From: Gemmatimonadales bacterium
GTDB taxonomy: Bacteria; Gemmatimonadota; Gemmatimonadetes; Gemmatimonadales; GWC2-71-9
Direction of reading: 5' to 3'
Length of the DNA: 64,000 nucleotides
Assembly: GCA_037189525.1 (NCBI GenBank)
Contig: JBBCJC010000005.1
Location: 416,001-480,000, forward strand
The notes below the pieces were generated by a model that was not told the origin of the DNA, made no database searches, and saw nothing but the letters and a program-made list of their open reading frames with translations. This document shows positions 1-64,000 of the stretch, piece by piece; within the stretch, counting starts at the first letter, position 1; each line of letters starts with the position of its first letter. The translations under genes were made by a program, and so were the position numbers.

Positions 1-1
1 C

Positions 2-1624
2 ATCATGTACGTCCTCTGGACCGACTGGCGGGTCCTGACGCGTCCGGCGGTACTGATCGGTATCGTGGCCGTGGTGATCATCGGCCTGACCCCGAACTAT
101 GTCTTCCTCCCGATCCGCGCGGAACAGTTCCCGCCGATCAACGAGGGTGAGCCGGTCGGATTCAGTGCGCTCTGCGCCGTGACGGCCGGACTGGCCGGCT
201 GCAGCGATGCGCTCTCGGACGTGCTCAACCGGGCCCAGTACGGTAAAGGATCGGTCTTCGACCGCCAGGCCGATCTGGTGGCCCAGTACGCCAACTACTG
301 GCAGTACTTCACCTGGCAGTTTGCCCGCGACTGGGAAGGATTCCGCCTTGCCGCCACGGGGCTGTTCACCGTGCTCGGCCTGACCGGCCTGTATCAGATG
401 CTGCGCAAGGATCTCCGCGCGGGCCTGGCCGCCGGCGCCATGCTCTTTACCCTGACGATTGCGCTCGTCTTCTATCTCAACTTCAAGTACGGCTACTCGA
501 TCTATCCCGATCGGACCGATATCAACCACAATCTCCGCGAAGTGCGCGAGCGCGATTACTTCTTCCTCTGCTCGTTTGCCTTCTTCGGCACCCTGGTGGC
601 GGCCGGCTTTGGCACCGTGATGACGGCGGTGGCCGACTTCTTCAAGACTCGGCTGTCCGAATCGGCGCGCTGGTACGCCGCGTTGCCGGTCGCGCTGCTG
701 GCGCTGATTCCGCTGCTCGGCAATCGCGTGTCGGCCAATCGCGACCACGAGTACGCCGCCCGGGATCTGGCGCGCGACCTGCTCGAATCGGTGGAGCCGT
801 ACGGCATCCTGATCACCGCCGGCGACAACGATACCTTCCCGCTCTGGTATGCGCAGGAAGTGGAAGGGATTCGCCCCGACGTGACCGTGGCCAACATGTC
901 GCTCATGAATACCGAGTGGCATCTCAAGCAGCTGGGTCGCCGAGCCACGCCCGAGTTCGACCCGAGCACCGCGGCCGCGCTCTGGCGCTCGCCCGACCGC
1001 CGCGGCACGCCGCTCGTCGATAGCGTCGATGCCACGGCGCCGTCGACGACCTGGGCCAAGCCGTCCGGCTCCGTCTTCTCGCTGTCCGAAACGGAACTGC
1101 ACAACCTGCCCGAGTTCACCCGCCCGCCCGCGGGATCGGTGCGCTTCGGCAATATCGAACTCAATTTCGAAGAGGTGCAGTACCTGGATCGCAAGGACAT
1201 CGCGACGATGTTCCTGATCCGCGACAACATCGGCAAGCGACCGATCTTTTTCAGCTGGAGCACCAGCTACTTTGCCGACCGAACCTTCGGTCTGACCCAG
1301 TATCTCGTGACGCAGGGCTTCGTGCGGAAGCTGTACCCTCAGCCGGTCACGCCTGCGCCAGGTCTGGTGTTCGGCCCGATGGGATGGATGGATATCGAAC
1401 GCACCGGCGATCTGCTCTGGGACACCTACCGATTGGAAAGCGTCTCGCGTCCCCGGCCGCTCGGATGGGTCGACGAGCCGTCGCGGTCGATCCTGGAACT
1501 GTACGCCGCTGTGTACGCGGCCTACGCCGCCACGCTTCGCCAGCAGAACGATACGACGCTCGCCGCCCGAGCCGATTCCGCCGGCGAGGCCGTGATGCGG
1601 AGTTTGCGGCCGGCCGTCAAATAG
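2..1624 (+). CDS. DUF2723 / TMEM260-like GT-C fold membrane glycosyltransferase (5'-truncated by window edge)
   Basis: Frame is open from the window start. Multiple TM helices; motifs PPINEGEP, EVRERDYFF and GDNDTFPLWYAQEVEGIRPDV are typical of DUF2723 proteins. Confidence 0.85.
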   Translation: MMYVLWTDWRVLTRPAVLIGIVAVVIIGLTPNYVFLPIRAEQFPPINEGEPVGFSALCAVTAGLAGCSDALSDVLNRAQYGKGSVFDRQADLVAQYANYWQYFTWQFARDWEGFRLAATGLFTVLGLTGLYQMLRKDLRAGLAAGAMLFTLTIALVFYLNFKYGYSIYPDRTDINHNLREVRERDYFFLCSFAFFGTLVAAGFGTVMTAVADFFKTRLSESARWYAALPVALLALIPLLGNRVSANRDHEYAARDLARDLLESVEPYGILITAGDNDTFPLWYAQEVEGIRPDVTVANMSLMNTEWHLKQLGRRATPEFDPSTAAALWRSPDRRGTPLVDSVDATAPSTTWAKPSGSVFSLSETELHNLPEFTRPPAGSVRFGNIELNFEEVQYLDRKDIATMFLIRDNIGKRPIFFSWSTSYFADRTFGLTQYLVTQGFVRKLYPQPVTPAPGLVFGPMGWMDIERTGDLLWDTYRLESVSRPRPLGWVDEPSRSILELYAAVYAAYAATLRQQNDTTLAARADSAGEAVMRSLRPAVK

Positions 1625-1631
1625 CACCAAA

Positions 1632-1669
1632 GCTCGAGGGCCGTGTCGTAGCCGGCACGGCCCTTGGGC
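1632..1669 (+). terminator. GC-rich hairpin after DUF2723 gene (terminator or processing stem)
   Basis: GCTCGAGGGCCGTGTCG-TAGC-CGGCACGGCCCTTGGGC; no U-tract. Confidence 0.45.
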
Positions 1670-1702
1670 CCACCCGGACGCGGCGTTAGCTTGCGTCCGC
1701 CA

Positions 1703-1789
1703 GGCGCGGTGGCAGAGCGGTTGATTGCACCGGTCTTGAAAACCGGCGAACCCGAAAGGGTTCCGTGAGTTCGAATCTCACCCGCGCCG
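1703..1789 (+). tRNA. tRNA-Ser(TGA)
   Basis: Acceptor GGCGCGG/CCGCGCC, anticodon arm CCGGT-CTTGAAA-ACCGG, long variable arm, GTTCGAAT T-loop, discriminator G; CCA not encoded. Confidence 0.97.
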
Positions 1790-1877
1790 TCGTCGTCCCA
1801 CACCCGCGTGACGCCACCCCGATCGTTCTTTCTGATTTCCGGAATGACTATTGGGCAGGACACGCAGCAGGTCCCGC

Positions 1878-2450
1878 ATGGTTCAGGTCCCTCCCCCGCA
1901 GGAAGCGCACTGGCCGGACGGCGCGATCTTCACCGTCGGACATTCGACCTTGCCGACCGATCGCTTCATCGCGCTGCTGCACACCTACGGCATCGAAACG
2001 CTCGCGGATATCCGCACGGTGCCACGGTCGCGGCACAACCCGCAGTTCAACGCCGACACCCTGGCAGAGAGCCTGGCAGCGGCGCAGATCCACTACGTGG
2101 CTATGACCGAACTCGGCGGCCTGCGCAAGCCACGCAAAGACTCGCCCAATCTGGGTTGGCGCAACGCCAGCTTCCGCGGCTACGCCGACTACATGCAAAC
2201 GGCCGCGTTCCGCGACGCCATCGACGTCCTGATCGGCATGAGCCGCCAACAGCGAGTGGCGATCATGTGCGCCGAGGCCGTGCCGTGGCGCTGCCACCGC
2301 TCTCTGGTCGCCGACGCCCTGCATCTGCGCGGCGTGCCCGTGATCGAGATTCTCTCGGCCACCAGCTATCGGTCCCACACCCTCACCCCGTTCGCGCACG
2401 TCGAGGGCACTTCGATTACCTATCCGCCCGATCAGGCCACCCTGCTCTGA
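1878..2450 (+). CDS. DUF488 family protein
   Basis: IFTVGHSTL, LADIRTVPRSRHNPQFN, LGGLRK and IMCAEAVPWRCHRSLVAD motifs. Confidence 0.9.
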   Translation: MVQVPPPQEAHWPDGAIFTVGHSTLPTDRFIALLHTYGIETLADIRTVPRSRHNPQFNADTLAESLAAAQIHYVAMTELGGLRKPRKDSPNLGWRNASFRGYADYMQTAAFRDAIDVLIGMSRQQRVAIMCAEAVPWRCHRSLVADALHLRGVPVIEILSATSYRSHTLTPFAHVEGTSITYPPDQATLL

Positions 2451-2515
2451 CCCGGAGGCCAGCCGCACCACGCGCCAGACTCACACACGCAAGGCGCGCA
2501 TGAACCCGTCGGACC

Positions 2516-4354
2516 TCAGGCGCGCGGATTGCCCACCACGAATGCTTCCATCGCGAAGTACTCCGCCAGACCGAGCCGGTCGAGCTCCTCGGCCGTGCCT
2601 TTGTTGCGCGCCTCGACCCGCTGCCAGAACTCGCGCTCGTCGTGGCCGGGAAACGGCGCCGTGTCCTTCTGCGACTGGTGTTTGAAGATCGCGTGGATCT
2701 TGAGCTTGAGTTCTTCCTGGGAAAGCGGCACCAGCCAGGTGGCATCGGTGATCGACCACTCCTGCCAGGCGCCCCGATAGAGCCAGACTTCCGGCATCGA
2801 ACCGCCCTGCTCGCTGCGTTCGACCAGCGCCCGGTCGATCGCCTCTTTGCACATCCGATGCGTACCATGCGGATCGGACAGGTCTCCGGCAATGAAGACG
2901 AACTCCGGATCGACCTCGTCGAGCAACCGGCGCACGATGGCGACGTCCTCGGGTCCGATCGGCGCTTTTTTCACGGTCCCGGTTTGATAGAACGGCAGAT
3001 CGAGGAACCGGCCGGCCTCGGGCGGCAATCCGAGCACGCCGATCCCGGCAATCGCCTCGGAGACGCGGATCAGGCGTTTGATGTCGAGCACGGCCTCGAT
3101 ATCGACATCTCCCGGATGCTTCTCCGTCAGGTACGCTTCGACCTCGTTTGCCAGTTGCTCCGCCGGACCTTCCGGTAGATATCGCTCGGCGGCCAGGCGC
3201 CTCAGAAAATCGAGGTGCCGGCGCACATCGTGGTCGAACACCGCGATGTTGCCGCTGGTCATGTAGGCGACCACGATCTGGTTGCCGTTCTCCACCAGCT
3301 TGCGGAGGATCCCGCCCATCGAAATGACGTCGTCGTCCGGATGGGGTGAAAAACAGATGATCCGCTTACCGCGCGGCAACTTGGACCGGCCCCGAATCTT
3401 CGCACCGAGCGTGTTGAACACTTCGCCGTTGAGGACCCCGGGCGCCGGGTAGCGATTGACCAGCGAGCCGAGTTTGTGCTCGGCGTAGTCGCCGCGGGTC
3501 AGCTTGAGGATGGCCTTGCCGGTCTGGTGCGAAAGCCAGACCACCGCCCGAACGACCTGAGCCGGAGTCCACTCTACCGGACCGACCAGCCACGGCGTGG
3601 CAATCGCGGTCAGCTGCTCCGCCGCCGCGCGATCGAGATAGAAGGCAACGTTCGGGTGCTGCTGCAGAAAGGTGGCCGGTACCTGCGGATCGATCCGTCC
3701 CTCGATGGCCTGACGTACGATGCCGGCTTTGTGCTCTCCCGTGGCCAGGACCACGATCTCGCGAGCCGCCATGATGGTGCCCACCCCCATGGTGACTGCC
3801 TGCCGGGGCACATTCTCTTCGCCGAAGAAGTCGGCCGCCGCATCTCGCCGCGTTACGGCATCGAGTTCGATCAATCGGGTCCGGCTGTCCGCTGGCGAGC
3901 CCGGTTCATTGAACCCGATATGCCCGGTCCGGCCCAGACCAAGTATCTGGATGTCGATGCCGCCGTGGCGCCGGATCGCGTCCTCGTACGCCTGGGTTGC
4001 CGCCGCCATATCCCGATCCGGCAGGTCGCCGCGCGGAACATGTACGTTGGCGGGATCGATGTCGACCAGACTGAACAGATGCTCCTGCATGAAACGGTGA
4101 TACGAATGCAGATTGTCCGGCGCCATCGGGAAGTACTCGTCGAGATTGAACGTCACCACATCCCGGAAGCTGAGCTCTTCTTCCCGGTGCCTCCGCACCA
4201 GCTCCGCATAGATCCCGATCGGGGTCGACCCGGTTGCCAGGCCGAGCACCGGCGCCCGTCCGGCGGCGCGGGCTGCCGCCATGCTCTCGACGATCCGGTC
4301 GGTCACCCGTCGGGCGAGTTCGAGATGATCTTCGGTTATCGAAATCGTGGGCAC
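2516..4354 (-). CDS. nagB: Glucosamine-6-phosphate deaminase, long form with C-terminal PIG-L/LmbE-like domain
   Basis: LGLATGSTP, FNLDEY and GHIGFNEPGS in the N-terminal half; SPHPDDDVISMGG and DPHGTH in the C-terminal half; strong SD GGAGGAGG before GTG. Confidence 0.93.
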   Translation of the reverse strand: MPTISITEDHLELARRVTDRIVESMAAARAAGRAPVLGLATGSTPIGIYAELVRRHREEELSFRDVVTFNLDEYFPMAPDNLHSYHRFMQEHLFSLVDIDPANVHVPRGDLPDRDMAAATQAYEDAIRRHGGIDIQILGLGRTGHIGFNEPGSPADSRTRLIELDAVTRRDAAADFFGEENVPRQAVTMGVGTIMAAREIVVLATGEHKAGIVRQAIEGRIDPQVPATFLQQHPNVAFYLDRAAAEQLTAIATPWLVGPVEWTPAQVVRAVVWLSHQTGKAILKLTRGDYAEHKLGSLVNRYPAPGVLNGEVFNTLGAKIRGRSKLPRGKRIICFSPHPDDDVISMGGILRKLVENGNQIVVAYMTSGNIAVFDHDVRRHLDFLRRLAAERYLPEGPAEQLANEVEAYLTEKHPGDVDIEAVLDIKRLIRVSEAIAGIGVLGLPPEAGRFLDLPFYQTGTVKKAPIGPEDVAIVRRLLDEVDPEFVFIAGDLSDPHGTHRMCKEAIDRALVERSEQGGSMPEVWLYRGAWQEWSITDATWLVPLSQEELKLKIHAIFKHQSQKDTAPFPGHDEREFWQRVEARNKGTAEELDRLGLAEYFAMEAFVVGNPRA

Positions 4355-4452
4355 GGGCTTCCTCCTCCGTCTGTCACCTGATCATCCTCGAGCTGGATCA
4401 ATCTGCCTCACCCGTCAGCGCCGCGCCACGAACCCTCCAGAAGGGCGCCGGT

Positions 4453-4480
4453 TCAGCTTTCAGCCACACCCTGCCGATAC
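4453..4480 (+). promoter_or_regulatory. Putative sigma28 (FliA-type) promoter
   Basis: TCAGCTTT-N12-GCCGATAC ending 7 nt before ATG 4488; the -10 closely matches the sigma28 consensus GCCGATAA. Confidence 0.55.
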
Positions 4481-4487
4481 TGTAGTC

Positions 4488-5708
4488 ATGCATACCGGCG
4501 ACGTCTTCATCGCGCGACAACCCATCCTCGACCGCAACGACCTGGTTGCCGGTTACGAGATCCTGTTCCGATCCGGCCCCGAAAACCGCTTTGCGGGCGG
4601 CGACGCCGACATGGCATCGAGCCAGGGCCTCGAACGGGCCCTGATGACCTTCGGATTCGACGAATTGACCAACGGCCGGCCGGCCTTCATCAATTTGTCC
4701 CGCCAGGTCCTCCTCACTGAACTGTACACCCTGCTTCCGGCCGATCGCTCCGTCATCGAGCTGCTGGAAACGGTCGAGCCGGACCACGAGGTCATCGCGG
4801 CCGTCGAGCGCCTCAAGAAGAGCGGATACCAGCTCGCCCTCGACGACTTCGTCTATACGCCGGCGGCCGACCCCCTGCTGGCCCTCGCCGATATCGTCAA
4901 GATCGACTTCCGGAATCCGGAGGCCACGACACCGGAGGCCATTGCCCGGGCCCGGAGCCATGGTGCCAGACTGCTGGCCGAAAAGGTCGAGACCCGCGAC
5001 GAACGGGACGCGGCGGCCGAGCAAGGGTTCGACTGGTTCCAGGGCTACTACTTCTGCCGGCCGGAGATGATGCAGAACCGGTCGCAGGCGCCCAGCCGGC
5101 TCAACTACCTCCGCATGCTCCGGGAAGTCGGCCAGCACGAGATCGAGTTCGAACGGGTCGAAGCAATCATCCGGGAAGAAGTGGCGTTCTCGGTCCGGCT
5201 ACTCCGGTACCTCAACTCGGCCGGCTTCGGATGGCGCCATCAGGTCGAGACGATCGACCACGCCCTCCGGCTCCTCGGTGTGAAACAGCTCCGGAAGTGG
5301 GTCTCGGCCGTGGCAACGGTCGGCCTCTCGAGCGGCAAGCCCCCGGAGCTGGTGACGACCGCGCTGCTCCGCGCCCGGCTGGCCGAGCTGCTCGCCGGAC
5401 CGGTCGGGCTCGACAACTCGGACCTCGACCTGTTCTTCGCGGGCCTCCTGTCCGTAATGGACGCCGTGATGGACCAGCCGCTCGAACAGCTGGTCGGCTC
5501 GCTCTCGCTCTCGCCACCATTGGCCGCGGCACTGCTCCGGCGGGAACCGCCGTTCGGTCCGGTGCTCGACCTGGTCGTCGCGCAAGAGCGCGGCGAATGG
5601 AGCCGGATGGAGGCCTTGGCCGAACAGCTCGGCGCCCGGACGACCCACGTTCAGGAAGCCTATCAGACCGCCTCGAACTGGGCTGCCGAAATCTCCAAAG
5701 CCGCCTGA
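4488..5708 (+). CDS. EAL + HDOD domain c-di-GMP signalling protein (YuxH/CdgJ-like)
   Basis: FIARQPI, GYEILFR, FINL, LALDDF, LLAEKVET and FQGYYF, followed by an HDOD region (LLRYLNSA...GLLSVMDA). Confidence 0.9.
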   Translation: MHTGDVFIARQPILDRNDLVAGYEILFRSGPENRFAGGDADMASSQGLERALMTFGFDELTNGRPAFINLSRQVLLTELYTLLPADRSVIELLETVEPDHEVIAAVERLKKSGYQLALDDFVYTPAADPLLALADIVKIDFRNPEATTPEAIARARSHGARLLAEKVETRDERDAAAEQGFDWFQGYYFCRPEMMQNRSQAPSRLNYLRMLREVGQHEIEFERVEAIIREEVAFSVRLLRYLNSAGFGWRHQVETIDHALRLLGVKQLRKWVSAVATVGLSSGKPPELVTTALLRARLAELLAGPVGLDNSDLDLFFAGLLSVMDAVMDQPLEQLVGSLSLSPPLAAALLRREPPFGPVLDLVVAQERGEWSRMEALAEQLGARTTHVQEAYQTASNWAAEISKAA

Positions 5709-5734
5709 CCCCCGGGCGATAATCGCCCGACCCC

Positions 5735-5784
5735 CGAGACCCCGAATTCGACCTTCACCTCGTCGAGCTCGGGGTCTCGCTTTT
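5735..5784 (+). terminator. Rho-independent terminator
   Basis: Stem CGAGACCCCGAATTCGAC / GTCGAGCTCGGGGTCTCG followed by CTTTT. Confidence 0.7.
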
Positions 5785-5816
5785 CCCCTCCGCTTCCCCA
5801 AAATCGGCCTCACCTC

Positions 5817-5845
5817 TTGACGAGACCCGAAATCGGTCGGACAAT
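5817..5845 (+). promoter_or_regulatory. Sigma70-type promoter
   Basis: TTGACG-N17-GACAAT upstream of the 5921 ORF. Confidence 0.55.
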
Positions 5846-5920
5846 GGCATACAGTTCGCAAATTATACAGTCGAATTCTTCGACGGTGCGCAGGTGCAAA
5901 AGTTGTCGCGATTCCACAAC

Positions 5921-6361
5921 ATGCGTCAGATTCTTGAGGGGCGCCGACGCTCGCTGGCCCTGGTCGCGGTCATGATCGGCGGCTGCTCGTCCTTGGCACC
6001 TTCGGCCCCGGAGCTCCCGGTCGGGGCGGTCCGGATGTTGGCAGATACCGAATATCAGGTTTGGTTCGACCGCACCAAGGAGTGCAGTGGCCTTGGCGGT
6101 CAAATCAATGAAATTCAATGGTTTATCGTGCCTGGCGTAGAAACTTTCGAGACCTCGGCCGGTCCGAAGGTCGGGATGTGGGAAAAGACGGGCGGCGTCG
6201 CGCGGATCACGATCGCGGGAAATTATGCCCGGCACGAGATGGTGATCCGTCACGAAATGTTGCACCATCTGCTCGATCGCGAGGGTCACCCTGGCGAATT
6301 CTTTAGCGAACGGTGCCGGCTGACCTGGGAAACATGGTCGGATTCGCACCACGCCGATTGA
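5921..6361 (+). CDS. Hypothetical lipoprotein with HExxH zinc-binding motif
   Basis: Signal ending in lipobox IGGC; RHEMLHHLLDREGH; four Cys residues. Confidence 0.65.
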   Translation: MRQILEGRRRSLALVAVMIGGCSSLAPSAPELPVGAVRMLADTEYQVWFDRTKECSGLGGQINEIQWFIVPGVETFETSAGPKVGMWEKTGGVARITIAGNYARHEMVIRHEMLHHLLDREGHPGEFFSERCRLTWETWSDSHHAD

Positions 6362-6437
6362 TGCTTGAGTAGCACGGACCGCTGCTCGTAAGCGACACTG
6401 TTGGACCGAGGCCGCAATCGAGAGAACCGCCGGCCCG

Positions 6438-8348
6438 TCAGGGGGTGACGATCGTCCCCATCCGTACCACTTCGAAATCACTTCCGCGCAGCTGCTTCAG
6501 AGTATTCATCTGCGCATCGTTCCAGCGGGAGTCAGCGACGCCGCTGACATACCAGTCACTGCCGTTGTCGGCCACGATCATCCCGTACTTCTTGAGCGCC
6601 CGCAGCACCACCTGGGCGTGAGCCGGATACCCGGAGATATCGAAGCTCGCCTTGAGCCGAACCCGCATCCCCATCGGGGGCCGGTTGGTGGAGTTGTCGC
6701 TGCTGGCCCAGTGGCGAGCCGGATAGATATACGCCCGGCGGGTCCGGCTCACCGTGAACCGGAGCGCGTGGGTAATCTCCCCAGCCGCCACTTCGTCATA
6801 GCGAACCAGGCCCGGTAGAATCGGAAGCCCGGCCGCATCCGCCGAGGTCCAGCCCGCCGGCCGAAGCGCATTGGAGTTGAGATCGAAGATGGCGCCCGAC
6901 CCCGCCCGCCACGACCCATCGGGCTGCGGATAGGCAGCATACAACTCATAGAGCCGCCAGTTATCACGATCCACGACCAGCACGTGCCGATCGCCCGTCG
7001 ACGACGGTCCGCCTTCGATCGGCGCATTCGGCGGAATCGGATAGGGACCCGGATCGCTTTCGCTGCGATACTCGAATGACACCGGCACCCGCGCCTGAGT
7101 TCCCGAGACGACGATATAAGGAATCCCGAACGGACCACCGTTCCAGTTGGCGCCGAAATCGGGATGGAACCGCTTGGTCGGCCCGATTGCCGTGATGATG
7201 GCATCGGAGTTGGGATCCACCTGGGCCGTGTCGACCGGCTGGTTCCAGGGGTTATCCACAGGAAAAAGGCGGCGCCCTACCAGATCGGCATTAGGCCCCA
7301 GCCCAGCTGGCGGCGGGGGAGGCGGTGGTGGTGGCGGGGGTGGAGGAGGCGGCGGCGGTGGCGGCACCGGCGGGGCGACGAGGATCACCCTGCTGGTATC
7401 AGCAAACCCGGCCGTCGCGTGGCGAAACCAGATCAGATAGGCACCGGGAACGGACCCCGCCGTATATCGTCCGGCCGAAGACACCGATCCGCCGGTTGCT
7501 CCGAAGGTTCCGGATGCGCTGACGGTCGAACCGTCCGAGCGACGTGCCAGTACCGTGAACTGATGAGCCGCGCCGGGGTTCAGATTGACCGAGTCGGGGG
7601 AGAGTTCCACCGCGGTCAGGGTCGGTCCCGACGGCTCCGCCCGCACGACGACCACCGCGGTATCGGTGAACTCCTGCCCCGCCACGACCACCGAGGCCAT
7701 GATCCGGTAGGTCCCGATCGATGCGCCGGCCTGATACCGACCCGGCGTGCTGAAGGATCCCGCAATCGCGGACCACGCCGCCGTTGCCGTCATCGACAAC
7801 GGTGTCCCGCCCTCGTATTGAAGCCACGCCCCGAGCTCGAACACCCCTCGCGGCACCACCACGATCGAATCCGGCACGACCCAGAAGCGCTCGACGACCG
7901 GACCGGGCGGCGGGGGTGGCGGAGGCGGGGGCGGGGGCGGGGGCGGAGGTGGTGGAGAGGGCGGCGGTGGGGGCGGAGGCGGAGGAACCGGAGCAACGAT
8001 TTGAACCGAGGTCGATGCCGCGAGCGAAGTGCCGCGCAGAGCAGCGTCGACCCGGTAGTCGCCAGCCGTGGTCCCGGCCTGATACAATCCGGTGGCCGAG
8101 ATGACCCCGCCCTGAGCAGTGAAGACCACGTCCGTCTGCACGACTGTGTCTCCGAGCGCCCGGACGGCGCTGGCGGTGAACCGGAGCGTGTCCCCCGGTT
8201 CAAGCCGGGCCGATTCGGGCCTGATGACCAGCGACCTGAGCGCCAGGGGGTCGGGGCCAAGACCGTCCCGGCCGGGAGCGTCCTGACACGCCGAGACTAC
8301 GAGGAGTCCGGCGGACACGAGTACCCACTGCCAGTGCGATCGAGACAT
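6438..8348 (-). CDS. Secreted lipoprotein: Ig-like (Big_2-like) repeats, poly-proline linkers and a conserved-looking C-terminal domain of unknown function
   Basis: Lipobox VSAC; three beta-rich repeats ending GxYxAG..G.Y; P9-S-P17 and P19 runs; C-terminal FPVDNPWN...GIPY...ESDPGPYPIP...GDRH...GWTSADAAGLP...ADNGS. Confidence 0.75.
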   Translation of the reverse strand: MSRSHWQWVLVSAGLLVVSACQDAPGRDGLGPDPLALRSLVIRPESARLEPGDTLRFTASAVRALGDTVVQTDVVFTAQGGVISATGLYQAGTTAGDYRVDAALRGTSLAASTSVQIVAPVPPPPPPPPPSPPPPPPPPPPPPPPPPPGPVVERFWVVPDSIVVVPRGVFELGAWLQYEGGTPLSMTATAAWSAIAGSFSTPGRYQAGASIGTYRIMASVVVAGQEFTDTAVVVVRAEPSGPTLTAVELSPDSVNLNPGAAHQFTVLARRSDGSTVSASGTFGATGGSVSSAGRYTAGSVPGAYLIWFRHATAGFADTSRVILVAPPVPPPPPPPPPPPPPPPPPPPAGLGPNADLVGRRLFPVDNPWNQPVDTAQVDPNSDAIITAIGPTKRFHPDFGANWNGGPFGIPYIVVSGTQARVPVSFEYRSESDPGPYPIPPNAPIEGGPSSTGDRHVLVVDRDNWRLYELYAAYPQPDGSWRAGSGAIFDLNSNALRPAGWTSADAAGLPILPGLVRYDEVAAGEITHALRFTVSRTRRAYIYPARHWASSDNSTNRPPMGMRVRLKASFDISGYPAHAQVVLRALKKYGMIVADNGSDWYVSGVADSRWNDAQMNTLKQLRGSDFEVVRMGTIVTP

Positions 8349-8708
8349 AGTACTTACCAATCTAGCAATCCACAGGAATACCAACAATCACAAAAACTTG
8401 ACAATGCAACTTATCAACATGAATATGTTGCTTTATAAACATATTTAAAGCAAGTACTTACGATAGAAACCGTCGTGATGATCTCGGAGATTTGCCGTAT
8501 ATAATTTTGACTCTGTTGATAACGACTTGTCTCGGAAACCATCCCGGATGTCGAAAGCTCGGCAGTTCAAAGGTCCCGCTCGACTCGTTTATCGACGTCT
8601 CGCGGGATTCCTCACGCACTTCCCCGTCGCCACAGCCGGTCAACACCAATCGAATTGGCGGGTTGCGTAAGCAGCCCTTCATCTCCACTTTTCCGCCCTC
8701 GTTGTTCT

Positions 8709-8799
8709 GGAGCGGTGGCCGAGAGGCTGAAGGCGGCGGTTTGCTAAACCGTTATAGGGTTGAAAAGCCCTATCGAGGGTTCGAATCCCTCCCGCTCCG
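8709..8799 (+). tRNA. tRNA-Ser(GCT)
   Basis: Acceptor GGAGCGG/CCGCTCC, anticodon arm GCGGT-TTGCTAA-ACCGT, long variable arm, GTTCGAAT T-loop. Confidence 0.97.
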
Positions 8800-8903
8800 T
8801 TGGTAAATCCCCTGCTGTTTCGTGCGTCGAGCGTGCCGACCGATCGGCCGCTCGACGTTGCGCTTCGGCTCACTCGAGTACCCAGCTGACCCAACCTGCC
8901 GGT

Positions 8904-10346
8904 ATGTCTGCCCCAACCGCCCAGCGCCCCCGGCTTCGGTTCGCCCCCTCCCCTACCGGATACCTCCATGTCGGCGGCGCGCGCACCGCGCTGTTCAACT
9001 GGCTCTTTGCCCGGAAGACAGGGGGAACCCTGATCCTGCGTGTCGAAGACACGGATCAGGCGCGAAGCACCGAGGCCCACACTCAGGTCATCCTCGACGG
9101 GCTTCGATGGCTCGGAATCGGCTGGGACGAGGGCCCGTACTTCCAGGGCGCGGAAATCGAGCGGCATCGACGGGATGCCGAGCAGATCCTGGCGACCGGA
9201 CAGGGCTATCGGTGCTTTTGCACTCGGGAGGAGCTGGAGGCGCAGCGCGCCGCGGCGCCCGGTGGTCCCGAGACGTTCAAGTATGACCGCCGGTGCCGAT
9301 ACCTGGCCCCGGAGGAGGTCGCGCGACGGGTCGAGGCGGGTATGCCGTTCGTGATCCGTTTCGCCATGCCGGATGAGGAGATTGCCTGGGATGACGCGGT
9401 ACATGGTCGGATCGTCTTTCATGGACGAGACCTGGACGATATGGTCGTGCTCCGGAGTAACCGGACCCCGATCTACAATCTGGCCGTGGTCTCCGACGAC
9501 ATCGCCATGGAGATCACCCACGTGATCCGGGGTGACGACCACATCTCCAATACGCCGAAGCAGATCGCGCTCTACCGCGCCCTGGGGAAAACACCACCGG
9601 TCTTTGCCCACGTCCCCGTAATCCTCGACACCGACGGCAAGAAGCTGTCGAAGCGCCGGGGCGCCGTCGCCGTTGGCGACTATCAGGAAAAGGGGATCTA
9701 TCCGGCCGCGATGCGGAACTTCCTGGCGCTGCTCGGCTGGTCGCCGGGCGACGACCGCGAGCTGATGAGCGATCAGGAGATGGCGGCCGCGTTCACGCTG
9801 GAAGCGATCCAGAAGAAGCCGGCCGTATTCGACCTGACCAAGCTGGAGTGGATGAACGGCCAGTATCTTTCATCCCTTCCGGCCGCGACCTTCGAGCCCG
9901 AGGTCCGGCGGTTCCTGGAGGAGCGCGGCATCGACCCCGGCGCCCGCGACTTGGGCCCGATCATCGATGCTGTAAAAACCCGGGCCCGAACCGTCGTCGA
10001 TATGGCGGGGCGCGTTGCTCTCAGACTGGATCCGAGTCGCGCTGCGCTCGAGTCCCGAGGTGAGGCGCTGATCCAGAAACTCGGGGCCGCCTATCCGTTG
10101 CGCCTCGAGTGGGCCTTCGATGCGCTGAATGCGGTCCCGGACACGGCCTGGCACGCCGATCGCCTGCTTGAAGTCCTGACGGCGGCGGCCACCGAGCATG
10201 GGGTCAAGCTCGGCGATATCATGCAACCAATCCGGGTCGCGCTGACCGGAGACACGGTGTCCGAGCCGGCCAACGAACTGCTGGCCGTGGTGGGCCGGTC
10301 GGCAACCCTCGCTTCGCTTACTCGGGCGCGTCAGGCGCGCTCTTAA
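8904..10346 (+). CDS. gltX: Glutamate--tRNA ligase
   Basis: RFAPSPTGYLHVGG, LRVEDTD, HVIRGDDH, KLSKR. Confidence 0.97.
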   Translation: MSAPTAQRPRLRFAPSPTGYLHVGGARTALFNWLFARKTGGTLILRVEDTDQARSTEAHTQVILDGLRWLGIGWDEGPYFQGAEIERHRRDAEQILATGQGYRCFCTREELEAQRAAAPGGPETFKYDRRCRYLAPEEVARRVEAGMPFVIRFAMPDEEIAWDDAVHGRIVFHGRDLDDMVVLRSNRTPIYNLAVVSDDIAMEITHVIRGDDHISNTPKQIALYRALGKTPPVFAHVPVILDTDGKKLSKRRGAVAVGDYQEKGIYPAAMRNFLALLGWSPGDDRELMSDQEMAAAFTLEAIQKKPAVFDLTKLEWMNGQYLSSLPAATFEPEVRRFLEERGIDPGARDLGPIIDAVKTRARTVVDMAGRVALRLDPSRAALESRGEALIQKLGAAYPLRLEWAFDALNAVPDTAWHADRLLEVLTAAATEHGVKLGDIMQPIRVALTGDTVSEPANELLAVVGRSATLASLTRARQARS

Positions 10347-10366
10347 CGCAGTTGGAGATGAGACAT

Positions 10367-10780
10367 ATGCGGACTCTGCTTCTGGTCGGCTCGATGCTCC
10401 TCGCGGGATGCATCTTCGAAAACGATGATGACCGGCTCAACATCGGCGTCCAGTTTGAAATCGTCGACCCCGACCCGACCGTGGAAGCGCGCGTGATTCG
10501 CGGTCCCGGCGTGATCCAGGTCGATCACCGCTTCCAGACCGCGACGGAGTGCGCCAACTTCACGGCCAGCGCCAAGCAGAATGTCTCGGTCATCGAGGTG
10601 ACCATCGGGATCACGAGCGTGACCAACGAGACCTGTGCGAACGATATGAAGGAGTGGAGTTACAGCGCAGTGATTACCGGATACAAGGGAACCGTGAGTC
10701 GGGTTGGCGTTACCCGCACCGGCGGGCTCAACCCGGGGCGGGTCGAGTACGCCATCCCCGACGAGGTTACCGTGGAGTAG
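10367..10780 (+). CDS. Hypothetical lipoprotein
   Basis: GGAG SD; lipobox LAGC; beta-rich body with a Cys pair. Confidence 0.7.
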   Translation: MRTLLLVGSMLLAGCIFENDDDRLNIGVQFEIVDPDPTVEARVIRGPGVIQVDHRFQTATECANFTASAKQNVSVIEVTIGITSVTNETCANDMKEWSYSAVITGYKGTVSRVGVTRTGGLNPGRVEYAIPDEVTVE

Positions 10781-10830
10781 CCCTCGCTACGCGACCACCG
10801 GCGCCCGCAACCGGCGCCTGTGGTCACCCG

Positions 10831-11268
10831 CTACATCAGGGTCGTCGGCCGAGTCCGCCAGACCCGATCGAGCAGCACCTCGAGAAAGCCCTCGGAAAGA
10901 AACGCATCGGCCGCCCGGCTGGTCGCCGAAGCATCCGCTCCCCACAGCGCCACCCGCCTGGTCTCATCCAGCTCAGCTTGCACGAAGCAGCGATCGTCGT
11001 GCTGCCAGAGCGTCGGTAATTCGCGCACGAACCGCTGCGCCAGGACATTGGCGCCCGGTCCGCCGATCACGATGGTCGGGTGCCGATGGAGTTCGGGCCG
11101 ATCGAGAAACTCGATGTCGCCCACGATGATCGCCCGGCGATAGACCTGACCATCTGCGCGGCTGTCGATCTCGCGGCAGAGCGTCGCGGCCACGGTCCGG
11201 TCGCCCCCGCTATCGGTGGCTTCACCGATCACGATGAGGATCGTCTCCTCCCGGTCCACCAGTTTCAT
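10831..11268 (-). CDS. Hypothetical protein
   Basis: ATGA overlap with the upstream gene; globular sequence with IVIGGPGAN. Confidence 0.7.
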   Translation of the reverse strand: MKLVDREETILIVIGEATDSGGDRTVAATLCREIDSRADGQVYRRAIIVGDIEFLDRPELHRHPTIVIGGPGANVLAQRFVRELPTLWQHDDRCFVQAELDETRRVALWGADASATSRAADAFLSEGFLEVLLDRVWRTRPTTLM

Positions 11269-12227
11269 GGCGTCCGTCCTGACGTATCCGCAGGCGGGAG
11301 CGGCGGGGTCCGCTGATTGCGGGCAAACTCGCGCTGCCGTTCCCGCTCCTGTCGCAACTGCTGGATGGCCCGTTTGAAATCTTCCATCGTCTGCGCCCGC
11401 CGTGCCGCCCGCTGCACGTCCTCGCGCATCTGCTGGAGGGACCGGAAGCGGGTGTAGTCAGACATCTCCGCGCTGGACCCGGATGGCATGGCGCCGAGCG
11501 CGTTCAGAATCCCAGCGACCAGGGTCGTGGGCACCTTGATTGGACCAAGATAGATCCATTGGGCGTCCAGGCCGAGTTGCTGCTGACCGACCTGGGTCGA
11601 CCAGCGGGGCAGCGGCTCGTTGGCCGGTGCCACCGAGAGAACCGAATCGATGTACGCCTGGACGATGGCGGTCACGGCGCTGTCGACCAGCTCCGCATGC
11701 GATCGCACCACCGCGCGGGCCAGATCCTGGGGCGGCAGCGGGAGCGGCCGGACCCACAGGTTGCCATCGCCGGCGGCCGGGGCGATCCGCAGCTGCCCGG
11801 GACGCTGGACCGGCCCGGGAGGCAATCGCGGCCCCTCTCGCTCGGGCGCGGGCGGCGCCGGCTCCGGAGCGGGCAGCGACGGCTCCGTTACCGGGGGAGG
11901 ACCGGTCTCTTCGCGAGGCAGGGCGGAAATGCCGCTCGTCGGAGTCCGCGGTGGCGTCCCACCGGCGGACGGCTCCAGATAGATCATCTGCACCGCGCGC
12001 GGCCCCTCGGTCCCCAGCGGCACCAGGATGATCTGGTCGCGTGACGGCAGGTTGGGCGCCCAATCGGGGATCCGGAACAGGAATAGCGTCACGTGAATTC
12101 CCAGGCTGACCGCGAGGGCCACCCAGGAAATCCGCCGCCGGCGCGGCAGAAACAGCTCACGCCGTGGCGGCGGTGCTCCCGACTCCACGCCCTGCTGCCA
12201 ATCCCAGTCGTGCAATTGCCTCGGCAA
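11265..12227 (-). CDS. Hypothetical single-pass membrane protein with proline-rich linker (TonB-like topology)
   Basis: N-terminal TM containing SLGIH (SxxxH as in TonB/TolA anchors), Pro-rich stretch, helical C-terminus; start uncertain. Confidence 0.6.
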   Translation of the reverse strand: MPRQLHDWDWQQGVESGAPPPRRELFLPRRRRISWVALAVSLGIHVTLFLFRIPDWAPNLPSRDQIILVPLGTEGPRAVQMIYLEPSAGGTPPRTPTSGISALPREETGPPPVTEPSLPAPEPAPPAPEREGPRLPPGPVQRPGQLRIAPAAGDGNLWVRPLPLPPQDLARAVVRSHAELVDSAVTAIVQAYIDSVLSVAPANEPLPRWSTQVGQQQLGLDAQWIYLGPIKVPTTLVAGILNALGAMPSGSSAEMSDYTRFRSLQQMREDVQRAARRAQTMEDFKRAIQQLRQERERQREFARNQRTPPLPPADTSGRTP

Positions 12228-13353
12228 GCCGAGCCGGTCCGACCGTCAACGCAATCCGGAAATAGCCTTCGCCGGCCGGACCGAAGGCCCGACCCGGCAA
12301 GGTGACGACCCCCTGCTCTTCGAGCGCCGCCCGACTCCAGGCGCTCGAGTCGGTCCCTTCCGGAAGCCGAACCCACAGATACATCGCCGCCTGCGGGCGA
12401 TCGACCGCGAAGCCCTGCGCACGAAGCGCCTCGACTCCGGCATCGCGCCGCGCCGCCAGCTCCGCACGGATCGGCTCGACGAATTCTTCGGCCCGGTCGA
12501 GCGCTACCACGCCGGCTCGCTGGACCGCCAAGAACGGCCCCGTGTCGGTGTAACTCTTGACCCGGGTCAGCGCCCCGATCAGCTCGCGATTGCCCACCGC
12601 AAAGCCGATCCGCCACCCCGTCATCGAAAAACTCTTGGAAAGCGAGAAGAACTCGACCGCAATCTCGCGCGCGCCGGGCACATCGAAGATGCTGGGCGCC
12701 CGATAGCCGTCGAAGGTCAAATCGCAGTAGGCGTTGTCGTAGGCCAGGACGATTCCCCGCGACCGGCAGATGGCGACGGTCCGCGCCAGATACTCCATCG
12801 GCGCCACGGCCGCCGTCGGATTGTTCGGATAGTTGAGGTAGACGAGACGGGTCCGGTCCAGAACCTCCGCCGGTACTGCGTCCAGATCGAGCAGGAAGCC
12901 GTTCCCCGCCGTCAGCCCGACCACGAACGGCTCGGCGCCGGTCAGGATGGCCCCGCCGACATAGGCCTGGTATCCCGGCTCCGGCAGGATCACGACATCG
13001 CCGGGGTTGACCAGCGCAAACGGCAGGTGGGCAAGACCTTCCTTCGATCCGATCAGCGGCAGCAGCTCCGCATGCAGATCGAACCGATGCCCGAAGCGCC
13101 GCTCGACGTAGTCGGACGCCGCGCGCCGGTACTCGGCATGCCCCTGCTGAAAGCCGTACTTGCTCATGGCCGGATCGCGGATGGCTTCGATCATCGCCTC
13201 ACGCACCGGCAGCGGTGGCGGTGCGTCGTTGTCGCCGGCGCCCAGATCGATGACATCCACGCCGGCTTCGATCAACCGCCGCTTGATGGCCGGTACTTCG
13301 GCCAGCGGATAGCCCGGCAAGCGCGCCAGCCGGTCGCTCAGGCGAAGGCTCAT
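12157..13353 (-). CDS. dapL: Class I/II PLP aminotransferase, LL-diaminopimelate aminotransferase-like
   Basis: LIGSKEGLAH, NYPNNPT, YDNAY, SLSKSFSMTGWRIG, GEGYFRIAL. Confidence 0.75.
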   Translation of the reverse strand: MSLRLSDRLARLPGYPLAEVPAIKRRLIEAGVDVIDLGAGDNDAPPPLPVREAMIEAIRDPAMSKYGFQQGHAEYRRAASDYVERRFGHRFDLHAELLPLIGSKEGLAHLPFALVNPGDVVILPEPGYQAYVGGAILTGAEPFVVGLTAGNGFLLDLDAVPAEVLDRTRLVYLNYPNNPTAAVAPMEYLARTVAICRSRGIVLAYDNAYCDLTFDGYRAPSIFDVPGAREIAVEFFSLSKSFSMTGWRIGFAVGNRELIGALTRVKSYTDTGPFLAVQRAGVVALDRAEEFVEPIRAELAARRDAGVEALRAQGFAVDRPQAAMYLWVRLPEGTDSSAWSRAALEEQGVVTLPGRAFGPAGEGYFRIALTVGPARLAEAIARLGLAAGRGVGSTAATA

Positions 13354-13964
13354 TCGGCCACCACCGGGTTCCGGAGCAAGCCGACGCCCGGAATCTCGAC
13401 CTCCACGACGTCGCCGGGCGACAACGGCCCGACGCCCGCGGGCGTGCCGGTCGACACGATATCGCCCGGCTCCAGCGTCATGATGTGGCTGATCAGCGAG
13501 AGGACGAAGGGCACTCCGAAGTGCATCCCGCCGGTGTGCCCCTGCTGCCTGACCTGGCCGTTGACTCGGCAGATGATGTCGAGATTGCGCCAATCGACGT
13601 CGGCCACCACCTCACTGCTGATCGGGCAGAAGGTATCGTGCCCCTTGGCCCGCACCCACTGCGATTCCCGCTTCTGCCAGTCCCGTGAGGTCACGTCGTT
13701 GAGACACACGTAGCCCCGAACCCCCTGCATGGCCTCCGCCTCGGAGGCGCGCCGGAGCCGGGATCCGATCACCACGGCCAGCTCGGCCTCGTGCTCGACG
13801 TGCGTTGCAATCTTGGGAAGGACGATGGCCTCACCCGGCCCGATCAGCGAACTGGGCGGTTTGAGGAAGAGGAGCGGCTCGGCCGGAATCTCGCCACCCA
13901 TCTCTTTGGCATGCTCGAAATAGTTCTTGCCGACGCAGACGATCTTGGAGGGTGTGTGGTTCAC
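13350..13964 (-). CDS. Fumarylacetoacetate hydrolase family protein
   Basis: KIVCVGKNYFEH, HEAELAVVIG, NDVTSRD, KGHDTFCP, GDIVSTGTPAGVG. Confidence 0.93.
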   Translation of the reverse strand: MNHTPSKIVCVGKNYFEHAKEMGGEIPAEPLLFLKPPSSLIGPGEAIVLPKIATHVEHEAELAVVIGSRLRRASEAEAMQGVRGYVCLNDVTSRDWQKRESQWVRAKGHDTFCPISSEVVADVDWRNLDIICRVNGQVRQQGHTGGMHFGVPFVLSLISHIMTLEPGDIVSTGTPAGVGPLSPGDVVEVEIPGVGLLRNPVVAE

Positions 13965-14078
13965 TCGCGCGCTCAGGGAGGGTGAAAAGTCGGGGCAGAA
14001 CCGGGGAAACCGGAGTGCCAGGCCCATCTTAAGGATAATGCGTGCCGGGCCCGGATGGTCGCGATCCTCCCCCCTCGA

Positions 14079-16592
14079 TCAGACCTCCGCCCCGATGCCG
14101 TGACGCGCAAAAAAGTCCTCTGCGGCGGTCCGGACCTGGGCCCAGGGACCGTCGACCCGGGGGGCGGCCGGCAGGCCGCTTAGGATCCAGGGCCCGTACC
14201 GGCGGGTCAGCACGCGGCTGTCGAGCAGCACGACTACCCCGGCATCCGAGCGCGATCGGATCAGCCGCCCGAACCCCTGCTTGAGCTTGAGGGCCGCGTG
14301 CGGCAACAGGTACTGGAAGAACCCGTCGACCCCCTGCTCCGCCAGACGCTCCAGCCGAGCCGCAGTCAGCGGCTCGGAGGGAACTTTGAACGGCAGCTTG
14401 GCAAGCACGAGCGTCCTGAGCGCTCGCCCGGGCACGTCGACCCCTTCCCAGAACGAGTCGGTTCCGAGAAGGATTGCATTGCCCGCCTCGCGGAACCTGC
14501 GCAGCAGCGCATCCCGCGAGCCCTGTCCCTGCACCAGCAGCGGCCAGCGGGGATCGAGCTGTGATCGCAACCGTTCCGCCGCGCGGCGGAGCGCGCCATG
14601 ACTGGTAAACAGCGCGAACATCCCGCCGTCCGAGGCGTAGGCCAGGTCCTCGATGATCTTGGTGACCGCCGCGTCGTGCGCCGCCTCGTCTTCGCGAGGA
14701 TCGGGCAAATCGGTGGGAATCCCGAACAGACACTGCGACGGATAGTCGAACGGCGAGGGCAGCATTTCCCGAACCGTGACCGGCGACGGACTGGCCGCGA
14801 GCCCGAGGCGGGACTCGAGAAAGTCGAATTCGCCGCCGGCCGCGAGCGTGGCGCTGGTGAGCACGACGGTTTTGTTCCGGTCGAAAACCAGCTCCCGGAG
14901 AATGGGCGCCAGCTCGAGCGGCACGGCCGCCAGCGACACCGTCTGCCCCTTGAGACCGGACCGCTGCACCCATCGGACGATCGGCGGGCCTCCACCAACG
15001 GGGCGGAGAGTCTGATTGAGAGCATCGCGCGCCGAATCGAGCCGTCGGACCACGCCTTTCACTTCCTGGAGCAGCTGGGTTCTGCGCTCGCTTGCTTCGC
15101 CGAGACTCATCCGGTCGGCCACGGTCTCGACATCGTCGGCCACCCGTTTGAACGCGCCGACCAGCGCGTCGACTTCGCGCCTGAGTCCCTCGTCCCAGAT
15201 CGGGTCCTTGGCAAACTCGTCGGTCAGCCGCGTCGGCGCTCCGCCGTCTGCCATCAACCGAAGCAGCAGGCGCTGAAACATCGCTTCCGCCGCCCCGCGC
15301 GCCTCGGCAATGGCCGGACCGAGCCGCTCGGCGATCATGGCCAGGCTGGCGCGAGCCAGGACATCGCCATCCCGCGAAAGCTCCCGCGCCAGCGTCGGGA
15401 CGAGGCCGCGCCCGTTGCGCTCGAGCCTGCCGAGCAAGCGACGGACACCGGCGCTGGAAATCTGCTTGCCCAGGTGCGTAGCCGACACATCTTCCAGATG
15501 GTGGGCCTCGTCGAGGATCAGCCGCTGGTAGGGCGGCAGCACTGCTGCATCCTCCCAGTTATCCGACGCCTGCCGGACCGCAAGATCCGCAGCGAGCAGG
15601 TGGTGGTTGACGACCACTACATCGGCCTCTGCGGCTTTCCGCCGGGCCCGGAAGAGGAAGCACTTGTCGAACTTGGGACACTTGAGCCGCGGACACAGAT
15701 CCGACTCGGCCGATACCTCGTCCCAGACCTCGCTGGAAGGCGGCGTGGTCAGGTCGCCGATGGTCCCGTCCGCGGTGCGGGTGGCCCATTCCGCAATGCT
15801 GACCAGTTCCGCCACCCGCCCTTCGTCCAGCAGCGACTGCTGCCCGAACGAGGCCATCTCGAGCCGGGCCAGGCAGACGTAGTTGCGCCACCCTTTGAGC
15901 AGGGCAAAGGTCGGCTGCCGTTCCTCGGTGCCCAGTGCATCGCGGAGCAGCGGCAGGTCCTTGCCCACCAATTGTTCCTGCAGATTGATGGTGTTGGTGG
16001 AGATGATGGTCCGCTCGTCGTTCTTGCGAGCCCATTCGAGCGCCGGCAACAGGTACGCAAACGACTTCCCGACGCCGGTGCCCGCCTCGAGCAGCAGGAC
16101 GCCGCCGTCGTTGTAGCCGTCGGCGATGTATGCCGCCATGTCGCGCTGGCTCTGGCGATCCTCGTACTGGCCCATCTGCCTGGCTACCGGACCCTGCTCG
16201 CCCAGTTGCGCCACGATCTCGGGCGGGTCGATCGGCACTTCGACTCGGGCGCGCGGAACCTCCACCACGACGTACAGCGTGGTCGCTCCGTTGTCGATGA
16301 TACCGAACCCGACACCCGCGTCGTGAAACCGGGCAGCGACATTGAGATCGGCAAAGGAAGGTTCCAGCAGCCCGGTGGGATGGTTGTGGAGCACCATCTC
16401 CCCCCGGCGGGCGATCCCCGAAAGGGCCAGGACCATTTCCGGCGTGCCGCGCGCCACCGCGCGGGCATCCGCGATCCGGCCCTCGGTATCGAACGAGGCG
16501 ACGAAACAGACCTCGCGCCCGCCGGCATCGGCGATTTCGCGGGCGAGGTATTCCTGTACCGAAGGGAGCCACCGAGGGGACGAACCGGTCAT
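14079..16592 (-). CDS. dinG: DinG/XPD-family helicase with N-terminal JAB (MPN/RadC-like) domain
   Basis: JAMM motif HNHPTGLLEPSFAD; Walker A EAGTGVGKS; Fe-S Cys pattern; DEAH box; TSATL; QGFGRLIR. Confidence 0.9.
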   Translation of the reverse strand: MTGSSPRWLPSVQEYLAREIADAGGREVCFVASFDTEGRIADARAVARGTPEMVLALSGIARRGEMVLHNHPTGLLEPSFADLNVAARFHDAGVGFGIIDNGATTLYVVVEVPRARVEVPIDPPEIVAQLGEQGPVARQMGQYEDRQSQRDMAAYIADGYNDGGVLLLEAGTGVGKSFAYLLPALEWARKNDERTIISTNTINLQEQLVGKDLPLLRDALGTEERQPTFALLKGWRNYVCLARLEMASFGQQSLLDEGRVAELVSIAEWATRTADGTIGDLTTPPSSEVWDEVSAESDLCPRLKCPKFDKCFLFRARRKAAEADVVVVNHHLLAADLAVRQASDNWEDAAVLPPYQRLILDEAHHLEDVSATHLGKQISSAGVRRLLGRLERNGRGLVPTLARELSRDGDVLARASLAMIAERLGPAIAEARGAAEAMFQRLLLRLMADGGAPTRLTDEFAKDPIWDEGLRREVDALVGAFKRVADDVETVADRMSLGEASERRTQLLQEVKGVVRRLDSARDALNQTLRPVGGGPPIVRWVQRSGLKGQTVSLAAVPLELAPILRELVFDRNKTVVLTSATLAAGGEFDFLESRLGLAASPSPVTVREMLPSPFDYPSQCLFGIPTDLPDPREDEAAHDAAVTKIIEDLAYASDGGMFALFTSHGALRRAAERLRSQLDPRWPLLVQGQGSRDALLRRFREAGNAILLGTDSFWEGVDVPGRALRTLVLAKLPFKVPSEPLTAARLERLAEQGVDGFFQYLLPHAALKLKQGFGRLIRSRSDAGVVVLLDSRVLTRRYGPWILSGLPAAPRVDGPWAQVRTAAEDFFARHGIGAEV

Positions 16593-16656
16593 GCCGGAAA
16601 GATAGCGAGCCGCACCGCGCCACGCGGATCGGAAAAACGCGTGGCGCGGGAGAGCG

Positions 16657-17946
16657 TCAGGTCTTGAGTTCTTTCTTCTTGGCCGCCGGAAAGAGCACGT
16701 TGTTGAGGATCAGGCGGTACCCGGGCGAATGCGGGTGGAGCGACAAGTCGGTCGGCGCGTCGCCGATCTGGTGCTGGGGATCCTCCGGGTCATGTCCGCC
16801 GAAAAAGCACCAGGTGCCCTGCCCCCGCTCCCCTCGAATGTACTTGGCCCAGGACGCCCCCGGCTCGTCGGCCAGGACCGTGACCCCCGGCTTGAGCCGA
16901 TCCTTCTTGAACGAGGTGGTGATGCCATAGAAATCGGGAATCACCTGGCGGTGGTTCTGCACCAGCATGGTAGCCACCGGATCGATCTTGGCGCTGAAGT
17001 TGAAGAGCGTGAACGTCCCGAGCTGCTGCCGCCGATCCGGCGCATTGACCTGATGGCCGTCGATATCGGCAAACACCGCGAGCGACGGGCTCGGCTCCAG
17101 CCGGGCCTCCTGAAACGCCAGCGCGCGATCCCATTTCATCTTGGCGGTCGCGTTGGGATCCATCGGACTGCCATCGGCAAAGCTCGCGGCAATGTCGATC
17201 CCGTCACTGGCCAGCGCCAGGTCGAGCGTTTCGGTTGCCGTGCACATCGCAAACAGAAACCCGCCCTGCTCCACGAACGCGGCAATCGCCTGCGCCACCG
17301 CGCGCTTGGTACTCGGCACATTGGGAAACCCGAGCTTCCGGGCAATCGCCTCGTTCCGCTCAACCATCGCATGGAGCCACGAAGCGCCGGTGTAGTTGAG
17401 GAAGAACTTGGAGTACTGGCCGGTAAAGTCTTCGTGATGCAGATGCAGCCAGTCGTAGGTGGTCAGTTTCCCCCCGGCGACTTCCTCGTCCCAGATCTGG
17501 TCGAACTTGATCCCGGCATACTGGAGCGCCATGGTGACGGCATCATCCCACGGCGCCGCATTGGGCGGCGCATAGACCGCCATCTTGGGCGCCTTCTCCA
17601 GCGGGACCGCGTCCATGTTGGCATCGCGAATCTCGGCGCGGATCTGGGTGACGGTGGCGATGTCCACCGGATGGACGGTGACACCCGAAAGCGCCGCATC
17701 GCGCGTGGTGAGCGTATCGGCCGGCAGGAGGAACGAGCCGTTCCGATAGTTGAGGAACCACTCCGCCTTGAGCTCGCGTTCGAGCACCCGAAACGTCAGG
17801 CCGTACGCCTTGAGATGATTGCTCTGGCCCTCGTCCATCGGCACGAGGAGATAGTCGGCCGCGCCACGTGGGGCCGCAGGCCACCGGCCGAGCGCGACCC
17901 CGCCGGCTCCGACCGCGCCGAGCCGCAGAAAAGTCCGTCGCTTCAT
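16657..17946 (-). CDS. Tat-exported class I glutamine-amidotransferase-like protein (family often mislabelled 'asparagine synthetase B')
   Basis: MKRRTFLR twin-Arg signal; NHLKAYG, PWDDAVTMAL, WLHLHHEDFTGQY, GGFLFAMC, GGHDPED, NNVLFPAA. Confidence 0.8.
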   Translation of the reverse strand: MKRRTFLRLGAVGAGGVALGRWPAAPRGAADYLLVPMDEGQSNHLKAYGLTFRVLERELKAEWFLNYRNGSFLLPADTLTTRDAALSGVTVHPVDIATVTQIRAEIRDANMDAVPLEKAPKMAVYAPPNAAPWDDAVTMALQYAGIKFDQIWDEEVAGGKLTTYDWLHLHHEDFTGQYSKFFLNYTGASWLHAMVERNEAIARKLGFPNVPSTKRAVAQAIAAFVEQGGFLFAMCTATETLDLALASDGIDIAASFADGSPMDPNATAKMKWDRALAFQEARLEPSPSLAVFADIDGHQVNAPDRRQQLGTFTLFNFSAKIDPVATMLVQNHRQVIPDFYGITTSFKKDRLKPGVTVLADEPGASWAKYIRGERGQGTWCFFGGHDPEDPQHQIGDAPTDLSLHPHSPGYRLILNNVLFPAAKKKELKT

Positions 17947-19670
17947 CCGGGAGGTATGACTCCTTTGGCCTGATCGAGCAGGCGGCGCGCCTGCGGAGCG
18001 ACCGCACTCGTCGGATAGCTCAGCAGCACGGTTTCGAGTGTCGCAATCGCCTCGGGCTTCCGATCGAGGCCGATCTGAATCCGGGCCAGCTCGAACCCGG
18101 CGGCCGCCGCGCTGGCGGGAATCTTGAGTTCCGTGACGCGATCGAGGAGACGCGCCGCTCCCTGGGCATCCCCCGCGCCGAGCCGAACCCGCCCGGCCAG
18201 CAGCAGCAGCTCCGCGCCACCCCGCTCCGCCGCTAATGTCCCGCCCAATTGCTCGAGCTGGCTCGCCGCGTTCACGCTGTCCCGCCGCTCGAGGCCCAGC
18301 AGCGCCTGGCCCAATGCCGGCATGCTGTCGCCGTCGATGACCTGGAGCAACGCCAGCACCGTGGTTCGGGAGACCGCCGCTTCCCGCGCACCGGCAAACG
18401 GTCCCGCATAACGAAGCAACTCGGCGCCGGCGCGAATGTCGCCCTGGTAGAGCTTGATCCAGCCCTGCATAGCAAGGCCCTCGACGGTGCTATCCTGGGC
18501 AATTGCCGCCGCGGCCGCATCCAGTTTGCCGGCCCGGATCCACCCCTCGGCCAATCGGAGCGTCAGTGTCTGGCGGTCTTCTTCCTTGAGGCTTCCGCTC
18601 AGCTGGGCGAGTTGTTCAGCGGCTTCCTCCATCTTGCCTTCGGAAATCAGAACCGACACCAGAGTTGCGGTCGCGGAGGCCGCCGTACCCGGCGCTGCCT
18701 TACCTTCACTCGCGATGCGCGCCAGCAGCCGCCGCGCGCCTTCGCGATCGCCGGCATCGGCATAGGCTTGCGCCGCTTCCATCCAGGCCCGGTTGGCCTG
18801 TGTCGGATCTTTGCTGCCGATGAACTCGAGCGCCGTGGCCTTCGCCAGGAATGCTTCGCGCCCCGACAGGCCGCGCACCTCCGCCAGCGCATCCTGCATC
18901 GCTTCGGTGACCCGCCCGCCCAGTTCGGCGGCCGAAGCAATCCGCTGCACTCCGCCGACGGGATCGCCCCACCGAATCATCAGCAACGACACGATCCGGG
19001 TTCCCTCCGGCCCATGCGCGCTCAGGGCTTCGAGGATGGCCGGCTGCGTGGCCGTTGCCAGTTGGCTCAGCATCGAGACCGCAGCCGACCGATAGGCAGG
19101 CACCGTCGTGATAGCCGCGACCCACTCGCGAGCGGCGGTCTCGAAATCGCGTTCGATGGTCGCCAGCTGAGCAATTTCGCCGGCCAGCGCGCTGCCACCG
19201 AGTGTGGTGCGGCCAAGCGCGTAGGCCGCTTTGGCGGTATTGCGATCGCGCGCGCCCAGCGCCGCGGAGCCCCACTCCTGAAACGGAGCCTCGGAACCGG
19301 GTTCGAGCACCGCCCACCGTTCCACCACCGCCCGAGCGCTGTCAGGCACCGCGGCCGCCATATAGACGCGAACCGCCAGGCCAAAAATGGGAATCGATGG
19401 CTGGGCACTCTGCACCGCGCGGCGCACCTCGGGCACCATATCGGCAATCTTGGCGCTCTGGCCCAGACTGCGCTCCAGTCCCAGCAAAGCGCTGATATCC
19501 GCCGGCTGAGCCGCCAGTACGGAGCGATAGAGCTCGACCGCCGCCTCGTGCTGCCCGCGTCGCTCCAGGTCGAGCCCGCGGCTGACCGGATCGGCCGACG
19601 GGCGCGACGGTTGCGCCACCAGAGCCACGGGCGTGCCAAGCACGAACGCCAGCATCAAACCGCGAATCAT
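17943..19670 (-). CDS. Exported tetratricopeptide-repeat protein
   Basis: Signal peptide; Ala/Leu-rich helical repeats; ATGA overlaps at both ends. Confidence 0.8.
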   Translation of the reverse strand: MIRGLMLAFVLGTPVALVAQPSRPSADPVSRGLDLERRGQHEAAVELYRSVLAAQPADISALLGLERSLGQSAKIADMVPEVRRAVQSAQPSIPIFGLAVRVYMAAAVPDSARAVVERWAVLEPGSEAPFQEWGSAALGARDRNTAKAAYALGRTTLGGSALAGEIAQLATIERDFETAAREWVAAITTVPAYRSAAVSMLSQLATATQPAILEALSAHGPEGTRIVSLLMIRWGDPVGGVQRIASAAELGGRVTEAMQDALAEVRGLSGREAFLAKATALEFIGSKDPTQANRAWMEAAQAYADAGDREGARRLLARIASEGKAAPGTAASATATLVSVLISEGKMEEAAEQLAQLSGSLKEEDRQTLTLRLAEGWIRAGKLDAAAAAIAQDSTVEGLAMQGWIKLYQGDIRAGAELLRYAGPFAGAREAAVSRTTVLALLQVIDGDSMPALGQALLGLERRDSVNAASQLEQLGGTLAAERGGAELLLLAGRVRLGAGDAQGAARLLDRVTELKIPASAAAAGFELARIQIGLDRKPEAIATLETVLLSYPTSAVAPQARRLLDQAKGVIPPG

Positions 19671-22600
19671 GGCGTACTCCGCGCCGACAATCGCCGGAAG
19701 TACTCGGTCACCAGCCGCCGTTCTTCGGGCGATAACTGCTGCAGCTCTTCCCAAGTCGGGAGCCGCACCGCTCCCGCCCCGGTCTGCAGGCGACGCAACG
19801 GCGCCGGAATGCTCAGCGTGTCGGTCCGCGGCGCTTCGCTCTGCCGCTCCTTCTGCTCGTCGCGCTCCTCGCCCTGCAGGGTTCGGCCGGCATCGAGCAT
19901 GCGCCGGAACAACCGTTCCTGCCGTCCCACCGTTTCGCGGTCGAGCCGGCCCGCCTCGAGGCGCCTGGCCAGCTCCCGTGCCTCCTCAGCCAGCTGCTGT
20001 GCACCAGGCGTTTGCATCTCGGCGCGGAACCGCTCGAGTTCTTCCGCCATCTTGCGCTGCCGTTCGGCCAGCGCCTGCATCTGCCCGCCGACCTGCTGCT
20101 GGCTCATCATCATCGACAGCAGGTTGTTGCCGTCCTGACTCATGCTGCCCTGCTGCCCGGCCATCTGCTGCATCCGCTGCATCGCTTCCGCAACGCCGGA
20201 AGCCGACGACGATCCCGACACGTCATCCCGAGACCGAAGCATCTGGAACGCCGCGACGTTGAGCGCATCGACCGCTTCGCCCGCTTGCTGCGTGGCATCC
20301 CGCAGGTTGGCCGACGCCGATGAGACCGCCTCGCGGGCGCGCGCCATCTGCAAGCGGGCCTGCAGCAACGCCGCGCCGATCTGCGGCGAGATCAGCGCAT
20401 TCTTACCGCTCACCGCCAGCACCTGCTCGACGATCTTCTGGACCCCTTCTTCGATGACCGCCTGCTCCTGGCGCGACTGGCCGACCGGCATCCCGCGTCC
20501 GATGGCCGTACTGAGCGCGTACTGGCGCTGGCTCAGCCGCGCGGTTTCGGCCAGCGCGCGGTCCAGCGCATCGACCACTTCCTGCCGCCAGGCGTCCTGC
20601 TGCTCCTCACGCTGCTCCTGCACCTTCTGCTCGACCTGCTCCATCTGCTGCGCAGCCTGCTCGCCCTTGGACTTGGCCTCCTGCGCCTTGCCCTGCTGCG
20701 CCGACTGCGCCGCGTCCCGCATCTGCTCGGCGGCCTGCTTTGCCTGCTGCGCACTCGACTCGAGCGCGGACTTCCGCTCCTGGTTATCCAGCTGCTTGGC
20801 CGCCTGCTCGAGTCCCTGCGCGACGGAATCCGTCCGGGCCGCGAGTTGCTGCTCGGCCGCCGACGACGCGGCCGCATTGGCGCTGTCGCTCGAGGCCATC
20901 TTCTCGTTCCACTCTTCCTGCTGCTCCCGCACTTCGCGAGACTCCTGCTCCAGGCTCGAGAGTTCGCCCTCGAGCGCCGCGCGCCGGAAAAGTTCCTTGG
21001 TGCGCTCGAGCGCCTCCCGCAGCTTCTGCTGCGCTTCCGCAAGATTGGCCAGCGCCTCCTTGGTCGACTGCGGGTCCAGTTTCTCGAGCGCCTGCCGGAG
21101 CTGCTCCAGATGCTGCCGCATCTCGGGCGAAATCGCCTTGTCGAGCTGCGCCCGAATCTCGTCGAGCTGCCGGCGGAAGGACGAGTCCGAAATACCGCCC
21201 TGCTCCGCCGACCGCTCCAGCTGTTCCAACCGCTCGCCTAACGCCTCGGCCTGATCGATCAGCTCCTGCTGGTCGCGTGCTACCTGCTCGGCCTTCTTGG
21301 CTTCGTCGAACGAAAGCGATTGCTCACCCCGCCGGCTGCTTTCGCCGCTCCGCTGCCGCTCCCGGCTCAAGTCCTCGGTCTGTCGCTGCAGGTTCCGGCT
21401 TTCCGCCACCAGCGAGTCGATCGTCTTCCCGATTTCCTGGCTGGCCGACCGCTGCTCCTGCCTGGTCTCGCTTCGGGTCGGCACGATCAGCACGAACTCG
21501 CGCGACCGGCCCAGCTGCGCACGCGGTGCGTTGTCCCGGGCTTCGACCCAGTAGGACAGCGTATCGCCCGGTACGAGACCGAGCCGGGTCAGGTCGAGGC
21601 GGGTATCGAGCAGCGCGCGCTCCGCGATACCGCCCTCGAGCGGCAAGCCGACCACCGCCGCCTGTCCGTTGCGATGGACCCGGGTGTGGAGCGAGACGCC
21701 GACGACGCCGTAATCGTCACGCACATCGATGACCAGCGGCACCTCACCGGTCAGCGCCGGCATGGTGTCACGCCCCGGAACCGGAACCTCGACCTCCGGC
21801 ACCTGGTCCGGCACCATGATGACCGGGATCCGCACCGGATCGCCGCCTAACGGGGCGCCATCGGAGGTGGTCAGATCGAGCGCCAGCACCCCGGACTCCG
21901 TCGGCGTGACGGCGCCACCGAAGCTCATCCCGTCGACCCGCAACGCAATGGTGCGCGACCCGACGCTCCAGGCGGCAGACGCCAGCTCCGCAGTCGTCTC
22001 TCCCGCCGCGGTCAGTCGAGTGCCTTCGGGAAGCAGCAGGGTGTCACCGGAGACCGGGAGCACCTCGTCGTCCAGCTTGAGATAGCTGGGATAGTTCGCC
22101 GTCAGGGTCAGCCGGCCGAGAAAGACGGGCAGCCGGACCCGAACCATGACGGTATCGGAGGATCGGCCTCCGCTTGCTACGAAGGCAAAGAGATCGCCTT
22201 CGAGCGGACCGATGGTCCGTGTCGCCCGCCCCGTCGAATCCAGTTCCACCCGCTCGCGCCGCCACTGTTCACCCTTGCCGCGCAGCCAGAGTTCGGCATC
22301 GCGGCGCCCCGCGGCCCGGAGCCCTATGGCGATGGATTCGCCCCGATCGACCGCATCCCGATCGACCGTCAGCTGCACCGGCGCCACGAAGGTGGCCCAC
22401 GCCTCCGCCGGAGACCACAACAGCGCCACCGGACCCGCCAGGGGCCGAGTACCCAGCAAGGCTACCGCGCCGAGCCCGGCGGCAATCAGACCCAGCCGGC
22501 CGGACGAGCGCCACCGCTGCCGGATCGGATCGAGCGCCAGGGCGCCGCGCTGGCCCAAGGCATCCGCAGCCGCCTGGTCCGCAGCAGCAAAGAGTGCGGG

Positions 22601-22936
22601 GCTGGTGCCGTCGGAGGCCCCATCGAGCACTCCGGTTACCGCGCCGCGTCGCCACCCCGGCGTGCCTTCCACCGTCCGGGCCACGGCCCGCATCGCGACC
22701 CGCCCGGATCGATGCCGCGCCACCAGTCCCGCCGCACCGATGGCAACGAACGCCAATATCCACGTCACCACGACCCAGAGCGGCGAACGTACCACGCCCA
22801 GCCGCACCAGCCACGCCGCCACGGCAATGGCCAGGAGCGCGGCACCCAACCCGGCTGCTGCCGCCGCGGCAAAGCCCAACCGCCTGAGCGGGCGCGCCAG
22901 ATCGGCCAGGGCGCGAGGAGTCCGGTCCGCCGTCAC
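19667..22936 (-). CDS. DUF4175-like membrane protein: N-terminal TMs, Ig-like domains, long Q/E-rich coiled coil
   Basis: TM helices; RDDYGV and YWVEARDN motifs; about 500-aa coiled coil; C-terminal EYFRRL. Confidence 0.8.
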   Translation of the reverse strand: MTADRTPRALADLARPLRRLGFAAAAAAGLGAALLAIAVAAWLVRLGVVRSPLWVVVTWILAFVAIGAAGLVARHRSGRVAMRAVARTVEGTPGWRRGAVTGVLDGASDGTSPALFAAADQAAADALGQRGALALDPIRQRWRSSGRLGLIAAGLGAVALLGTRPLAGPVALLWSPAEAWATFVAPVQLTVDRDAVDRGESIAIGLRAAGRRDAELWLRGKGEQWRRERVELDSTGRATRTIGPLEGDLFAFVASGGRSSDTVMVRVRLPVFLGRLTLTANYPSYLKLDDEVLPVSGDTLLLPEGTRLTAAGETTAELASAAWSVGSRTIALRVDGMSFGGAVTPTESGVLALDLTTSDGAPLGGDPVRIPVIMVPDQVPEVEVPVPGRDTMPALTGEVPLVIDVRDDYGVVGVSLHTRVHRNGQAAVVGLPLEGGIAERALLDTRLDLTRLGLVPGDTLSYWVEARDNAPRAQLGRSREFVLIVPTRSETRQEQRSASQEIGKTIDSLVAESRNLQRQTEDLSRERQRSGESSRRGEQSLSFDEAKKAEQVARDQQELIDQAEALGERLEQLERSAEQGGISDSSFRRQLDEIRAQLDKAISPEMRQHLEQLRQALEKLDPQSTKEALANLAEAQQKLREALERTKELFRRAALEGELSSLEQESREVREQQEEWNEKMASSDSANAAASSAAEQQLAARTDSVAQGLEQAAKQLDNQERKSALESSAQQAKQAAEQMRDAAQSAQQGKAQEAKSKGEQAAQQMEQVEQKVQEQREEQQDAWRQEVVDALDRALAETARLSQRQYALSTAIGRGMPVGQSRQEQAVIEEGVQKIVEQVLAVSGKNALISPQIGAALLQARLQMARAREAVSSASANLRDATQQAGEAVDALNVAAFQMLRSRDDVSGSSSASGVAEAMQRMQQMAGQQGSMSQDGNNLLSMMMSQQQVGGQMQALAERQRKMAEELERFRAEMQTPGAQQLAEEARELARRLEAGRLDRETVGRQERLFRRMLDAGRTLQGEERDEQKERQSEAPRTDTLSIPAPLRRLQTGAGAVRLPTWEELQQLSPEERRLVTEYFRRLSARSTP

Positions 22937-22937
22937 G

Positions 22938-23591
22938 TCAGCGGCTTCCGACCGCGTAGACGAACAGATTCACACCCATCCGGAGCGCCTGTTCATGTTG
23001 TTCCGGCGTATCATCGTGGACCGCGAGATCCTCCCAGCCGTCACCCAAATCCGACTCGTAGCTGTAGTAGACCACCAGTTTGCCGTCGAGGAAAATGCCG
23101 AATCCCTGCGCCGGCTTCCCGTCATGCTCATGGATTTTCGGCAGCCCCTTGGGAAAGGCATAGACGACCCGGTAAATCGGATGATCCCAAGGCACCTCGA
23201 CCAGCGGACGATCGGGATAGAGCCGCGCCAGCTCCCGGCGGATCGACTCGTCCATCCCGTAGTTGTCGTCGATATGCAGAAAGCCGCCCTGCCCGAGGTA
23301 CCGGCGGAGCGTCGCCAGGTCCGCATCGCTCCATTTGACGTTGCCGTGCCCCGTCATGTGGAGGTACGGCACCTGCCACAACTCGTCGTCACTCAACCGC
23401 ACCACGCGCTCCCGCTCGGTCACCCGAAGCGGCGTGCGCTCGCTCACCGCCTTGAGCAGGTTCGGGAGACTCGACGGATTGGCATACCAGTCGCCGCCGC
23501 CGTCGTAATGCAAGCGACCGATCGTCATCCGTTCCTGAGCCTCGAGGCCGAACGGCCCGGCCAAGAGGGCCAGCAGGATCCAGCCTTTCAT
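22938..23591 (-). CDS. DUF4159 domain protein (exported)
   Basis: Signal peptide; YDGGGDWYANPSSL, YLHMTGHG, GGFLHIDDNYG, DLGDGWE, ALRMGVN. Confidence 0.9.
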   Translation of the reverse strand: MKGWILLALLAGPFGLEAQERMTIGRLHYDGGGDWYANPSSLPNLLKAVSERTPLRVTERERVVRLSDDELWQVPYLHMTGHGNVKWSDADLATLRRYLGQGGFLHIDDNYGMDESIRRELARLYPDRPLVEVPWDHPIYRVVYAFPKGLPKIHEHDGKPAQGFGIFLDGKLVVYYSYESDLGDGWEDLAVHDDTPEQHEQALRMGVNLFVYAVGSR

Positions 23592-24421
23592 CGATCCTCC
23601 GCCACCAGGCGATAACTCTCATTCCGACGCAATCCGAATACCTGGGCAACCGCCTTGGCCACCCGGCTTCGCTCGAGCCCCGCAGCCACCAGAGCCTGGG
23701 CCACCTGAGACGCCTGATCGAGTTCCGGCACTTGGGGAACGTCGAGCGCCCCTTCTATCACCATCGTCACCTCACCGCGCAGGTCCCCCCCACCCGCCAG
23801 GGCCTGCGCCAACTCGCCGAGCGTGCCGGCCCGGTACTCCTCGAACCGTTTGGTCATTTCCCGGCCCAGGAGGACGCGCCGATCCGCCCCGGCCACTGCC
23901 GCCAGATCCGCGAGCAGATCGACCGAGCGTCCGGGCGCCTCAAAACACACTACGGTTGCCGTCTCGGTTTTGATGCGTTCGAGCCACGCGGTGCGTTCCT
24001 GCCCCTTTCTCGGCGGGAACCCGAGGAAGAGATATCGATCGGCCGGGAAACCGGACGCCATCAGCGCGGTCGCGACCGCCGAGGGACCGGGAATAGGCAG
24101 GACAGTGATGCCGGCTTCTCGGGCACGCGCCACCAGCAACGGCCCCGGATCGCTGACGCCGGGCGTGCCGGCGTCGGTCGTCAGCGCGACATCCTGACCG
24201 GATTCCAGCACCGCCAGAATCTCGTCCAGCCTGGCAGAATTGGAATGAGCGTGACAACTGATCAGCCGAGCATTCGACCCGGCGTGATCCACCAGCTTCC
24301 GTGTTTCTCGGGTATCCTCGGCCGCGACAACGGCCACTCGGCGCAACGTGTCCGCGGCCCGGGGCGAGAGGTCGCCCAGGTTTCCGATCGGCGTCGCGAC
24401 GACGTAGAGGACTCCAGCCAT
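23588..24421 (-). CDS. rsmI: 16S rRNA (cytidine1402-2'-O)-methyltransferase
   Basis: LYVVATPIGNLGD, AEDTR, DAGTPGVSDPG, REMTKRFEE. Confidence 0.95.
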   Translation of the reverse strand: MAGVLYVVATPIGNLGDLSPRAADTLRRVAVVAAEDTRETRKLVDHAGSNARLISCHAHSNSARLDEILAVLESGQDVALTTDAGTPGVSDPGPLLVARAREAGITVLPIPGPSAVATALMASGFPADRYLFLGFPPRKGQERTAWLERIKTETATVVCFEAPGRSVDLLADLAAVAGADRRVLLGREMTKRFEEYRAGTLGELAQALAGGGDLRGEVTMVIEGALDVPQVPELDQASQVAQALVAAGLERSRVAKAVAQVFGLRRNESYRLVAEDR

Positions 24422-24499
24422 ACCGTAAAGAAAACGTCGAGCCGCCGCGACGCTACCGCGACGGCTCGACCAGTGCTGTGGATCGGTGGACCCGACGCC

Positions 24500-24838
24500 T
24501 CAGGCGGCGTTGGCCACGTGCTTGTTGATCCGCTCCTGCAACGTCGCCTTCGGGACCAGGCCGACGACCGTGTCGACGTGCTTCCCGTCCTTGAAAAACA
24601 GCAGCGTGGGAATCGACCGGACGTTCCAGCGCATCGAAGTACGCTGGTTGGCGTCGACGTCCAGCTTGGCAATTCTCACCTTGCCGGCGTTGCTCTTGGC
24701 CAGATCCTCGAGAATCGGCGCAATGGCCCGGCAGGGACCGCACCACTCCGCCCAGAAATCCACCAGCACCAACCCCTGGGTCTGCTCGACACTGGCTGCA
24801 AACGTGTCGTCGGTGACGTGGGTGATCGTGTCGCTCAT
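24500..24838 (-). CDS. trxA: Thioredoxin
   Basis: VDFWAEWCGPCR, SIPTLL. Confidence 0.97.
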   Translation of the reverse strand: MSDTITHVTDDTFAASVEQTQGLVLVDFWAEWCGPCRAIAPILEDLAKSNAGKVRIAKLDVDANQRTSMRWNVRSIPTLLFFKDGKHVDTVVGLVPKATLQERINKHVANAA

Positions 24839-24909
24839 CGACAAACCTCTTGTTCGGAAACCTGTTAATTTTGCCACACTACGGTCTAAATATGCTTGGA
24901 GAACCCGCT

Positions 24910-25305
24910 GTGCCCAACTCCCGGATTGCCCACGTGGGAATTGCCGTCGAGCAGATCGAGGCCAGCCTCGCATTCTATCGTGACGTGCTGGGCCTCGCCC
25001 CCCATGGAGCGCCGGAAGTTCGCGACGGGGCCACCATCGTTTCGCTGCCGTTCGGGGAGTCCGAGATCGAACTGCTCGAACCGCTCACACCCGATGGGCC
25101 GATTGCCAAATTTCTGGCCAAGCGCGGGCCGGGAATCCACCACATCTGCTACCGGGTGGACGATCTCGATGCCGCGCTCGATCGCTGTCGCGCCAACGGC
25201 TATCGCCTGATCGACGAGACCCCGCGGGTCGGTGCGGCCGGCAAACGGATTGCGTTCGTACACCCGAAAGCCACAACGGGCATCCTGCTCGAGCTTACGG
25301 AGTAG
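24910..25305 (+). CDS. mce: Methylmalonyl-CoA epimerase (VOC family)
   Basis: IAHVGIAV, IELLEP, GPGIHHI, FVHPK..GILLEL. Confidence 0.9.
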   Translation: MPNSRIAHVGIAVEQIEASLAFYRDVLGLAPHGAPEVRDGATIVSLPFGESEIELLEPLTPDGPIAKFLAKRGPGIHHICYRVDDLDAALDRCRANGYRLIDETPRVGAAGKRIAFVHPKATTGILLELTE

Positions 25306-25756
25306 GATTGCCGGGCGTACCGCACGGTCGCCCGGGAACGCCGGCCGCCGTGAGTTCGATGGCTGACACGAGCCAGGCGCCGTCGCGGGCCTGCACCATG
25401 GTGAACGGGACGTTCTTGACGCAACCGCTCCGGGTCAGCTCGATCACCAGTTGCCGGCGACCCGCGCCACCCGCGCCCGGATTCTCGCCGACCACCTTGG
25501 AGGTGCCACCTTTGAGGTACGCATGGACCACCGAGAGGCGTTGAAGCCAGTCGGCCGGGCGGTTGGTGGTGGCGGCAGGGCCGCGATCGGTGCCCCAGAG
25601 CGCACCCATCTGCGCCAGATTACTGTCGGCAACCGCCTGCATGAACGCGCTGGCCACGACGGCCGGCGCAGCAGACGTCGACACCTGAGCAGGCTGAATC
25701 GTTTTGGTGGTGCACGCCAGCGTGGCGACGGTACCGACTAATAACCATGTACGCAT
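25295..25756 (-). CDS. Hypothetical lipoprotein
   Basis: MRTWLLVGTVATLAC lipobox; NTF2-like pattern (FMQAV...WLV). Confidence 0.7.
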   Translation of the reverse strand: MRTWLLVGTVATLACTTKTIQPAQVSTSAAPAVVASAFMQAVADSNLAQMGALWGTDRGPAATTNRPADWLQRLSVVHAYLKGGTSKVVGENPGAGGAGRRQLVIELTRSGCVKNVPFTMVQARDGAWLVSAIELTAAGVPGRPCGTPGNPTP

Positions 25757-25825
25757 GGGGGTCCTCTCGGGTGACCTTCCTGCGCGAAAGTAAACCGCCC
25801 CGGAGGCGCTCGGCAAATGCGGCAT

Positions 25826-26548
25826 ATGCGGCTCTACATCAACATCGATCACGTCGCCACCGTGCGACAGGCGCGTCGGACCGATGAACCCGACCCGATC
25901 CGCGCCGCGGTATTGGCGGAGGCGGCAGGTGCGCATGGCATCACGGCGCATCTCCGGGAAGATCGCCGGCACATTCAAGACGACGACGTGGTCCGGTTGG
26001 CCGAGGCCGTGACCACCGTGCTCAATCTCGAGCTGGCGCTGGCGCCCGATGTCGTCGCGCTAACCGAGCGGCTCGCTCCGTACCAGGTAACCCTGGTGCC
26101 CGAGCGGCGCGAGGAAGTGACCACCGAAGGCGGGCTCGACCTCTCCCGCGACACCACCCGTCTGGCTCAGGTCATTGCCACACTGACGGCGGCCGGCAGC
26201 CGAGTCAGCCTCTTCATCGATCCGGATCGCGAGGCCATCCAGCGCTCGCGCGACCTCGGCGTGCCCGCCATCGAGCTGCATACCGGTCGCTACGCCCACA
26301 CCTGGCGCGAAAGCTCCGATGCGCTCCGCCAGCTCACCGAGGCCGCCGAATTTGCCGCGTCACTCGGCCTTGCCGTGCATGCCGGGCATGGACTCACCTA
26401 TCTCAACGTGCAGCCCGTCGCCGCCATCGAGGTCATCGAGGAGCTCAACATCGGGCACAGCGTGGTGAGCCGCGCCGTGATGACCGGGATGACCGAAGCG
26501 GTCACCGAGATGGGACGCCTGATCCGCGACGCCCGCGGACCGCGTTGA
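25826..26548 (+). CDS. pdxJ: Pyridoxine 5'-phosphate synthase
   Basis: NIDHVATVRQAR, HLREDRRHI, TTEGG, IELHTG, HAGHGL, ELNIGH. Confidence 0.97.
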   Translation: MRLYINIDHVATVRQARRTDEPDPIRAAVLAEAAGAHGITAHLREDRRHIQDDDVVRLAEAVTTVLNLELALAPDVVALTERLAPYQVTLVPERREEVTTEGGLDLSRDTTRLAQVIATLTAAGSRVSLFIDPDREAIQRSRDLGVPAIELHTGRYAHTWRESSDALRQLTEAAEFAASLGLAVHAGHGLTYLNVQPVAAIEVIEELNIGHSVVSRAVMTGMTEAVTEMGRLIRDARGPR

Positions 26549-26580
26549 CCCGGCTACCGCTTCGTCCGTACTCTTCTCTC

Positions 26581-28275
26581 ATGAGCGTGCCCTCCGGCCG
26601 ACTGCAATTCTTCGTCCTCGAGGCGTCGGACTACCTCGAGCGCCTCGCCCTCGTGGTTGGACGGCCCGTGCCGCCGGACCCCGGCGAACTGGTTCGCCTG
26701 ACCCGTGCGCTCCGCGGGGCGGCCCTGATGGCGGGGCTCTCGTCGTATGCCCGGGCCGCCGGCTCCCTGGAACTCCTGGCCAAGGCGCATCGCAATGCCC
26801 CGGGAGCATGGACGCCGCAACGCGCGGGCACCCTGGCCGATGCGGTCGACGAACTGCGCCGGCTCGCCTCACAAGGCGCCGACTGGACCGACGCCGATTC
26901 CGACGCCGCGACTGCGCTGGCCGAGTCGCTCGCGGAAGGTGTCGACGCCAATTCGGACGACGTGGTGGCCGCGCCGCGCCGGGCGGCAAATCAGGGTGAC
27001 GAACTGCAGCCCAGCGTCCGCGCCTTCATCGGCCGGGAAGGTGCGCACATCGCCGCGACCCTCGAGGATGCTGCTGCCGCTCTCGATCAGGGCCGGCTGG
27101 CCGGCGCCGCCGAGGCAGTCCTGGCACGGTTGCAGCCGCTCCGGGGGCTCGCCACCCTGCCCTCGCTCTCGCCCCTGCCGGAATTTCTCGACGCCGTCGA
27201 ACTCACCATCCGAAACGTGCGAGACACCTCGGCGCCTCCCGCCGGCGCTCGCGCGTTGCGACACGCCGCTGCCGCCGTAGCCCAGCTGGCGCGCGGTGTT
27301 GCCGGGGGCGCCTCGACCGGTGGCGAGACTCCGGAAGTTCTGCTCGGCGCCGCCAGCCTGCTGGAATCGTTCGGGCGGGACGACGACGTGGTGGACATCA
27401 CGACGCTGTTCCGGGACGACGACGCCGATCCGATCGTCACACCCGGCGCCGCGCCGGCCTCCGACGACAACGGCGACGCCATGCTCGAACTGGTCAGCCT
27501 GGCCGACCGCCTGCGCCAGGCAGGTGAGCAACTGGTCCAGCCGGCCTCGGCAACCGGCCGCACGCTCTACCTCTATGGCCTGGTGATCCAGTTGCGCCCG
27601 CTCACGGCGGCGGCGCCGCGACAACGGCCCCATCTCGCTCCCTTGCTGAGCAGCATCGCGGCCGCCATCGGCCAGGGTCGCGCGGCACGTGACCCGCTCG
27701 CCTTTGCCGCCGCGCTCCGCGAAGCGGCCACCGCCATCGGCAGCGCTGCCAGCTCGCGCAATGCCATCTTCCTGGGCGATGAGTTGGAACCCGTCGTCAC
27801 CATGGTCACGCACCTCGGCGCCACCGTCGTGATTGCACCGCCGAGCGACGAGTCCGACGTGGTCCCGATCGAGTCGCTCGCGCCGGACCCGATTCCGGCG
27901 GAGGCGCTGGATCTCGCGCCTCCCGAAGCAGCGCTCGTGGTACCGATCGAGACCCTCGCGCCCGATCTGCCTGCCGAGCCGGCATCCGACACGTTCGCGC
28001 AGAGTTTCTCGACCTATCACCGGCTGGTCAGCGCACCTGTCGAAGAAGACATTACTCCGGCAGCTGCGCAGGTAACGGTCGTTACTGCCCCCGAGGATGA
28101 CACCGATGTAGTCGACATCGGGACGCTCCTCTTCCGAGGACGCCGAGCCCTCGAACGCGCGGATATCGTTCGCCTCGAACTGAGCGGCGCGCTCAAGGCC
28201 GAGCGGCCCTTTACCGAAATCGAACCGCTGGTGAGTGAACTCATCGATCTGGTTCCCCTGGCTCTTGCGGAATAA
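26581..28275 (+). CDS. Hypothetical helical protein with Hpt-like N-terminus and acidic VVxIxxL repeats
   Basis: FFVLEASDYLERL...RALRGAALMAG resembles the CheA P1/Hpt helix but lacks the His. Confidence 0.65.
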   Translation: MSVPSGRLQFFVLEASDYLERLALVVGRPVPPDPGELVRLTRALRGAALMAGLSSYARAAGSLELLAKAHRNAPGAWTPQRAGTLADAVDELRRLASQGADWTDADSDAATALAESLAEGVDANSDDVVAAPRRAANQGDELQPSVRAFIGREGAHIAATLEDAAAALDQGRLAGAAEAVLARLQPLRGLATLPSLSPLPEFLDAVELTIRNVRDTSAPPAGARALRHAAAAVAQLARGVAGGASTGGETPEVLLGAASLLESFGRDDDVVDITTLFRDDDADPIVTPGAAPASDDNGDAMLELVSLADRLRQAGEQLVQPASATGRTLYLYGLVIQLRPLTAAAPRQRPHLAPLLSSIAAAIGQGRAARDPLAFAAALREAATAIGSAASSRNAIFLGDELEPVVTMVTHLGATVVIAPPSDESDVVPIESLAPDPIPAEALDLAPPEAALVVPIETLAPDLPAEPASDTFAQSFSTYHRLVSAPVEEDITPAAAQVTVVTAPEDDTDVVDIGTLLFRGRRALERADIVRLELSGALKAERPFTEIEPLVSELIDLVPLALAE

Positions 28276-29308
28276 AATCCTCGGCCTGGTCGTCGGCGCG
28301 GGGGTGACCGTCGCGCTACTCGCCTGGGTCCTCCGGGATGTCGTCTTTGCCGACGTCTGGCAGAGCGCGCGCGCGGCGCACTGGGGCTACCTGCTTGCCG
28401 CGGTCACGCTCGCCACCTTCAGCTTCGTCCTGCGGGTTCCCCGCTGGCGGATCCTGCTTCGCGACGAGAACGGCCGATTGCTCGCCTACCCGTCGCTCTG
28501 GCACGGGATCGCCATCGGCTTCATGGCCAACAACCTGGTGCCGTTCCGCGCGGGCGAGTTCCTCCGGGCGCTTGCCGTGCATCGGCTCGAACGGGTCAGC
28601 CTCCCGGCCGCCCTGTCCTCCCTCGTGGCCGAGCGGCTGTTCGACGCGCTGACGGTGCTGGCCTTTCTGTTTCTGGGGCTCCTGACCGCCGGAATTCCTG
28701 CCGACGCGGAAATCGGAGGCCTCGTCGTCCACCGGATTGCGCGACAACTGGCCATTGCTCCCGCGATCCTGCTGGCTGCGTGCCTGACGGCGCTGTTCTT
28801 TCCGGCGCTGATGCAACGGATCATTCGGGCCGTCGTGCCATCGCCGCGCCTGGCCGATCGACTCTGCCGGTTCGTCGACGGCATCATCGCCGGACTGGGC
28901 GCTTTCCGTTCGCCCTCCCGGATGGTGATGGCGGCGTTCTGGTCGATCCTCCACTGGACCAACAACGCGCTCTCGTTCTATCTCGGCTTCAAGGCCTTCG
29001 GGATCGACGTCGGGTTCGGCGGCGCCATCCTGATGCAGAGCGTGCTGGTCGTCCTGATCGCGGTTCCGTCGACCCCCGGATATTTCGGCGTCTTCGAAGC
29101 CGCCATCAAGTCCGTTCTCGTCGTGCTGGGCGTCTCGGCCACGACGGCCGTGGCCTACGCGGTGACGTATCACTTCACCACCTTCGTCCCGATCACCGTC
29201 CTGGGGCTCTGGTCGCTGGCCCGCACTCCGATCCGGCTCCGAGCCGTTCCGGAGGACGGAACCAATCCCCCACCATCAGCTGCGCACACCCGTGACCACG
29301 CTCCGTAG
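28265..29308 (+). CDS. Lysylphosphatidylglycerol-synthase TM domain / flippase-like protein (UPF0104)
   Basis: RWRILL, NNLVPFRAGEFLR, ERLFD, PSTPGYFGVFE; polytopic. Confidence 0.88.
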   Translation: MRNKILGLVVGAGVTVALLAWVLRDVVFADVWQSARAAHWGYLLAAVTLATFSFVLRVPRWRILLRDENGRLLAYPSLWHGIAIGFMANNLVPFRAGEFLRALAVHRLERVSLPAALSSLVAERLFDALTVLAFLFLGLLTAGIPADAEIGGLVVHRIARQLAIAPAILLAACLTALFFPALMQRIIRAVVPSPRLADRLCRFVDGIIAGLGAFRSPSRMVMAAFWSILHWTNNALSFYLGFKAFGIDVGFGGAILMQSVLVVLIAVPSTPGYFGVFEAAIKSVLVVLGVSATTAVAYAVTYHFTTFVPITVLGLWSLARTPIRLRAVPEDGTNPPPSAAHTRDHAP

Positions 29309-30155
29309 CCCGGCCCACGCCAAGCTCAATCTGTTGCTCCGTGTCCTGAGTCGTGAGACGACCGGATACCACGGGATCGAAACGCTCTTCTGCCGGCTCG
29401 AGCTGGCGGACGAACTCGTGGTGGAGCGACGCGACGAGCCGGGGCGAATCACGCTCGACACGCAAGGCGTCGACCTCGGCCCCCCGGAAACCAACCTGGC
29501 GTACCGGGCGGCCGAACGGGTCCTCGCGGCAACGGGCGCGCGATTCGGCGTCCACCTCACGCTCACCAAGCGGATTCCCGCCGGTGCGGGATTGGGTGGC
29601 GGTTCCGCCGATGCGGCGGCTGCGCTCGAACTGGTCAACCAGCTGGCGGGCAATGCCGTGCCCCGCTCCGAGCTCTTCCATTTCGCCAGCCGGCTGGGCG
29701 CGGACGTCCCATTCCTGCTCTCCGGGGCGTCCCTGGCACTGGGGTGGGGCCACGGCGACCGCTTGCTGCGCTTGCCGAGCCTTCCCGCGGCGCCGGTCCT
29801 GCTCGTGATGCCGCCGGTCGCGATTCGGACACAGGATGCGTACCAGTGGGTCGACGCGGCCCGCGGAAACGTCGGTCCCCGTGGCGCGCTGGCTCTCGAT
29901 CTCGACAGCGTGAGCCGCTGGAGCGACGTCGCCCGGATGGCCGGCAACGATTTCGAATCGGTGATCTTCGGCCGCGAGCCCCGCATCCGGGAGGCCTTCG
30001 AGGCGCTGGCGCGGACCAATCCGACGCTCTGCCGGATGACCGGATCGGGCTCGACACTGTTTGCCGTCTACCGGACTGATCGCGACCGCGACGACGCCAA
30101 GATGATGTTAGGCAAGAAGTACGGCACTGTCGTCGCTACGCGCACCACTGCGTGA
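29292..30155 (+). CDS. ispE: 4-diphosphocytidyl-2-C-methyl-D-erythritol kinase
   Basis: AKLNL, KRIPAGAGLGGGSADAA, GADVPF, NDFE, MTGSGS. Confidence 0.97.
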   Translation: MTTLRSPAHAKLNLLLRVLSRETTGYHGIETLFCRLELADELVVERRDEPGRITLDTQGVDLGPPETNLAYRAAERVLAATGARFGVHLTLTKRIPAGAGLGGGSADAAAALELVNQLAGNAVPRSELFHFASRLGADVPFLLSGASLALGWGHGDRLLRLPSLPAAPVLLVMPPVAIRTQDAYQWVDAARGNVGPRGALALDLDSVSRWSDVARMAGNDFESVIFGREPRIREAFEALARTNPTLCRMTGSGSTLFAVYRTDRDRDDAKMMLGKKYGTVVATRTTA

Positions 30156-30252
30156 CTCGTTCCGGTTTCACTCCCTCCACCACGCGATAGCAACACATCG
30201 TGCGAACGGCCCCGGCAATCGCCAGGGCCATCGTGAAGGTCCTCGCAAGTCA

Positions 30253-30447
30253 TCAGATCGGGGACGTGACGTAGCCCTCGTCCGCGATTGCTTTCTCGAC
30301 CTGCTGCCGGTCGGCCACGGTGTGGACGGTAATCGTCCGCGCCGGGACATCCGCCTCGACGGTCGCAGCGGGGTCCAGCGCCTGTACCCCGCTGGTGATG
30401 TGCCGGACGCACGAACCGCAGGTCATGTTCTCGATCAGAAATTTCAT
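30253..30447 (-). CDS. copZ: Heavy-metal-associated (HMA) copper chaperone
   Basis: MTCGSC motif in a 64-aa protein divergent from copA. Confidence 0.88.
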   Translation of the reverse strand: MKFLIENMTCGSCVRHITSGVQALDPAATVEADVPARTITVHTVADRQQVEKAIADEGYVTSPI

Positions 30448-30477
30448 GTCGATCTCCGTGGTTGAGGTTGCCGGACA

Positions 30478-30508
30478 ACGCTAATCCTTCCTATTGTTGG
30501 AAGGTCAA
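30478..30508 (-). promoter_or_regulatory. CueR-dependent promoter of copZ
   Basis: Minus strand TTGACC-N19-TAGCGT containing ACCTTCC-N7-GGAAGGA. Confidence 0.88.
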
Positions 30509-30533
30509 GCCCCGGATTCGCGAGGCCCGGGGC

Positions 30534-30564
30534 TTGACCTTCCAACGATGGGAACGTCTATCGT
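30534..30564 (+). promoter_or_regulatory. CueR-dependent promoter of copA-cueR
   Basis: TTGACC-N19-TATCGT containing ACCTTCC-N7-GGAACGT; the 19-bp spacer is typical of MerR-family promoters. Confidence 0.9.
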
Positions 30565-30601
30565 TCGACCAGGACAACCCATCGAGCGCGGGAGAACGAC
30601 G

Positions 30602-33118
30602 ATGAACACGCACGAACAACGAAACTCCGGTCAGGTCGAGGTCATCCGGCTCCCCATCGAGGGAATGACCTGCGCCTCCTGTGTCACCCGCGTCGAAACC
30701 GCCCTGAGCAAGGTCGACGGCGTGGGCTCCGTCAACGTCAACATCGCGACGGAGCGCGCCGAGATCAGGACCAGCGGCGCCGTCGATCGCCAGGCACTGG
30801 TGCAGGCGGTCGAAGCCGCGGGGTACAGTGTGCCGTCGGCTGGCACCGAGCTGATCGTCGAGGGCATGACGTGCGCATCATGCGTCGGGCGGGTGGAGCG
30901 CGCGCTCCGGGCCGTACCTGGCGTCACCGATGCCGTCGTCAATCTGGCAACCGAGCGCGCCAACGCCCGCGGCACCGCCAGCGCCGAGGCGCTGATCGCG
31001 GCCGTGGAGGCGGCGGGATACGGCGCCCGGATCAACCAGCGCAGCAGGCAGGCCGAAGAGGAGCTTGCGGTCGGCAAGGAAAAGGAACGCCTGCAGCTCA
31101 AGCGCGATCTCATCCTTGCCGCCGCGTTGACCTTGCCGGTTTTTCTCCTCGAGATGGGCTCGCACCTGATTCCGGGAGTCCATGGGCTGATCGAGCGGAC
31201 CATCGGACACCAGAACAGCTGGTATCTGCAGTTCGTCCTCACCACCCTGGTGCTGGCCGTGCCCGGCATCCGTTTCTACAAGCAGGGTATCCCTGCGCTG
31301 GGGCGTCTGGCGCCGGACATGAACTCGCTAGTCGCGGTTGGTACGCTGGCAGCATACCTGTACTCGCTGGTGGCGACCTTCGCTCCGTCGCTGCTCCCGG
31401 CCGGAACGGTCAATGTCTACTACGAAGCCGCGGCCGTCATCGTCACCCTGATCCTGCTTGGCCGCTACCTGGAGGCCCGCGCCAAGGGCCGCACCTCGCA
31501 GGCCATCCAGCGCCTGGTCGGGCTGCAGCCGAGAACCGCCCGGGTCCGGCGTGATGGAGGTATCAGCGAAGTGGCAATCGTCGACGTCGTGGTCGGCGAC
31601 GTGATCGAGGTTCGCCCCGGGGAGCGGATTCCGGTTGATGGCGAGGTTCAGGACGGCGAAAGCTACGTCGACGAATCGATGATCACCGGCGAGCCGATCC
31701 CGGTTGCCAAGCAGACCGGCAGTACCCTGGTCGGCGGTACCGTCAATCAGCAGGGCGCCCTGACCTTCCGAGCTACCGCCGTGGGCGAAGCCACCATGCT
31801 GGCGCAGATCATTCGGATGGTCGAGGATGCACAGGGATCCAAGCTTCCGATTCAGGCGCTGGTCGACAAGGTCACGATGTGGTTCGTTCCCGGCGTGATG
31901 GCCGCCGCCGCCCTGACCTTCCTGGTCTGGCTCGTGTACGGCCCCTCGCCCGCGCTGACCTTCGCACTGGTCAATGCCGTTGCGGTTCTGATCATCGCCT
32001 GCCCCTGCGCCATGGGCCTCGCTACCCCGACGTCGATCATGGTCGGCACGGGACGCGGCGCCGAACTCGGCGTTCTGTTCCGGAAGGGCGAAGCGCTGCA
32101 GCTTCTCCGCGAGGCCCGGGTCGTAGCGGTCGACAAGACCGGTACGCTGACCGAAGGGCGCCCGGCCCTCACCGACATGCATGTCACCGGCGGGTTCGAT
32201 CGCGCCGAGGTGCTCGCGCTGGTGGCGGCCGTGGAATCGAAATCGGAGCATCCGGTGGGCCGGGCCATCGTCGCGGCCGCCACTGCCGAGGGTATCACCA
32301 TTCCCGAGGTGAGCGGGTTCGACTCCTTGACCGGCTATGGCGTACGGGCCGAGGTGAGCGGCCGCCGGGTGGACATCGGAGCCGACCGATACATGCACCT
32401 GCTCGGCGTGGAGATCGCGGAATTCGCTTCGGCAGCTGAGCAACTCGCCGGCGACGGAAAATCACCGCTCTATGCAGCCGTCGACAACCAGCTGGTTGCG
32501 ATCATGGCCGTGGCCGATCCGATCAAGGCCACCACCCCCGAGGCGCTTGCCGCGCTGCACGGCCTCGGCCTCAAAGTGGCAATGGTAACCGGCGACAACG
32601 CCCGGACCGCCGAAGCGATCGCGCGCCGGCTGGGCATCGACGTGGTCGTGGCCGAGGTGCTTCCGGAAGGCAAGATCACGGCGGTCGAGAGGCTGCAGAC
32701 CGCCCATGGCAAGGTGGCCTTCGTGGGTGACGGGATCAACGATGCGCCGGCGCTGGCGGCGGCCGACGTCGGCGTTGCCGTCGGCACCGGCACGGACGTC
32801 GCGATCGAGGCGGCAGACGTCGTGCTGATGTCGGGAAGCCTGAACGGCGTTGCCACGGCAATCGCGCTCTCGCACGCCACCATCGGCAACATCCGGCAGA
32901 ATTTGTTCTGGGCGTTCGCCTACAATACCGCCCTGATTCCGGTAGCGGCCGGTCTGCTCTACCCCGTCTGGGGCATACTGCTCTCCCCTATGTTCGCCGC
33001 CGGGGCCATGGCCATGTCCAGCGTGTTCGTACTCGGCAATGCGCTCAGGCTGCGCCGATTCACCCCCCCGGGAGCGGCCTCAAATCCCGGGGCCGTTCGG
33101 ACAGGAGCGTCACGATGA
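30602..33118 (+). CDS. copA: Cu(I)-translocating P1B-type ATPase
   Basis: Two GMTCASC HMA domains, [25 protein letters not shown] and MAMSS. Confidence 0.96.
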
Positions 33119-33564
33119 ATATCGGAGAGGCCGCAAGCGCGTCCGGCGTCTCGGCCAAGATGATCCGGTACTACGAGCAGATCGGCCTGATCCCACCGGC
33201 CAGCCGCACCGACTCGGGGTACCGCGAGTACACCGACGCCGACGTCCACATGCTTCGTTTCGTGCGCCGCGCTCGCGACCTGGGGTTCCCGGTGGCGGAG
33301 ATCGACGAACTGCTGAACCTCTGGCGCGATCGGTCGAGGCGGAGCGCGGACGTCAAGAAGATCGCCACGGCCCACATCGACTCACTGCGCGATAAGATCG
33401 ACGGGCTGAATCAGATGGTGGCCACGCTCCAGGACCTGGCCCGTCGCTGCTCCGGCGACGGGCGTCCCGATTGCCCGATCCTCGCAGACTTGGAAGAAGC
33501 AACGGAGCCGGCGACGACCGGCTCTCCGCGACGTCAACAGCGGGGATTGAAGACGAAATACTGA
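33115..33564 (+). CDS. cueR: Cu(I)-responsive MerR-family regulator
   Basis: MNIGEAA...KMIRYYE; C-terminal [12 protein letters not shown]. Confidence 0.95.
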
Positions 33565-33730
33565 TCGTATCCGGCGGGAAAACCTTCGCGACAGTCGGGA
33601 ACCCCATATATATTCGGGCTCGGCAGTGCCATCCCAAACCCGCAGCAGAATCTGCTAAGGGCCTGGGTTGGTTCGGCTTCGGTGAGGGAGCTCGCCGACC
33701 GAAGATAAGCCGTTGAAACAGAACAACTTC

Positions 33731-33801
33731 TGGCCCTTCGTCCAATGGCAGGACATCAGACTTTGACTCTGAGAATGGTGGTTCGAATCCACCAGGGCCA
33801 A
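33731..33801 (+). tRNA. tRNA-Gln(TTG)
   Basis: Acceptor TGGCCCT/AGGGCCA, anticodon arm TCAGA-CTTTGAC-TCTGA, GTTCGAAT; expected position upstream of prs. Confidence 0.97.
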
Positions 33802-33926
33802 CTGTAGAACGTCTTCGATCGTCGCCAGCCCTGACCCCGCATCGGGCCGCCGCCCGGGCTCCGAAGCCACCGGGACCGCTCCGTTTGCTTGCCGCCAAAC
33901 CCAAATCAACGCTATATTTAGGGGCT

Positions 33927-34886
33927 ATGGCCCTTCCGAATCAGTCCCAGGTTCTGAGCCCGATGCTTCTGCTATCGGGCACGGCGAATCGACCCCTTTC
34001 GGAAGAAGTCGCAAAGGAGCTCGACCAGGCGCTCTGCAAGGCAACGATCCGGCGATTCGCCGACGGAGAGATCTTCGTCAAGATCGACGAGAACGTTCGT
34101 GGCCGGGATGTCTACATCATCCAGCCCACCAATCCGCCGGGCGACAACCTGCTCGAGCTCCTGCTCTTGATGGATGCAGCGCGCCGAGCCAGCGCCGCGC
34201 GGATCACGGCCGTCATCCCCTACTTCGGGTATGCCCGCCAGGACCGCAAGGATCAGCCGCGCGTCGCGATCAGCGCCAAGCTGATGGCCAACATGGTGTC
34301 GGCGGCCGGAGCCGATCGGGTCCTCTCGATCGACTTCCATCAGCACCAGATGCAGGGGTTCTTCGATCTGCCGGTCGATCACCTCTATGCGGCGCCGGTG
34401 TTCGTCAACCACTATCGCCAGAAGAGCCTTCGGGATCTGGTGGTGGTGGCGTCGGATGCGGGCGGCGCCAAGATGGCGCGGAGCTTTGCGAAGAAGCTCA
34501 ACGCCAGCTTTGCGATCATCGACAAGCGGCGGACTGCGGCCAATGTGGCCGAGGTCGTCAACGTCGTCGGCGACGTCGCGGGCAAAGACTGCCTGCTGCC
34601 CGATGACATGATCGATACCGGCGGCACCATGACCGAAGCGGTCATGGCGCTCAAGCGCCTGGGCGCTCAGGACATCTATGTCTGCGCCACCCATGCCCTG
34701 CTGAGCGGACCCGCCGTCGAGCGGCTCTCGCAGGCGCCGGTGACGGAAGTTGCGGTAACCAATTCGATCGCGCTGCCCGACTCGAAGCGCTTCGATAAGC
34801 TCAAAGTTCTGTCGATCGCGAGCCTTCTGGCCAAGGCGATCGGGTACACCCACAGCGATCAGTCGGTAAGTTCGCTGTTCGATTGA
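33927..34886 (+). CDS. prs: Ribose-phosphate pyrophosphokinase
   Basis: FADGE, PYFGYARQDRK, DDMIDTGGT, ATH. Confidence 0.97.
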   Translation: MALPNQSQVLSPMLLLSGTANRPLSEEVAKELDQALCKATIRRFADGEIFVKIDENVRGRDVYIIQPTNPPGDNLLELLLLMDAARRASAARITAVIPYFGYARQDRKDQPRVAISAKLMANMVSAAGADRVLSIDFHQHQMQGFFDLPVDHLYAAPVFVNHYRQKSLRDLVVVASDAGGAKMARSFAKKLNASFAIIDKRRTAANVAEVVNVVGDVAGKDCLLPDDMIDTGGTMTEAVMALKRLGAQDIYVCATHALLSGPAVERLSQAPVTEVAVTNSIALPDSKRFDKLKVLSIASLLAKAIGYTHSDQSVSSLFD

Positions 34887-34907
34887 TTCGGTAGAGGAAA
34901 CGGTATC

Positions 34908-35561
34908 ATGTCCAAGACGGCAGTTCTCAGCGCATCGGTTCGGAACCAGAACGGAAAGGGCGCCGCCCGGGCGCTTCGGCGTGACGGCAAGGTTCCCGCG
35001 GTTGTCTACGGCCGGGGCCGGGCCCCGGAATCCCTGGCGATCGAGGCGGTGGCGCTCGAGCGACTGCTGGCCAAGGTTCGGGCCACCACGCTGCTCGATG
35101 TCTCGGTCGATGATCGCCAGCCGGTCAAAGCGCTGATTCGCGAAGTACAGCGCAATCCCCTTCGGCCGGTCGACATCCTCCATGTCGACCTGTACGAAGT
35201 CCACGCCGACGAGGAAATCGCGGTCGACGTGCCGATCAAGTTCGTCGGGACGGCCGAGGGCGTGAAGAACTCGGGCGGCGTCTTTGAGGCCGTGCTGCAC
35301 CAGCTGCAGATCAAGGTCCTCCCCGGCGACATCCCGGACCACATCGATGTCGATGTGAGCGCGCTTGGCCTGGGCCAGTCGATTCACGTCAGTGATCTCA
35401 CGCTCGCGAAAGGGTCGTTCCTGACCGACGCCGGCGTGACCCTCTGCACCGTGGTGGCTCCGAAGACCGAAGCCGCGGCCGAGGGAGCGGAGGGCGGCGC
35501 CGAGCCGGAGTTGATCCGGAAGCCGAAGCCCGCCGAGGACGAGGCCAACGCAAAGGGCTGA
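34908..35561 (+). CDS. rplY: 50S ribosomal protein L25/Ctc
   Basis: GKGAARALRRDGKVPAVVYG, HVDL; prs-rplY-pth synteny. Confidence 0.96.
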   Translation: MSKTAVLSASVRNQNGKGAARALRRDGKVPAVVYGRGRAPESLAIEAVALERLLAKVRATTLLDVSVDDRQPVKALIREVQRNPLRPVDILHVDLYEVHADEEIAVDVPIKFVGTAEGVKNSGGVFEAVLHQLQIKVLPGDIPDHIDVDVSALGLGQSIHVSDLTLAKGSFLTDAGVTLCTVVAPKTEAAAEGAEGGAEPELIRKPKPAEDEANAKG

Positions 35562-35565
35562 CCCC

Positions 35566-36153
35566 CTGCGTACCATCGTCGGGCTGGGCAATCCCGGCGC
35601 GGAGTACGACGGCACCCGGCACAACGCCGGGTTCATCCTGGTAGATCATCTCGCGGCGCGCTGGGGGTTTCCCTCCTTTCGCCGCGACGGCCCGGCCCGC
35701 AGCACGCGGGGTACGATCGGCGGGGTCGCGGTCCAGTTGCTCAAGCCGCAGACCTACATGAACCGGAGTGGCGCCGCGCTGGCTGAGCTCAAGGGCAGTC
35801 CGGAGTTCGATCTCGCCCGCGACCTGCTGGTCGTGGTCGATGAAACCGCCCTGCCGATTGGACGGTTTCGGCTGCGCGCCAAGGGGTCGGCGGGCGGACA
35901 CAACGGTCTCAAGAGCGTCGAAGGGTCGCTGCGCAGCCAGGAGTATGCCCGGCTCCGCATCGGAGTCGGCCCCGTACCGCCCGACTATGATGATCTGGCG
36001 GACTTCGTCCTCGACGGGTTTACCCGGGAGGAGGCCGAGATCCTTCGGGGCCTGCTCGACCCGATGGCCGATGCCGTGGAATGCTGGGTGACCGAGGGAA
36101 TCGAACTGGCGATGACGCGGCATAACCGAAACGCCGGCGGCGCCGAACAGTAG
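35566..36153 (+). CDS. pth: Peptidyl-tRNA hydrolase (probable CTG start)
   Basis: (L)RTIVGLGNPG.EY..TRHNAGF, KPQTYMNRSG, GSAGGHNGLKS, RLRIGVG. Confidence 0.93.
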   Translation: MRTIVGLGNPGAEYDGTRHNAGFILVDHLAARWGFPSFRRDGPARSTRGTIGGVAVQLLKPQTYMNRSGAALAELKGSPEFDLARDLLVVVDETALPIGRFRLRAKGSAGGHNGLKSVEGSLRSQEYARLRIGVGPVPPDYDDLADFVLDGFTREEAEILRGLLDPMADAVECWVTEGIELAMTRHNRNAGGAEQ

Positions 36154-36220
36154 CCGCAGCACCTAACCCTGTACCGGGCGCCGACCAGCCGCGGTCGACG
36201 CGCGTAACGAGAGTCTCTGC

Positions 36221-38275
<2,055 letters not shown>

Positions 38276-38299
38276 TTGTCCTGATCCGCAGGTAGCGTC

Positions 38300-39397
38300 A
38301 TGCTCCGACTCGGTATCGTGGGACTTCCCAACGTCGGGAAGTCCACGCTCTTCAACGCGCTGACTTCCGCCAAGGCTCTGGTCGCGAACTACCCGTTCGC
38401 GACCATCGAGCCCAACACCGGTGTGGTCGAAGTTCCCGACGCCCGGCTCCAGGCCATCGGCGCATTCGTCAATCCTCAGCGGATCCTGCCGGCCACGGTG
38501 GAGTTCGTCGACATCGCCGGCCTGGTCAAAGGGGCCAGCCAGGGTGAAGGGCTGGGCAACCAGTTCCTCGCCAACATCCGCGAAGTCGACGCCGTGGTTC
38601 AGGTGGTGCGCTGCTTCGAAGACGATGATATCCAGCACGTGATGGGTTCGGTCGACCCCGCGCGCGATCGCGACATCATCAACATCGAACTCGGCCTGGC
38701 CGATCTCGCGGCGGTCGAGAAACGACTCGACAAAACGGTCCGTCTGGCCAAGTCGGGCGACCCGCAGGCCAAGCTCGAGGCCCGTCTGCTGGAACAGCTC
38801 AAGGCGGTCCTCTCCGAAGGCAAGCCGGCCCGGGCGGTCGTCCCCACGGCCGAGGAGCTGCCAACCTACCGGCAGTTCAATCTGCTGACGTCCAAGCCGG
38901 TGCTCTATGCCGCCAACGTCGGCGAAACCGAGCTCGACAGCGGCAACGCTCATACGCAGGCGCTGACCGAGGCGATCAAGGCCTCGGGAGAAGACGCCGA
39001 ACTGATCCTCTTCTCGGCCAAGGTCGAGGCCGAGTTGGCCGAGCTGCCGCTGGAAGACCGCAAGGACTTCCTGGACGCGCTGGGCCTCGCCGAGTCCGGC
39101 CTCGACCGGCTCGCTCGAGCCGCTTATCGCCTGCTCGGCCTGCGGAGCTACTTCACCGCCGGCGAGAAAGAAGTGCGCGCCTGGACCATCCGCGTGGGCG
39201 ACAAGGCCCCGCAAGCCGCCGCGGTGATCCATACCGACTTCGAGAAGGGCTTCATCCGGGCGGAGACCGTTGCGTATGACGACTTCGTGCGGGTGAGCGG
39301 ATGGAAGGCGGCCCGGGAACAGGGGCTGGTCCGCTCGGAGGGCAAGGAATACGTCGTGCAGGACGGCGACGTGATCCTCTTCCGCTTCAACGTCTAG
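38300..39397 (+). CDS. ychF: Redox-regulated ATPase YchF
   Basis: [44 protein letters not shown]. Confidence 0.97.
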
Positions 39398-39464
39398 ACG
39401 TCCCTTACACACGACCGGCGGGCGTGCTCCAGCGCCTGCCGGAACTCACGGAAGAGAGACCGTC

Positions 39465-40274
39465 ATGCGCCCATGCCTGATCGGGCTTCCCTACGACGCC
39501 AGTTCGTCCTTCCTCCGTGGCCCCGCCGAGGCGCCGCCCCTGATCCGCGCCGCGCTCAACAGCCCAGCGGGCAACCCGTGGACCGAAACGAACCATGACC
39601 TGAGCGGCCCCACCGGACTCGCGGATGCCGGCGACCTCGTCTTGCCTCCCGACGAGCGGGCGCGCGCGCTGATCGAGGCTGGGGTGCGTTCGGTGCTGGA
39701 CGCGGGCAATCGGCCGATCGCGTTAGGCGGCGACCACGCCGTCACCTATCCCGTCGTTCGTGCGGTGGCCGCACATCATCCGGGTCTGACCATCGTGCAC
39801 ATCGATGCCCACGCCGACCTCTACGAGGATTTCGAGGGCGACCGGTACTCGCACGCCTGTCCGTTCGCCCGGATCATGGAAGCCGGTCTGGCGAGCCGCC
39901 TGATTCAGATCGGGATCCGGACCCAGACCGCGCACCTGCGGGAACAGGCCGAGCGGTTCGGTGTCGAGATGATCACGATGGACCGGTGGGTCGAGGGCGT
40001 CCGGCCCCGCACCGAGGGACCGGTGTACTGGTCGATCGACCTCGACGGCATCGACCCCGGGGCAGCTCCCGGCGTCTCGCATCGGGAACCGGGCGGCCTT
40101 TCCGTGCGCGACGTGATCACCCTGATCCACCAGCTCGGCGGCGATGTAGTGGGCGGCGACGTGGTCGAGTACAACCCGCGCCAGGATCTGGGCGGTGTTA
40201 CCGCAGTCGTTGCCGCCAAACTCGTGAAGGAGTTGGCCGGCCGGATCATGACCGACATATCGGCCCAACCCTAG
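39465..40274 (+). CDS. Ureohydrolase (agmatinase/arginase family)
   Basis: GGDHAVT, DAHADL, SHACPF, SIDLDGIDP..APGVS, DVVEYNP. Confidence 0.9.
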   Translation: MRPCLIGLPYDASSSFLRGPAEAPPLIRAALNSPAGNPWTETNHDLSGPTGLADAGDLVLPPDERARALIEAGVRSVLDAGNRPIALGGDHAVTYPVVRAVAAHHPGLTIVHIDAHADLYEDFEGDRYSHACPFARIMEAGLASRLIQIGIRTQTAHLREQAERFGVEMITMDRWVEGVRPRTEGPVYWSIDLDGIDPGAAPGVSHREPGGLSVRDVITLIHQLGGDVVGGDVVEYNPRQDLGGVTAVVAAKLVKELAGRIMTDISAQP

Positions 40275-40570
40275 CCCGGCGGGGCAATCGAGCGGACACG
40301 CTCGAATCTGACGCCGAAGGCGTCCGCCCAACCCGGGCGATGCCAGACATATAAGGCGGCGATGCGGAACCGCGCCGCGGTTCGCAGGCGTTGTCGTTCG
40401 CTGCCCTCGCGGCTGGAGGGTAGCTACTGGCGATACAGACCGCCCTCCTCAGAAACTCCTCAATTTCGTGAGACCGGACCGGTGGCCGGCACCTGACCCG
40501 TCCATCGATACGACATCACCAGGAAACCAAAGCTCAGAAAACGGGACTGTCAAAACGCCAAAGATTAACT

Positions 40571-40610
40571 ATAATTGGTTATTAATGGGTATTATTGGTG
40601 ATAATTGGGT
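40571..40610. repeat. Four tandem 10-bp AT-rich direct repeats upstream of fic
   Basis: ATAATTGGTT / ATTAATGGGT / ATTATTGGTG / ATAATTGGGT. Confidence 0.6.
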
Positions 40611-40620
40611 GGAATATGGT

Positions 40621-41655
40621 ATGATCGCATCGGAAGCTTCCCAGATTGGTCCTGAACTCCTCCGGCTCATCTCGGAAGTGGAGGAATTCAAGGGCGCATG
40701 GCGTGCGCTGGGGCGCCTGGACCCCGAACGACTCTCGACCCTCAAGCGCCTGGCGATGATCGAGAGCATTGGGGCGTCGACCCGGATCGAGGGTGGCAAG
40801 CGCTCGGACCGCGAGGTCGACGCCCTGCTCTCCAGTCACCAGATGACATCGTTTGCCTCCCGCGACGCCCGGGAAGTGGCGGGGTATGCCGCCGTGATGG
40901 AGGTCGTGTTCTCATCCTGGAACGCGATGCCCCTGACCGAGAATCTCATCAAGCAACTGCACCGCGACCTGCTGCGACACAGCGACCAGGATCGGGGCCG
41001 GTACCGGATCATGCCGAACGGTATCGCGGCCTTCGACAAGGATGGACAGCGGCTGGATGTGCCCTTCGAAACCGCGTCACCGCTCGATATTCCCCAGCGC
41101 ATGACGGAGCTGGCCGCATGGCTGGCGAACCAGCAGACGGACGGACAGCTGCATCCGCTCCTCCGCATCGGTCTCTGGGTGGCGATGTTTCTGGCGATCC
41201 ATCCCTTTCAGGATGGCAACGGCCGTTTGAGCCGAGTGCTGACCACGCTGCTGCTGCTCCAGGCAGGCTACGCCTACGTGCCGTACAGCTCATTGGACAG
41301 CGTGATCGAACAGCAGAAAGAGGCCTACGATCGGGCCGTGCGGCGTACCCAACGCGCCGTGTGGAGCGGCACGCCGGACTGGCAGCCGTGGCTGCACTTC
41401 TTTCTCCAGGCATTGGCCGAGCAAACGCGCCGGCTCGGGCGGAAGATCGAGCAGGAACAGGTACTCGCAACGCTCCCGACGATGTCGCTCCGCATCATGG
41501 ATGTCGCGCAGGCGCGCGGACGGGTCACGATGGGTGAGATCATCACACTCACCGGTGGAAAGCGCGATACGATCAAGTCACATCTGCGCGCTCTGGTCGA
41601 GCATGGCCGACTTCACCGCTATGGCCGCGGGCGGGGAGTTTGGTACCAACTGTAG
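40621..41655 (+). CDS. Fic-family AMPylase with N-terminal inhibitory motif and C-terminal winged HTH
   Basis: HPFQDGNGRLSR; STRIEG fits (S/T)xxxE(G/N); C-terminal wHTH ending GRGRGVWY. Confidence 0.92.
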   Translation: MIASEASQIGPELLRLISEVEEFKGAWRALGRLDPERLSTLKRLAMIESIGASTRIEGGKRSDREVDALLSSHQMTSFASRDAREVAGYAAVMEVVFSSWNAMPLTENLIKQLHRDLLRHSDQDRGRYRIMPNGIAAFDKDGQRLDVPFETASPLDIPQRMTELAAWLANQQTDGQLHPLLRIGLWVAMFLAIHPFQDGNGRLSRVLTTLLLLQAGYAYVPYSSLDSVIEQQKEAYDRAVRRTQRAVWSGTPDWQPWLHFFLQALAEQTRRLGRKIEQEQVLATLPTMSLRIMDVAQARGRVTMGEIITLTGGKRDTIKSHLRALVEHGRLHRYGRGRGVWYQL

Positions 41656-41772
41656 TTTCCTCCGCAGTTCCCTCCCCAACCACGTCCGCCTTATCGGATC
41701 TCGACGGTCGGTAGCTACGATAGCCGGGCCCCAACCTTCCCTGCCGTGACCTGCATCACCGGGCGTAACAAC

Positions 41773-43230
41773 CTATTCCCGACGCCACCGGGACCGCGCG
41801 ACCACCCGCCCGCTCCCCGGCGATGCTCCGACACGACCCGACTCGGCCACGACCTCTCCCCGCCGGATCGTCACCACCGGACGGCCTGTTACCTCCCAAC
41901 CCTCGTACACCGAATAGTCTGCGCGCGAATGATCGTCCGCTGCGCGCACGGTCCAGCGCGCCTCGGGATCCCAGATCGCCAGGTCCGCATCGGCCCCCTC
42001 GCGAATGGCGCCCTTCCGCGGATACAGCCCGAAGATCCGGGCCGGATTGGTCGACGTCGTAGCGACGAATCGCTCGAGCGAAAGCCCGCGCTTGCGGACC
42101 CCCTCCGAGAAATAGATCGGCAGCATGAATTGCAGGTCGCTCATGCCCGGCCGCAGCTTGCCGATCGAGAGCGACGGATCGAGCTTCTGCGCCCGCGTCC
42201 AGGGCGCGTGATCAGTCGCCAGGACGTCGATCGTTCCATCGGCGAGCCCGGCCCAGAGCGCCTCGGAATCTTCCTTGGCGCGAAGCGGAGGCTGTCCAAC
42301 GAACAGCGGACCATCAGGCCCTGCAAGTTTTTCAGCGGTGTAGTGGAGATAGAGCGGCCGCGTTTCGACATAGAGCGGCAGCCCCCGCCGGCGCGCCGCG
42401 TGACAGACGGCAAGCGCCCGCGCCGAGGAGAGGTGCACGACGTAGATGGGCGCGCCGGTGCTCTCACAGAGCGCCACCGCCAGCTCCGTTGCCGCCACCT
42501 CCGCAACTTCCGGCCGGCTCTCGGCGTAGTGCGCCAGCGACGTTTGCCCAGCCGCAGTGAGTCTGCGCACCGCCGCAGCCAACAGCGCGGGATCTTCGCA
42601 GTGCGCCATGCACACCACACCAGCCTGCCTGGCCGCCTCCAGCATCGTGATCACGCCGCCCAGCTGGGCATGGAAATCCGGCATCGGCATGAAGAGCTTG
42701 GAGCTGGGATGCCCCGCCGCCGCCATCCCGTCCAGCGCCGCGTTGAACTCGGCGGTAGGTGGCCAGGCGACGCCATGGAGAAACAGATCTGCGATAACCT
42801 GCGCGCCCGCCTGCTTCGTCATGCGGGCAATCGCATCCAGCACCGTTTCGCCCGAGCGCGCAAAGGCGAACGTGCCCACGCTGGTAATTCCGCCTGCGAG
42901 CGCGGCCCGAGAACCGCTCTCCAGATCGTCCGCAAACGATCCGTCGATATGGGTGTGCGGATCGACGCCGCCCGGCATGACGAGCTTGCCGCGCGCATCG
43001 ATCACCCGCGTGGCAGCGGTCGAACGCAGCCCGGAACCGATTTCGACGATGCGGGCGCCCGCGATCCGGATGTCGGCTTCGCGGACACCATCAGTGTTGA
43101 CCACCCGACTACCGCGAATCAGGAGTTCCCGCGTCTGGGCCCGGAGCAGACCAGGACGCCCGGCGGCAATGGTCAGCGAGGTTGCCACGGCGACACGAAC
43201 GGCGTCCCGGCGGCTGGGCAGGTCAGACAT
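41773..43230 (-). CDS. Cyclic amidohydrolase (dihydropyrimidinase/hydantoinase-like) with twin-Arg signal
   Basis: PGGVDPHTH, KLFM, HCED, VHLSS, ATDHAPW, NPARIFGL..KG, DADL; N-terminal SRRDAVR plus hydrophobic stretch. Confidence 0.88.
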   Translation of the reverse strand: MSDLPSRRDAVRVAVATSLTIAAGRPGLLRAQTRELLIRGSRVVNTDGVREADIRIAGARIVEIGSGLRSTAATRVIDARGKLVMPGGVDPHTHIDGSFADDLESGSRAALAGGITSVGTFAFARSGETVLDAIARMTKQAGAQVIADLFLHGVAWPPTAEFNAALDGMAAAGHPSSKLFMPMPDFHAQLGGVITMLEAARQAGVVCMAHCEDPALLAAAVRRLTAAGQTSLAHYAESRPEVAEVAATELAVALCESTGAPIYVVHLSSARALAVCHAARRRGLPLYVETRPLYLHYTAEKLAGPDGPLFVGQPPLRAKEDSEALWAGLADGTIDVLATDHAPWTRAQKLDPSLSIGKLRPGMSDLQFMLPIYFSEGVRKRGLSLERFVATTSTNPARIFGLYPRKGAIREGADADLAIWDPEARWTVRAADDHSRADYSVYEGWEVTGRPVVTIRRGEVVAESGRVGASPGSGRVVARSRWRRE

Positions 43231-43298
43231 AGTGGTTCACCGTGATACGGGAGATGGTCCGAAACATATCCCACCAGCGAGACCGGCTGAATCCCAGT

Positions 43299-44591
43299 CT
43301 ACCAGCCACTCCATGCGGCCGCCGCCGCGGTGTCAACACGACCAGCCGCGACGTCAGCAAGCGCCTCGCCTATCAGCGAGACACCGCGCTCGGCCTCAGC
43401 CTCACTCAGCACCAATGGCGGAGTCAGTTCGAGGACTTTGTTCTCTCCTCCCACGTAGTAAAAGAGCAGGCCGAGTTCCCAGGCACGGTAGCACACCATG
43501 CGGGCATGGTCCGCCGATGAGCAGGTCGATGAACTGCCCAGTTCGATACCCAGTACCAGGCCGCGCCCCCGCACCTCGCGAACCAGCGGACTTCTCGCGG
43601 TAACCTCTTGCAGGCCGCGGCGCAGCAGCGCTCCGACCCGCTCTATCCGGCGGATACTCTCATCGGACCGGATCGTCGTCACAACGGCCAGCGCCGCAGA
43701 GGCGGTGACCGGGTTCCCCTGGGTCGTCAGCATCGCCCCTGAAGGCAGTGCCTCCATCAGCGCAGCTGGCGCGATGACGGCCGAGATCGGCAGGCCACCA
43801 CCCAGACCTTTGCCGAGCACGATCAAGTCGGGCCGAACGCCGTCCCATTGGTGCGCATACAACTTGCCCGTCCGGCCGAGCCCGACCTTTACCTCGTCGG
43901 CAACGAGCAATGTCCCATGCCGGCGACAGCGCTCCGCCACGCCGGCCAGAAATCCGTCGGGCGGAACGATCAAACCGCCATCCGAGAGGATCGGCTCGAA
44001 GAACAGGGCGGCGACGGAATCTCCGGCCAATGCACGATCCAGCTCCTTCAGCACCGCCCCCGCAGCGGACGCATCGCGCGGATAGTCGAGTTGCACAAGG
44101 TCCGCATGGCTCCCTGCCCCGCTCAACGCCGCATGGCCGGAGATCGCCATGCCGCCGCCGAAGCCACCATGATACGACCCCTTGAAGCTGATGACGCCCT
44201 TGCGAGACCCCGAGGTGACCAGACGGAGCGCCATGTCGGCCGCATCGGTGCCCGAGTGCCCGAACCAGACCCGACGATCGATACCGTCAGTCCGGGTGTC
44301 GAGCAGCGCTTCCGCCAACTCGACTGCCGGCGGGCTGACGAGCGAGAGGGAGCCGACCCCGGCCATGGTCCGAACGCCGCGCTCGACCGCATCGACGACG
44401 GCGGGATGCGCATAACCGAGTGATGCGGCGCCCCATCCCGCGGAGAAATCGAGGACGCGCCGGACACCGGGTTCGATCAGCCAGGAGCCCTCGCCGCCGA
44501 GCGCAACCATCGGATGGAAGCTCAGCTTACCGGGAAGCCCGAGCGCGGCGCGATCCCGCGCCAGCCAGCTTTCGCGGGTACCGTCAGACAT
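43299..44591 (-). CDS. Class III (omega-amine) PLP aminotransferase
   Basis: LDFSAG, SYHG, FEPILSDGG, DEVKVGLGRTG, GKGLGGG. Confidence 0.92.
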   Translation of the reverse strand: MSDGTRESWLARDRAALGLPGKLSFHPMVALGGEGSWLIEPGVRRVLDFSAGWGAASLGYAHPAVVDAVERGVRTMAGVGSLSLVSPPAVELAEALLDTRTDGIDRRVWFGHSGTDAADMALRLVTSGSRKGVISFKGSYHGGFGGGMAISGHAALSGAGSHADLVQLDYPRDASAAGAVLKELDRALAGDSVAALFFEPILSDGGLIVPPDGFLAGVAERCRRHGTLLVADEVKVGLGRTGKLYAHQWDGVRPDLIVLGKGLGGGLPISAVIAPAALMEALPSGAMLTTQGNPVTASAALAVVTTIRSDESIRRIERVGALLRRGLQEVTARSPLVREVRGRGLVLGIELGSSSTCSSADHARMVCYRAWELGLLFYYVGGENKVLELTPPLVLSEAEAERGVSLIGEALADVAAGRVDTAAAAAWSGW

Positions 44592-45936
44592 CGAGCCGAG
44601 TCCGAATCCCACGAGCCGCGTTGACCGCGAGCACGATCGCACCAAGCACCACCCATGCCAGGCCAAGCAGCTTGGCCTGCACATCGAGGCCCCACCAGAC
44701 GTATCCGATCACGATGGCGCCCAGCAGCGGACAGATCAGGTGGACCAGATAGTTTCGGCTGCCATTCCGGATCACATAGTGGGTGACCACGCTGGCGTGC
44801 AGACAGAGAAATCCGGTCAGGGCGCCGAAGTTGACGATGTAGGTGATCCCGCTCGGATCACTCTGATAGACCAGACCGATGACCAGCGAAATGATCGCGA
44901 CGGCCAGCAGCGCAACGTACGGGGTCCGGAACTTGGGATGCACCTGAGCCAGCGGAGCCGGCAGCAGGCGATCGCGCGCCATGCTGAACAGGATGCGCGA
45001 CACCGCGCTCTGCGAAGCTTGCGCCGCCGTTATCCCCCACGAGAAGGCCGTCATCCCGGCGCATAGGGTATAGAGAAACTTGCCGCCGGCGATGGCCGCG
45101 ACGTTGTAGAAGCCGTTGTCCGGATCGGCCGCGAGCGCCTGCCAATCGGGCTGCAGATTGCCGGCAACGAACGTTTGGATCATGAAAAAACCGGCGACCA
45201 GAAAGAGCACCATGATCGTGGCCCGGCCCGCGCTGCGGCCGCCCCCGTGCGCCTCCTCGGAAAGCGTCGAAATCGCATCGAACCCCAGGAAGCTGAGCAC
45301 CGCGATACTCGCCGCCGTCATCAGCGCGCGGAAATCGAGATTACCCGGATCGAGAATCGGTTTGCTGGTCCACCCTTCGCCCGCAGCACCGGTGCTGACT
45401 GCGTAGATCCCGAAGCCGAGAAAGAGCGCCAGGGTTACGAACTGGACTGCGAGCACGATCCGGTTGAACCGCGCGCTGACTACGACGCCCCGATAGTTGA
45501 TCGCCGTGTTGGCCAGCGCAAAGAGGACCAGCCAGCCCCAGAGCGGAACCACCGGAATCATCCCGGCAAGCGCGATCGACGCGAAGACGTAACACAGACT
45601 CGGAATCAGCAGGTAGTCTATCAGGATCATCCATCCGGCCAGAAACCCGAATCGGCTGCCGAACGCGCGCGAAGCGTATCCATAGACCGACCCCGCCGTC
45701 GGGACCGCCTTGGCCATCTCGCTGTACGCCAACGCGGTGAAGAAGATCCCCACGGTACAGATCAGGTAGGTGAGCACCGGCATGCCGCGGGACTCGGTTG
45801 CCACGTAGCCGTAAATCCCCATCGGGGCAATCGGCATGATGAATACGAGCCCGTACACCACCAGATCCCAGGTCGACAATCCCCGGTGCAGTTCCTCCTG
45901 GTAGCCCAACTCCTGCAGGGTCTTATCGTCCGCCAT
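44584..45936 (-). CDS. APC-family permease, PuuP/PlaP-like (amine/polyamine importer)
   Basis: About 12 TMs; AGSVYGYA, GWMILIDY, SFLGFDAISTLSEE, SRILFSMARD, NFGAL. Confidence 0.88.
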   Translation of the reverse strand: MADDKTLQELGYQEELHRGLSTWDLVVYGLVFIMPIAPMGIYGYVATESRGMPVLTYLICTVGIFFTALAYSEMAKAVPTAGSVYGYASRAFGSRFGFLAGWMILIDYLLIPSLCYVFASIALAGMIPVVPLWGWLVLFALANTAINYRGVVVSARFNRIVLAVQFVTLALFLGFGIYAVSTGAAGEGWTSKPILDPGNLDFRALMTAASIAVLSFLGFDAISTLSEEAHGGGRSAGRATIMVLFLVAGFFMIQTFVAGNLQPDWQALAADPDNGFYNVAAIAGGKFLYTLCAGMTAFSWGITAAQASQSAVSRILFSMARDRLLPAPLAQVHPKFRTPYVALLAVAIISLVIGLVYQSDPSGITYIVNFGALTGFLCLHASVVTHYVIRNGSRNYLVHLICPLLGAIVIGYVWWGLDVQAKLLGLAWVVLGAIVLAVNAARGIRTRLDV

Positions 45937-46714
45937 CGACGGTGGCCTCCGTGGCGTATTGGGTGGTTGCGCGCAGGGCGCCGGCGAGCCGGTCGGCCCA
46001 GAGACCGATGTCGGCGGCACTGCCCAGCAAATCGTGACGAACTTCGAACAGCACAGCGGCAAGGCCCCGGGCATCACCGTGTACCGGCACGGTATAGTCG
46101 CCGTCGGGATGAATCGAATACGGCTCATTGGCGCCGATGATCAGGCCCGGCGCTTCCAGTGCGGCCACCAGCGCGTGTCCGAAGCCGGCGGCCCCACCGA
46201 ACAGCACCCCGGCATGCCAAGGGCGCCGTACCCCGCGGAACACCGGAGTAAAGCTGTGGACTCCGACGACGACCGTCGCCGATCCGGCGGCCTGACGCCG
46301 GTCGAGATGATGCGCGACCGCGTCGTGGTAGGGGGTGAAGTAGCGCGCCGCGCGATACACTCGTTCCTGAGGGTCGAGGCTCACATTGCCTGGAATGGCC
46401 GTGTCCTCACTGCTGGTCGGGATGCTATCTGGCGCAGCGAGCGGCCGATTCGGATCGATCAGCAACCGCGAGTAGCCATGCAGGAAGAGCGGCGCGTCCA
46501 GCCGAGCGGCCAGTTCCCGCGCCAACGAAGCAGCGCCGAGATCCCAGGCGATATGCCGGGAGAGATCAGGCTCGGCGAGGCCCAGGCCGCCGTACCGCGC
46601 CGGCATGAATCGCGACGCGTGCTCGCACAGCAACACCACGTGGGAGCTACCCTGCTCGTTGACGACTTCGACGACCGGGGGCTCCGACCGATCATCCTCC
46701 ACAAACGCCGTCAC
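45923..46714 (-). CDS. N-formylglutamate amidohydrolase family protein
   Basis: CEHAS, HIAWDLGA, SRLLIDPNR, PYH, HSFTP, NEPY, EVRHD. Confidence 0.92.
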   Translation of the reverse strand: MTAFVEDDRSEPPVVEVVNEQGSSHVVLLCEHASRFMPARYGGLGLAEPDLSRHIAWDLGAASLARELAARLDAPLFLHGYSRLLIDPNRPLAAPDSIPTSSEDTAIPGNVSLDPQERVYRAARYFTPYHDAVAHHLDRRQAAGSATVVVGVHSFTPVFRGVRRPWHAGVLFGGAAGFGHALVAALEAPGLIIGANEPYSIHPDGDYTVPVHGDARGLAAVLFEVRHDLLGSAADIGLWADRLAGALRATTQYATEATVDGGR

Positions 46715-48049
46715 TCAATACACCGATGCGTACTTGGCGGCGAGATCCGCCGGCGATAGTCCCGCCACGAGTTCGCGCTCCTTGGCACGCATCGCGCGAT
46801 ACCCGGCGAGCATCTCTTCGCTGAACCACCCCGACACAACGGCATCCGCCTCCAACGCCGCCAACGCCTCGGTCTGGGACGACGGCAGACGCCGAACACC
46901 CAATGCTTCGCGCTCTCCGTCGCTCAGAAATCCGGGATCGATGTCGACCAGCGGAGGTGCCGGGAGATTCGCCTCGAGCCCTTCGATTCCCGCGCGAATG
47001 ATGGCGCCAAGCGCCAGGTGCGGACACGCGGACGCGTCGAGCGCGCGATACTCATAGTGGAGTTGCCGAGCCGGATCGCCGCCCCCGAGCGTCGTGGTGG
47101 GACAGATCCGGAGCGTGGCCTCCCGGTTCCGATCGCCGAAGCAGGTCCAGGCTGCGCTCCAGTGGTGCGGTACCAGGCGCGCATACGAAATCACGCTCGG
47201 CGCGGTCAGGGCGCACAACGCAGGCAGATGCCGAATGATCCCTGCCGCGAAGCGACCGGCCACCTCCGAGATCCGTCCGGGACGCTCGGCATCGAATCCA
47301 ACCGGCTGCCCCGCCAGGTCGGTCAGACTGACATGGACATGGACACCGTTGCCCACACCTTCGGCCGCCGTCCGCGGAGAGAAACTTGCGCGGCTGCCGA
47401 GCAGGCGGGCAATCTCCCGGGTGACCTCGCGGATCACCACGGCGCGATCGGCGGCGGCAAGCGCGGCGGCGGGGCGACAGGTCACCTCGAACTGCCGCCG
47501 CCCGTACTCGGGAAAGAACATCTCCGGCTCCGTCCCTGCGTCATCCAGGGCACGGACCAGTACGGGACCGAGCGGATCGGCCACCCGCTGGCCCTGGAGC
47601 GAAAAGGCGGGCGCCACCGGCCCCTCACCCAGCAACTGGAACTCGTGCTCGAAGGCCGCGACGACCTGGAAGCCGAGCGCCTCCAGATCACGGATGGCGC
47701 GACGGAGAAAGGTGCGCGGACAACAATCCCACGGCGCCCCGTCGGTACCGACGATATCACACTGATAGGCGTGCAGCGCCGAAGCGCCTGGCAGTTCCGC
47801 AACCGAGAAGCCGGCATCCGGATCGGGGAGGAGACGCAAGTCGCCGCTCGATCCCCACGGATTGTCCGGGCCGATCGGATCGAACGCGGTAATCGCGGCG
47901 TTGGCGGGTACCCAGCCGCAGCCCTTGCCCAGCCAGCGATCGAGATCGGCATAGGGCACCGCCCTGCCCCGTGTAATACCGGCCCAATCCGTCGTCACGA
48001 AGCTGACCAGTTCCGAGCCCGAGATCTCGATATCCTGCGCGTTGGCCAT
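46715..48049 (-). CDS. Glutamine-synthetase-like gamma-glutamyl-amine ligase
   Basis: CCPRTFL, AFEHEF, EYGRRQFEV, GNGVHVHVSL, NREATLRIC, EYRALDA. Confidence 0.9.
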   Translation of the reverse strand: MANAQDIEISGSELVSFVTTDWAGITRGRAVPYADLDRWLGKGCGWVPANAAITAFDPIGPDNPWGSSGDLRLLPDPDAGFSVAELPGASALHAYQCDIVGTDGAPWDCCPRTFLRRAIRDLEALGFQVVAAFEHEFQLLGEGPVAPAFSLQGQRVADPLGPVLVRALDDAGTEPEMFFPEYGRRQFEVTCRPAAALAAADRAVVIREVTREIARLLGSRASFSPRTAAEGVGNGVHVHVSLTDLAGQPVGFDAERPGRISEVAGRFAAGIIRHLPALCALTAPSVISYARLVPHHWSAAWTCFGDRNREATLRICPTTTLGGGDPARQLHYEYRALDASACPHLALGAIIRAGIEGLEANLPAPPLVDIDPGFLSDGEREALGVRRLPSSQTEALAALEADAVVSGWFSEEMLAGYRAMRAKERELVAGLSPADLAAKYASVY

Positions 48050-48087
48050 GCGAGTTCCGTCTCCCGAAATATGAGTGTGCGGTAATG

Positions 48088-48753
48088 TCACCGGCCAAGC
48101 CGGGCGAGCCGATCGACGACGGTATCCGTATCGGCGATCCAGCAGTAGCCGCGCAGTGCCCGCAACGCCGCTTCGTGACGTTCCTCCGATGCGGCAACGC
48201 AGGCATCGTGGACCAGCGTGACCAGATAGCCGCGATCCGCCGCATCGCGCACCGCCATGTCGACGCACTGATCCGTGACCATACCTGCCACGATCAGGAA
48301 CCGGGTTTCCAGATTAGTCAGGACGTAGTCGATCGCCGTCGAGTTGAATACGCCGGACGAAGTCTTGGGCAGCACGATCTCGTTGGTGACCGGCTCGAGT
48401 TCCGGAATCACTCGCCCCAGCGGCGAGCCTTTCGGCACATGGATCGGCGAGAGCTTGTGATCGAGGGAGCGATCCCGTCCGTCTTCGGTCAGGCTCTCGA
48501 TGATGGTATGGACCACCTGGATTTGCGCAGCTCGCGCCGCCGCAAGCAAGCGGCGCTGTCGAGGCACCACCCACTCACGCAGTTCGTGATAGAGGTAATC
48601 GTCTGGCGAGGCGTCGGGATAGGCCGGATCGAGCCCCGGCTCCACCCAGATCCGCTGCATGTCGACCAGCAGCAGCGTGACATGGTTCGGCGCGTACGGC
48701 ATGTCTCGCGCAATGGTCCGACCGCCCTGCGTGATTTCAACGCGTGTGCCCAT
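48088..48753 (-). CDS. Isochorismatase-family cysteine hydrolase
   Basis: D-K-C triad in LLVDMQ, PKTSSGVFNST, TDQCV. Confidence 0.92.
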   Translation of the reverse strand: MGTRVEITQGGRTIARDMPYAPNHVTLLLVDMQRIWVEPGLDPAYPDASPDDYLYHELREWVVPRQRRLLAAARAAQIQVVHTIIESLTEDGRDRSLDHKLSPIHVPKGSPLGRVIPELEPVTNEIVLPKTSSGVFNSTAIDYVLTNLETRFLIVAGMVTDQCVDMAVRDAADRGYLVTLVHDACVAASEERHEAALRALRGYCWIADTDTVVDRLARLGR

Positions 48754-48756
48754 CGG

Positions 48757-49638
48757 TCAGTTCGCTTTCTCGATCGATCCTTGATTGATCATCTCGGCGC
48801 GGAGAGCCTCGAGCCGCCCCAGCCGGGTCCGCGCTTTGTCGCCCAGCCGGGCGGTCACGGCGGCGACGAACGCTTCGACCTGGGCCAGCGCGGGCACCAG
48901 GGAATCGAACGGCGAGATCGTCTCGACCGGCGCCGCAATGACGGCGTCCGCAAGGCGCGCAATCGGCGATCCCGAGCCGTCGGTAAAGAGCAGCAACTGC
49001 GCACCGGACGCCACCGCTTGCTCGGCAAACCCGATCACGTCGGGCTGATAGCGGCGGTAGTCGAACACGATGATGACATCCCGAGGGGTCATGTCGATCA
49101 GACTGTCGACCAGCACCGCCCCGCTGCCGTCGAGCCAGGCGCAATCGCGACGCAAGAGCCGCAAATGTTCCCAGAGGTACCCGGCCAGGAACCGGCTGAA
49201 CCGGCCGCCGAGGCAGTGGATCCGCTGACGCCGGTCGGCGACGAGCTCAACGGCGCGGTCCCATTCCGGTTCGGCCATCAGATCGCGGGCGCCAGCAAGG
49301 CCATGCGCCGCCGAGGCCAGGAATGCCCCATACAGGTCGTCCTGGGCAAGGGCTTTCCGGCGTGAGGCCAGCAGCGTCAGCGGCGAACTCATCCGCTCGC
49401 TGACCTCGGCCAGCACCGCCTGCTGGAATTGGGCGAACTGCCCGAAGCCGAGCTTCTGCACCAGGCGCATGACGGTGGGGTCGCTGACGCCCGCGCGCTC
49501 CGCCAGAGCGGCCACCGTACCGAGCCCCGACGCGGGATAGTCGGCCAGCAGCGTCCGCACCACCTTCCGCTCCGACCGGGTGTAGTCGTGGGTCGGCTCG
49601 CGCAGGAGTTGTCGAATGGTCTGACGGGAGCGGGCCAC
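48757..49638 (-). CDS. RpiR/MurR-family transcriptional regulator
   Basis: TRSERKV...LAERAGVSDPTVMRLVQKLGF HTH plus SIS domain. Confidence 0.93.
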   Translation of the reverse strand: MARSRQTIRQLLREPTHDYTRSERKVVRTLLADYPASGLGTVAALAERAGVSDPTVMRLVQKLGFGQFAQFQQAVLAEVSERMSSPLTLLASRRKALAQDDLYGAFLASAAHGLAGARDLMAEPEWDRAVELVADRRQRIHCLGGRFSRFLAGYLWEHLRLLRRDCAWLDGSGAVLVDSLIDMTPRDVIIVFDYRRYQPDVIGFAEQAVASGAQLLLFTDGSGSPIARLADAVIAAPVETISPFDSLVPALAQVEAFVAAVTARLGDKARTRLGRLEALRAEMINQGSIEKAN

Positions 49639-49657
49639 CGGCGGCTACCTCGACGAA

Positions 49658-49711
49658 TGTCGGAATCTCAACAATATCGCACTCCTCGTAAAAAATGTAG
49701 CTCTATCGACA
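49658..49711. promoter_or_regulatory. Two candidate RpiR operators (TGT-N10-ACA)
   Basis: TGTCGGAATCTCAACA (49658-49673) and TGTAGCTCTATCGACA (49696-49711) just upstream of the regulator start. Confidence 0.5.
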
Positions 49712-49806
49712 GCGGTGTCCTCTGTTGCCAGACCGTCCGCCGTCAGGTAAGCTTGGCATTCACCCTACAATTCGACTTGCATCGCCCGTCCCCCGAGGAG
49801 GATCGC

Positions 49807-51849
49807 ATGCACTTCACCCCGACGCTCAGGCTCGGCCTCGTGCTGGGACTGACCACTGCCGGCGCCGGCGTGCTCTCGGCACAGGCTCCACGCACCGACC
49901 GCCTGCAGCTGGCCGACTACCTCGATTTCGAACAGGTCCAGGCGCCCCAGCTGTCGCCTGACGGTCGCCAGGTCATCTATGGCCGGCGCTGGGTCGACAA
50001 GCTGAACGATCGCTGGGAAACGTCGATTTACCTGATGAACAGCGACGGATCGCGCCCCCGCGCGCTGGTCACCGGCGGTTCGCCGCGGTGGTCTCCCGAC
50101 GGCTCCCGGATTGCCTACGTGGCGCGGGGCGAGCCGAGTGGCAGCCAGATCTGGGTGCGCTGGATGGACGCCGAGGGCGCGAGTACGCAGATCACCCGCC
50201 TGGCCGAAGCACCGGCCGACCTGGCCTGGTCGCCCGACGGAAAGTGGATCGCGTTCCGCATGCTGGTGCCCGAAACCGAAGGCTGGAAAATCGAGGGCCA
50301 GGTCGGCGCCCTCAAGCCGCGCGGCGCGACCTGGACGCAGGCGCCGCGGGTGGTCGAGCAGGTCACCTATCGCCGCGACGGGCAAGGGTTCATCCGCTCG
50401 GGGACCCAGCAGCTCTTCGTCGTCCCGGCTGACGGCGGCACGCCCCGCCAGGTGAGCAACGGCGACTGGAGTGTCGGCGCTCCGGCGTGGCTCCCCGATG
50501 GGCGCACCATCACCTTCTCCTCCGGTCCCCGGACGGAAGACGCCGAGTATTCCTGGCGCGAGTCGGACGTGTTTTCGATCGACGTCGAAACCGGCGCCAT
50601 CAAACAGCTGACCACGCGAAAGGGTCCGGACAACGGCCCGGTTCCCTCCCCCGACGGGAAACAGATTGCCTACACCGGCTATGACTGGTCGACCGATACC
50701 TGGATCGATTCGAAGCTCTACGTCATGAATGCCGATGGCAGCGGGTCTCGAATCCTGGCGGACATCGACCGGAGCCCCGGCAGCCTGACCTGGGCCCATG
50801 ACGGAAGCGGGGTCTATTTCACCGCGCAGAGCGAAGGCAGCCAGAACCTGTGGTTTGCTCCGCTGCGAGGTCAGGCACGCCAGGTCACCAAAGGCGTCCA
50901 GATGCTCGCCGTATCCGACATCGCGCGCGACGGCACGGTGCTTGGTACGCTGAGTTCGTTTCACGAGCCCGGTGATGTCGTGACGTTCAACCTGCGCGCC
51001 CCCGATGCCTTCAAAAAGCTCACCGATGTCAATGCCGACATCCTGACCGGCAAGCGCCTCGGACAGGTCGAGGAGATCTGGTATACCTCGGTCGATGACT
51101 TGAAGGTACAGGGCTGGATCGTCAAGCCGCCGGATTTCGACCCGTCACGCAAGTATCCGATGATGCTGGTGATCCACGGCGGACCGCACTCGATGTATAA
51201 CGTCGCCTTCAACTTCGGGTGGCAGGAACATGCGGCCAACGGTTACGTGGTGCTCTACACCAATCCGCGGGGCAGCACGGGATACGGCAGCGCCTTCGGC
51301 AATGCCATCAAGAACGCGTATCCTGGCAAGGACTATGACGACCTGATGCGCGGCGTCGACGTCACCATCGCCAAGGGCTACATCGACGAGCAGAACATGT
51401 TCGTCTACGGTTGCAGCGGCGGCGGCGTGCTGACCTCGTGGATCGTCGGCAAGACCGATCGCTTCGCCGCGGCCTCGGCCAACTGCCCTGTCACCAACTG
51501 GCTCAGCTTCGTCGGCACGACGGATGGCGCCACCTGGTATCGGAACTTCGAGAAGTTCCCCTGGGAAGATCCCAGCGAGCATCTCCGCCGTTCGCCGCTC
51601 ATGTATGTCGGTAACGTCAAGACGCCGACCATGCTGATGACCGGCGTCAATGACCTCCGGACGCCGATGCCGCAGACGGAGGAGTTTTACCAGGCATTGC
51701 GTATGCTCAAGGTGCCGACGGCGATGGTCCGGTTCAACGACGAATGGCACGGCACCAGTTCCAAACCGTCCAATTTCCTGCGGACCCAGCTCTACCTGCG
51801 GGACTGGTTCAAGAAGTACGCTCGAGGCGAGCAGCGAACCACGCAGTGA
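49807..51849 (+). CDS. Exported S9 family peptidase (beta-propeller + alpha/beta hydrolase)
   Basis: SD GAGGAGG; signal peptide; WSPDG repeats; IHGGPH; GCSGGG nucleophile; DLRTP; EWHG. Confidence 0.95.
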   Translation: MHFTPTLRLGLVLGLTTAGAGVLSAQAPRTDRLQLADYLDFEQVQAPQLSPDGRQVIYGRRWVDKLNDRWETSIYLMNSDGSRPRALVTGGSPRWSPDGSRIAYVARGEPSGSQIWVRWMDAEGASTQITRLAEAPADLAWSPDGKWIAFRMLVPETEGWKIEGQVGALKPRGATWTQAPRVVEQVTYRRDGQGFIRSGTQQLFVVPADGGTPRQVSNGDWSVGAPAWLPDGRTITFSSGPRTEDAEYSWRESDVFSIDVETGAIKQLTTRKGPDNGPVPSPDGKQIAYTGYDWSTDTWIDSKLYVMNADGSGSRILADIDRSPGSLTWAHDGSGVYFTAQSEGSQNLWFAPLRGQARQVTKGVQMLAVSDIARDGTVLGTLSSFHEPGDVVTFNLRAPDAFKKLTDVNADILTGKRLGQVEEIWYTSVDDLKVQGWIVKPPDFDPSRKYPMMLVIHGGPHSMYNVAFNFGWQEHAANGYVVLYTNPRGSTGYGSAFGNAIKNAYPGKDYDDLMRGVDVTIAKGYIDEQNMFVYGCSGGGVLTSWIVGKTDRFAAASANCPVTNWLSFVGTTDGATWYRNFEKFPWEDPSEHLRRSPLMYVGNVKTPTMLMTGVNDLRTPMPQTEEFYQALRMLKVPTAMVRFNDEWHGTSSKPSNFLRTQLYLRDWFKKYARGEQRTTQ

Positions 51850-51860
51850 CCCACCAGGTT

Positions 51861-51904
51861 GCCGATCCGGCGACCGGCCGAGACATGGCCGGCGCCGGAT
51901 CGGC
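51861..51904 (+). terminator. Strong hairpin after S9 peptidase
   Basis: GCCGATCCGGCG-A-CCGGCC/GGCCGG-CGCCGGATCGGC; no U-tract. Confidence 0.45.
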
Positions 51905-51978
51905 GCCCGTTGCGCACGAGCCGATAGCGGCCGACCCGGTGACCGGTTACAATCCGCCGTCCTCAATGGAGCAGCGGC

Positions 51979-52296
51979 ATGTCAGCACCCGGCGTCATCG
52001 TCGTCATCGAGTATCACGCCCTTCCCGGCCAGGCCGAAGCCGCGCGGTCGGCCCTGCAGGACCTGATCGAAATCGTGGTGCGCGAAGAGCCGAACTGTTT
52101 CGGGATCCGACTCCATCAGCATCACGATGACCCCGCCCGCATTCTGCTCTGGGAGGCGTGGACCGATCAGGCGGCATTCACCGGGCCGCACATGGAAACG
52201 CCGCATCTCACGGCCTTCCGCGAGCGGGCCCCCGAGTTGTTCGTCGGACCACCCTCGCTGTCGTTCTGGATTCAACGATCGGATGTCGTCCGGTGA
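51979..52296 (+). CDS. Antibiotic biosynthesis monooxygenase (ABM) family protein
   Basis: PGQ, EEPNC, EAW, HMETPHL. Confidence 0.85.
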   Translation: MSAPGVIVVIEYHALPGQAEAARSALQDLIEIVVREEPNCFGIRLHQHHDDPARILLWEAWTDQAAFTGPHMETPHLTAFRERAPELFVGPPSLSFWIQRSDVVR

Positions 52297-52775
52297 CCAG
52301 CCGATCGGGCCGCGCGAGTGGCCTGTGCCTCGCCGGCGTTGCGCTGCTGATCTCGATGGGCTGCAATCGGGAACCGACCCATGCGATCGACCTGATCGGT
52401 GAGCGCGAAGGCATCCGCATCTGTCGCGACTCGTTTGCGCAGGGGCGGTTCGAGTGCCGCTACACCCGCACCCATCACCGCCTCTGGATGATGCATGACC
52501 CCAATTCGGGGCTCGAGACGTTTCTCCGCTACGAAGATCTCACCGGCTCCACTGCCGAACCAGCCTACGACTCGGCGCGCGCGCGGATCGAAGCGGACCT
52601 TGGGCCGGGCACTACCTGCGCAGACAACCACCTGTCCTGGCTGATCGGCACCGACGTGCTGCATCTGATCCTGCGGTCGCCTGATCCGGCCCCGGCCGAC
52701 AGCTCGGCGCGGCTCTGGACCGTCGCGACGTTCGGCGGGCGCAACTCCGGGGGCACCTGCCAACCGGCCGGCTGA
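52293..52775 (+). CDS. Hypothetical lipoprotein
   Basis: GTGA overlap with the ABM gene; hydrophobic stretch ending ISMGC. Confidence 0.55.
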   Translation: MTSRSGRASGLCLAGVALLISMGCNREPTHAIDLIGEREGIRICRDSFAQGRFECRYTRTHHRLWMMHDPNSGLETFLRYEDLTGSTAEPAYDSARARIEADLGPGTTCADNHLSWLIGTDVLHLILRSPDPAPADSSARLWTVATFGGRNSGGTCQPAG

Positions 52776-52786
52776 GGACGGACGCC

Positions 52787-53410
52787 ATGGAAACGCATCG
52801 AGCGCGGTGGCAACGCGACTGGGCGGAAGCTGGTCTCACGCCGCCGAGTGAGGTGACTCCGCTCCTGGACCGTTACCGGGAATCCCATCGCGCCTACCAC
52901 ACCCTTCAGCATCTGGACGAGTGTTTTGCCTGGCTCGACCAGGTCCGAAGTCATGCCGCTCTTCCCCATCTGGTATCGCTGGCGCTCTGGTATCATGATG
53001 CGATCTATGATCCGCACGCCAGCGACAACGAGGCCGCCAGTGCGGACCTGGCGGCGACCGCGCTGCGTACCGCCGGTGCACATCCCACTATGGTCGATAG
53101 CGTTTCGGCCCTGATTCTGGCCACGCGCCACAACGCGCTTCCTGCGCCGGGAGACGCGACCTTGCTGGTCGACATCGACCTCGCGATCCTGGGCGCACCG
53201 CCGGACCGCTTCCGGGAGTACGAGGATCAGATTCGAGAGGAGTATCGCTGGGTACCCGGCCTGATCTTCCGCCGGCGCCGCGCCGACATCCTGCGCGGAT
53301 TCCTCGACCGTCCCGTTCTGTATCACACGCCGCTTTTGCATCAGGAACTCGAGGCGCGGGCCCGCGACAACCTTGCCGCGGCGCTGTCGAAGCTCGGCCG
53401 GCGCGATTAA
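52787..53410 (+). CDS. HD-superfamily metal-dependent phosphohydrolase (COG4339-like)
   Basis: RAYHTLQHL, WYHDAIYDP, NE..SA, DIDLAILG, IREEY. Confidence 0.88.
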   Translation: METHRARWQRDWAEAGLTPPSEVTPLLDRYRESHRAYHTLQHLDECFAWLDQVRSHAALPHLVSLALWYHDAIYDPHASDNEAASADLAATALRTAGAHPTMVDSVSALILATRHNALPAPGDATLLVDIDLAILGAPPDRFREYEDQIREEYRWVPGLIFRRRRADILRGFLDRPVLYHTPLLHQELEARARDNLAAALSKLGRRD

Positions 53411-53420
53411 ATTTTCTGCA

Positions 53421-53470
53421 GCTCGGACGACCGGGCGAGGTCACCGTGATACTCCGGGGGACGACCCCCG
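53421..53470 (+). ncRNA. Guanidine-II (mini-ykkC) riboswitch
   Basis: Two hairpins with ACGA loops, GCTCGG-ACGA-CCGGGC and CGGGGG-ACGA-CCCCCG, directly before the SD of an SMR gene. Confidence 0.92.
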
Positions 53471-53488
53471 AAGACGAGGGAGCGTGTG

Positions 53489-53806
53489 ATGGCGTGGGTC
53501 GTTCTGGTCGTTGCCGGCCTGTTCGAAGTCGGGTGGGCAATCGGCCTCAAGTACACCGATGGATTCAGCCGAGTTGGGCCGAGCATCCTCACCGTGTTGT
53601 CGATCGTGGCCAGCATGGGACTCCTGGCAGTCAGCCTGAAAACGCTCCCGGTCGGTATCGCCTATCCGATCTGGACGGGTATCGGCACCGTGGGGGCGGC
53701 GGCGCTGGGGGTGATCCTGTTCAAGGAAGTGCTTTCGGCTACGCAGGTCCTCTTTCTGTTGATGATCGTCGTCGGTATCCTGGGCCTCAAATTTTCGGTC
53801 AAGTGA
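53489..53806 (+). CDS. sugE: Guanidinium exporter Gdx (SMR family)
   Basis: MAWVVLVVAGLFEVGWAIGLKYTDGFSR, LPVGIAYPIWTGIG; riboswitch upstream. Confidence 0.92.
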   Translation: MAWVVLVVAGLFEVGWAIGLKYTDGFSRVGPSILTVLSIVASMGLLAVSLKTLPVGIAYPIWTGIGTVGAAALGVILFKEVLSATQVLFLLMIVVGILGLKFSVK

Positions 53807-53816
53807 GGAGGTCCGG

Positions 53817-54245
53817 ATGCGGTTTTCCCTGATCATCATCCCGCTCGTCATGGGCGCCTTTGCACTGGTCAACGCCCGTAAGCTGGGCAAGAATCCGGAG
53901 ATCCGGCGGGACCATGTGCAGATGCTCTATGCCATGGGCGCCCTACTGCTGTTGCTGCCGGTGGCCCTCGAGCTCGGGATCTGGGGCCTGGCCGTCATCC
54001 TGGTCATCGCGGGCATCATCTACCTCTGGCTGGCGCAGCAAGCTGCGCACCTGCCGGGCGCCAATCCGCGCGGCGACGTTCTGATGGCCTGCATCCTGTT
54101 CGTTGCCGGAGGGCTCTGCGGCTGGACGGCGCTGACGGGCCGTCCGGTCCCGCCCTGGGTCATCCTGCTGCTCCTGCTGGTCGGCGCGGTGGGGCGGCCG
54201 CTCCTCAAACGCCTGGGCCGACCGCCCGCCCAGGGCGGCGCCTGA
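53817..54245 (+). CDS. Hypothetical membrane protein
   Basis: SD GAGGAGGT; about five hydrophobic segments. Confidence 0.7.
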   Translation: MRFSLIIIPLVMGAFALVNARKLGKNPEIRRDHVQMLYAMGALLLLLPVALELGIWGLAVILVIAGIIYLWLAQQAAHLPGANPRGDVLMACILFVAGGLCGWTALTGRPVPPWVILLLLLVGAVGRPLLKRLGRPPAQGGA

Positions 54246-54357
54246 CCGTTCGCCCCGGCGCCATCGAAGTCTCCAGGTAACTCCCGGTCCGGACAGCGCG
54301 CAGTAGATTTCGGGATTCCCCTTTGAACCCGTGAGGGCATCCGCCCGGGAGGCTCCG

Positions 54358-54843
54358 ATGAGATACGCTCGTCCTGCCATCGTCGTCTGGTCGCTGCTGG
54401 CCATCGTCGGGTGCGGTCGCAAACCCGCTGCCGACCAGGAAACGCCGCCGGCTTCAGCGCCGGCCGACACTGCGGCGGCTGCGCATGCGGGCCACGGCGC
54501 CGGGCACACGATCGTCGATCGTGACTGGCACCTGACCTCGGTCGGCACCCTGGTCAATCCTCGCGGTGCCGGCGACCAGCCCGTCACACTCCGATTCGAC
54601 ACGGCCGCCAACCGCGCCGCCGGCTTCGCAGGCTGCAACCGCTACTCGGCCAACTATGCTCTGGTCGGCGACAGCCTGCGCTTCCTGGCCCCGATCTCGA
54701 CCAAGATGGCCTGCGATCGCGGCATGGATGTCGAAGACGCCTATCTCAAGGTGCTCGAGCAGGTCCTGTCCTACACAGCAACCGACTCGACCCTGACGCT
54801 GACCGGCGCCTCCGGGTCGCTGGCCCAGTTCCGCGCTCCTTGA
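54358..54843 (+). CDS. META-domain lipoprotein (HslJ-like)
   Basis: Lipobox IVGC; WHL, GFAGCNRY, STKMAC. Confidence 0.9.
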   Translation: MRYARPAIVVWSLLAIVGCGRKPAADQETPPASAPADTAAAAHAGHGAGHTIVDRDWHLTSVGTLVNPRGAGDQPVTLRFDTAANRAAGFAGCNRYSANYALVGDSLRFLAPISTKMACDRGMDVEDAYLKVLEQVLSYTATDSTLTLTGASGSLAQFRAP

Positions 54844-54884
54844 GGGAGACGGCTCCTCGGATGCACCGGTAACCGGTTAGGCGG

Positions 54885-55616
54885 ATGGCGCTCCGGGAAG
54901 AACTGGAACGGAGCGGCGCCTGGCTCTTCCGATATCGGAGCTGGGTTCCGCCCCTCGTGCTCGTGCTGCTCATCTTTGCGGGGTCCGGCGGCAAAGATCC
55001 CGCAGGACTTTCACCGATCGGGACGGTCATCGGCCTGTGCGTAGCTGGCCTCGGACTCCTCCTCCGCGCCTGGGTCATCGGCCATGCCCCCTCGGGAACC
55101 TCGGGCAAAAACCGGGCGCTGCAGGTCGCGGACTCCCTCAGTACCACGGGCCCCTATTCCCTGGTTCGCCATCCCCTTTACCTGGCCAATTACCTGCTCT
55201 GGATCGGCCCGGCTCTGGCTCTGGGCATCTGGTGGCCCCCGGTTCTCGTTTCGCTCCTCTTCGCGTTATACTACGAGCGCATCATGTTCGTCGAGGAGGA
55301 ATTCCTCCGACGGACGTTCGGGCCCCGGTATCTCACGTGGGCCGCCCAAACTCCTGCATTCGTTCCACGTTTCTCCTGCTGGCAGCCCGCAGCCCTGCGA
55401 TTTTCGCTGCGGACGGTGCTTCGGCAAGAGTACTACGCATGGTTCTCGACGGTGGCACTCTTCGTGCTCCTCGAGGTGGGAATCCGGTTCGTCGACACCG
55501 GCCGATTGGCGCTTCCCCGTCCCTGGATCGGGTTGCTGCTGGTCACTGCGGTCGTCGCTAGTGTGTTGCGCACACTTCAACGGTACACCAAGGTGCTCCA
55601 TGTCGAAGGCCGCTAG
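54885..55616 (+). CDS. ICMT/PEMT-family membrane methyltransferase, lipid A phosphate methyltransferase (LmtA)-like
   Basis: MALREELERSGAWLFRYRS, GTSGKN...QVADSLSTTGPYSLVRHPLYLAN, YYERIMFVEEEFL. Confidence 0.8.
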   Translation: MALREELERSGAWLFRYRSWVPPLVLVLLIFAGSGGKDPAGLSPIGTVIGLCVAGLGLLLRAWVIGHAPSGTSGKNRALQVADSLSTTGPYSLVRHPLYLANYLLWIGPALALGIWWPPVLVSLLFALYYERIMFVEEEFLRRTFGPRYLTWAAQTPAFVPRFSCWQPAALRFSLRTVLRQEYYAWFSTVALFVLLEVGIRFVDTGRLALPRPWIGLLLVTAVVASVLRTLQRYTKVLHVEGR

Positions 55617-56346
55617 GCTCGCCATTGGTTTCTCCCTGGTCGGATCGCTCTTCCCCGCTTTATCCTCAGCGCAACAGACTCAATCCTTCGCCGTTCCCGA
55701 CCTGCCAACTCTGGAATTCAGCCGGGTTCCGATTCTCGACCGGGACGAGGGGCTCAAGGTCGCCGGCCTGGTCCTGCTGGCCGCCACATTGGACGGGACG
55801 GTGCAGCGCCAGTCGCAGGCGATGCGCGGCTCCGGCAGCAATCGGGTGGCCGAATGGGGCAATGCCGCCGGCCACCTGCGTTACATGGGGCCGGTCCTCG
55901 CGGCAGGCTGGGCGGTGGGCCAGATCGGCGGCCGCTCCCAGCTTTCCCGCGCAACCGCACAGGCCACCAGTTCGGGCCTGATTGCCGGTGGCATCGTCAC
56001 CGTCCTCAAACGGGGATTCGGGCGGCTCCGTCCGCGAGACGGTTCCTCGGAGCATTTCGCCCCGTTCAGCGACCATAGCGCGTTCCCCTCAGGCCACACC
56101 ACCCTTGCCGTCGCCATTGCCACCAGCCTGGCACACTCGACCGAGAACAAGACCGTCGACGCCATGCTCTATGGCACCGCGGCGCTGACGGGATTCGCGC
56201 GTATCAACGACAACAAGCACTGGTTTTCCGACGTCGTGGCGGGCGCCGCCCTGGGCTACCTGGTGGGCCGGCAAGTCAACGCAGGCCTCAAGGACACTCG
56301 GCCGCTGATCGGGCCCGGCCTGGCGGGGTTGTCGATCTCCTTCTGA
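55600..56346 (+). CDS. PAP2-family phosphatase
   Basis: KRGFGRLRP, FPSGH, ARINDNKHWFSDV; N-terminal signal peptide. Confidence 0.9.
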   Translation: MSKAARLAIGFSLVGSLFPALSSAQQTQSFAVPDLPTLEFSRVPILDRDEGLKVAGLVLLAATLDGTVQRQSQAMRGSGSNRVAEWGNAAGHLRYMGPVLAAGWAVGQIGGRSQLSRATAQATSSGLIAGGIVTVLKRGFGRLRPRDGSSEHFAPFSDHSAFPSGHTTLAVAIATSLAHSTENKTVDAMLYGTAALTGFARINDNKHWFSDVVAGAALGYLVGRQVNAGLKDTRPLIGPGLAGLSISF

Positions 56347-56454
56347 ACGGTTCTCTCCTGGAAAGCGCACCATCGAGTTTGACGTAACCCGGTCCGCCCA
56401 TCCGTAGTTAGATTCATGGCAGTTCCAACCGCAATCTCATTCTCGAGAGAGACC

Positions 56455-57579
56455 ATGACGTCACGTCGCACCTTCGTCCGTTCCCTGGCCGCCACCAGCG
56501 GTGCGCTGTCTTTCGGCCTGCCGAAGGGCCTCTGGGAACGAGCCGAAGCGCTTCCGCGCCAAGGCAAGCCGCTCAACATTCTGATTCTGGGAGGGACCGG
56601 ACAGACGGGGCCATTCCAGATTCACTACGCCGTGGCCCGCGGGCACAAGGTGACGGTGTTCAACCGTGGCCGGCGTCAGGCGGAGCTGCCCGCCGGCGTC
56701 GAGCACCTGGTCGGCGACCGGAACGACAACCTCGAAGCGTTGAAGGGCAGCAAGACGTGGGATGTCATCATCGACAACCCGACCACGTTTCCCCGCTGGG
56801 TCCGCAGCGCCGGCGAGGTCCTCAAGGGGCGGACCGGCCAGTACGTTTTCATCTCGACCATTTCGGTTTTCGACAAGTGGGACCAGCCGAACATGGACGA
56901 GAATGCGCCGCTCGCGACCATGCCCGATCCCACGGTCGAAAACATGCAGTATTACGGCGCGATGAAAGCGCTCTCCGAACAGGAATCGGAGAAGTACTAC
57001 CCCGGCAAAGTCACCGTGATCCGGCCCGGACTCATCTCCGGACCGCGGGATGAGACCGACCGATTCAGCTACTGGCCGATCCGGGTTGCCCGCGGCGGAG
57101 AGGTTCTGACCGCGCCGCTCGATCACTTCGCCCAGATCATCGACGGCCGCGACCTCGCCGAATGGACCATTCGGATGTGCGAGGCGCGAACCTATGGCAT
57201 CTATAACGCCACCGGACTGTCCATGACCCACGGCGAGATGCTGAACGGGATCCGATCTGCACTCGCGAGCGAAATCCAGGGGACGGTCACACTGACCTCG
57301 CCCGACCTCGCGTTCCTCAGGGAACAGAAGGTTCGGCCCTGGTCCGAATTGCCGGTCTGGATGCCCAATGAAGGTGACACCAAGTACTGGAACAAATGCA
57401 TCGTCTCGAAAGCGATCGCAGCCGGTCTGACTTTCCGGCCGTTTGCCACCACGGTGCAGGATACGCTTGCTTGGCACAAGACGCGCCCCGCTGAGAGCCA
57501 GGCCAAGCTCCGCTCCGGCTTGGCACCGGAGCGCGAGGCGGAACTCCTCAAGGCGTGGCACGCCCGGAAACCATCCTGA
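56455..57579 (+). CDS. NAD(P)-dependent epimerase/reductase (atypical SDR) with Tat signal
   Basis: MTSRRTFVRS twin-Arg signal; ILILGGTGQTG Rossmann motif; YGAMK (YxxxK); RPGLI. Confidence 0.88.
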   Translation: MTSRRTFVRSLAATSGALSFGLPKGLWERAEALPRQGKPLNILILGGTGQTGPFQIHYAVARGHKVTVFNRGRRQAELPAGVEHLVGDRNDNLEALKGSKTWDVIIDNPTTFPRWVRSAGEVLKGRTGQYVFISTISVFDKWDQPNMDENAPLATMPDPTVENMQYYGAMKALSEQESEKYYPGKVTVIRPGLISGPRDETDRFSYWPIRVARGGEVLTAPLDHFAQIIDGRDLAEWTIRMCEARTYGIYNATGLSMTHGEMLNGIRSALASEIQGTVTLTSPDLAFLREQKVRPWSELPVWMPNEGDTKYWNKCIVSKAIAAGLTFRPFATTVQDTLAWHKTRPAESQAKLRSGLAPEREAELLKAWHARKPS

Positions 57580-58931
57580 GTACGACCGCCCCGACCGGGC
57601 CGAGTGCTCCGGTCACCCGCTTGCTGCAGCGTGTCGTCGAGGTGCGCCCGGATGAAGTCCGGGCGCTCCTGCTTTCCTGCGGGTACTTCTTCTGCATTCT
57701 CTCGGCCTGGTTCATCATGCGGCCGATTCGCGAGCAGACCGGTGTGGCCGGCGGGATCAACAACCTGCCCTGGCTCTACACCGGCACCCTGATCGCAACG
57801 CTGGTGGTGCATCCGCCCTTTGCCGCGCTGGTTGCGCGGCTGCCGCGCCGGACCTTCGTCACCATCGCCAACCGGTTTTTTCTCACCAACATCCTGATTT
57901 TTTTCGGGCTCTTCCAGACGCTGCCGGAGTCGCAGCTGGTCTGGCTGGGCCGGGCCTTCTTCGTCTGGACCAGCGTCTTCAGCCTCTTCGTGACGTCGGT
58001 CTTCTGGTCGTTCATGGTCGACGTCTTCCGGACCGACCAGGCCAAGCGGCTCTTCGGTTTCATCGGGTTCGGCGGAACGTTAGGCAGCGTGACCGGCGCG
58101 GCCGTGACCGCCACGCTCGCGCCCCGGATCGGACCGGTCTATCTCTTCCTCGCCTCCGCTGTGCTGCTCGAGCTGGCGGTGCAATGCGCCCGCCGCCTGG
58201 GTACGGCGTCGGCCTCTCTGGGAAAATCCGCGAACGCTGCCGCGGGCGAGGCGCTGATCGGCGGGCAGGCGTTGGCCGGCATCAAGCATGTCCTGCGGTC
58301 GCCCTACCTGCTCAATATCTGCCTGTACATGCTGTTGTTTACGATCGGGTCGACCGTCCTGTATTTCCAGCAAGCCCAGATTGCGGTGCAGTCCTTTACC
58401 GACCGGGCGGGACAGACGGCGTTTTTTGCGCGGATCGACCTCGCCGTCAATATCCTGACCCTGCTCACGCAGGCGTTCCTGACAGGCCGTCTGATCAAGA
58501 CGCTGGGCGTGTCGATCACGCTGGCCTTGCTCCCGGCGCTGACCCTGATCGGCTTCCTGGCGCTGGGGACTTTCCCGGTTCTCGTGGTATTCGTGGTGTT
58601 TCAGGTGCTCAGGCGGGCGGGCGAGTATGCCGTCGCGCGACCGACGCGCGAGGTGCTCTACACCGTGCTCGATCGGGAGGACAAATACAAGGCCAAGCAC
58701 TTCATCGACACGTTCGTCTATCGCGGGGGCGACCAGGTCGGGGCGTGGAGCATGCGCGGGCTGACGGCGCTCGGGCTCGGATTTGCCGGCGCGTCCTACC
58801 TGGCCGCTCCCTTTGCCGCCATCTGGTTAGGCATTGCGCTCTGGCTGGGCCGCCGCCATGCCGTGCTGGCGCAGCTCAGCGAGGCGGGTCGAGTTCCAGC
58901 AGCGCCAGGCGGCTCGACGCAATCCCTCTGA
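57555..58931 (+). CDS. MFS transporter, NTP/NDP exchange (NTT/AAA)-like family
   Basis: IMRPIRE, SVFWSFMVDVF...QAKRLFGFIG.GG, RPTREVLYT, KYKAKHFIDTFVYRGGD. Confidence 0.88.
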   Translation: MARPETILSTTAPTGPSAPVTRLLQRVVEVRPDEVRALLLSCGYFFCILSAWFIMRPIREQTGVAGGINNLPWLYTGTLIATLVVHPPFAALVARLPRRTFVTIANRFFLTNILIFFGLFQTLPESQLVWLGRAFFVWTSVFSLFVTSVFWSFMVDVFRTDQAKRLFGFIGFGGTLGSVTGAAVTATLAPRIGPVYLFLASAVLLELAVQCARRLGTASASLGKSANAAAGEALIGGQALAGIKHVLRSPYLLNICLYMLLFTIGSTVLYFQQAQIAVQSFTDRAGQTAFFARIDLAVNILTLLTQAFLTGRLIKTLGVSITLALLPALTLIGFLALGTFPVLVVFVVFQVLRRAGEYAVARPTREVLYTVLDREDKYKAKHFIDTFVYRGGDQVGAWSMRGLTALGLGFAGASYLAAPFAAIWLGIALWLGRRHAVLAQLSEAGRVPAAPGGSTQSL

Positions 58932-59742
58932 GGCCGTCCGTTCGGTCGGCAAAATAGGAATCCTGCTCGGCCGGTCCGACGGTTTCCAAAACCCGGAAGC
59001 CGGTCGCCTCGACGGCGGCCACGAATGCGGCTTCCGTCGGCTGCGCACGATGCGCCCCAAAGCGTCCCTGCGCAAACGACTCCAGCGCCCGATCTTTGGT
59101 CCGCGGCCCGGAGTCTCCAGCAACGACATAGTCGACCGCGACCCGACTGCCGGGGGCCGCGACCTCCGCCAGACCATGCAGGACATCGACCAACCGATGC
59201 CCGTCGAGGCAGCGCGAGAAGCCCATCCAGGAAAAGAACGCGGGCCGGTGAAAGCGAAAGGTCGAGCGGCGGAGCGCCTCATGCAGCGGCTCGCGCGCGT
59301 CGTCCATCGCAATCCATTCGAGGTTATCGGGCTCGAGCCCCAGACTGCTGACCCGATCACGCTTGGCGCGCTGAGCGGCCGCGCGATCGACCTCGAAGAC
59401 CCTGAGCTGATTGGCCAGATCGGTGCGCCTGAGCGCAAACGAATCGAGCCCCGCCCCGACCAGGACGTACTGCCGCCCTCCGGCCTCGACGAAATGCTCG
59501 AGCCAGTCTTCGACGATTCGAGCCTGATACAGCAGATGGCCCCGAAACGGCCGGTACTTTCCGTAGAGTTGCTCGAACACGAAGTGTCGGAGAAACCCGT
59601 AACGGCAGATGGCGCGCCACCCCGGGCTCGCAAGCCGGAGCGCAAACGGATCAGCGAAAATGAGCGGCCGTTCGTCCCGGTAATGCGCTGCACGGAACGC
59701 TGCCGCCAGGTCGGCGACCCGATCAGGCAAAGCAGTCAGCAT
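58876..59742 (-). CDS. Class I SAM-dependent methyltransferase (LCM/Rv-type)
   Basis: FRAAH, FADPFA, QYVLVGAGLDSFALR, FEVD; convergent overlap with the MFS gene. Confidence 0.8.
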   Translation of the reverse strand: MLTALPDRVADLAAAFRAAHYRDERPLIFADPFALRLASPGWRAICRYGFLRHFVFEQLYGKYRPFRGHLLYQARIVEDWLEHFVEAGGRQYVLVGAGLDSFALRRTDLANQLRVFEVDRAAAQRAKRDRVSSLGLEPDNLEWIAMDDAREPLHEALRRSTFRFHRPAFFSWMGFSRCLDGHRLVDVLHGLAEVAAPGSRVAVDYVVAGDSGPRTKDRALESFAQGRFGAHRAQPTEAAFVAAVEATGFRVLETVGPAEQDSYFADRTDGLRGIASSRLALLELDPPR

Positions 59743-59827
59743 CGGCAATTCGATTTGTTGAGGCTTGGTCCTACGATGGCCAGCGGTACAATACCGTCTA
59801 CCGGCGATTTTGGCGAGGGGTCCGACA

Positions 59828-59857
59828 GCCCTGGCGCCTCATCACAGGCGCCAGGGC
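59828..59857 (-). terminator. Perfect 12-bp hairpin downstream of peroxiredoxin
   Basis: GCCCTGGCGCCT-CATCAC-AGGCGCCAGGGC. Confidence 0.5.
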
Positions 59858-59867
59858 CGAAAGTCGG

Positions 59868-60503
59868 TCAGCGATTCGGCTGAGGCGTAACTCGGAGGTA
59901 GGGCTTCTTGGTAACCCACCCCTTGGGGAACTTGGTTTTGGCGTCGTCGTCGGAGACGGCCGGGACGATGATGACGTCCTGCCCGTCCGTCCAGTCAGCC
60001 GGCGTCGAGACCTGGTAGGTGGCCGTCAGCTGAAGCGAGTCGATGACCCGCAGGATCTCCTCGAAGTTCCGTCCGGTGCTGGCCGGATAGGTCAGCGTCA
60101 GCTTGATCTTGTTGTCGGGCCCGATCACGAAGACCGACCGGACCGTCATCGTATCGGAGGCATTGGGGTGGATCATGCCGTAGAGGCCCGCAACGGCGCG
60201 ATCCGGATCACCGATCATGGGGAAGTTGACGGTGTTGCCGGTGACTTCGGCAATGTCACCCTCCCATTGAACGTGCGACGTGACCGGGTCGACGCTCAGG
60301 CCGATGACCTTGGTATTGCGCCGGTCGAACTCGGGCTTGAGCTTGGCAACCGCACCCAGTTCGGTGGTACAGACCGGCGTGAAGTCCTTCGGATGAGAAA
60401 AGAGCACCGCCCAGCTGGTGCCTTTCCACTCATGAAACCGGAGGGAACCCGCGGTCGTATCCGCCGTGAAATCCGGGGCGATGTCGCCGAGCTGCAGTGC
60501 CAT
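59868..60503 (-). CDS. 1-Cys peroxiredoxin (Prx6 family)
   Basis: FSHPKDFTPVCTTELG, YPASTGRNF, TPADW. Confidence 0.96.
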   Translation of the reverse strand: MALQLGDIAPDFTADTTAGSLRFHEWKGTSWAVLFSHPKDFTPVCTTELGAVAKLKPEFDRRNTKVIGLSVDPVTSHVQWEGDIAEVTGNTVNFPMIGDPDRAVAGLYGMIHPNASDTMTVRSVFVIGPDNKIKLTLTYPASTGRNFEEILRVIDSLQLTATYQVSTPADWTDGQDVIIVPAVSDDDAKTKFPKGWVTKKPYLRVTPQPNR

Positions 60504-60577
60504 GTCGAGCCATCCTTTACAAGGGGTTGAGGAACCCTCGCAAACTAGTCGGCAGCCCCGATCCGGCAAGATCCGGT

Positions 60578-63500
60578 TCAGGCACCTCGGCGGTTCACGG
60601 CACGACGCGCCACCCATCGCTCGACCACGACATACAGGGTCGGTAACACCACCAGGGTGAGGGCGGTCGCCGTAACCAATCCGCCGATCACGACGGTCGC
60701 CAGCGGACGCTGGAGTTCCGCGCCCGGTGAGGTCGACAGCGCCATCGGTACGAAGCCGAACCCGGCCACCAGCGCCGTCATCAGCACCGGCCGAAGTCGG
60801 GTCGATGCGCCCTCGAGCACCGCGTCTTCGAGTGTCGAGCCGGCCGCACGGAGTTCGTTGATATAGCTCACCATCACGACACCATTGAGGACCGCAATAC
60901 CGAAGAGCGCAATGAAGCCGATCGCGGCCGAGATACTGAGGTTGAGCCCGCTGATCCAAAGGGCCGCGACCCCGCCAACCAGAGCGAACGGCACGTTGGT
61001 CATGATCAGCGCCGCGTGACGCCCAGTGCCGAACGCCCAGAAGAGCAGCAGAAAAATTCCCAGGATGGCCAGCGGTACCAGAATCCCCAGCCGCTTCATG
61101 GCGCTCCGCTGGTGCTGATACTGGCCGCCCCACTCGAAGCGATACCCTTCAGGCAACGGCACCGCCTTGGCCAGCGCCGCCGAGGCATCTTCGACGAAGC
61201 TGCCGACATCCCGACCCCGAATGTTGGCGCCGACGACAACCATGCGCTCAGCCCCTTCGTGCGCAAACGCTTCGGGCGCCTCGACGACCCGGAGTCGCGC
61301 CACCGCGGCAAGCGGAACGCGCCCTCCGGCCTGAGTCGGCACCGGCAGCTCCGCAAACCCTTCGGGACTCAGAGTCGACGCGCCGGGCATCCGTATCGCC
61401 ACTCCGATCCGGCGAGGACCATCGACCACCGTCGTCGCCACCGAGGCGCCGAGCGCCAGCTCGACCTCGCGTCCGACATCGGCAGCTCCGATGCCGTACC
61501 TGGCCAGCGCGTCGCGATCCAGATCGAGCTGCATCTGATGCACCCGCGCCGCCGCCGTTGCCTTGACCTCGGCCGCGCCGCGAACATCGCGCAGCACCGA
61601 TTCCACCCGGCCCGCGAGCGTAGCCAGCCGATCGGGATCGGCACCGATGACTTTGACTCCGACATCGGTAGTAATGCCGCTCTCGGCTTCATCGAGACGC
61701 ATCTGAATCGGCTGGGTGAACGCGTAGTTGATCCCGGGCACTTCGCGAAGCGCGCTGTCCATGGCCGCCAGCAGCGCATCCTTCCCGCCGCGACGCCAGG
61801 TCTTGCGCGGCTCCAGGATAATGTAGGTATCGGACTCGTAGGTGCCCATCGCCTCGGTGGCCAGATCCGGCCGGCCGAGCTTGGACACGACGGTGCGTAC
61901 CTCCGGCAATCCCTGGAGGGACCGCTCGATGGCCAGCGAGTACTCGACCCCATCACCCAGCGCCGTCGACGGCAGCCGGCGCGCCTGGACCAGCACGCTG
62001 CCCTCATCGAGCCGAGGCATGAACTCCCGGCCGAGTTGCCCGATCCCGATGATCGCCAGAACGATCAACGCCCCTGCCCCGGCAAAGACCGACGTCTGGC
62101 GCACCAGCGTCCCTTCGAGCAACCGACGGTACCGCGCCTTGAGGCGTTCGAACCCGGCCGAGTGGGGCTCGTGGGCGTGAGCCAGCCAGGTGCGCGCAGC
62201 TGCCGGCACCACGGTGAGGGCCAGCACCAGCGACCCGAGCACCGCCACCACCACGGTGAACGCCATGGGCACGAACATTTTTCGCTCGGTACCCTGGAGG
62301 GCAAAGAGCGGGAGATACACTGCAATGATGATGATGATCCCGAAGAGGACCGGCCGGCCGACCTCTCGCGCCGCGCGATGCAGTCGATCGGTCGTATCTT
62401 CGGCGGACTCCGGTCCGGTCGCCGAGCGGCGCAACATGTTCTCGATCATCACGACGGATCCGTCGACCAGCAGGCCGAAGTCGAGCGCGCCCAGGCTCAT
62501 CAGATTGGCGGAGAATCCGAACCACTTCATCGCGACGAAGGCCCAGAGCATCGACAGCGGAATCACCGCGGCGACGATCAGGCTCGCGGTCACGTTGCGA
62601 AGGAAGACCCAGAGCAGCACCACCACCAGCATGCCACCCATGACCAGATTTTTTCCGATCGTGGCGGTCGTCTGTTCCACCAGCTCGGTCTGATCGTAGA
62701 AGGCCACCAGTTCGACACCCGGCGGCAGCGTCGTGGTGATCTCGTCCACGCGGGCTTTGATGCGGGCAATGACACGCTGGGCGTTCTCGCCCTTCCGCAT
62801 GATCACCATGCCCGAGACCACTTCGCCCTTGCCGTCCCAGGTAATGGCGCCCTGCCGAGGTAGCGACCCGGTGGTCACCTGCGCGATGTCGCGAATCAGG
62901 ATCGGGACGCCACCTCGCGTGGCCACGGGCACCCGCTCGATATCGGCCGGCCCGGTAAGTCGTCCACGGCCATATACGATGAAACGCTCACCCCGCTCCT
63001 CGGTGTGCGCGCCGCCGAAGTTGGTATTGTTGGCCGCAAGCGCCGCTTCGACCTGGGACAACGACAGTCCAGCCAGGGCAAGACGGCGCGGATCAACCAC
63101 GACATGATACTGCTCGGTCTCACCGCCCCAGCTGTTGACTTCCGCCACGCCCGGCACCGTCCGCAGCATCGGCGCCAAGGTATAGTCCTGGAGCGTCTTG
63201 AGCTGGCCGAGTCCCCACTCCTTCGTCCGGCTGGTGAGCACGTACTGGTACACTTCGCCCATGGCGGTCGAGACGGGACCCAGCACGGGTGTTACCCCGG
63301 CAGGCAGGTCCGCGGCGACATCACCGAGCCGCTGCGCAACCAGTTGCCGCGCAAAGTAGCCGTCAACCCGATCTTCGAAGATGACCTGGGTGATCGCCAG
63401 CCCGAACTTGGTGGTCGAACGTACCGCCGTGGCGCCCGGCAGGCCGAGCAGAGCCCGTTCGATCGGAAAGGTGACCAGCTGCTCGACTTCCTGCGGCGCA

Positions 63501-63667
63501 ATGCCAGGTGCGTCCGCAATGACGCTGACGGCATTGGCCGTGATATCGGGAAAGGGCTCGAACGGAATGGTCCGAAAGGCCCAGAGGCCCAAACCGATGA
63601 GGAGCGTCGTACCGCCGGCAATGAACCAGCGACGATCGAGCGAGAACCGCAGCAGTCGGCTCAGCAC
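60578..63667 (-). CDS. CusA/CzcA-family heavy-metal RND efflux permease
   Basis: PDIT, EVEQLVTFPIE, ANLMSLGALDFGLLVDG, RLRPVLMTA, GAELQRPLATVVIGG. Confidence 0.95.
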   Translation of the reverse strand: MLSRLLRFSLDRRWFIAGGTTLLIGLGLWAFRTIPFEPFPDITANAVSVIADAPGIAPQEVEQLVTFPIERALLGLPGATAVRSTTKFGLAITQVIFEDRVDGYFARQLVAQRLGDVAADLPAGVTPVLGPVSTAMGEVYQYVLTSRTKEWGLGQLKTLQDYTLAPMLRTVPGVAEVNSWGGETEQYHVVVDPRRLALAGLSLSQVEAALAANNTNFGGAHTEERGERFIVYGRGRLTGPADIERVPVATRGGVPILIRDIAQVTTGSLPRQGAITWDGKGEVVSGMVIMRKGENAQRVIARIKARVDEITTTLPPGVELVAFYDQTELVEQTTATIGKNLVMGGMLVVVLLWVFLRNVTASLIVAAVIPLSMLWAFVAMKWFGFSANLMSLGALDFGLLVDGSVVMIENMLRRSATGPESAEDTTDRLHRAAREVGRPVLFGIIIIIAVYLPLFALQGTERKMFVPMAFTVVVAVLGSLVLALTVVPAAARTWLAHAHEPHSAGFERLKARYRRLLEGTLVRQTSVFAGAGALIVLAIIGIGQLGREFMPRLDEGSVLVQARRLPSTALGDGVEYSLAIERSLQGLPEVRTVVSKLGRPDLATEAMGTYESDTYIILEPRKTWRRGGKDALLAAMDSALREVPGINYAFTQPIQMRLDEAESGITTDVGVKVIGADPDRLATLAGRVESVLRDVRGAAEVKATAAARVHQMQLDLDRDALARYGIGAADVGREVELALGASVATTVVDGPRRIGVAIRMPGASTLSPEGFAELPVPTQAGGRVPLAAVARLRVVEAPEAFAHEGAERMVVVGANIRGRDVGSFVEDASAALAKAVPLPEGYRFEWGGQYQHQRSAMKRLGILVPLAILGIFLLLFWAFGTGRHAALIMTNVPFALVGGVAALWISGLNLSISAAIGFIALFGIAVLNGVVMVSYINELRAAGSTLEDAVLEGASTRLRPVLMTALVAGFGFVPMALSTSPGAELQRPLATVVIGGLVTATALTLVVLPTLYVVVERWVARRAVNRRGA

Positions 63668-63670
63668 GGC

Positions 63671-64000
63671 CTACTCGTCGTCCCAGACGTTTTCGAGGGC
63701 GGACTTGAGCATGAATGCCCCGACCGTGACGACCGGTACACCGGCCGGCAATCCCGCAACCGCCATCTGTCCGTTGCCCAGCGCAACGGCCTGAACCACG
63801 CGCTGCCGGAACCGATTGTTGCCGTCGGCAATGAAGACGACGTCGCCTTCGGCGGAGCGCTGGACAGCTTCGGCCGGAAGCACCACCCGCTCGACCGGAT
63901 CGGCCGCGGGAAGAAGGATCGAGGCAAACATTCCCGGTTTGAGGCCCGCGGGAATTGCCAGCAGTTCGACCCGCACATCAACGGCCCGGCGGAGCGAATC
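63671..64000 (-). CDS. RND periplasmic adaptor subunit (5'-truncated by window edge)
   Basis: LKPGMFA, LPAEAVQ, GLPAG..VVTVGAFMLKS directly upstream of the RND permease. Confidence 0.88.
   Translation of the reverse strand, partial: DSLRRAVDVRVELLAIPAGLKPGMFASILLPAADPVERVVLPAEAVQRSAEGDVVFIADGNNRFRQRVVQAVALGNGQMAVAGLPAGVPVVTVGAFMLKSALENVWDDE

Follow-up and report, generated by a model that had tools for sequence, protein, structure and literature searches.

The closest described relative of the gene cluster analysed here is the qapR operon of Pseudomonas aeruginosa, PA5506-PA5510, which includes the APC transporter PA5510 as well as PA5507 and PA5509, both termed 'hypothetical' (PMC4409342). 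Its glutamine synthetase (GS)-like ligase PA5508, deposited as PDB 4HPP, is described as preferring bulky amines such as catecholamines in vitro and is reported not to be induced by polyamines (PMC6478659). A second group of relatives, the ACL / amino-acid-amide racemases, is reported to accept amino-acid amides, alpha-amino lactams and homocysteine thiolactone (PMC7431475, PMC11391342), all of which have their carboxyl group blocked and their alpha-amine free. These racemases are familiar as industrial catalysts, and no physiological pathway for them was found among the papers listed for caprolactam racemase.

In the window, the whole 64,000-nucleotide stretch from a Gemmatimonadales bacterium, the ORF listing and Pfam assignments reveal six co-oriented genes that touch or overlap on the minus strand between 43299 and 49638 (Table 1). 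From rpiR to the PLP enzyme gene, they are separated by 3, 38 and 0 nt and then overlap by 14 and 8 nt. Tight packing of six genes, as well as all six family labels, had been proposed from the sequence alone, and both agree with coordinates and Pfam; the six-gene extent also stands, but a seventh co-oriented gene, starting 68 nt downstream of the racemase-type gene, had been overlooked. The ATG of the GS-like gene at 48049 is preceded by a GGGAGA box, and its reading frame is open to 48268. Since the scan of the cluster gave 4 terminator-like sites versus 4.3 expected from shuffles, there is no convincing terminator within it. The genes are presumed to be co-transcribed. The divergent intergenic region contains blocks conserved in the alignment with the related locus L001; a promoter scan of this region detected no sigma-70-like site.

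Table 1. Features of the cluster and its borders (positions counted from the first nucleotide of the window)
Feature	Position	Strand	Basis and remarks
RpiR/MurR-family regulator (HTH_6 + SIS)	48757..49638	-	Pfam; QapR counterpart; first gene of the run
Isochorismatase-family cysteine hydrolase	48088..48753	-	Pfam; predicted amide/lactam hydrolase
PA5508-type GS-like ligase (Gln-synt_N_2 + Gln-synt_C)	46715..48049	-	Pfam and 4HPP; predicted gamma-glutamyl-amine ligase
FGase-family (PF05013) hydrolase	45923..46714	-	Pfam; predicted N-(gamma-glutamyl)-amino acid amidohydrolase
APC-family permease	44584..45936	-	Pfam; predicted importer
Class-III-fold PLP enzyme, ACL / amino-acid-amide racemase-type, not transaminase	43299..44591	-	Solved relatives and motifs
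D-hydantoinase/dihydropyrimidinase-like amidohydrolase (Amidohydro_1)	41773..43230	-	Possible seventh gene
Divergent intergenic region, rpiR / S9 peptidase gene	49639..49833	.	Likely promoter/operator region

The ligase matches 4HPP over its full length (E 1.3e-138; query residues 25-456 on chain residues 8-443) and, judged by this alignment, is orthologous to PA5508, which makes the comparison with the qapR operon sound. The likeness to PA5506-PA5510 noted in the sequence-only reading is further corroborated by three related loci, L025, L026 and L030, with the identical order RpiR-IsoC-GS-FGase-permease; the permease of the cluster is 44-46% identical to their same-position permeases. A true glutamine synthetase was considered and rejected, in line with the earlier view of this protein: the ligase reaches 168.3 bits with the GlnA model TIGR00653, whose cut-off is 429.15, and the Val of its GCGWVPAN motif lies, in the 4HPP alignment, at the position of the ammonium-handling Asp of GS. 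The corresponding V42 of 4HPP stands opposite GS D53, tabulated as the residue that deprotonates ammonium (PMC6478659). On the other hand, the metal, ATP and glutamate ligands are kept: FEHEF, PEYG...FEV and NGVHVHV (with its conserved NGVHxH motif), as well as the Arg positions, fall on 4HPP residues whose roles are given in PMC6478659. The protein is thus predicted to be a gamma-glutamyl-amine ligase of the PA5508/PuuA-like type.

The best NCBIfam match of the ligase is gamma-glutamylputrescine synthetase, though at 270.7 bits it remains under the cut-off of 650. Together with PA5510 and PA5508 being tabulated as PuuP and PuuA homologues (review table, PMC9397018) and with an agmatinase-type gene close by, this match would fit the polyamine or diamine route advanced earlier, where transamination by the sixth enzyme would take place at the free end of a gamma-glutamyl diamine, with the FGase replacing PuuD. 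We regard such a Puu-like route as highly improbable, since the sixth gene is racemase-type (see below), the genes scanned from ~30.5 to 63.7 kb included no aldehyde dehydrogenase, and PA5508 is, according to the report cited above, not induced by polyamines. The same scan detected neither an oxidase or transaminase for a distal amine nor a PuuD-type hydrolase. The agmatinase-type gene, supposed to feed the operon, lies behind a Fic gene on the other strand, and just one of 37 related loci (L019, which is without the hydrolases) has a homologue of it close to the ligase, so this supply is not supported. As for the permease, named 'PuuP-like', the APC family was right but PuuP specificity was not upheld, every NCBIfam model scoring below its cut-off.

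Comparison with solved structures places the sixth protein among the ACL / amino-acid-amide racemases 5M46, 5M49, 2ZUK and 6GIO (363 bits, E 2e-107, full-length), whereas other racemases reach at most 226 bits and transaminases at most 198 bits. The alignment with the racemases runs up to the last residue, and the SDGG, DEVKVGL, GKGLGGGLP, SYHG and C-terminal ...GW motifs are all kept. The PLP lysine K261, the stacking Tyr Y140, the SDGG Asp D204 and the DEVK Lys K235 are conserved; we take these four residues, in part presumptively, as the family signature. The motifs are invariant or almost so in six orthologues, and the protein is ~45% identical to a close plasmid relative, while K235 and the C-terminal tail are found in none of the genome's eight other class-III paralogues. 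In 5M4D, unlike its sibling chains, the conserved motif Lys is an Ala; roles of Tyr137 and Asp238 in these racemases are described in PMC6424897. By score and motifs, the sixth gene belongs to the ACL / amino-acid-amide racemase family. As a functional label, 'class III aminotransferase' is probably wrong, and the transamination step built upon it is not supported. The enzyme is predicted to racemise amino-acid amides and amino-lactams, and its racemase identity suggests what the pathway likely degrades.

The racemase type recurs beside the ligase elsewhere. Among 401 Pseudomonadota genomes, ten carry the ligase, and all four racemase-type matches are in ligase-bearing genomes, 0-11 kb from it. 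In the related loci L028 and L029, the product of the gene after the FGase scores 793 and 762 bits, respectively, against 6GIO, the 'amino acid amide racemase'; the operon type thus includes characterised racemases. Plasmid pOANT01 carries RpiR-IsoC-GS-FGase followed by an 'aspartate aminotransferase family protein'. Plasmid records carrying this racemase type number 84; among the 60 listed, each of the 37 from alphaproteobacteria encodes the ligase no more than ~8 kb away, and each of the 23 from enterobacteria has a related ligase at a distance of ~1.6 kb. These records are not independent, many being strains of a few species. The one enterobacterial record that was inspected contains all six families, and Klebsiella IncF-type plasmids are among the carriers. 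Both on plasmids and in distant lineages, then, the racemase type is tightly associated with the module, in a gene order that varies across lineages. In Gemmatimonadota the ligase is patchily distributed, in 2 of 401 genomes, and nests among proteobacterial sequences; as the sequence-only reading had suggested, the cluster was likely acquired laterally.

Other components of the module vary. Of 37 related loci, 22 have an RpiR homologue adjoining the ligase. The racemase is absent from 16 of the 25 related loci with both hydrolases, including the three Pseudomonas-like ones, which indicates that it is accessory; the core might accept a broader range of substrates or a different one. Additional amidases and ArgE/DapE deacylases are repeatedly found next to the module, and the accompanying importers are of amino-acid/amide types. 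These importers, the absence of oxygenase genes from the cluster according to Pfam, and a racemase association too consistent for an unrelated passenger make detoxification of aromatic or bulky xenobiotic amines very doubtful, even though the bulky-amine preference of PA5508 in vitro and the GS-like enzymes reported to begin aniline and 1-naphthylamine degradation (PMC11335346) point in that direction.

The consistent occurrence of the racemase type beside the ligase/hydrolase module, wherever checked, leads us to read the operon as an amino amide or lactam route. We judge it somewhat more probable than otherwise that it is a mobile operon by which alpha-amino amides or alpha-amino lactams, rather than polyamines, are processed through gamma-glutamylation; every substrate, the order of steps and the ligand of the regulator are what we infer in this scheme. 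Uptake of these compounds would fall to the APC permease, and interconversion of D and L forms to the ACLR-type PLP enzyme. At the expense of ATP, the free alpha-amino group would next be gamma-glutamylated by the PA5508-type ligase, the cysteine hydrolase would cut the amide or lactam bond of the glutamylated intermediate and expose the alpha-carboxylate, and the FGase-type deacylase would release glutamate and the free amino acid from the N-(gamma-glutamyl)-amino acid. Overall, the earlier interpretation retains its qapR likeness, non-GS ligase, FGase deglutamylase and lateral origin, whereas transamination, polyamines and agmatinase are not supported.

Several observations, besides the loci with both hydrolases but no racemase, run counter to the amide/lactam scheme. 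The need for ATP-dependent glutamylation ahead of amide hydrolysis is unexplained, PA5508 has its reported preference for bulky amines, the nearest characterised relatives of the cysteine hydrolase (biuret hydrolase and RutB) act on ureides, and RpiR/SIS regulators are described as usually sensing sugar phosphates (PMC11014249).

The catalytic residues of the cysteine hydrolase are intact, D31, K130 and C163 being invariant across 11 orthologues. Among solved structures it comes closest to cysteine hydrolases, biuret hydrolases and RutB, though the match is weak (E 1.8e-17), and it scores 76.7 bits with the biuret hydrolase (BiuH) model, versus a cut-off of 370. The enzyme is predicted to be an amide/lactam hydrolase, and lactam opening is documented for isochorismatase-like hydrolases (PMC5353710, PMC12553813). 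Its nearest named models, biuret hydrolase, RutB and N-carbamoylsarcosine amidase, would also suit a route in which hydrolysis precedes glutamylation. It would start with the opening of a cyclic ureide or N-carbamoyl compound, here perhaps by a putatively exported hydantoinase-like enzyme, followed by decarbamoylation through the cysteine hydrolase and glutamylation of the freed amine. The closely following seventh gene speaks for this order. Its product has hydantoinases as best PDB matches (E 4e-76), scores 358.7 bits with the D-hydantoinase/dihydropyrimidinase model TIGR02033 (equivalog cut-off 393.25) and possesses a twin-arginine-like N-terminus, whose RR motif is also found in L001. This gene may be part of the operon, but it occurs in just 2 of 38 loci, this cluster and L001; moreover, N-carbamoyl compounds would leave no role for a racemase dependent on a free alpha-amine, and glutamylation followed by immediate deglutamylation would be futile. 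The ureide route thus seems unlikely to us, and removal of a carbamoyl or acyl group as the first step, as initially proposed, is possible but not favoured.

The FGase gene (PF05013, 145.1 bits) is the sole copy in the genome, and its product aligns with PDB 2ODF (E 5e-47). Among 12 orthologues, 45 columns are invariant, including C30, H32, H54, D58, H153, H212 and E224. A HutG of histidine utilisation was considered and rejected for this protein: HutF is absent from the genome (best score 51.8 bits, cut-off 413), and so is a hut neighbourhood, a urocanase being ~700 kb from the cluster on the same contig. The enzyme is predicted to be an N-(gamma-glutamyl)-amino acid amidohydrolase. Its role as deglutamylase, put forward from the sequence, has a published, though itself predicted, precedent in SCO1615; a member of this family is predicted to cleave gamma-glutamylglycine, likewise an N-alpha-acyl amino acid (PMC6529630).

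The route could also act on lactones, with homoserine lactone (from acyl-homoserine lactones) or homocysteine thiolactone being glutamylated, ring-opened by the cysteine hydrolase and deglutamylated to homoserine or homocysteine. In the distant variants L031 and L035, the ligase is adjoined by a protein of the Amidohydro_2 family, which includes lactonases. Furthermore, homocysteine thiolactone is reported to have its C-alpha proton exchanged by an ACL racemase (PMC11391342), and the title of Tipton 2013 states an influence of the P. aeruginosa operon on a quorum signal. Nevertheless, the characterised relatives of the hydrolase cleave C-N bonds, the accessory genes encode amidases and deacylases, and homoserine lactone slowly self-hydrolyses, so that we give this lactone variant little credence.

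Extending the amide/lactam reading, we tentatively propose that these racemases could act as the stereo-funnel in a pathway that is widespread and plasmid-borne; there, alpha-amino lactams and amides would have to be gamma-glutamylated before the cysteine hydrolase could open them. The qapR/PA5508 operon and the Klebsiella six-gene island would be versions of this pathway. If true, the unsolved Pseudomonas qapR operon and the Klebsiella plasmid island share one pathway, and decades-old industrial racemases gain a natural pathway role.

Compared with the qapR operon, the cluster similarly combines a PA5508-type ligase with regulator, hydrolase, FGase and APC permease in one run, the families of PA5507 and PA5509 in PAO1 being presumed here; it adds the ACLR-type racemase and perhaps the hydantoinase-like gene, in a Gemmatimonadota host. 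With the ACL / amino-acid-amide racemases (2ZUK, 3DXV, 5M46, 6GIO), the sixth protein shares the SDGG, DEVK, GK and Tyr motifs and the ...GW end. The Puu/Pau polyamine routes (E. coli PuuPABCD, P. aeruginosa PauA-D) likewise comprise an importer and a GS-like ligase, modification of the intermediate and then deglutamylation, but the cluster is without their oxidase/transaminase, aldehyde dehydrogenase and PuuD-type hydrolase; its middle step would be hydrolytic and its last enzyme is of the FGase family. Ethanolamine glutamylation (S. coelicolor GlnA4 cluster SCO1610-1615; C. salexigens) also pairs a GS-like ligase with an FGase-family enzyme, predicted to cleave a gamma-glutamyl amino acid (PMC6529630); two dehydrogenases stand there between ligase and hydrolase, whereas here the cysteine hydrolase takes that place. 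The isochorismatase-like hydrolases (biuret hydrolase, RutB, gamma-lactamase Mhpg, streptothricin hydrolase SttH) share the Pfam family and the invariant Asp-Lys-Cys with the enzyme of the cluster, which is only weakly similar and forms a separate subfamily. SttH, described as conferring resistance, opens the streptolidine lactam. Finally, fungal FluG, an Amidohydro_2 domain fused to a GS-like domain, whose C-terminal domain is reported to be replaceable by PA5508 (PMC6478659), resembles the distant bacterial variants with an Amidohydro_2 gene next to the ligase, whereas the cluster is without Amidohydro_2 and its proteins are separate.

As the sequence-only reading had described, the six genes of the cluster (43299-49638) are tightly packed; the ORF listing and the Pfam assignments place them in one run on the minus strand. 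From the RpiR gene to the sixth gene, the first three junctions have gaps of 3, 38 and 0 nt, and at the last two the genes overlap by 14 and 8 nt. A scan for terminator- and promoter-like sites gave counts at the level of shuffled sequence; therefore, no convincing terminator was seen within the run. The seventh, co-oriented gene scores 358.7 bits against TIGR02033 (cut-off 393.25) and matches PDB hydantoinases at E 4e-76. Its N-terminus carries a conserved twin-arginine-like motif, SRRDAV in the window and NRRQVI in L001, the locus of an uncultured Gemmatimonas sp., which suggests that this cyclic amidohydrolase may be exported. Among 37 related loci the hydantoinase-like gene occurs in L001 only, and it is thus confined to the Gemmatimonas versions of the cluster. 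The intergenic region between rpiR and the S9 peptidase gene (49639-49833) contains long blocks identical to L001, while flanking third-codon positions have diverged; these blocks are candidate operator and promoter elements.

Genes of the cluster and the co-oriented gene downstream
Feature	Position	Strand	Basis
RpiR regulator	48757-49638	-	ORF listing and Pfam
Isochorismatase-family hydrolase	48088-48753	-	ORF listing and Pfam
GS-like ligase	46715-48049	-	ORF listing and Pfam
FGase-family hydrolase	45923-46714	-	ORF listing and Pfam
APC permease	44584-45936	-	ORF listing and Pfam
Class-III-fold PLP enzyme (racemase type)	43299-44591	-	ORF listing and Pfam
D-hydantoinase/dihydropyrimidinase-like gene (seventh)	41773-43230	-	68 nt downstream of the sixth gene

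The sixth gene had been labelled a class III aminotransferase, a label that is probably wrong. When its product was compared with all solved structures, the best seven matches were alpha-amino-epsilon-caprolactam (ACL) racemases and one amino-acid-amide racemase (359-363 bits, E about 1e-107 to 1e-106), against at most 226 bits for other PLP racemases of the same fold and at most 198 bits for real transaminases. The racemase alignments run end to end, the unusual C-terminal ...GW included, and the motifs SDGG, DEVKVGL, GKGLGGGLP and SYHG are common to the sixth protein and the solved racemases. One deposited racemase chain has an Ala at the DEVK Lys as its sole difference from its sibling chains. 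We take this Lys and the Asp of SDGG to be the discriminating residues of the family. The racemase motifs are kept in six orthologues from related loci, and the DEVK Lys and the C-terminal tail are found in none of the eight other class-III paralogues of the same genome. A Tyr and a pyridine-binding Asp are described for the racemase 5M46 (PMC6424897). Judged by its relatives, the sixth gene is predicted to be of the racemase type and not a transaminase. The records inspected annotate this type as either 'aspartate aminotransferase family protein' or 'aminotransferase class III-fold'.

The racemase type recurs beside the same enzymes elsewhere. Of 401 evenly sampled Pseudomonadota genomes, 10 have the ligase type; 4 of these 10, and no genome outside them, also have the racemase type, encoded 0-11 kb from the ligase. 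At loci L028 and L029, the gene following the FGase matches the amino acid amide racemase 6GIO with 793 and 762 bits, respectively. On the conjugative plasmid pOANT01, a Liv-type ABC importer is divergent from RpiR, cysteine hydrolase, GS, FGase and an 'aspartate aminotransferase family protein' (45% identity to the protein of the window and 53% to that of L029), after which lie an IS110 transposase and a group II intron. The same arrangement occurs on Shinella and Ensifer plasmids, and on S. medicae pSymA the ligase is divergent from FGase, hydrolase, ABC importer, second hydrolase and racemase. Searching plasmids with the racemase at a threshold of 1e-55 revealed the racemase type in 84 records, which include many strains of few species (at E 1e-80 only one record was found); its association was assessed from the 60 matches listed. 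By coordinates compared with a ligase search of plasmids (52 records, all listed), the ligase type lies no more than about 8 kb from the racemase in all 37 alphaproteobacterial racemase records. The 23 enterobacterial records among the matches listed have a more distant ligase about 1.6 kb away. This ligase, 34% identical to that of the window, occurs in near-identical form in 47 plasmid records (Klebsiella 45, Pantoea 1, Pluralibacter 1), the number of the non-alphaproteobacterial racemase records. One of its loci, L054, on an IncFIB plasmid of Klebsiella pneumoniae (NZ_LR890649.1, 1588-8290), holds all six families between IS5 and IS110, in the order hydrolase-FGase-RpiR divergent from ligase-APC permease-racemase type, and on this single Klebsiella plasmid inspected the racemase motifs are intact. 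The recurrence of one gene set in three lineages, each with its own gene order, argues for a functional coupling of the racemase type to the module.

Across the 37 related loci, six of which were hand-picked from plasmid matches so that proportions do not reflect a random sample, both hydrolases lie near the ligase in 25, an RpiR gene in 22, the racemase in 9 and the APC permease in 4. On a tree built from 37 ligase rows, from which L011 (split gene) and L036 (a duplicate of L009) were omitted, the racemase loci require at least three label changes and are interleaved with racemase-free loci. The racemase thus repeatedly accompanies the operon of a single enzyme family, as an accessory, and does not define a clade of its own. 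The module is also accompanied by importers of amino-acid/amide types (Liv-type ABC, one TRAP, one PotBC-type), a second cysteine hydrolase, amidase-signature enzymes, ArgE/DapE deacylases and an MSOX-like flavoprotein; the solute-binding proteins have distant PDB relatives only (TRAP DctP, E 2e-32; HAAT-type, E 2e-27). The flavoprotein, MSOX- or N-methyltryptophan-oxidase-like, heads a divergent ABC-importer operon in L028 (12158-13324) and L029 (12049-13215), whose versions are the most similar to the 6GIO racemase. PNPOx-like and ferredoxin-reductase-like proteins are added after the racemase in L007 and L029. Just downstream of the racemase, L027 (4720-7764) encodes a 1014-aa fusion of APH phosphotransferase, peptidase M23 and class-III PLP domains, scoring 1411.8 bits with NF004799, a model named 'hypothetical protein'. 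In the alphaproteobacterial MAG locus L011 (10001-11321), the ligase gene consists of two adjoining pieces of 211 and 229 aa, which suggests a frameshift or an assembly error.

The ligase of the window matches 4HPP over its full length (E 1.3e-138), a structure that corresponds to PA5508, with tabulated catalytic residues (PMC6478659). Its metal, ATP and glutamate ligands align with 4HPP, its GCGWVPAN retains the Val found in place of the Asp with which true GS handles ammonium, and its score of 168 bits is far below the GlnA cut-off of 429. Because of these features the enzyme is a PA5508-type ligase and not a glutamine synthetase, in line with the initial proposal. It also reaches only 271 bits against the 650 cut-off of gamma-glutamylputrescine synthetase. 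In the polyamine route put forward at first, the ureohydrolase at 39465 could feed the operon; this agmatinase-type gene (TIGR01230, 185.5 bits against a cut-off of 174.3) was rejected as a feeder, being on the opposite strand and having a homologue near the ligase in only 1 of the 37 related loci. We regard the polyamine route as very improbable.

In the isochorismatase-family hydrolase, Asp31, Lys130 and Cys163 are invariant across 11 orthologues. The protein is weakly related to biuret hydrolase, RutB and N-carbamoylsarcosine amidase; a route in which a ureide is attacked first nevertheless appears unlikely. FGase-type enzymes deacylate the alpha-nitrogen of amino acids whose carboxylate is free, and N-formylglutamate is the known substrate. 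The FGase-family protein, the sole copy in the genome, matches the uncharacterised Atu2144 structure 2ODF (E 5e-47) and has 45 invariant columns across 12 orthologues. A role in histidine degradation is unlikely, since urocanase lies about 700 kb away and no protein of the genome reaches the HutF model cut-off. Cleavage of gamma-glutamylglycine has been predicted for SCO1615 of the same family (PMC6529630), and isochorismatase-like hydrolases opening lactams are known (PMC5353710, PMC12553813).

ACL-type racemases are reported to act on amino lactams, amino-acid amides and homocysteine thiolactone (PMC7431475, PMC11391342), substrates whose alpha-amino group is free while the carboxyl is blocked. 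From the enzyme families present we infer, as somewhat probable, a scheme acting on amino lactams or amides. The ligase would first glutamylate the free amine, the cysteine hydrolase would then expose the carboxylate of the glutamylated intermediate and, last, the FGase would release glutamate and the amino acid. The ligase needs a free amine, and a glutamylation directly reversed would be futile; the glutamylated intermediate is therefore the expected substrate of the hydrolase. The same scheme with lactones or thiolactones as substrates is doubtful. Against the lactam/amide scheme, the racemase is absent from most related loci, the scheme gives no reason for glutamylation before hydrolysis, and PA5508 is reported to prefer catecholamine-like amines in vitro (PMC6478659). 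That preference would fit a detoxification of aromatic amines, to which we give very little credence.

A lateral acquisition of the cluster, already suspected from the sequence, gained support. Among 401 Gemmatimonadota genomes, only that of the window and that of one congener have the ligase type (2 genomes, 1 of 147 genera), and in the ligase tree this Gemmatimonas pair is nested in an otherwise proteobacterial group, though not on a strong branch (83/97). Elsewhere the module resides on plasmids with flanking IS elements. Synteny with L001, the closest public locus, begins at ychF and extends past the S9 peptidase gene. Three cluster-free congeners share the prs-L25-pth-PPase-ychF string and diverge directly after ychF (39397). 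The agmatinase and Fic-domain genes (39465-41655, plus strand), absent at this position in those three congeners, thus form a variable stretch with the cluster. Only this left break can be placed, since the S9 peptidase (49834-51849, plus strand) belongs to a large paralogous set; five congeners each have 4 to 8 strong matches to it. On the other hand, the GC content of the cluster (0.648-0.675) is similar to values across the GC-rich window (about 0.65) in this Gemmatimonas-like genome, and no tRNA, integrase or IS adjoins the cluster.

In the literature searched, we found neither a link of these racemases with a GS-like/FGase/isochorismatase cluster nor a named substrate for the qapR operon, and a P. 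putida nitrogen RB-TnSeq preprint contains nothing on these enzyme families. If correct, the lactam/amide scheme would account at once for the class of compounds on which the qapR/PA5508 operon acts and for what ACL and amino-acid-amide racemases do in nature, and would assign a function to large subfamilies of cysteine hydrolases and FGase-like enzymes that lack annotation. As the module is mobile, being carried by conjugative plasmids of rhizobia, by Klebsiella plasmids and by the Gemmatimonas chromosome, a correct annotation would propagate widely. At L031 (7842-9026) and L035 (10589-11725), the immediate neighbour of a distant PA5508-like ligase, under an RpiR gene, is an Amidohydro_2 gene; as separate bacterial genes, the two correspond to the Amidohydro_2 and GS-like domains that are fused in fungal FluG. 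The likeness to the qapR operon (PA5506-PA5510) noted from the outset is upheld by the ligase and by gene order, the succession RpiR-hydrolase-ligase-FGase-APC permease being exact in three proteobacterial genomes (L025, L026 and L030); for P. aeruginosa PAO1, the families of PA5507 and PA5509 are those we presume. Compared with known gamma-glutamylation pathways, the scheme would add a hydrolytic variant.

Follow-up and report, generated by a model that had tools for sequence, protein, structure and literature searches.

What a carrier related to the NTT translocators could be doing beside an oxidoreductase that is predicted to be exported is the question raised by two genes of the window, i.e., the whole 64,000-nucleotide stretch of Gemmatimonadales contig JBBCJC010000005.1 that was analysed. 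Such a pair joins two puzzles, namely the role of NTTs in free-living bacteria and the source of reductant for periplasmic NAD(P) enzymes. On the former, Major et al. 2017 (PMC5381601), whose set includes two Gemmatimonadetes sequences, describe NTT-type carriers as widespread in free-living bacteria, with a function there that is unknown. On the latter, Dhakephalkar et al. (J Biol Chem 2024, PMC11087976) state that in the periplasm "there is no free NADH", and acknowledge as a puzzle the source of the reducing equivalents of CerR, an NDUFA9-like ceramide reductase of Caulobacter, which is of the SDR type, has a conserved NADH site and was shown to be periplasmic, and for which its authors propose electron transfer via a membrane partner. 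The pair in the window represents one instance of a module of two genes that is widespread, composed of an NTT-like MFS carrier gene and the gene of a Tat-signal NAD(P)-type oxidoreductase, and no earlier description of this pairing was found in the literature. The features concerned are as follows.

56455..57579, forward strand: ORF1, Tat-signal extended SDR gene (ATG start, 374 aa; ORF list, Pfam PF01370)
56455..56550, forward strand: predicted twin-arginine signal peptide, residues 1-32 (SRRTFVR, h-region, AEA, then L33)
56590..56610, forward strand: Rossmann dinucleotide-binding motif GGTGQTG, residues 46-52 (sequence, invariant glycines)
56953..56967, forward strand: catalytic Y167-x3-K171 of the SDR, with S134 upstream (sequence, homologue alignment)
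57555..57579, forward strand: overlap of the SDR 3' end and the carrier 5' end, 25 nt if GTG 57555 is the start
57555..58931, forward strand: ORF2, NTT-like MFS carrier gene (GTG start, 458 aa, 12 predicted helices; Pfam TLC and MFS_1)

ORF1 encodes an extended SDR, as found from its Pfam match (Epimerase, PF01370, E 1.2e-8, 35.2 bits against a cut-off of 20.9), its GxxGxxG and S...YxxxK motifs and its two-domain Rossmann fold. The preliminary description of a Rossmann/YxxxK enzyme with an SRRTFV Tat signal is borne out by this match and by the motifs, given that R4, R5, F7, G46-G49, G52, S134, Y167 and K171 are all invariant in 35 aligned SDR homologues. When the AF2 model (pLDDT 84.4, with low confidence at residues 16-30) was searched with Foldseek, the top matches were all extended SDRs (E about 1e-14 to 1e-12), with NDP-sugar epimerases/dehydratases such as WbmG (2pzm, E 1e-14) in the lead at 13-19% identity. 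A search of PDB chains with the SDR sequence gave no match, and the SDR family profile gave weak Rossmann-region matches alone (E 4e-4 or worse). The triplet N70-R71-G72 is also invariant after the second strand of the SDR, where an acidic residue is absent, and from this, by SDR rules, the enzyme presumably prefers NADP(H), which is the preference predicted here.

Tat signals lie at the N-terminus, where an S/T-R-R-x-F-L-K motif is combined with an h-region of weak hydrophobicity and with an AxA site. The N-terminus of ORF1, which could alternatively begin at the ATG at 56416, reads MTSRRTFVRSLAATSGALSFGLPKGLWERAEA and then LPRQ, i.e., S-R-R-x-F-V-R, a mildly hydrophobic stretch and A-E-A, and its layout of S3-R4-R5-T6-F7-V8-R9, LAATSGALSFGL and A30-E31-A32 has the motif, h-region and AxA site of Tat substrates, so that a periplasmic location is predicted for the enzyme. 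The Pfam model TAT_signal (PF10518), a weak model of 21 positions, gave no match to ORF1 at E<=0.01; it matched an F420_oxidored partner at another locus (L107) with E 8.4e-4. TatC (PF00902) is encoded in the same genome at G000:C3:440030-440668 (E 1.4e-59, over the cut-off).

That the 3' end of the enzyme gene overlaps the NTT-like reading frame, as had been noted beforehand, holds with the GTG start at 57555; the closest relative aligns from residue 1. The 25-nt overlap is conditional on this start codon, because the later starts TTG 57621 and GTG 57642 give a gap of 41 or 62 nt and no overlap. Such an overlap suggests translational coupling, and the projected gap between SDR and carrier is zero or less in 29 of 47 related loci (the SDR-linked genome loci among the best 80 matches per scan). 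A scan of positions 54000-60600 returned no promoter-like and five terminator-like sites, not above shuffled sequences, and is uninformative on the limits of the operon. An apparent SDR-carrier fusion ORF at locus L041 was rejected, as the frames of the two genes differ and the upstream frame is merely open.

The carrier is a distant but specific homologue of the NTT translocators. Pfam TLC (PF03219) matches ORF2 with E 1.6e-7 and 31 bits against a cut-off of 21, over residues 243-402 alone (profile positions 275-454), and in the genome profile scan the same model gave 19.8 bits, or 27.4 when neighbouring pieces are included; MFS_1 matches with E 1.3e-6, and the NCBIfam model of NTP/NDP exchange transporters (TIGR00769) fails, with 24.4 bits against a cut-off of 387.2. 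The family profile of the carrier matched 9j3n (E 1.5e-26) and 9j3j (E 3e-21) in the PDB, structures that reportedly come from Lin et al. in 2025, followed by OxlT at 2.6e-4. With the AF2 model (pLDDT 90.6), five NTT entries rank first in Foldseek, with TM scores of 0.69-0.71 to 9j3n, 9j3l and 9j3m, whereas the MFS proteins that follow, SPNS2, FLVCR1 and LacY, reach 0.58-0.63. The solved NTTs (C. pneumoniae NTT1, 9j3n/9j3o; AtNTT1, 9j3j/9j3l/9j3m; PF03219; TC 2.A.12) share with the carrier the 12-helix MFS fold, R-x-x-K/R-D in TM1, a basic residue in TM10 and K-x-K-x-x-x-D in TM11; in the alignment, R56, R59, R354, K379, K381 and D385 fall on R, K or D of both and R390 on an Arg of the C. pneumoniae protein. 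The carrier differs from them in being only 16-20% identical and about 50 residues shorter, in its free-living host and in its partner gene, which encodes a predicted exported oxidoreductase. The family is large, with 1372 clusters (50% identity) at E<=1e-30 and 9719 at E<=1e-3.

On the other hand, the residues tied to adenylate transport are replaced. In AtNTT1, mutants assign K155 to ADP binding, E245 to translocation and K527 to ATP binding (PMC3306366), and these sites, taken from that mutant study, were mapped with a chain offset of 84, which fits all three (K71, E161 and K443). In the alignment the corresponding positions in the carriers hold F/Y or G (in LPWL(F/Y)TGT), S140 and a near-invariant D393, and none of the three AtNTT1 residues is conserved.

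Whether NTT-like genes of free-living bacteria recurrently lie beside Tat-signal NAD(P) enzymes was the check proposed with the preliminary description, and it came out positive in six phyla, many of the bacteria being from soil and water, for SDR and AKR partners and, in addition, for F420_oxidored/STEAP-like ones. The survey covered 160 loci with carrier relatives, taken as the best 80 matches of each of the scans, a sampling of the family that is not random and that includes the near-duplicates L103/L105 and L131/L137; neighbour families were called by tblastn, and adjacency meant an SDR, AKR or F420_oxidored homologue within 450 bp of the carrier. Among these best matches such a homologue was present at 119 of the 160 loci, on the strand of the carrier in 116 of the 119. 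When the count is restricted to the 102 loci in which the carrier is flanked by 1.3 kb or more on each side, an NAD(P) oxidoreductase is adjacent in 86 (54 of 64 from genomes, 32 of 38 from metagenomes) and lacking in 16, or about 16%, again among the best 80 per scan. For a random gene the chance of such a neighbour is estimated at well below 1%, because the genome holds seven SDR copies and one Tat-signal AKR in 4.65 Mb; the adjacency is thus far above chance. No other family is conserved near the carrier, given that the next clusters occur in at most 13 of 80 loci and the two checked by coordinates are opposite-strand ORFs overlapping the carrier or SDR gene; likewise, in the 80 loci clustered, the pair has no conserved neighbours for catabolism, regulation or uptake across the outer membrane. 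One of the loci, L074, was binned to Chloroflexota, whose envelope may be without an outer membrane.

The partner enzymes have three unrelated folds, namely the extended SDR (PF01370), the aldo-keto reductase (AKR, PF00248) and F420_oxidored (PF03807), the nearest solved relatives of the last being the NADPH domains of STEAP3/4 and F420:NADP oxidoreductase (FNO), and what they have in common is the use of NAD(P) and the RR signal. A fourth type, 2-Hacid_dh, was seen once, truncated, at L113. Among the best 80 matches per scan, the RR signal was called by script in 90 of 110 adjacent SDR/AKR genes; of those missed, five are truncated at the end of a contig, and in at least six others RR can be read by eye. 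The signal is present in 8 of 8 adjacent F420_oxidored genes. Most loci, including the one in the window, have the signal-bearing enzyme alone. In 16 of the 47 SDR-linked genome loci (best 80 per scan) there are two or three tandem SDR copies, and in at least nine of these 16 one copy starts with M-PLNILILGGTG or MALRILVLGG and has no room for a signal peptide; in the AKR-linked loci looked at, no signal-less AKR or F420_oxidored copies were seen.

The two genes also tend to occur together. In a set of 301 Gemmatimonadota genomes, the carrier is present in 102 of the 105 that have the SDR and was not detected in the other three, as against 54 of the 196 genomes without the SDR; by hand tally, in family f1 (n=124), where the two genes are rare, 12 genomes have both, one the SDR only and one the carrier only. 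The present genome has seven Tat-signal SDR paralogues (RR in 7/7), one Tat-signal AKR and two carriers, and six of the seven SDR paralogues and the second carrier are unpaired, in heterogeneous contexts. That the carrier is functionally linked to exported NAD(P) enzymes, which was one part of the earlier shuttle reading, is well supported by adjacency and co-occurrence; its other part, the reduced/oxidised dinucleotide as cargo, is still something that we infer.

Partner type must have changed at least 15 times on the tree of 134 carriers; at well-supported branches, at least four changes are forced for SDR and at least six for AKR. Over the same 134 sequences, 82 positions are at least 90% identical. 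Ten of these are basic residues that lie within helices or where helices end (R56, R59, R133, R165, R312, R353, R354, K379, K381 and R390), six or seven of them inside and not at the ends, as placed from the helix limits of the model. Only four columns are partner-specific, and just one, V/A172, separates SDR-linked from AKR-linked carriers. By these alignments the polar core is unchanged across partner types, which fits a single polyanionic cargo whatever the enzyme.

It is tentatively proposed, at rather less than even confidence, that the cargo of the carrier is a nicotinamide dinucleotide, probably NADP(H), taken across the inner membrane for use by the enzyme that is predicted to be periplasmic. 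The partners would be exported by Tat, the cargo would be their common element, the cofactor, and the carrier would be an exchanger, as NTTs are, in which case the membrane potential would favour the movement of NADPH outwards against NADP+ inwards. A single carrier could serve several exported enzymes; seven Tat-signal SDRs and one Tat-signal AKR stand against two carriers in this genome. Still more tentative is the generalisation that many free-living diderms have a usable pool of NADP(H) on the outer side of the cytoplasmic membrane, where an NTT-derived NADPH/NADP+ exchanger would power Tat-exported SDR, AKR and STEAP/FNO-like reductases.

Against NADP(H) as the cargo speak the replaced AtNTT1 residues, the TIGR00769 score far under its cut-off and the TLC match to the C-terminal third only, and also the 16 of 102 unpaired loci, the unpaired paralogues, the three SDR genomes without a carrier and the Chloroflexota locus L074, while a free periplasmic pool of dinucleotide could be at risk of leak or hydrolysis. 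The Tat route is the export of proteins that bind their cofactor beforehand, and its use by all partners counts against free periplasmic NADP(H), because Sec export would then do. In addition, extended SDRs of the epimerase/dehydratase type can run on permanently bound NAD+. In a second explanation, rather unlikely in our judgement, NAD(P) is loaded ahead of Tat export and stays in the enzymes without exchange, in the manner of glucose-fructose oxidoreductase (GFOR) or of transient oxidation of the GalE type, and what the carrier moves, into the cell or out of it, is a substrate or product of theirs, likely an anionic metabolite such as a keto-sugar acid. It would account for the Tat route of every partner, for the SDR model being nearest to bound-NAD+ epimerases/dehydratases and for the lost adenylate residues; another SDR paralogue of this genome adjoins an ordinary MFS_1 transporter (L090), and ketogluconate reductases occur in each of the AKR, SDR and 2-hydroxyacid dehydrogenase families, with weak DkgA/DkgB matches obtained here. 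Yet in AKRs and FNO/STEAP-type domains NADPH is a co-substrate, consumed at each turnover, and we know of no redox-neutral, prosthetic use of the cofactor by them. This explanation also requires one common solute for three unrelated enzyme families, because the polar core of the carrier is the same in SDR-linked and AKR-linked clades; the missing catabolic, regulatory and uptake genes argue against it, and sugar or monocarboxylate transport usually needs fewer intramembrane basic residues than six or seven.

A bound cofactor exported by Tat is also compatible with a malate-valve-like shuttle, in which a cytoplasmic enzyme reduces a small metabolite with NADPH, the carrier swaps its reduced and oxidised forms and an exported, NADP-bound paralogue oxidises it again, handing the hydride on to a target in the periplasm. 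The exchange mode of NTTs and the tandem SDRs of 16 of 47 loci, at least nine of them with a signal-less copy, are in its favour; but those copies may instead be exported as heterodimers with the Tat-signal copy ("hitchhiker" Tat export), the exported enzyme stands alone in most loci, that of the window included, the AKR-linked loci looked at lack signal-less copies, and ping-pong enzymes would be required in three families. This shuttle is judged improbable. Very improbable, finally, is an ordinary importer that scavenges nucleotides or nucleoside phosphates, with adjacency due to co-regulation or gene-order inertia. The homology to NTTs, the uridine kinase gene directly upstream of the carrier in a carrier-only genome (L178) and the roughly one in six fully flanked loci without an oxidoreductase neighbour would suit it; it is opposed by the three enzyme families, six phyla, overlapping or near-abutting frames and repeated switching of partners, by the joint gain and loss of SDR and carrier in family f1 and by the replacement of the ATP/ADP residues.

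The NADP(H) cargo proposed here has parallels in known systems, none of which is the same. Glucose-fructose oxidoreductase (GFOR) of Zymomonas mobilis is Tat-exported, periplasmic and NADP-containing, and its product sorbitol is then taken up; it differs in belonging to the Gfo/Idh/MocA family, in that its NADP stays bound and in having no associated NTT-type carrier gene. DsbD/CcdA and MsrQ bring reducing power derived from cytoplasmic NAD(P)H to periplasmic enzymes, but by passing electrons via thiols or haem and not a soluble cofactor, with an unrelated fold. The CerR system, in turn, does not involve an NTT-like gene, and a PF03219 profile scan of 14 control genomes, Caulobacter vibrioides among them, gave no match. 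As to cargo, Major et al. 2017 (PMC5381601) cite NTT4 of Protochlamydia amoebophila (PamNTT4) and Npt1 of C. trachomatis as NTTs that carry NAD+, a precedent within the family that makes a nicotinamide dinucleotide plausible; as described there, these import host NAD+ into intracellular bacteria, whereas here a supply to the bacterium's own periplasm is proposed.

The module is conserved and portable, and in it NAD(P) enzymes with export signals, of three unrelated folds, are paired with an NTT-like carrier. If its cargo were NADP(H), this would be a new way to energise extracytoplasmic chemistry, beside conduits of the DsbD/MsrQ type, and a first function for the widespread NTTs of free-living bacteria; such a pool would overturn the rule of no periplasmic nicotinamide cofactor and would matter for the engineering of periplasmic biocatalysis. 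If the cargo were a metabolite, the module would still define a large uncharacterised transporter family with a clear physiological handle.

The NADP(H) reading needs no stable complex of enzyme and carrier. A shared docking surface between the two is unlikely, because the partner folds are unrelated. When fusions of the carrier were sought, none of the 14 fusion matches joined it to an oxidoreductase, and all were of the known NTT-HEAT and NTT-HEAT-cNBD types, at 27-31% identity.

The window, G000:C5:416001-480000, belongs to a 4.65-Mb genome (98% complete) whose close protein relatives are named Gemmatimonadales at source. The genome encodes TatC, and the two genes under study adjoin each other on the same strand:

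56455-57579 (+): ORF1, SDR gene, 374 aa, Pfam Epimerase (PF01370)
57555-58931 (+): ORF2, NTT-like carrier gene, 458 aa, with a partial, weak match to Pfam TLC

The N-terminus of ORF1, MTSRRTFVRSLAATSGALSFGLPKGLWERAEA/LPRQ, is followed by GGTGQTG, S134 and Y167-x3-K171, and the protein reaches 35.2 bits against Pfam Epimerase, for which the cut-off is 20.9. Residues R4, R5, F7, S134, Y167 and K171 and the glycine motif are invariant in 35 aligned homologues, and the N-R-G after strand 2 of the SDR is likewise invariant. By its AlphaFold model (pLDDT 84.4, with low confidence in residues 16-30), ORF1 is an extended SDR; among solved structures, its closest matches in fold are NDP-sugar epimerases and dehydratases, which share 13-19% identity with it. 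The motifs, together with the Pfam, profile and structure matches, thus confirm the preliminary description of a Tat-signal NAD(P)-type oxidoreductase beside an NTT-like carrier gene, while the overlap of the two genes that it also described amounts to 25 nt and holds provided that ORF2 starts at the GTG at 57555. All seven SDR paralogues of this genome have an RR signal, and it also contains one Tat-signal AKR and two carriers, the pair in the window being its only adjacent carrier-enzyme pair.

ORF2 scores far under the cut-off of the NCBIfam NTP/NDP-exchanger model. A profile built from 51 of its relatives, however, matches the solved NTTs of C. pneumoniae (9j3n, E 1.5e-26) and Arabidopsis (AtNTT1, 9j3j, 3e-21), with the next match at 2.6e-4, and the ORF2 model (pLDDT 90.6, 12 long helices) superposes best on the solved NTTs (TM 0.69-0.71), the next MFS proteins, SPNS2, FLVCR1 and LacY, giving 0.58-0.63. 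Identity reaches 90% or more at 82 positions across the 134 carriers, and the conserved positions include ten basic residues lying within helices or at helix ends. In the alignment, R56, R59, R354, K379, K381 and D385 have basic or acidic counterparts in each of the two solved NTTs; for R390, the counterpart in the C. pneumoniae NTT is an Arg. In AtNTT1, mutation of K155 abolishes ADP binding, that of K527 ATP binding, and that of E245 exchange (PMC3306366). K155, E245 and K527, each of which can be placed in 9j3j with a chain offset of 84, are not kept, the aligned carrier residues being F/Y or G, S140 and a near-invariant D393, so that the binding site, as read from the alignment, differs from that of the ATP/ADP translocator.

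The pairing itself recurs. The loci compared are the best 80 around carrier relatives in species genomes and the best 80 from metagenomes, for which the family alignment served as query; they form a best-matching slice of a family numbering thousands of clusters and include near-duplicates. Adjacency was taken as an SDR, AKR or F420_oxidored homologue within 450 bp of the carrier. Where the flanks were full (at least 1.3 kb each side), a partner lay beside the carrier in 54 of the 64 genome loci and 32 of the 38 metagenome loci, with 16 of these 102 loci having no partner-family neighbour; where they were short, the figures were 11/16 and 22/42. Neighbour and carrier share a strand in 116 of the 119 adjacent cases, and the genome loci span Gemmatimonadota, Acidobacteriota, Pseudomonadota, Myxococcota, Methylomirabilota/Rokubacteria and Chloroflexota, around whose carriers ORF clustering found no other recurrent gene family.

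Among the 80 genome loci, an SDR homologue is directly upstream of the carrier, on its strand, in 47 and downstream in two; 16 of the 47 have tandem SDRs in two or three copies, and the projected gap between SDR and carrier is zero or less in 29. An AKR adjoins the carrier in many loci without an SDR, with RR signals in all eight N-termini inspected, and further loci present an RR-signal F420_oxidored neighbour of about 250 aa (PF03807), whose nearest solved relatives are the STEAP3/4 NADPH-binding domains and F420:NADP oxidoreductase. The order AKR, F420_oxidored, carrier is found in L108, L109, L110 and L084, and at one locus (L113) the neighbour is a truncated 2-hydroxyacid dehydrogenase. 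A script called the RR signal in 90 of 110 adjacent SDR and AKR genes; the 20 misses comprise five contig-end cuts, at least six with RR and a hydrophobic stretch by eye, and a remainder that includes three apparent frame-shifts and three truly signal-less tandem SDR copies. That the carrier and an NAD(P) enzyme of predicted export constitute a real and widespread functional module is therefore well supported.

In the INDEPENDENCE and co-occurrence analysis, partner type was clustered on the FastTree phylogeny of 134 carriers, yet at least 15 changes are needed, well-supported branches forcing at least four for SDR and at least six for AKR, and the F420_oxidored-linked carriers form a single clade inside the AKR-linked ones. 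Given these repeated changes, the carrier-enzyme link has been retained while the enzyme family was exchanged. In 301 evenly sampled Gemmatimonadota genomes, the SDR (E<=1e-40) occurs in 105 and the carrier (E<=1e-10) in 156; 102 genomes have both, three the SDR without the carrier and 54 the carrier without the SDR. If the carrier match is required to be strong (E<=1e-60), there are 100 genomes with both, five with the SDR only, ten with the carrier only and 186 with neither, counts which, coming from related genomes, are not independent. In two of these ten carrier-only genomes the gene next to the carrier is a Tat-signal AKR, and in one other an AKR lies about 1 kb upstream.

Full-text searches on periplasmic NADPH, twin-arginine AKRs and free-living NTTs turned up no prior account of this pairing. 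In the excerpts available, Major et al. 2017 (PMC5381601) report NTTs in free-living bacteria, including two Gemmatimonadetes and three Acidobacteria sequences, place NAD carriers within the NTT lineage, and leave the function in free-living bacteria open, with no neighbourhood analysis; the 2024 Caulobacter CerR paper (PMC11087976) states the problem of a periplasmic enzyme with an NADH site in a periplasm without NADH.

The traits common to the partner families are NAD(P) use, by family, and an export signal, and partner type affects four alignment columns only in the 134 carriers, one of which (V/A172) splits the SDR-linked from the AKR-linked. Given the near-identical carrier core and the conserved basic residues across partners, the cargo is likely polyanionic and the same for all partner enzymes, which points to a shared cofactor. 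The carrier falls in the only MFS lineage known to transport nucleotides, and the AKRs, the FNO/STEAP-type domains and the N-R-G of the SDR presumably indicate NADP(H) over NAD(H). The best single reading, held tentatively, is that the carrier moves NADP(H) as cofactor for the exported enzymes. By analogy with the NTT exchangers, it would exchange NADPH (out) for NADP+ (in), which would carry one net negative charge outward and hence be favoured by the membrane potential.

Ranked only a little lower is the alternative that the exported enzymes hold their cofactor permanently and the carrier moves their substrate or product. Enzymes that take up their cofactor in the cytoplasm classically leave it through Tat, which suits a permanently bound cofactor, as in GFOR and GalE-type chemistry; however, one solute would then need to serve three enzyme families, and AKRs and FNO-like enzymes are not known to use a permanently bound cofactor. 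A metabolite redox shuttle, which the signal-less tandem SDR copies would favour, is improbable; these copies may instead travel out with a Tat-signal partner.

The surroundings of the pair in the window contain the following genes:

54885-55616 (+): PEMT/ICMT-like membrane methyltransferase gene, upstream of the SDR
~55591-56346 (+): PAP2 phosphatase gene, just upstream of the SDR
58876-59748 (-): SAM-dependent methyltransferase gene (Pfam LCM, E 2.5e-30; TIGR00027, 110 bits)
59868-60500 (-): 1-Cys peroxiredoxin gene (AhpC-TSA and 1-cysPrx_C)
60578-63667 (-): 1029-aa ORF, RND-type efflux pump-like by sequence and length alone

The LCM methyltransferase gene is convergent with the carrier gene, their 3' ends overlapping by about 56 nt (58876-58931). 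The related locus L015 too has a PAP2 gene on the upstream side (603-1463), which is not kept in other loci.

Two SDR paralogues of the same genome have contexts of their own. In L090 (G000:C3:576318-589418), an ordinary MFS_1 transporter (E 6.5e-31) precedes a Tat-signal SDR (4549-5799 and 5995-7101, both +), forming a second enzyme-plus-MFS pair with another transporter family. In L091 (G000:C13:39746-52891), the SDR has aconitase-X genes (AcnX and swivel domain) on one side and a DUF6065 gene on the other, and an S9 peptidase is encoded farther upstream, a setting that tentatively suggests a link of this copy to proline or hydroxyproline.

Among other carriers, many genomes of the Gemmatimonadota families f6 and f7 have two NTT-like paralogues (~40% identity) back to back on opposite strands (e.g., G133:C1:2452368-2455186; also L061 and L070). 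The metagenome loci L162, L164 and L170 belong to a distant subgroup (39-40% identity) with a MAPEG-family gene divergently upstream, and L162 and L164 have an RDD-family gene downstream; no oxidoreductase neighbour was found in the three, the L170 sequence stopping 36 bp beyond the carrier. Glucose-6-phosphate dehydrogenase is a typical source of NADPH, and a single locus, L084 of an alphaproteobacterial MAG, has the order G6PD_C, Tat-AKR, Tat-F420_oxidored, carrier (1024-5329). Finally, in three loci with close carrier relatives and no SDR, an S15 X-Pro dipeptidyl-peptidase gene lies upstream of the carrier, immediately so in L033 and one gene farther in L016 and L019.
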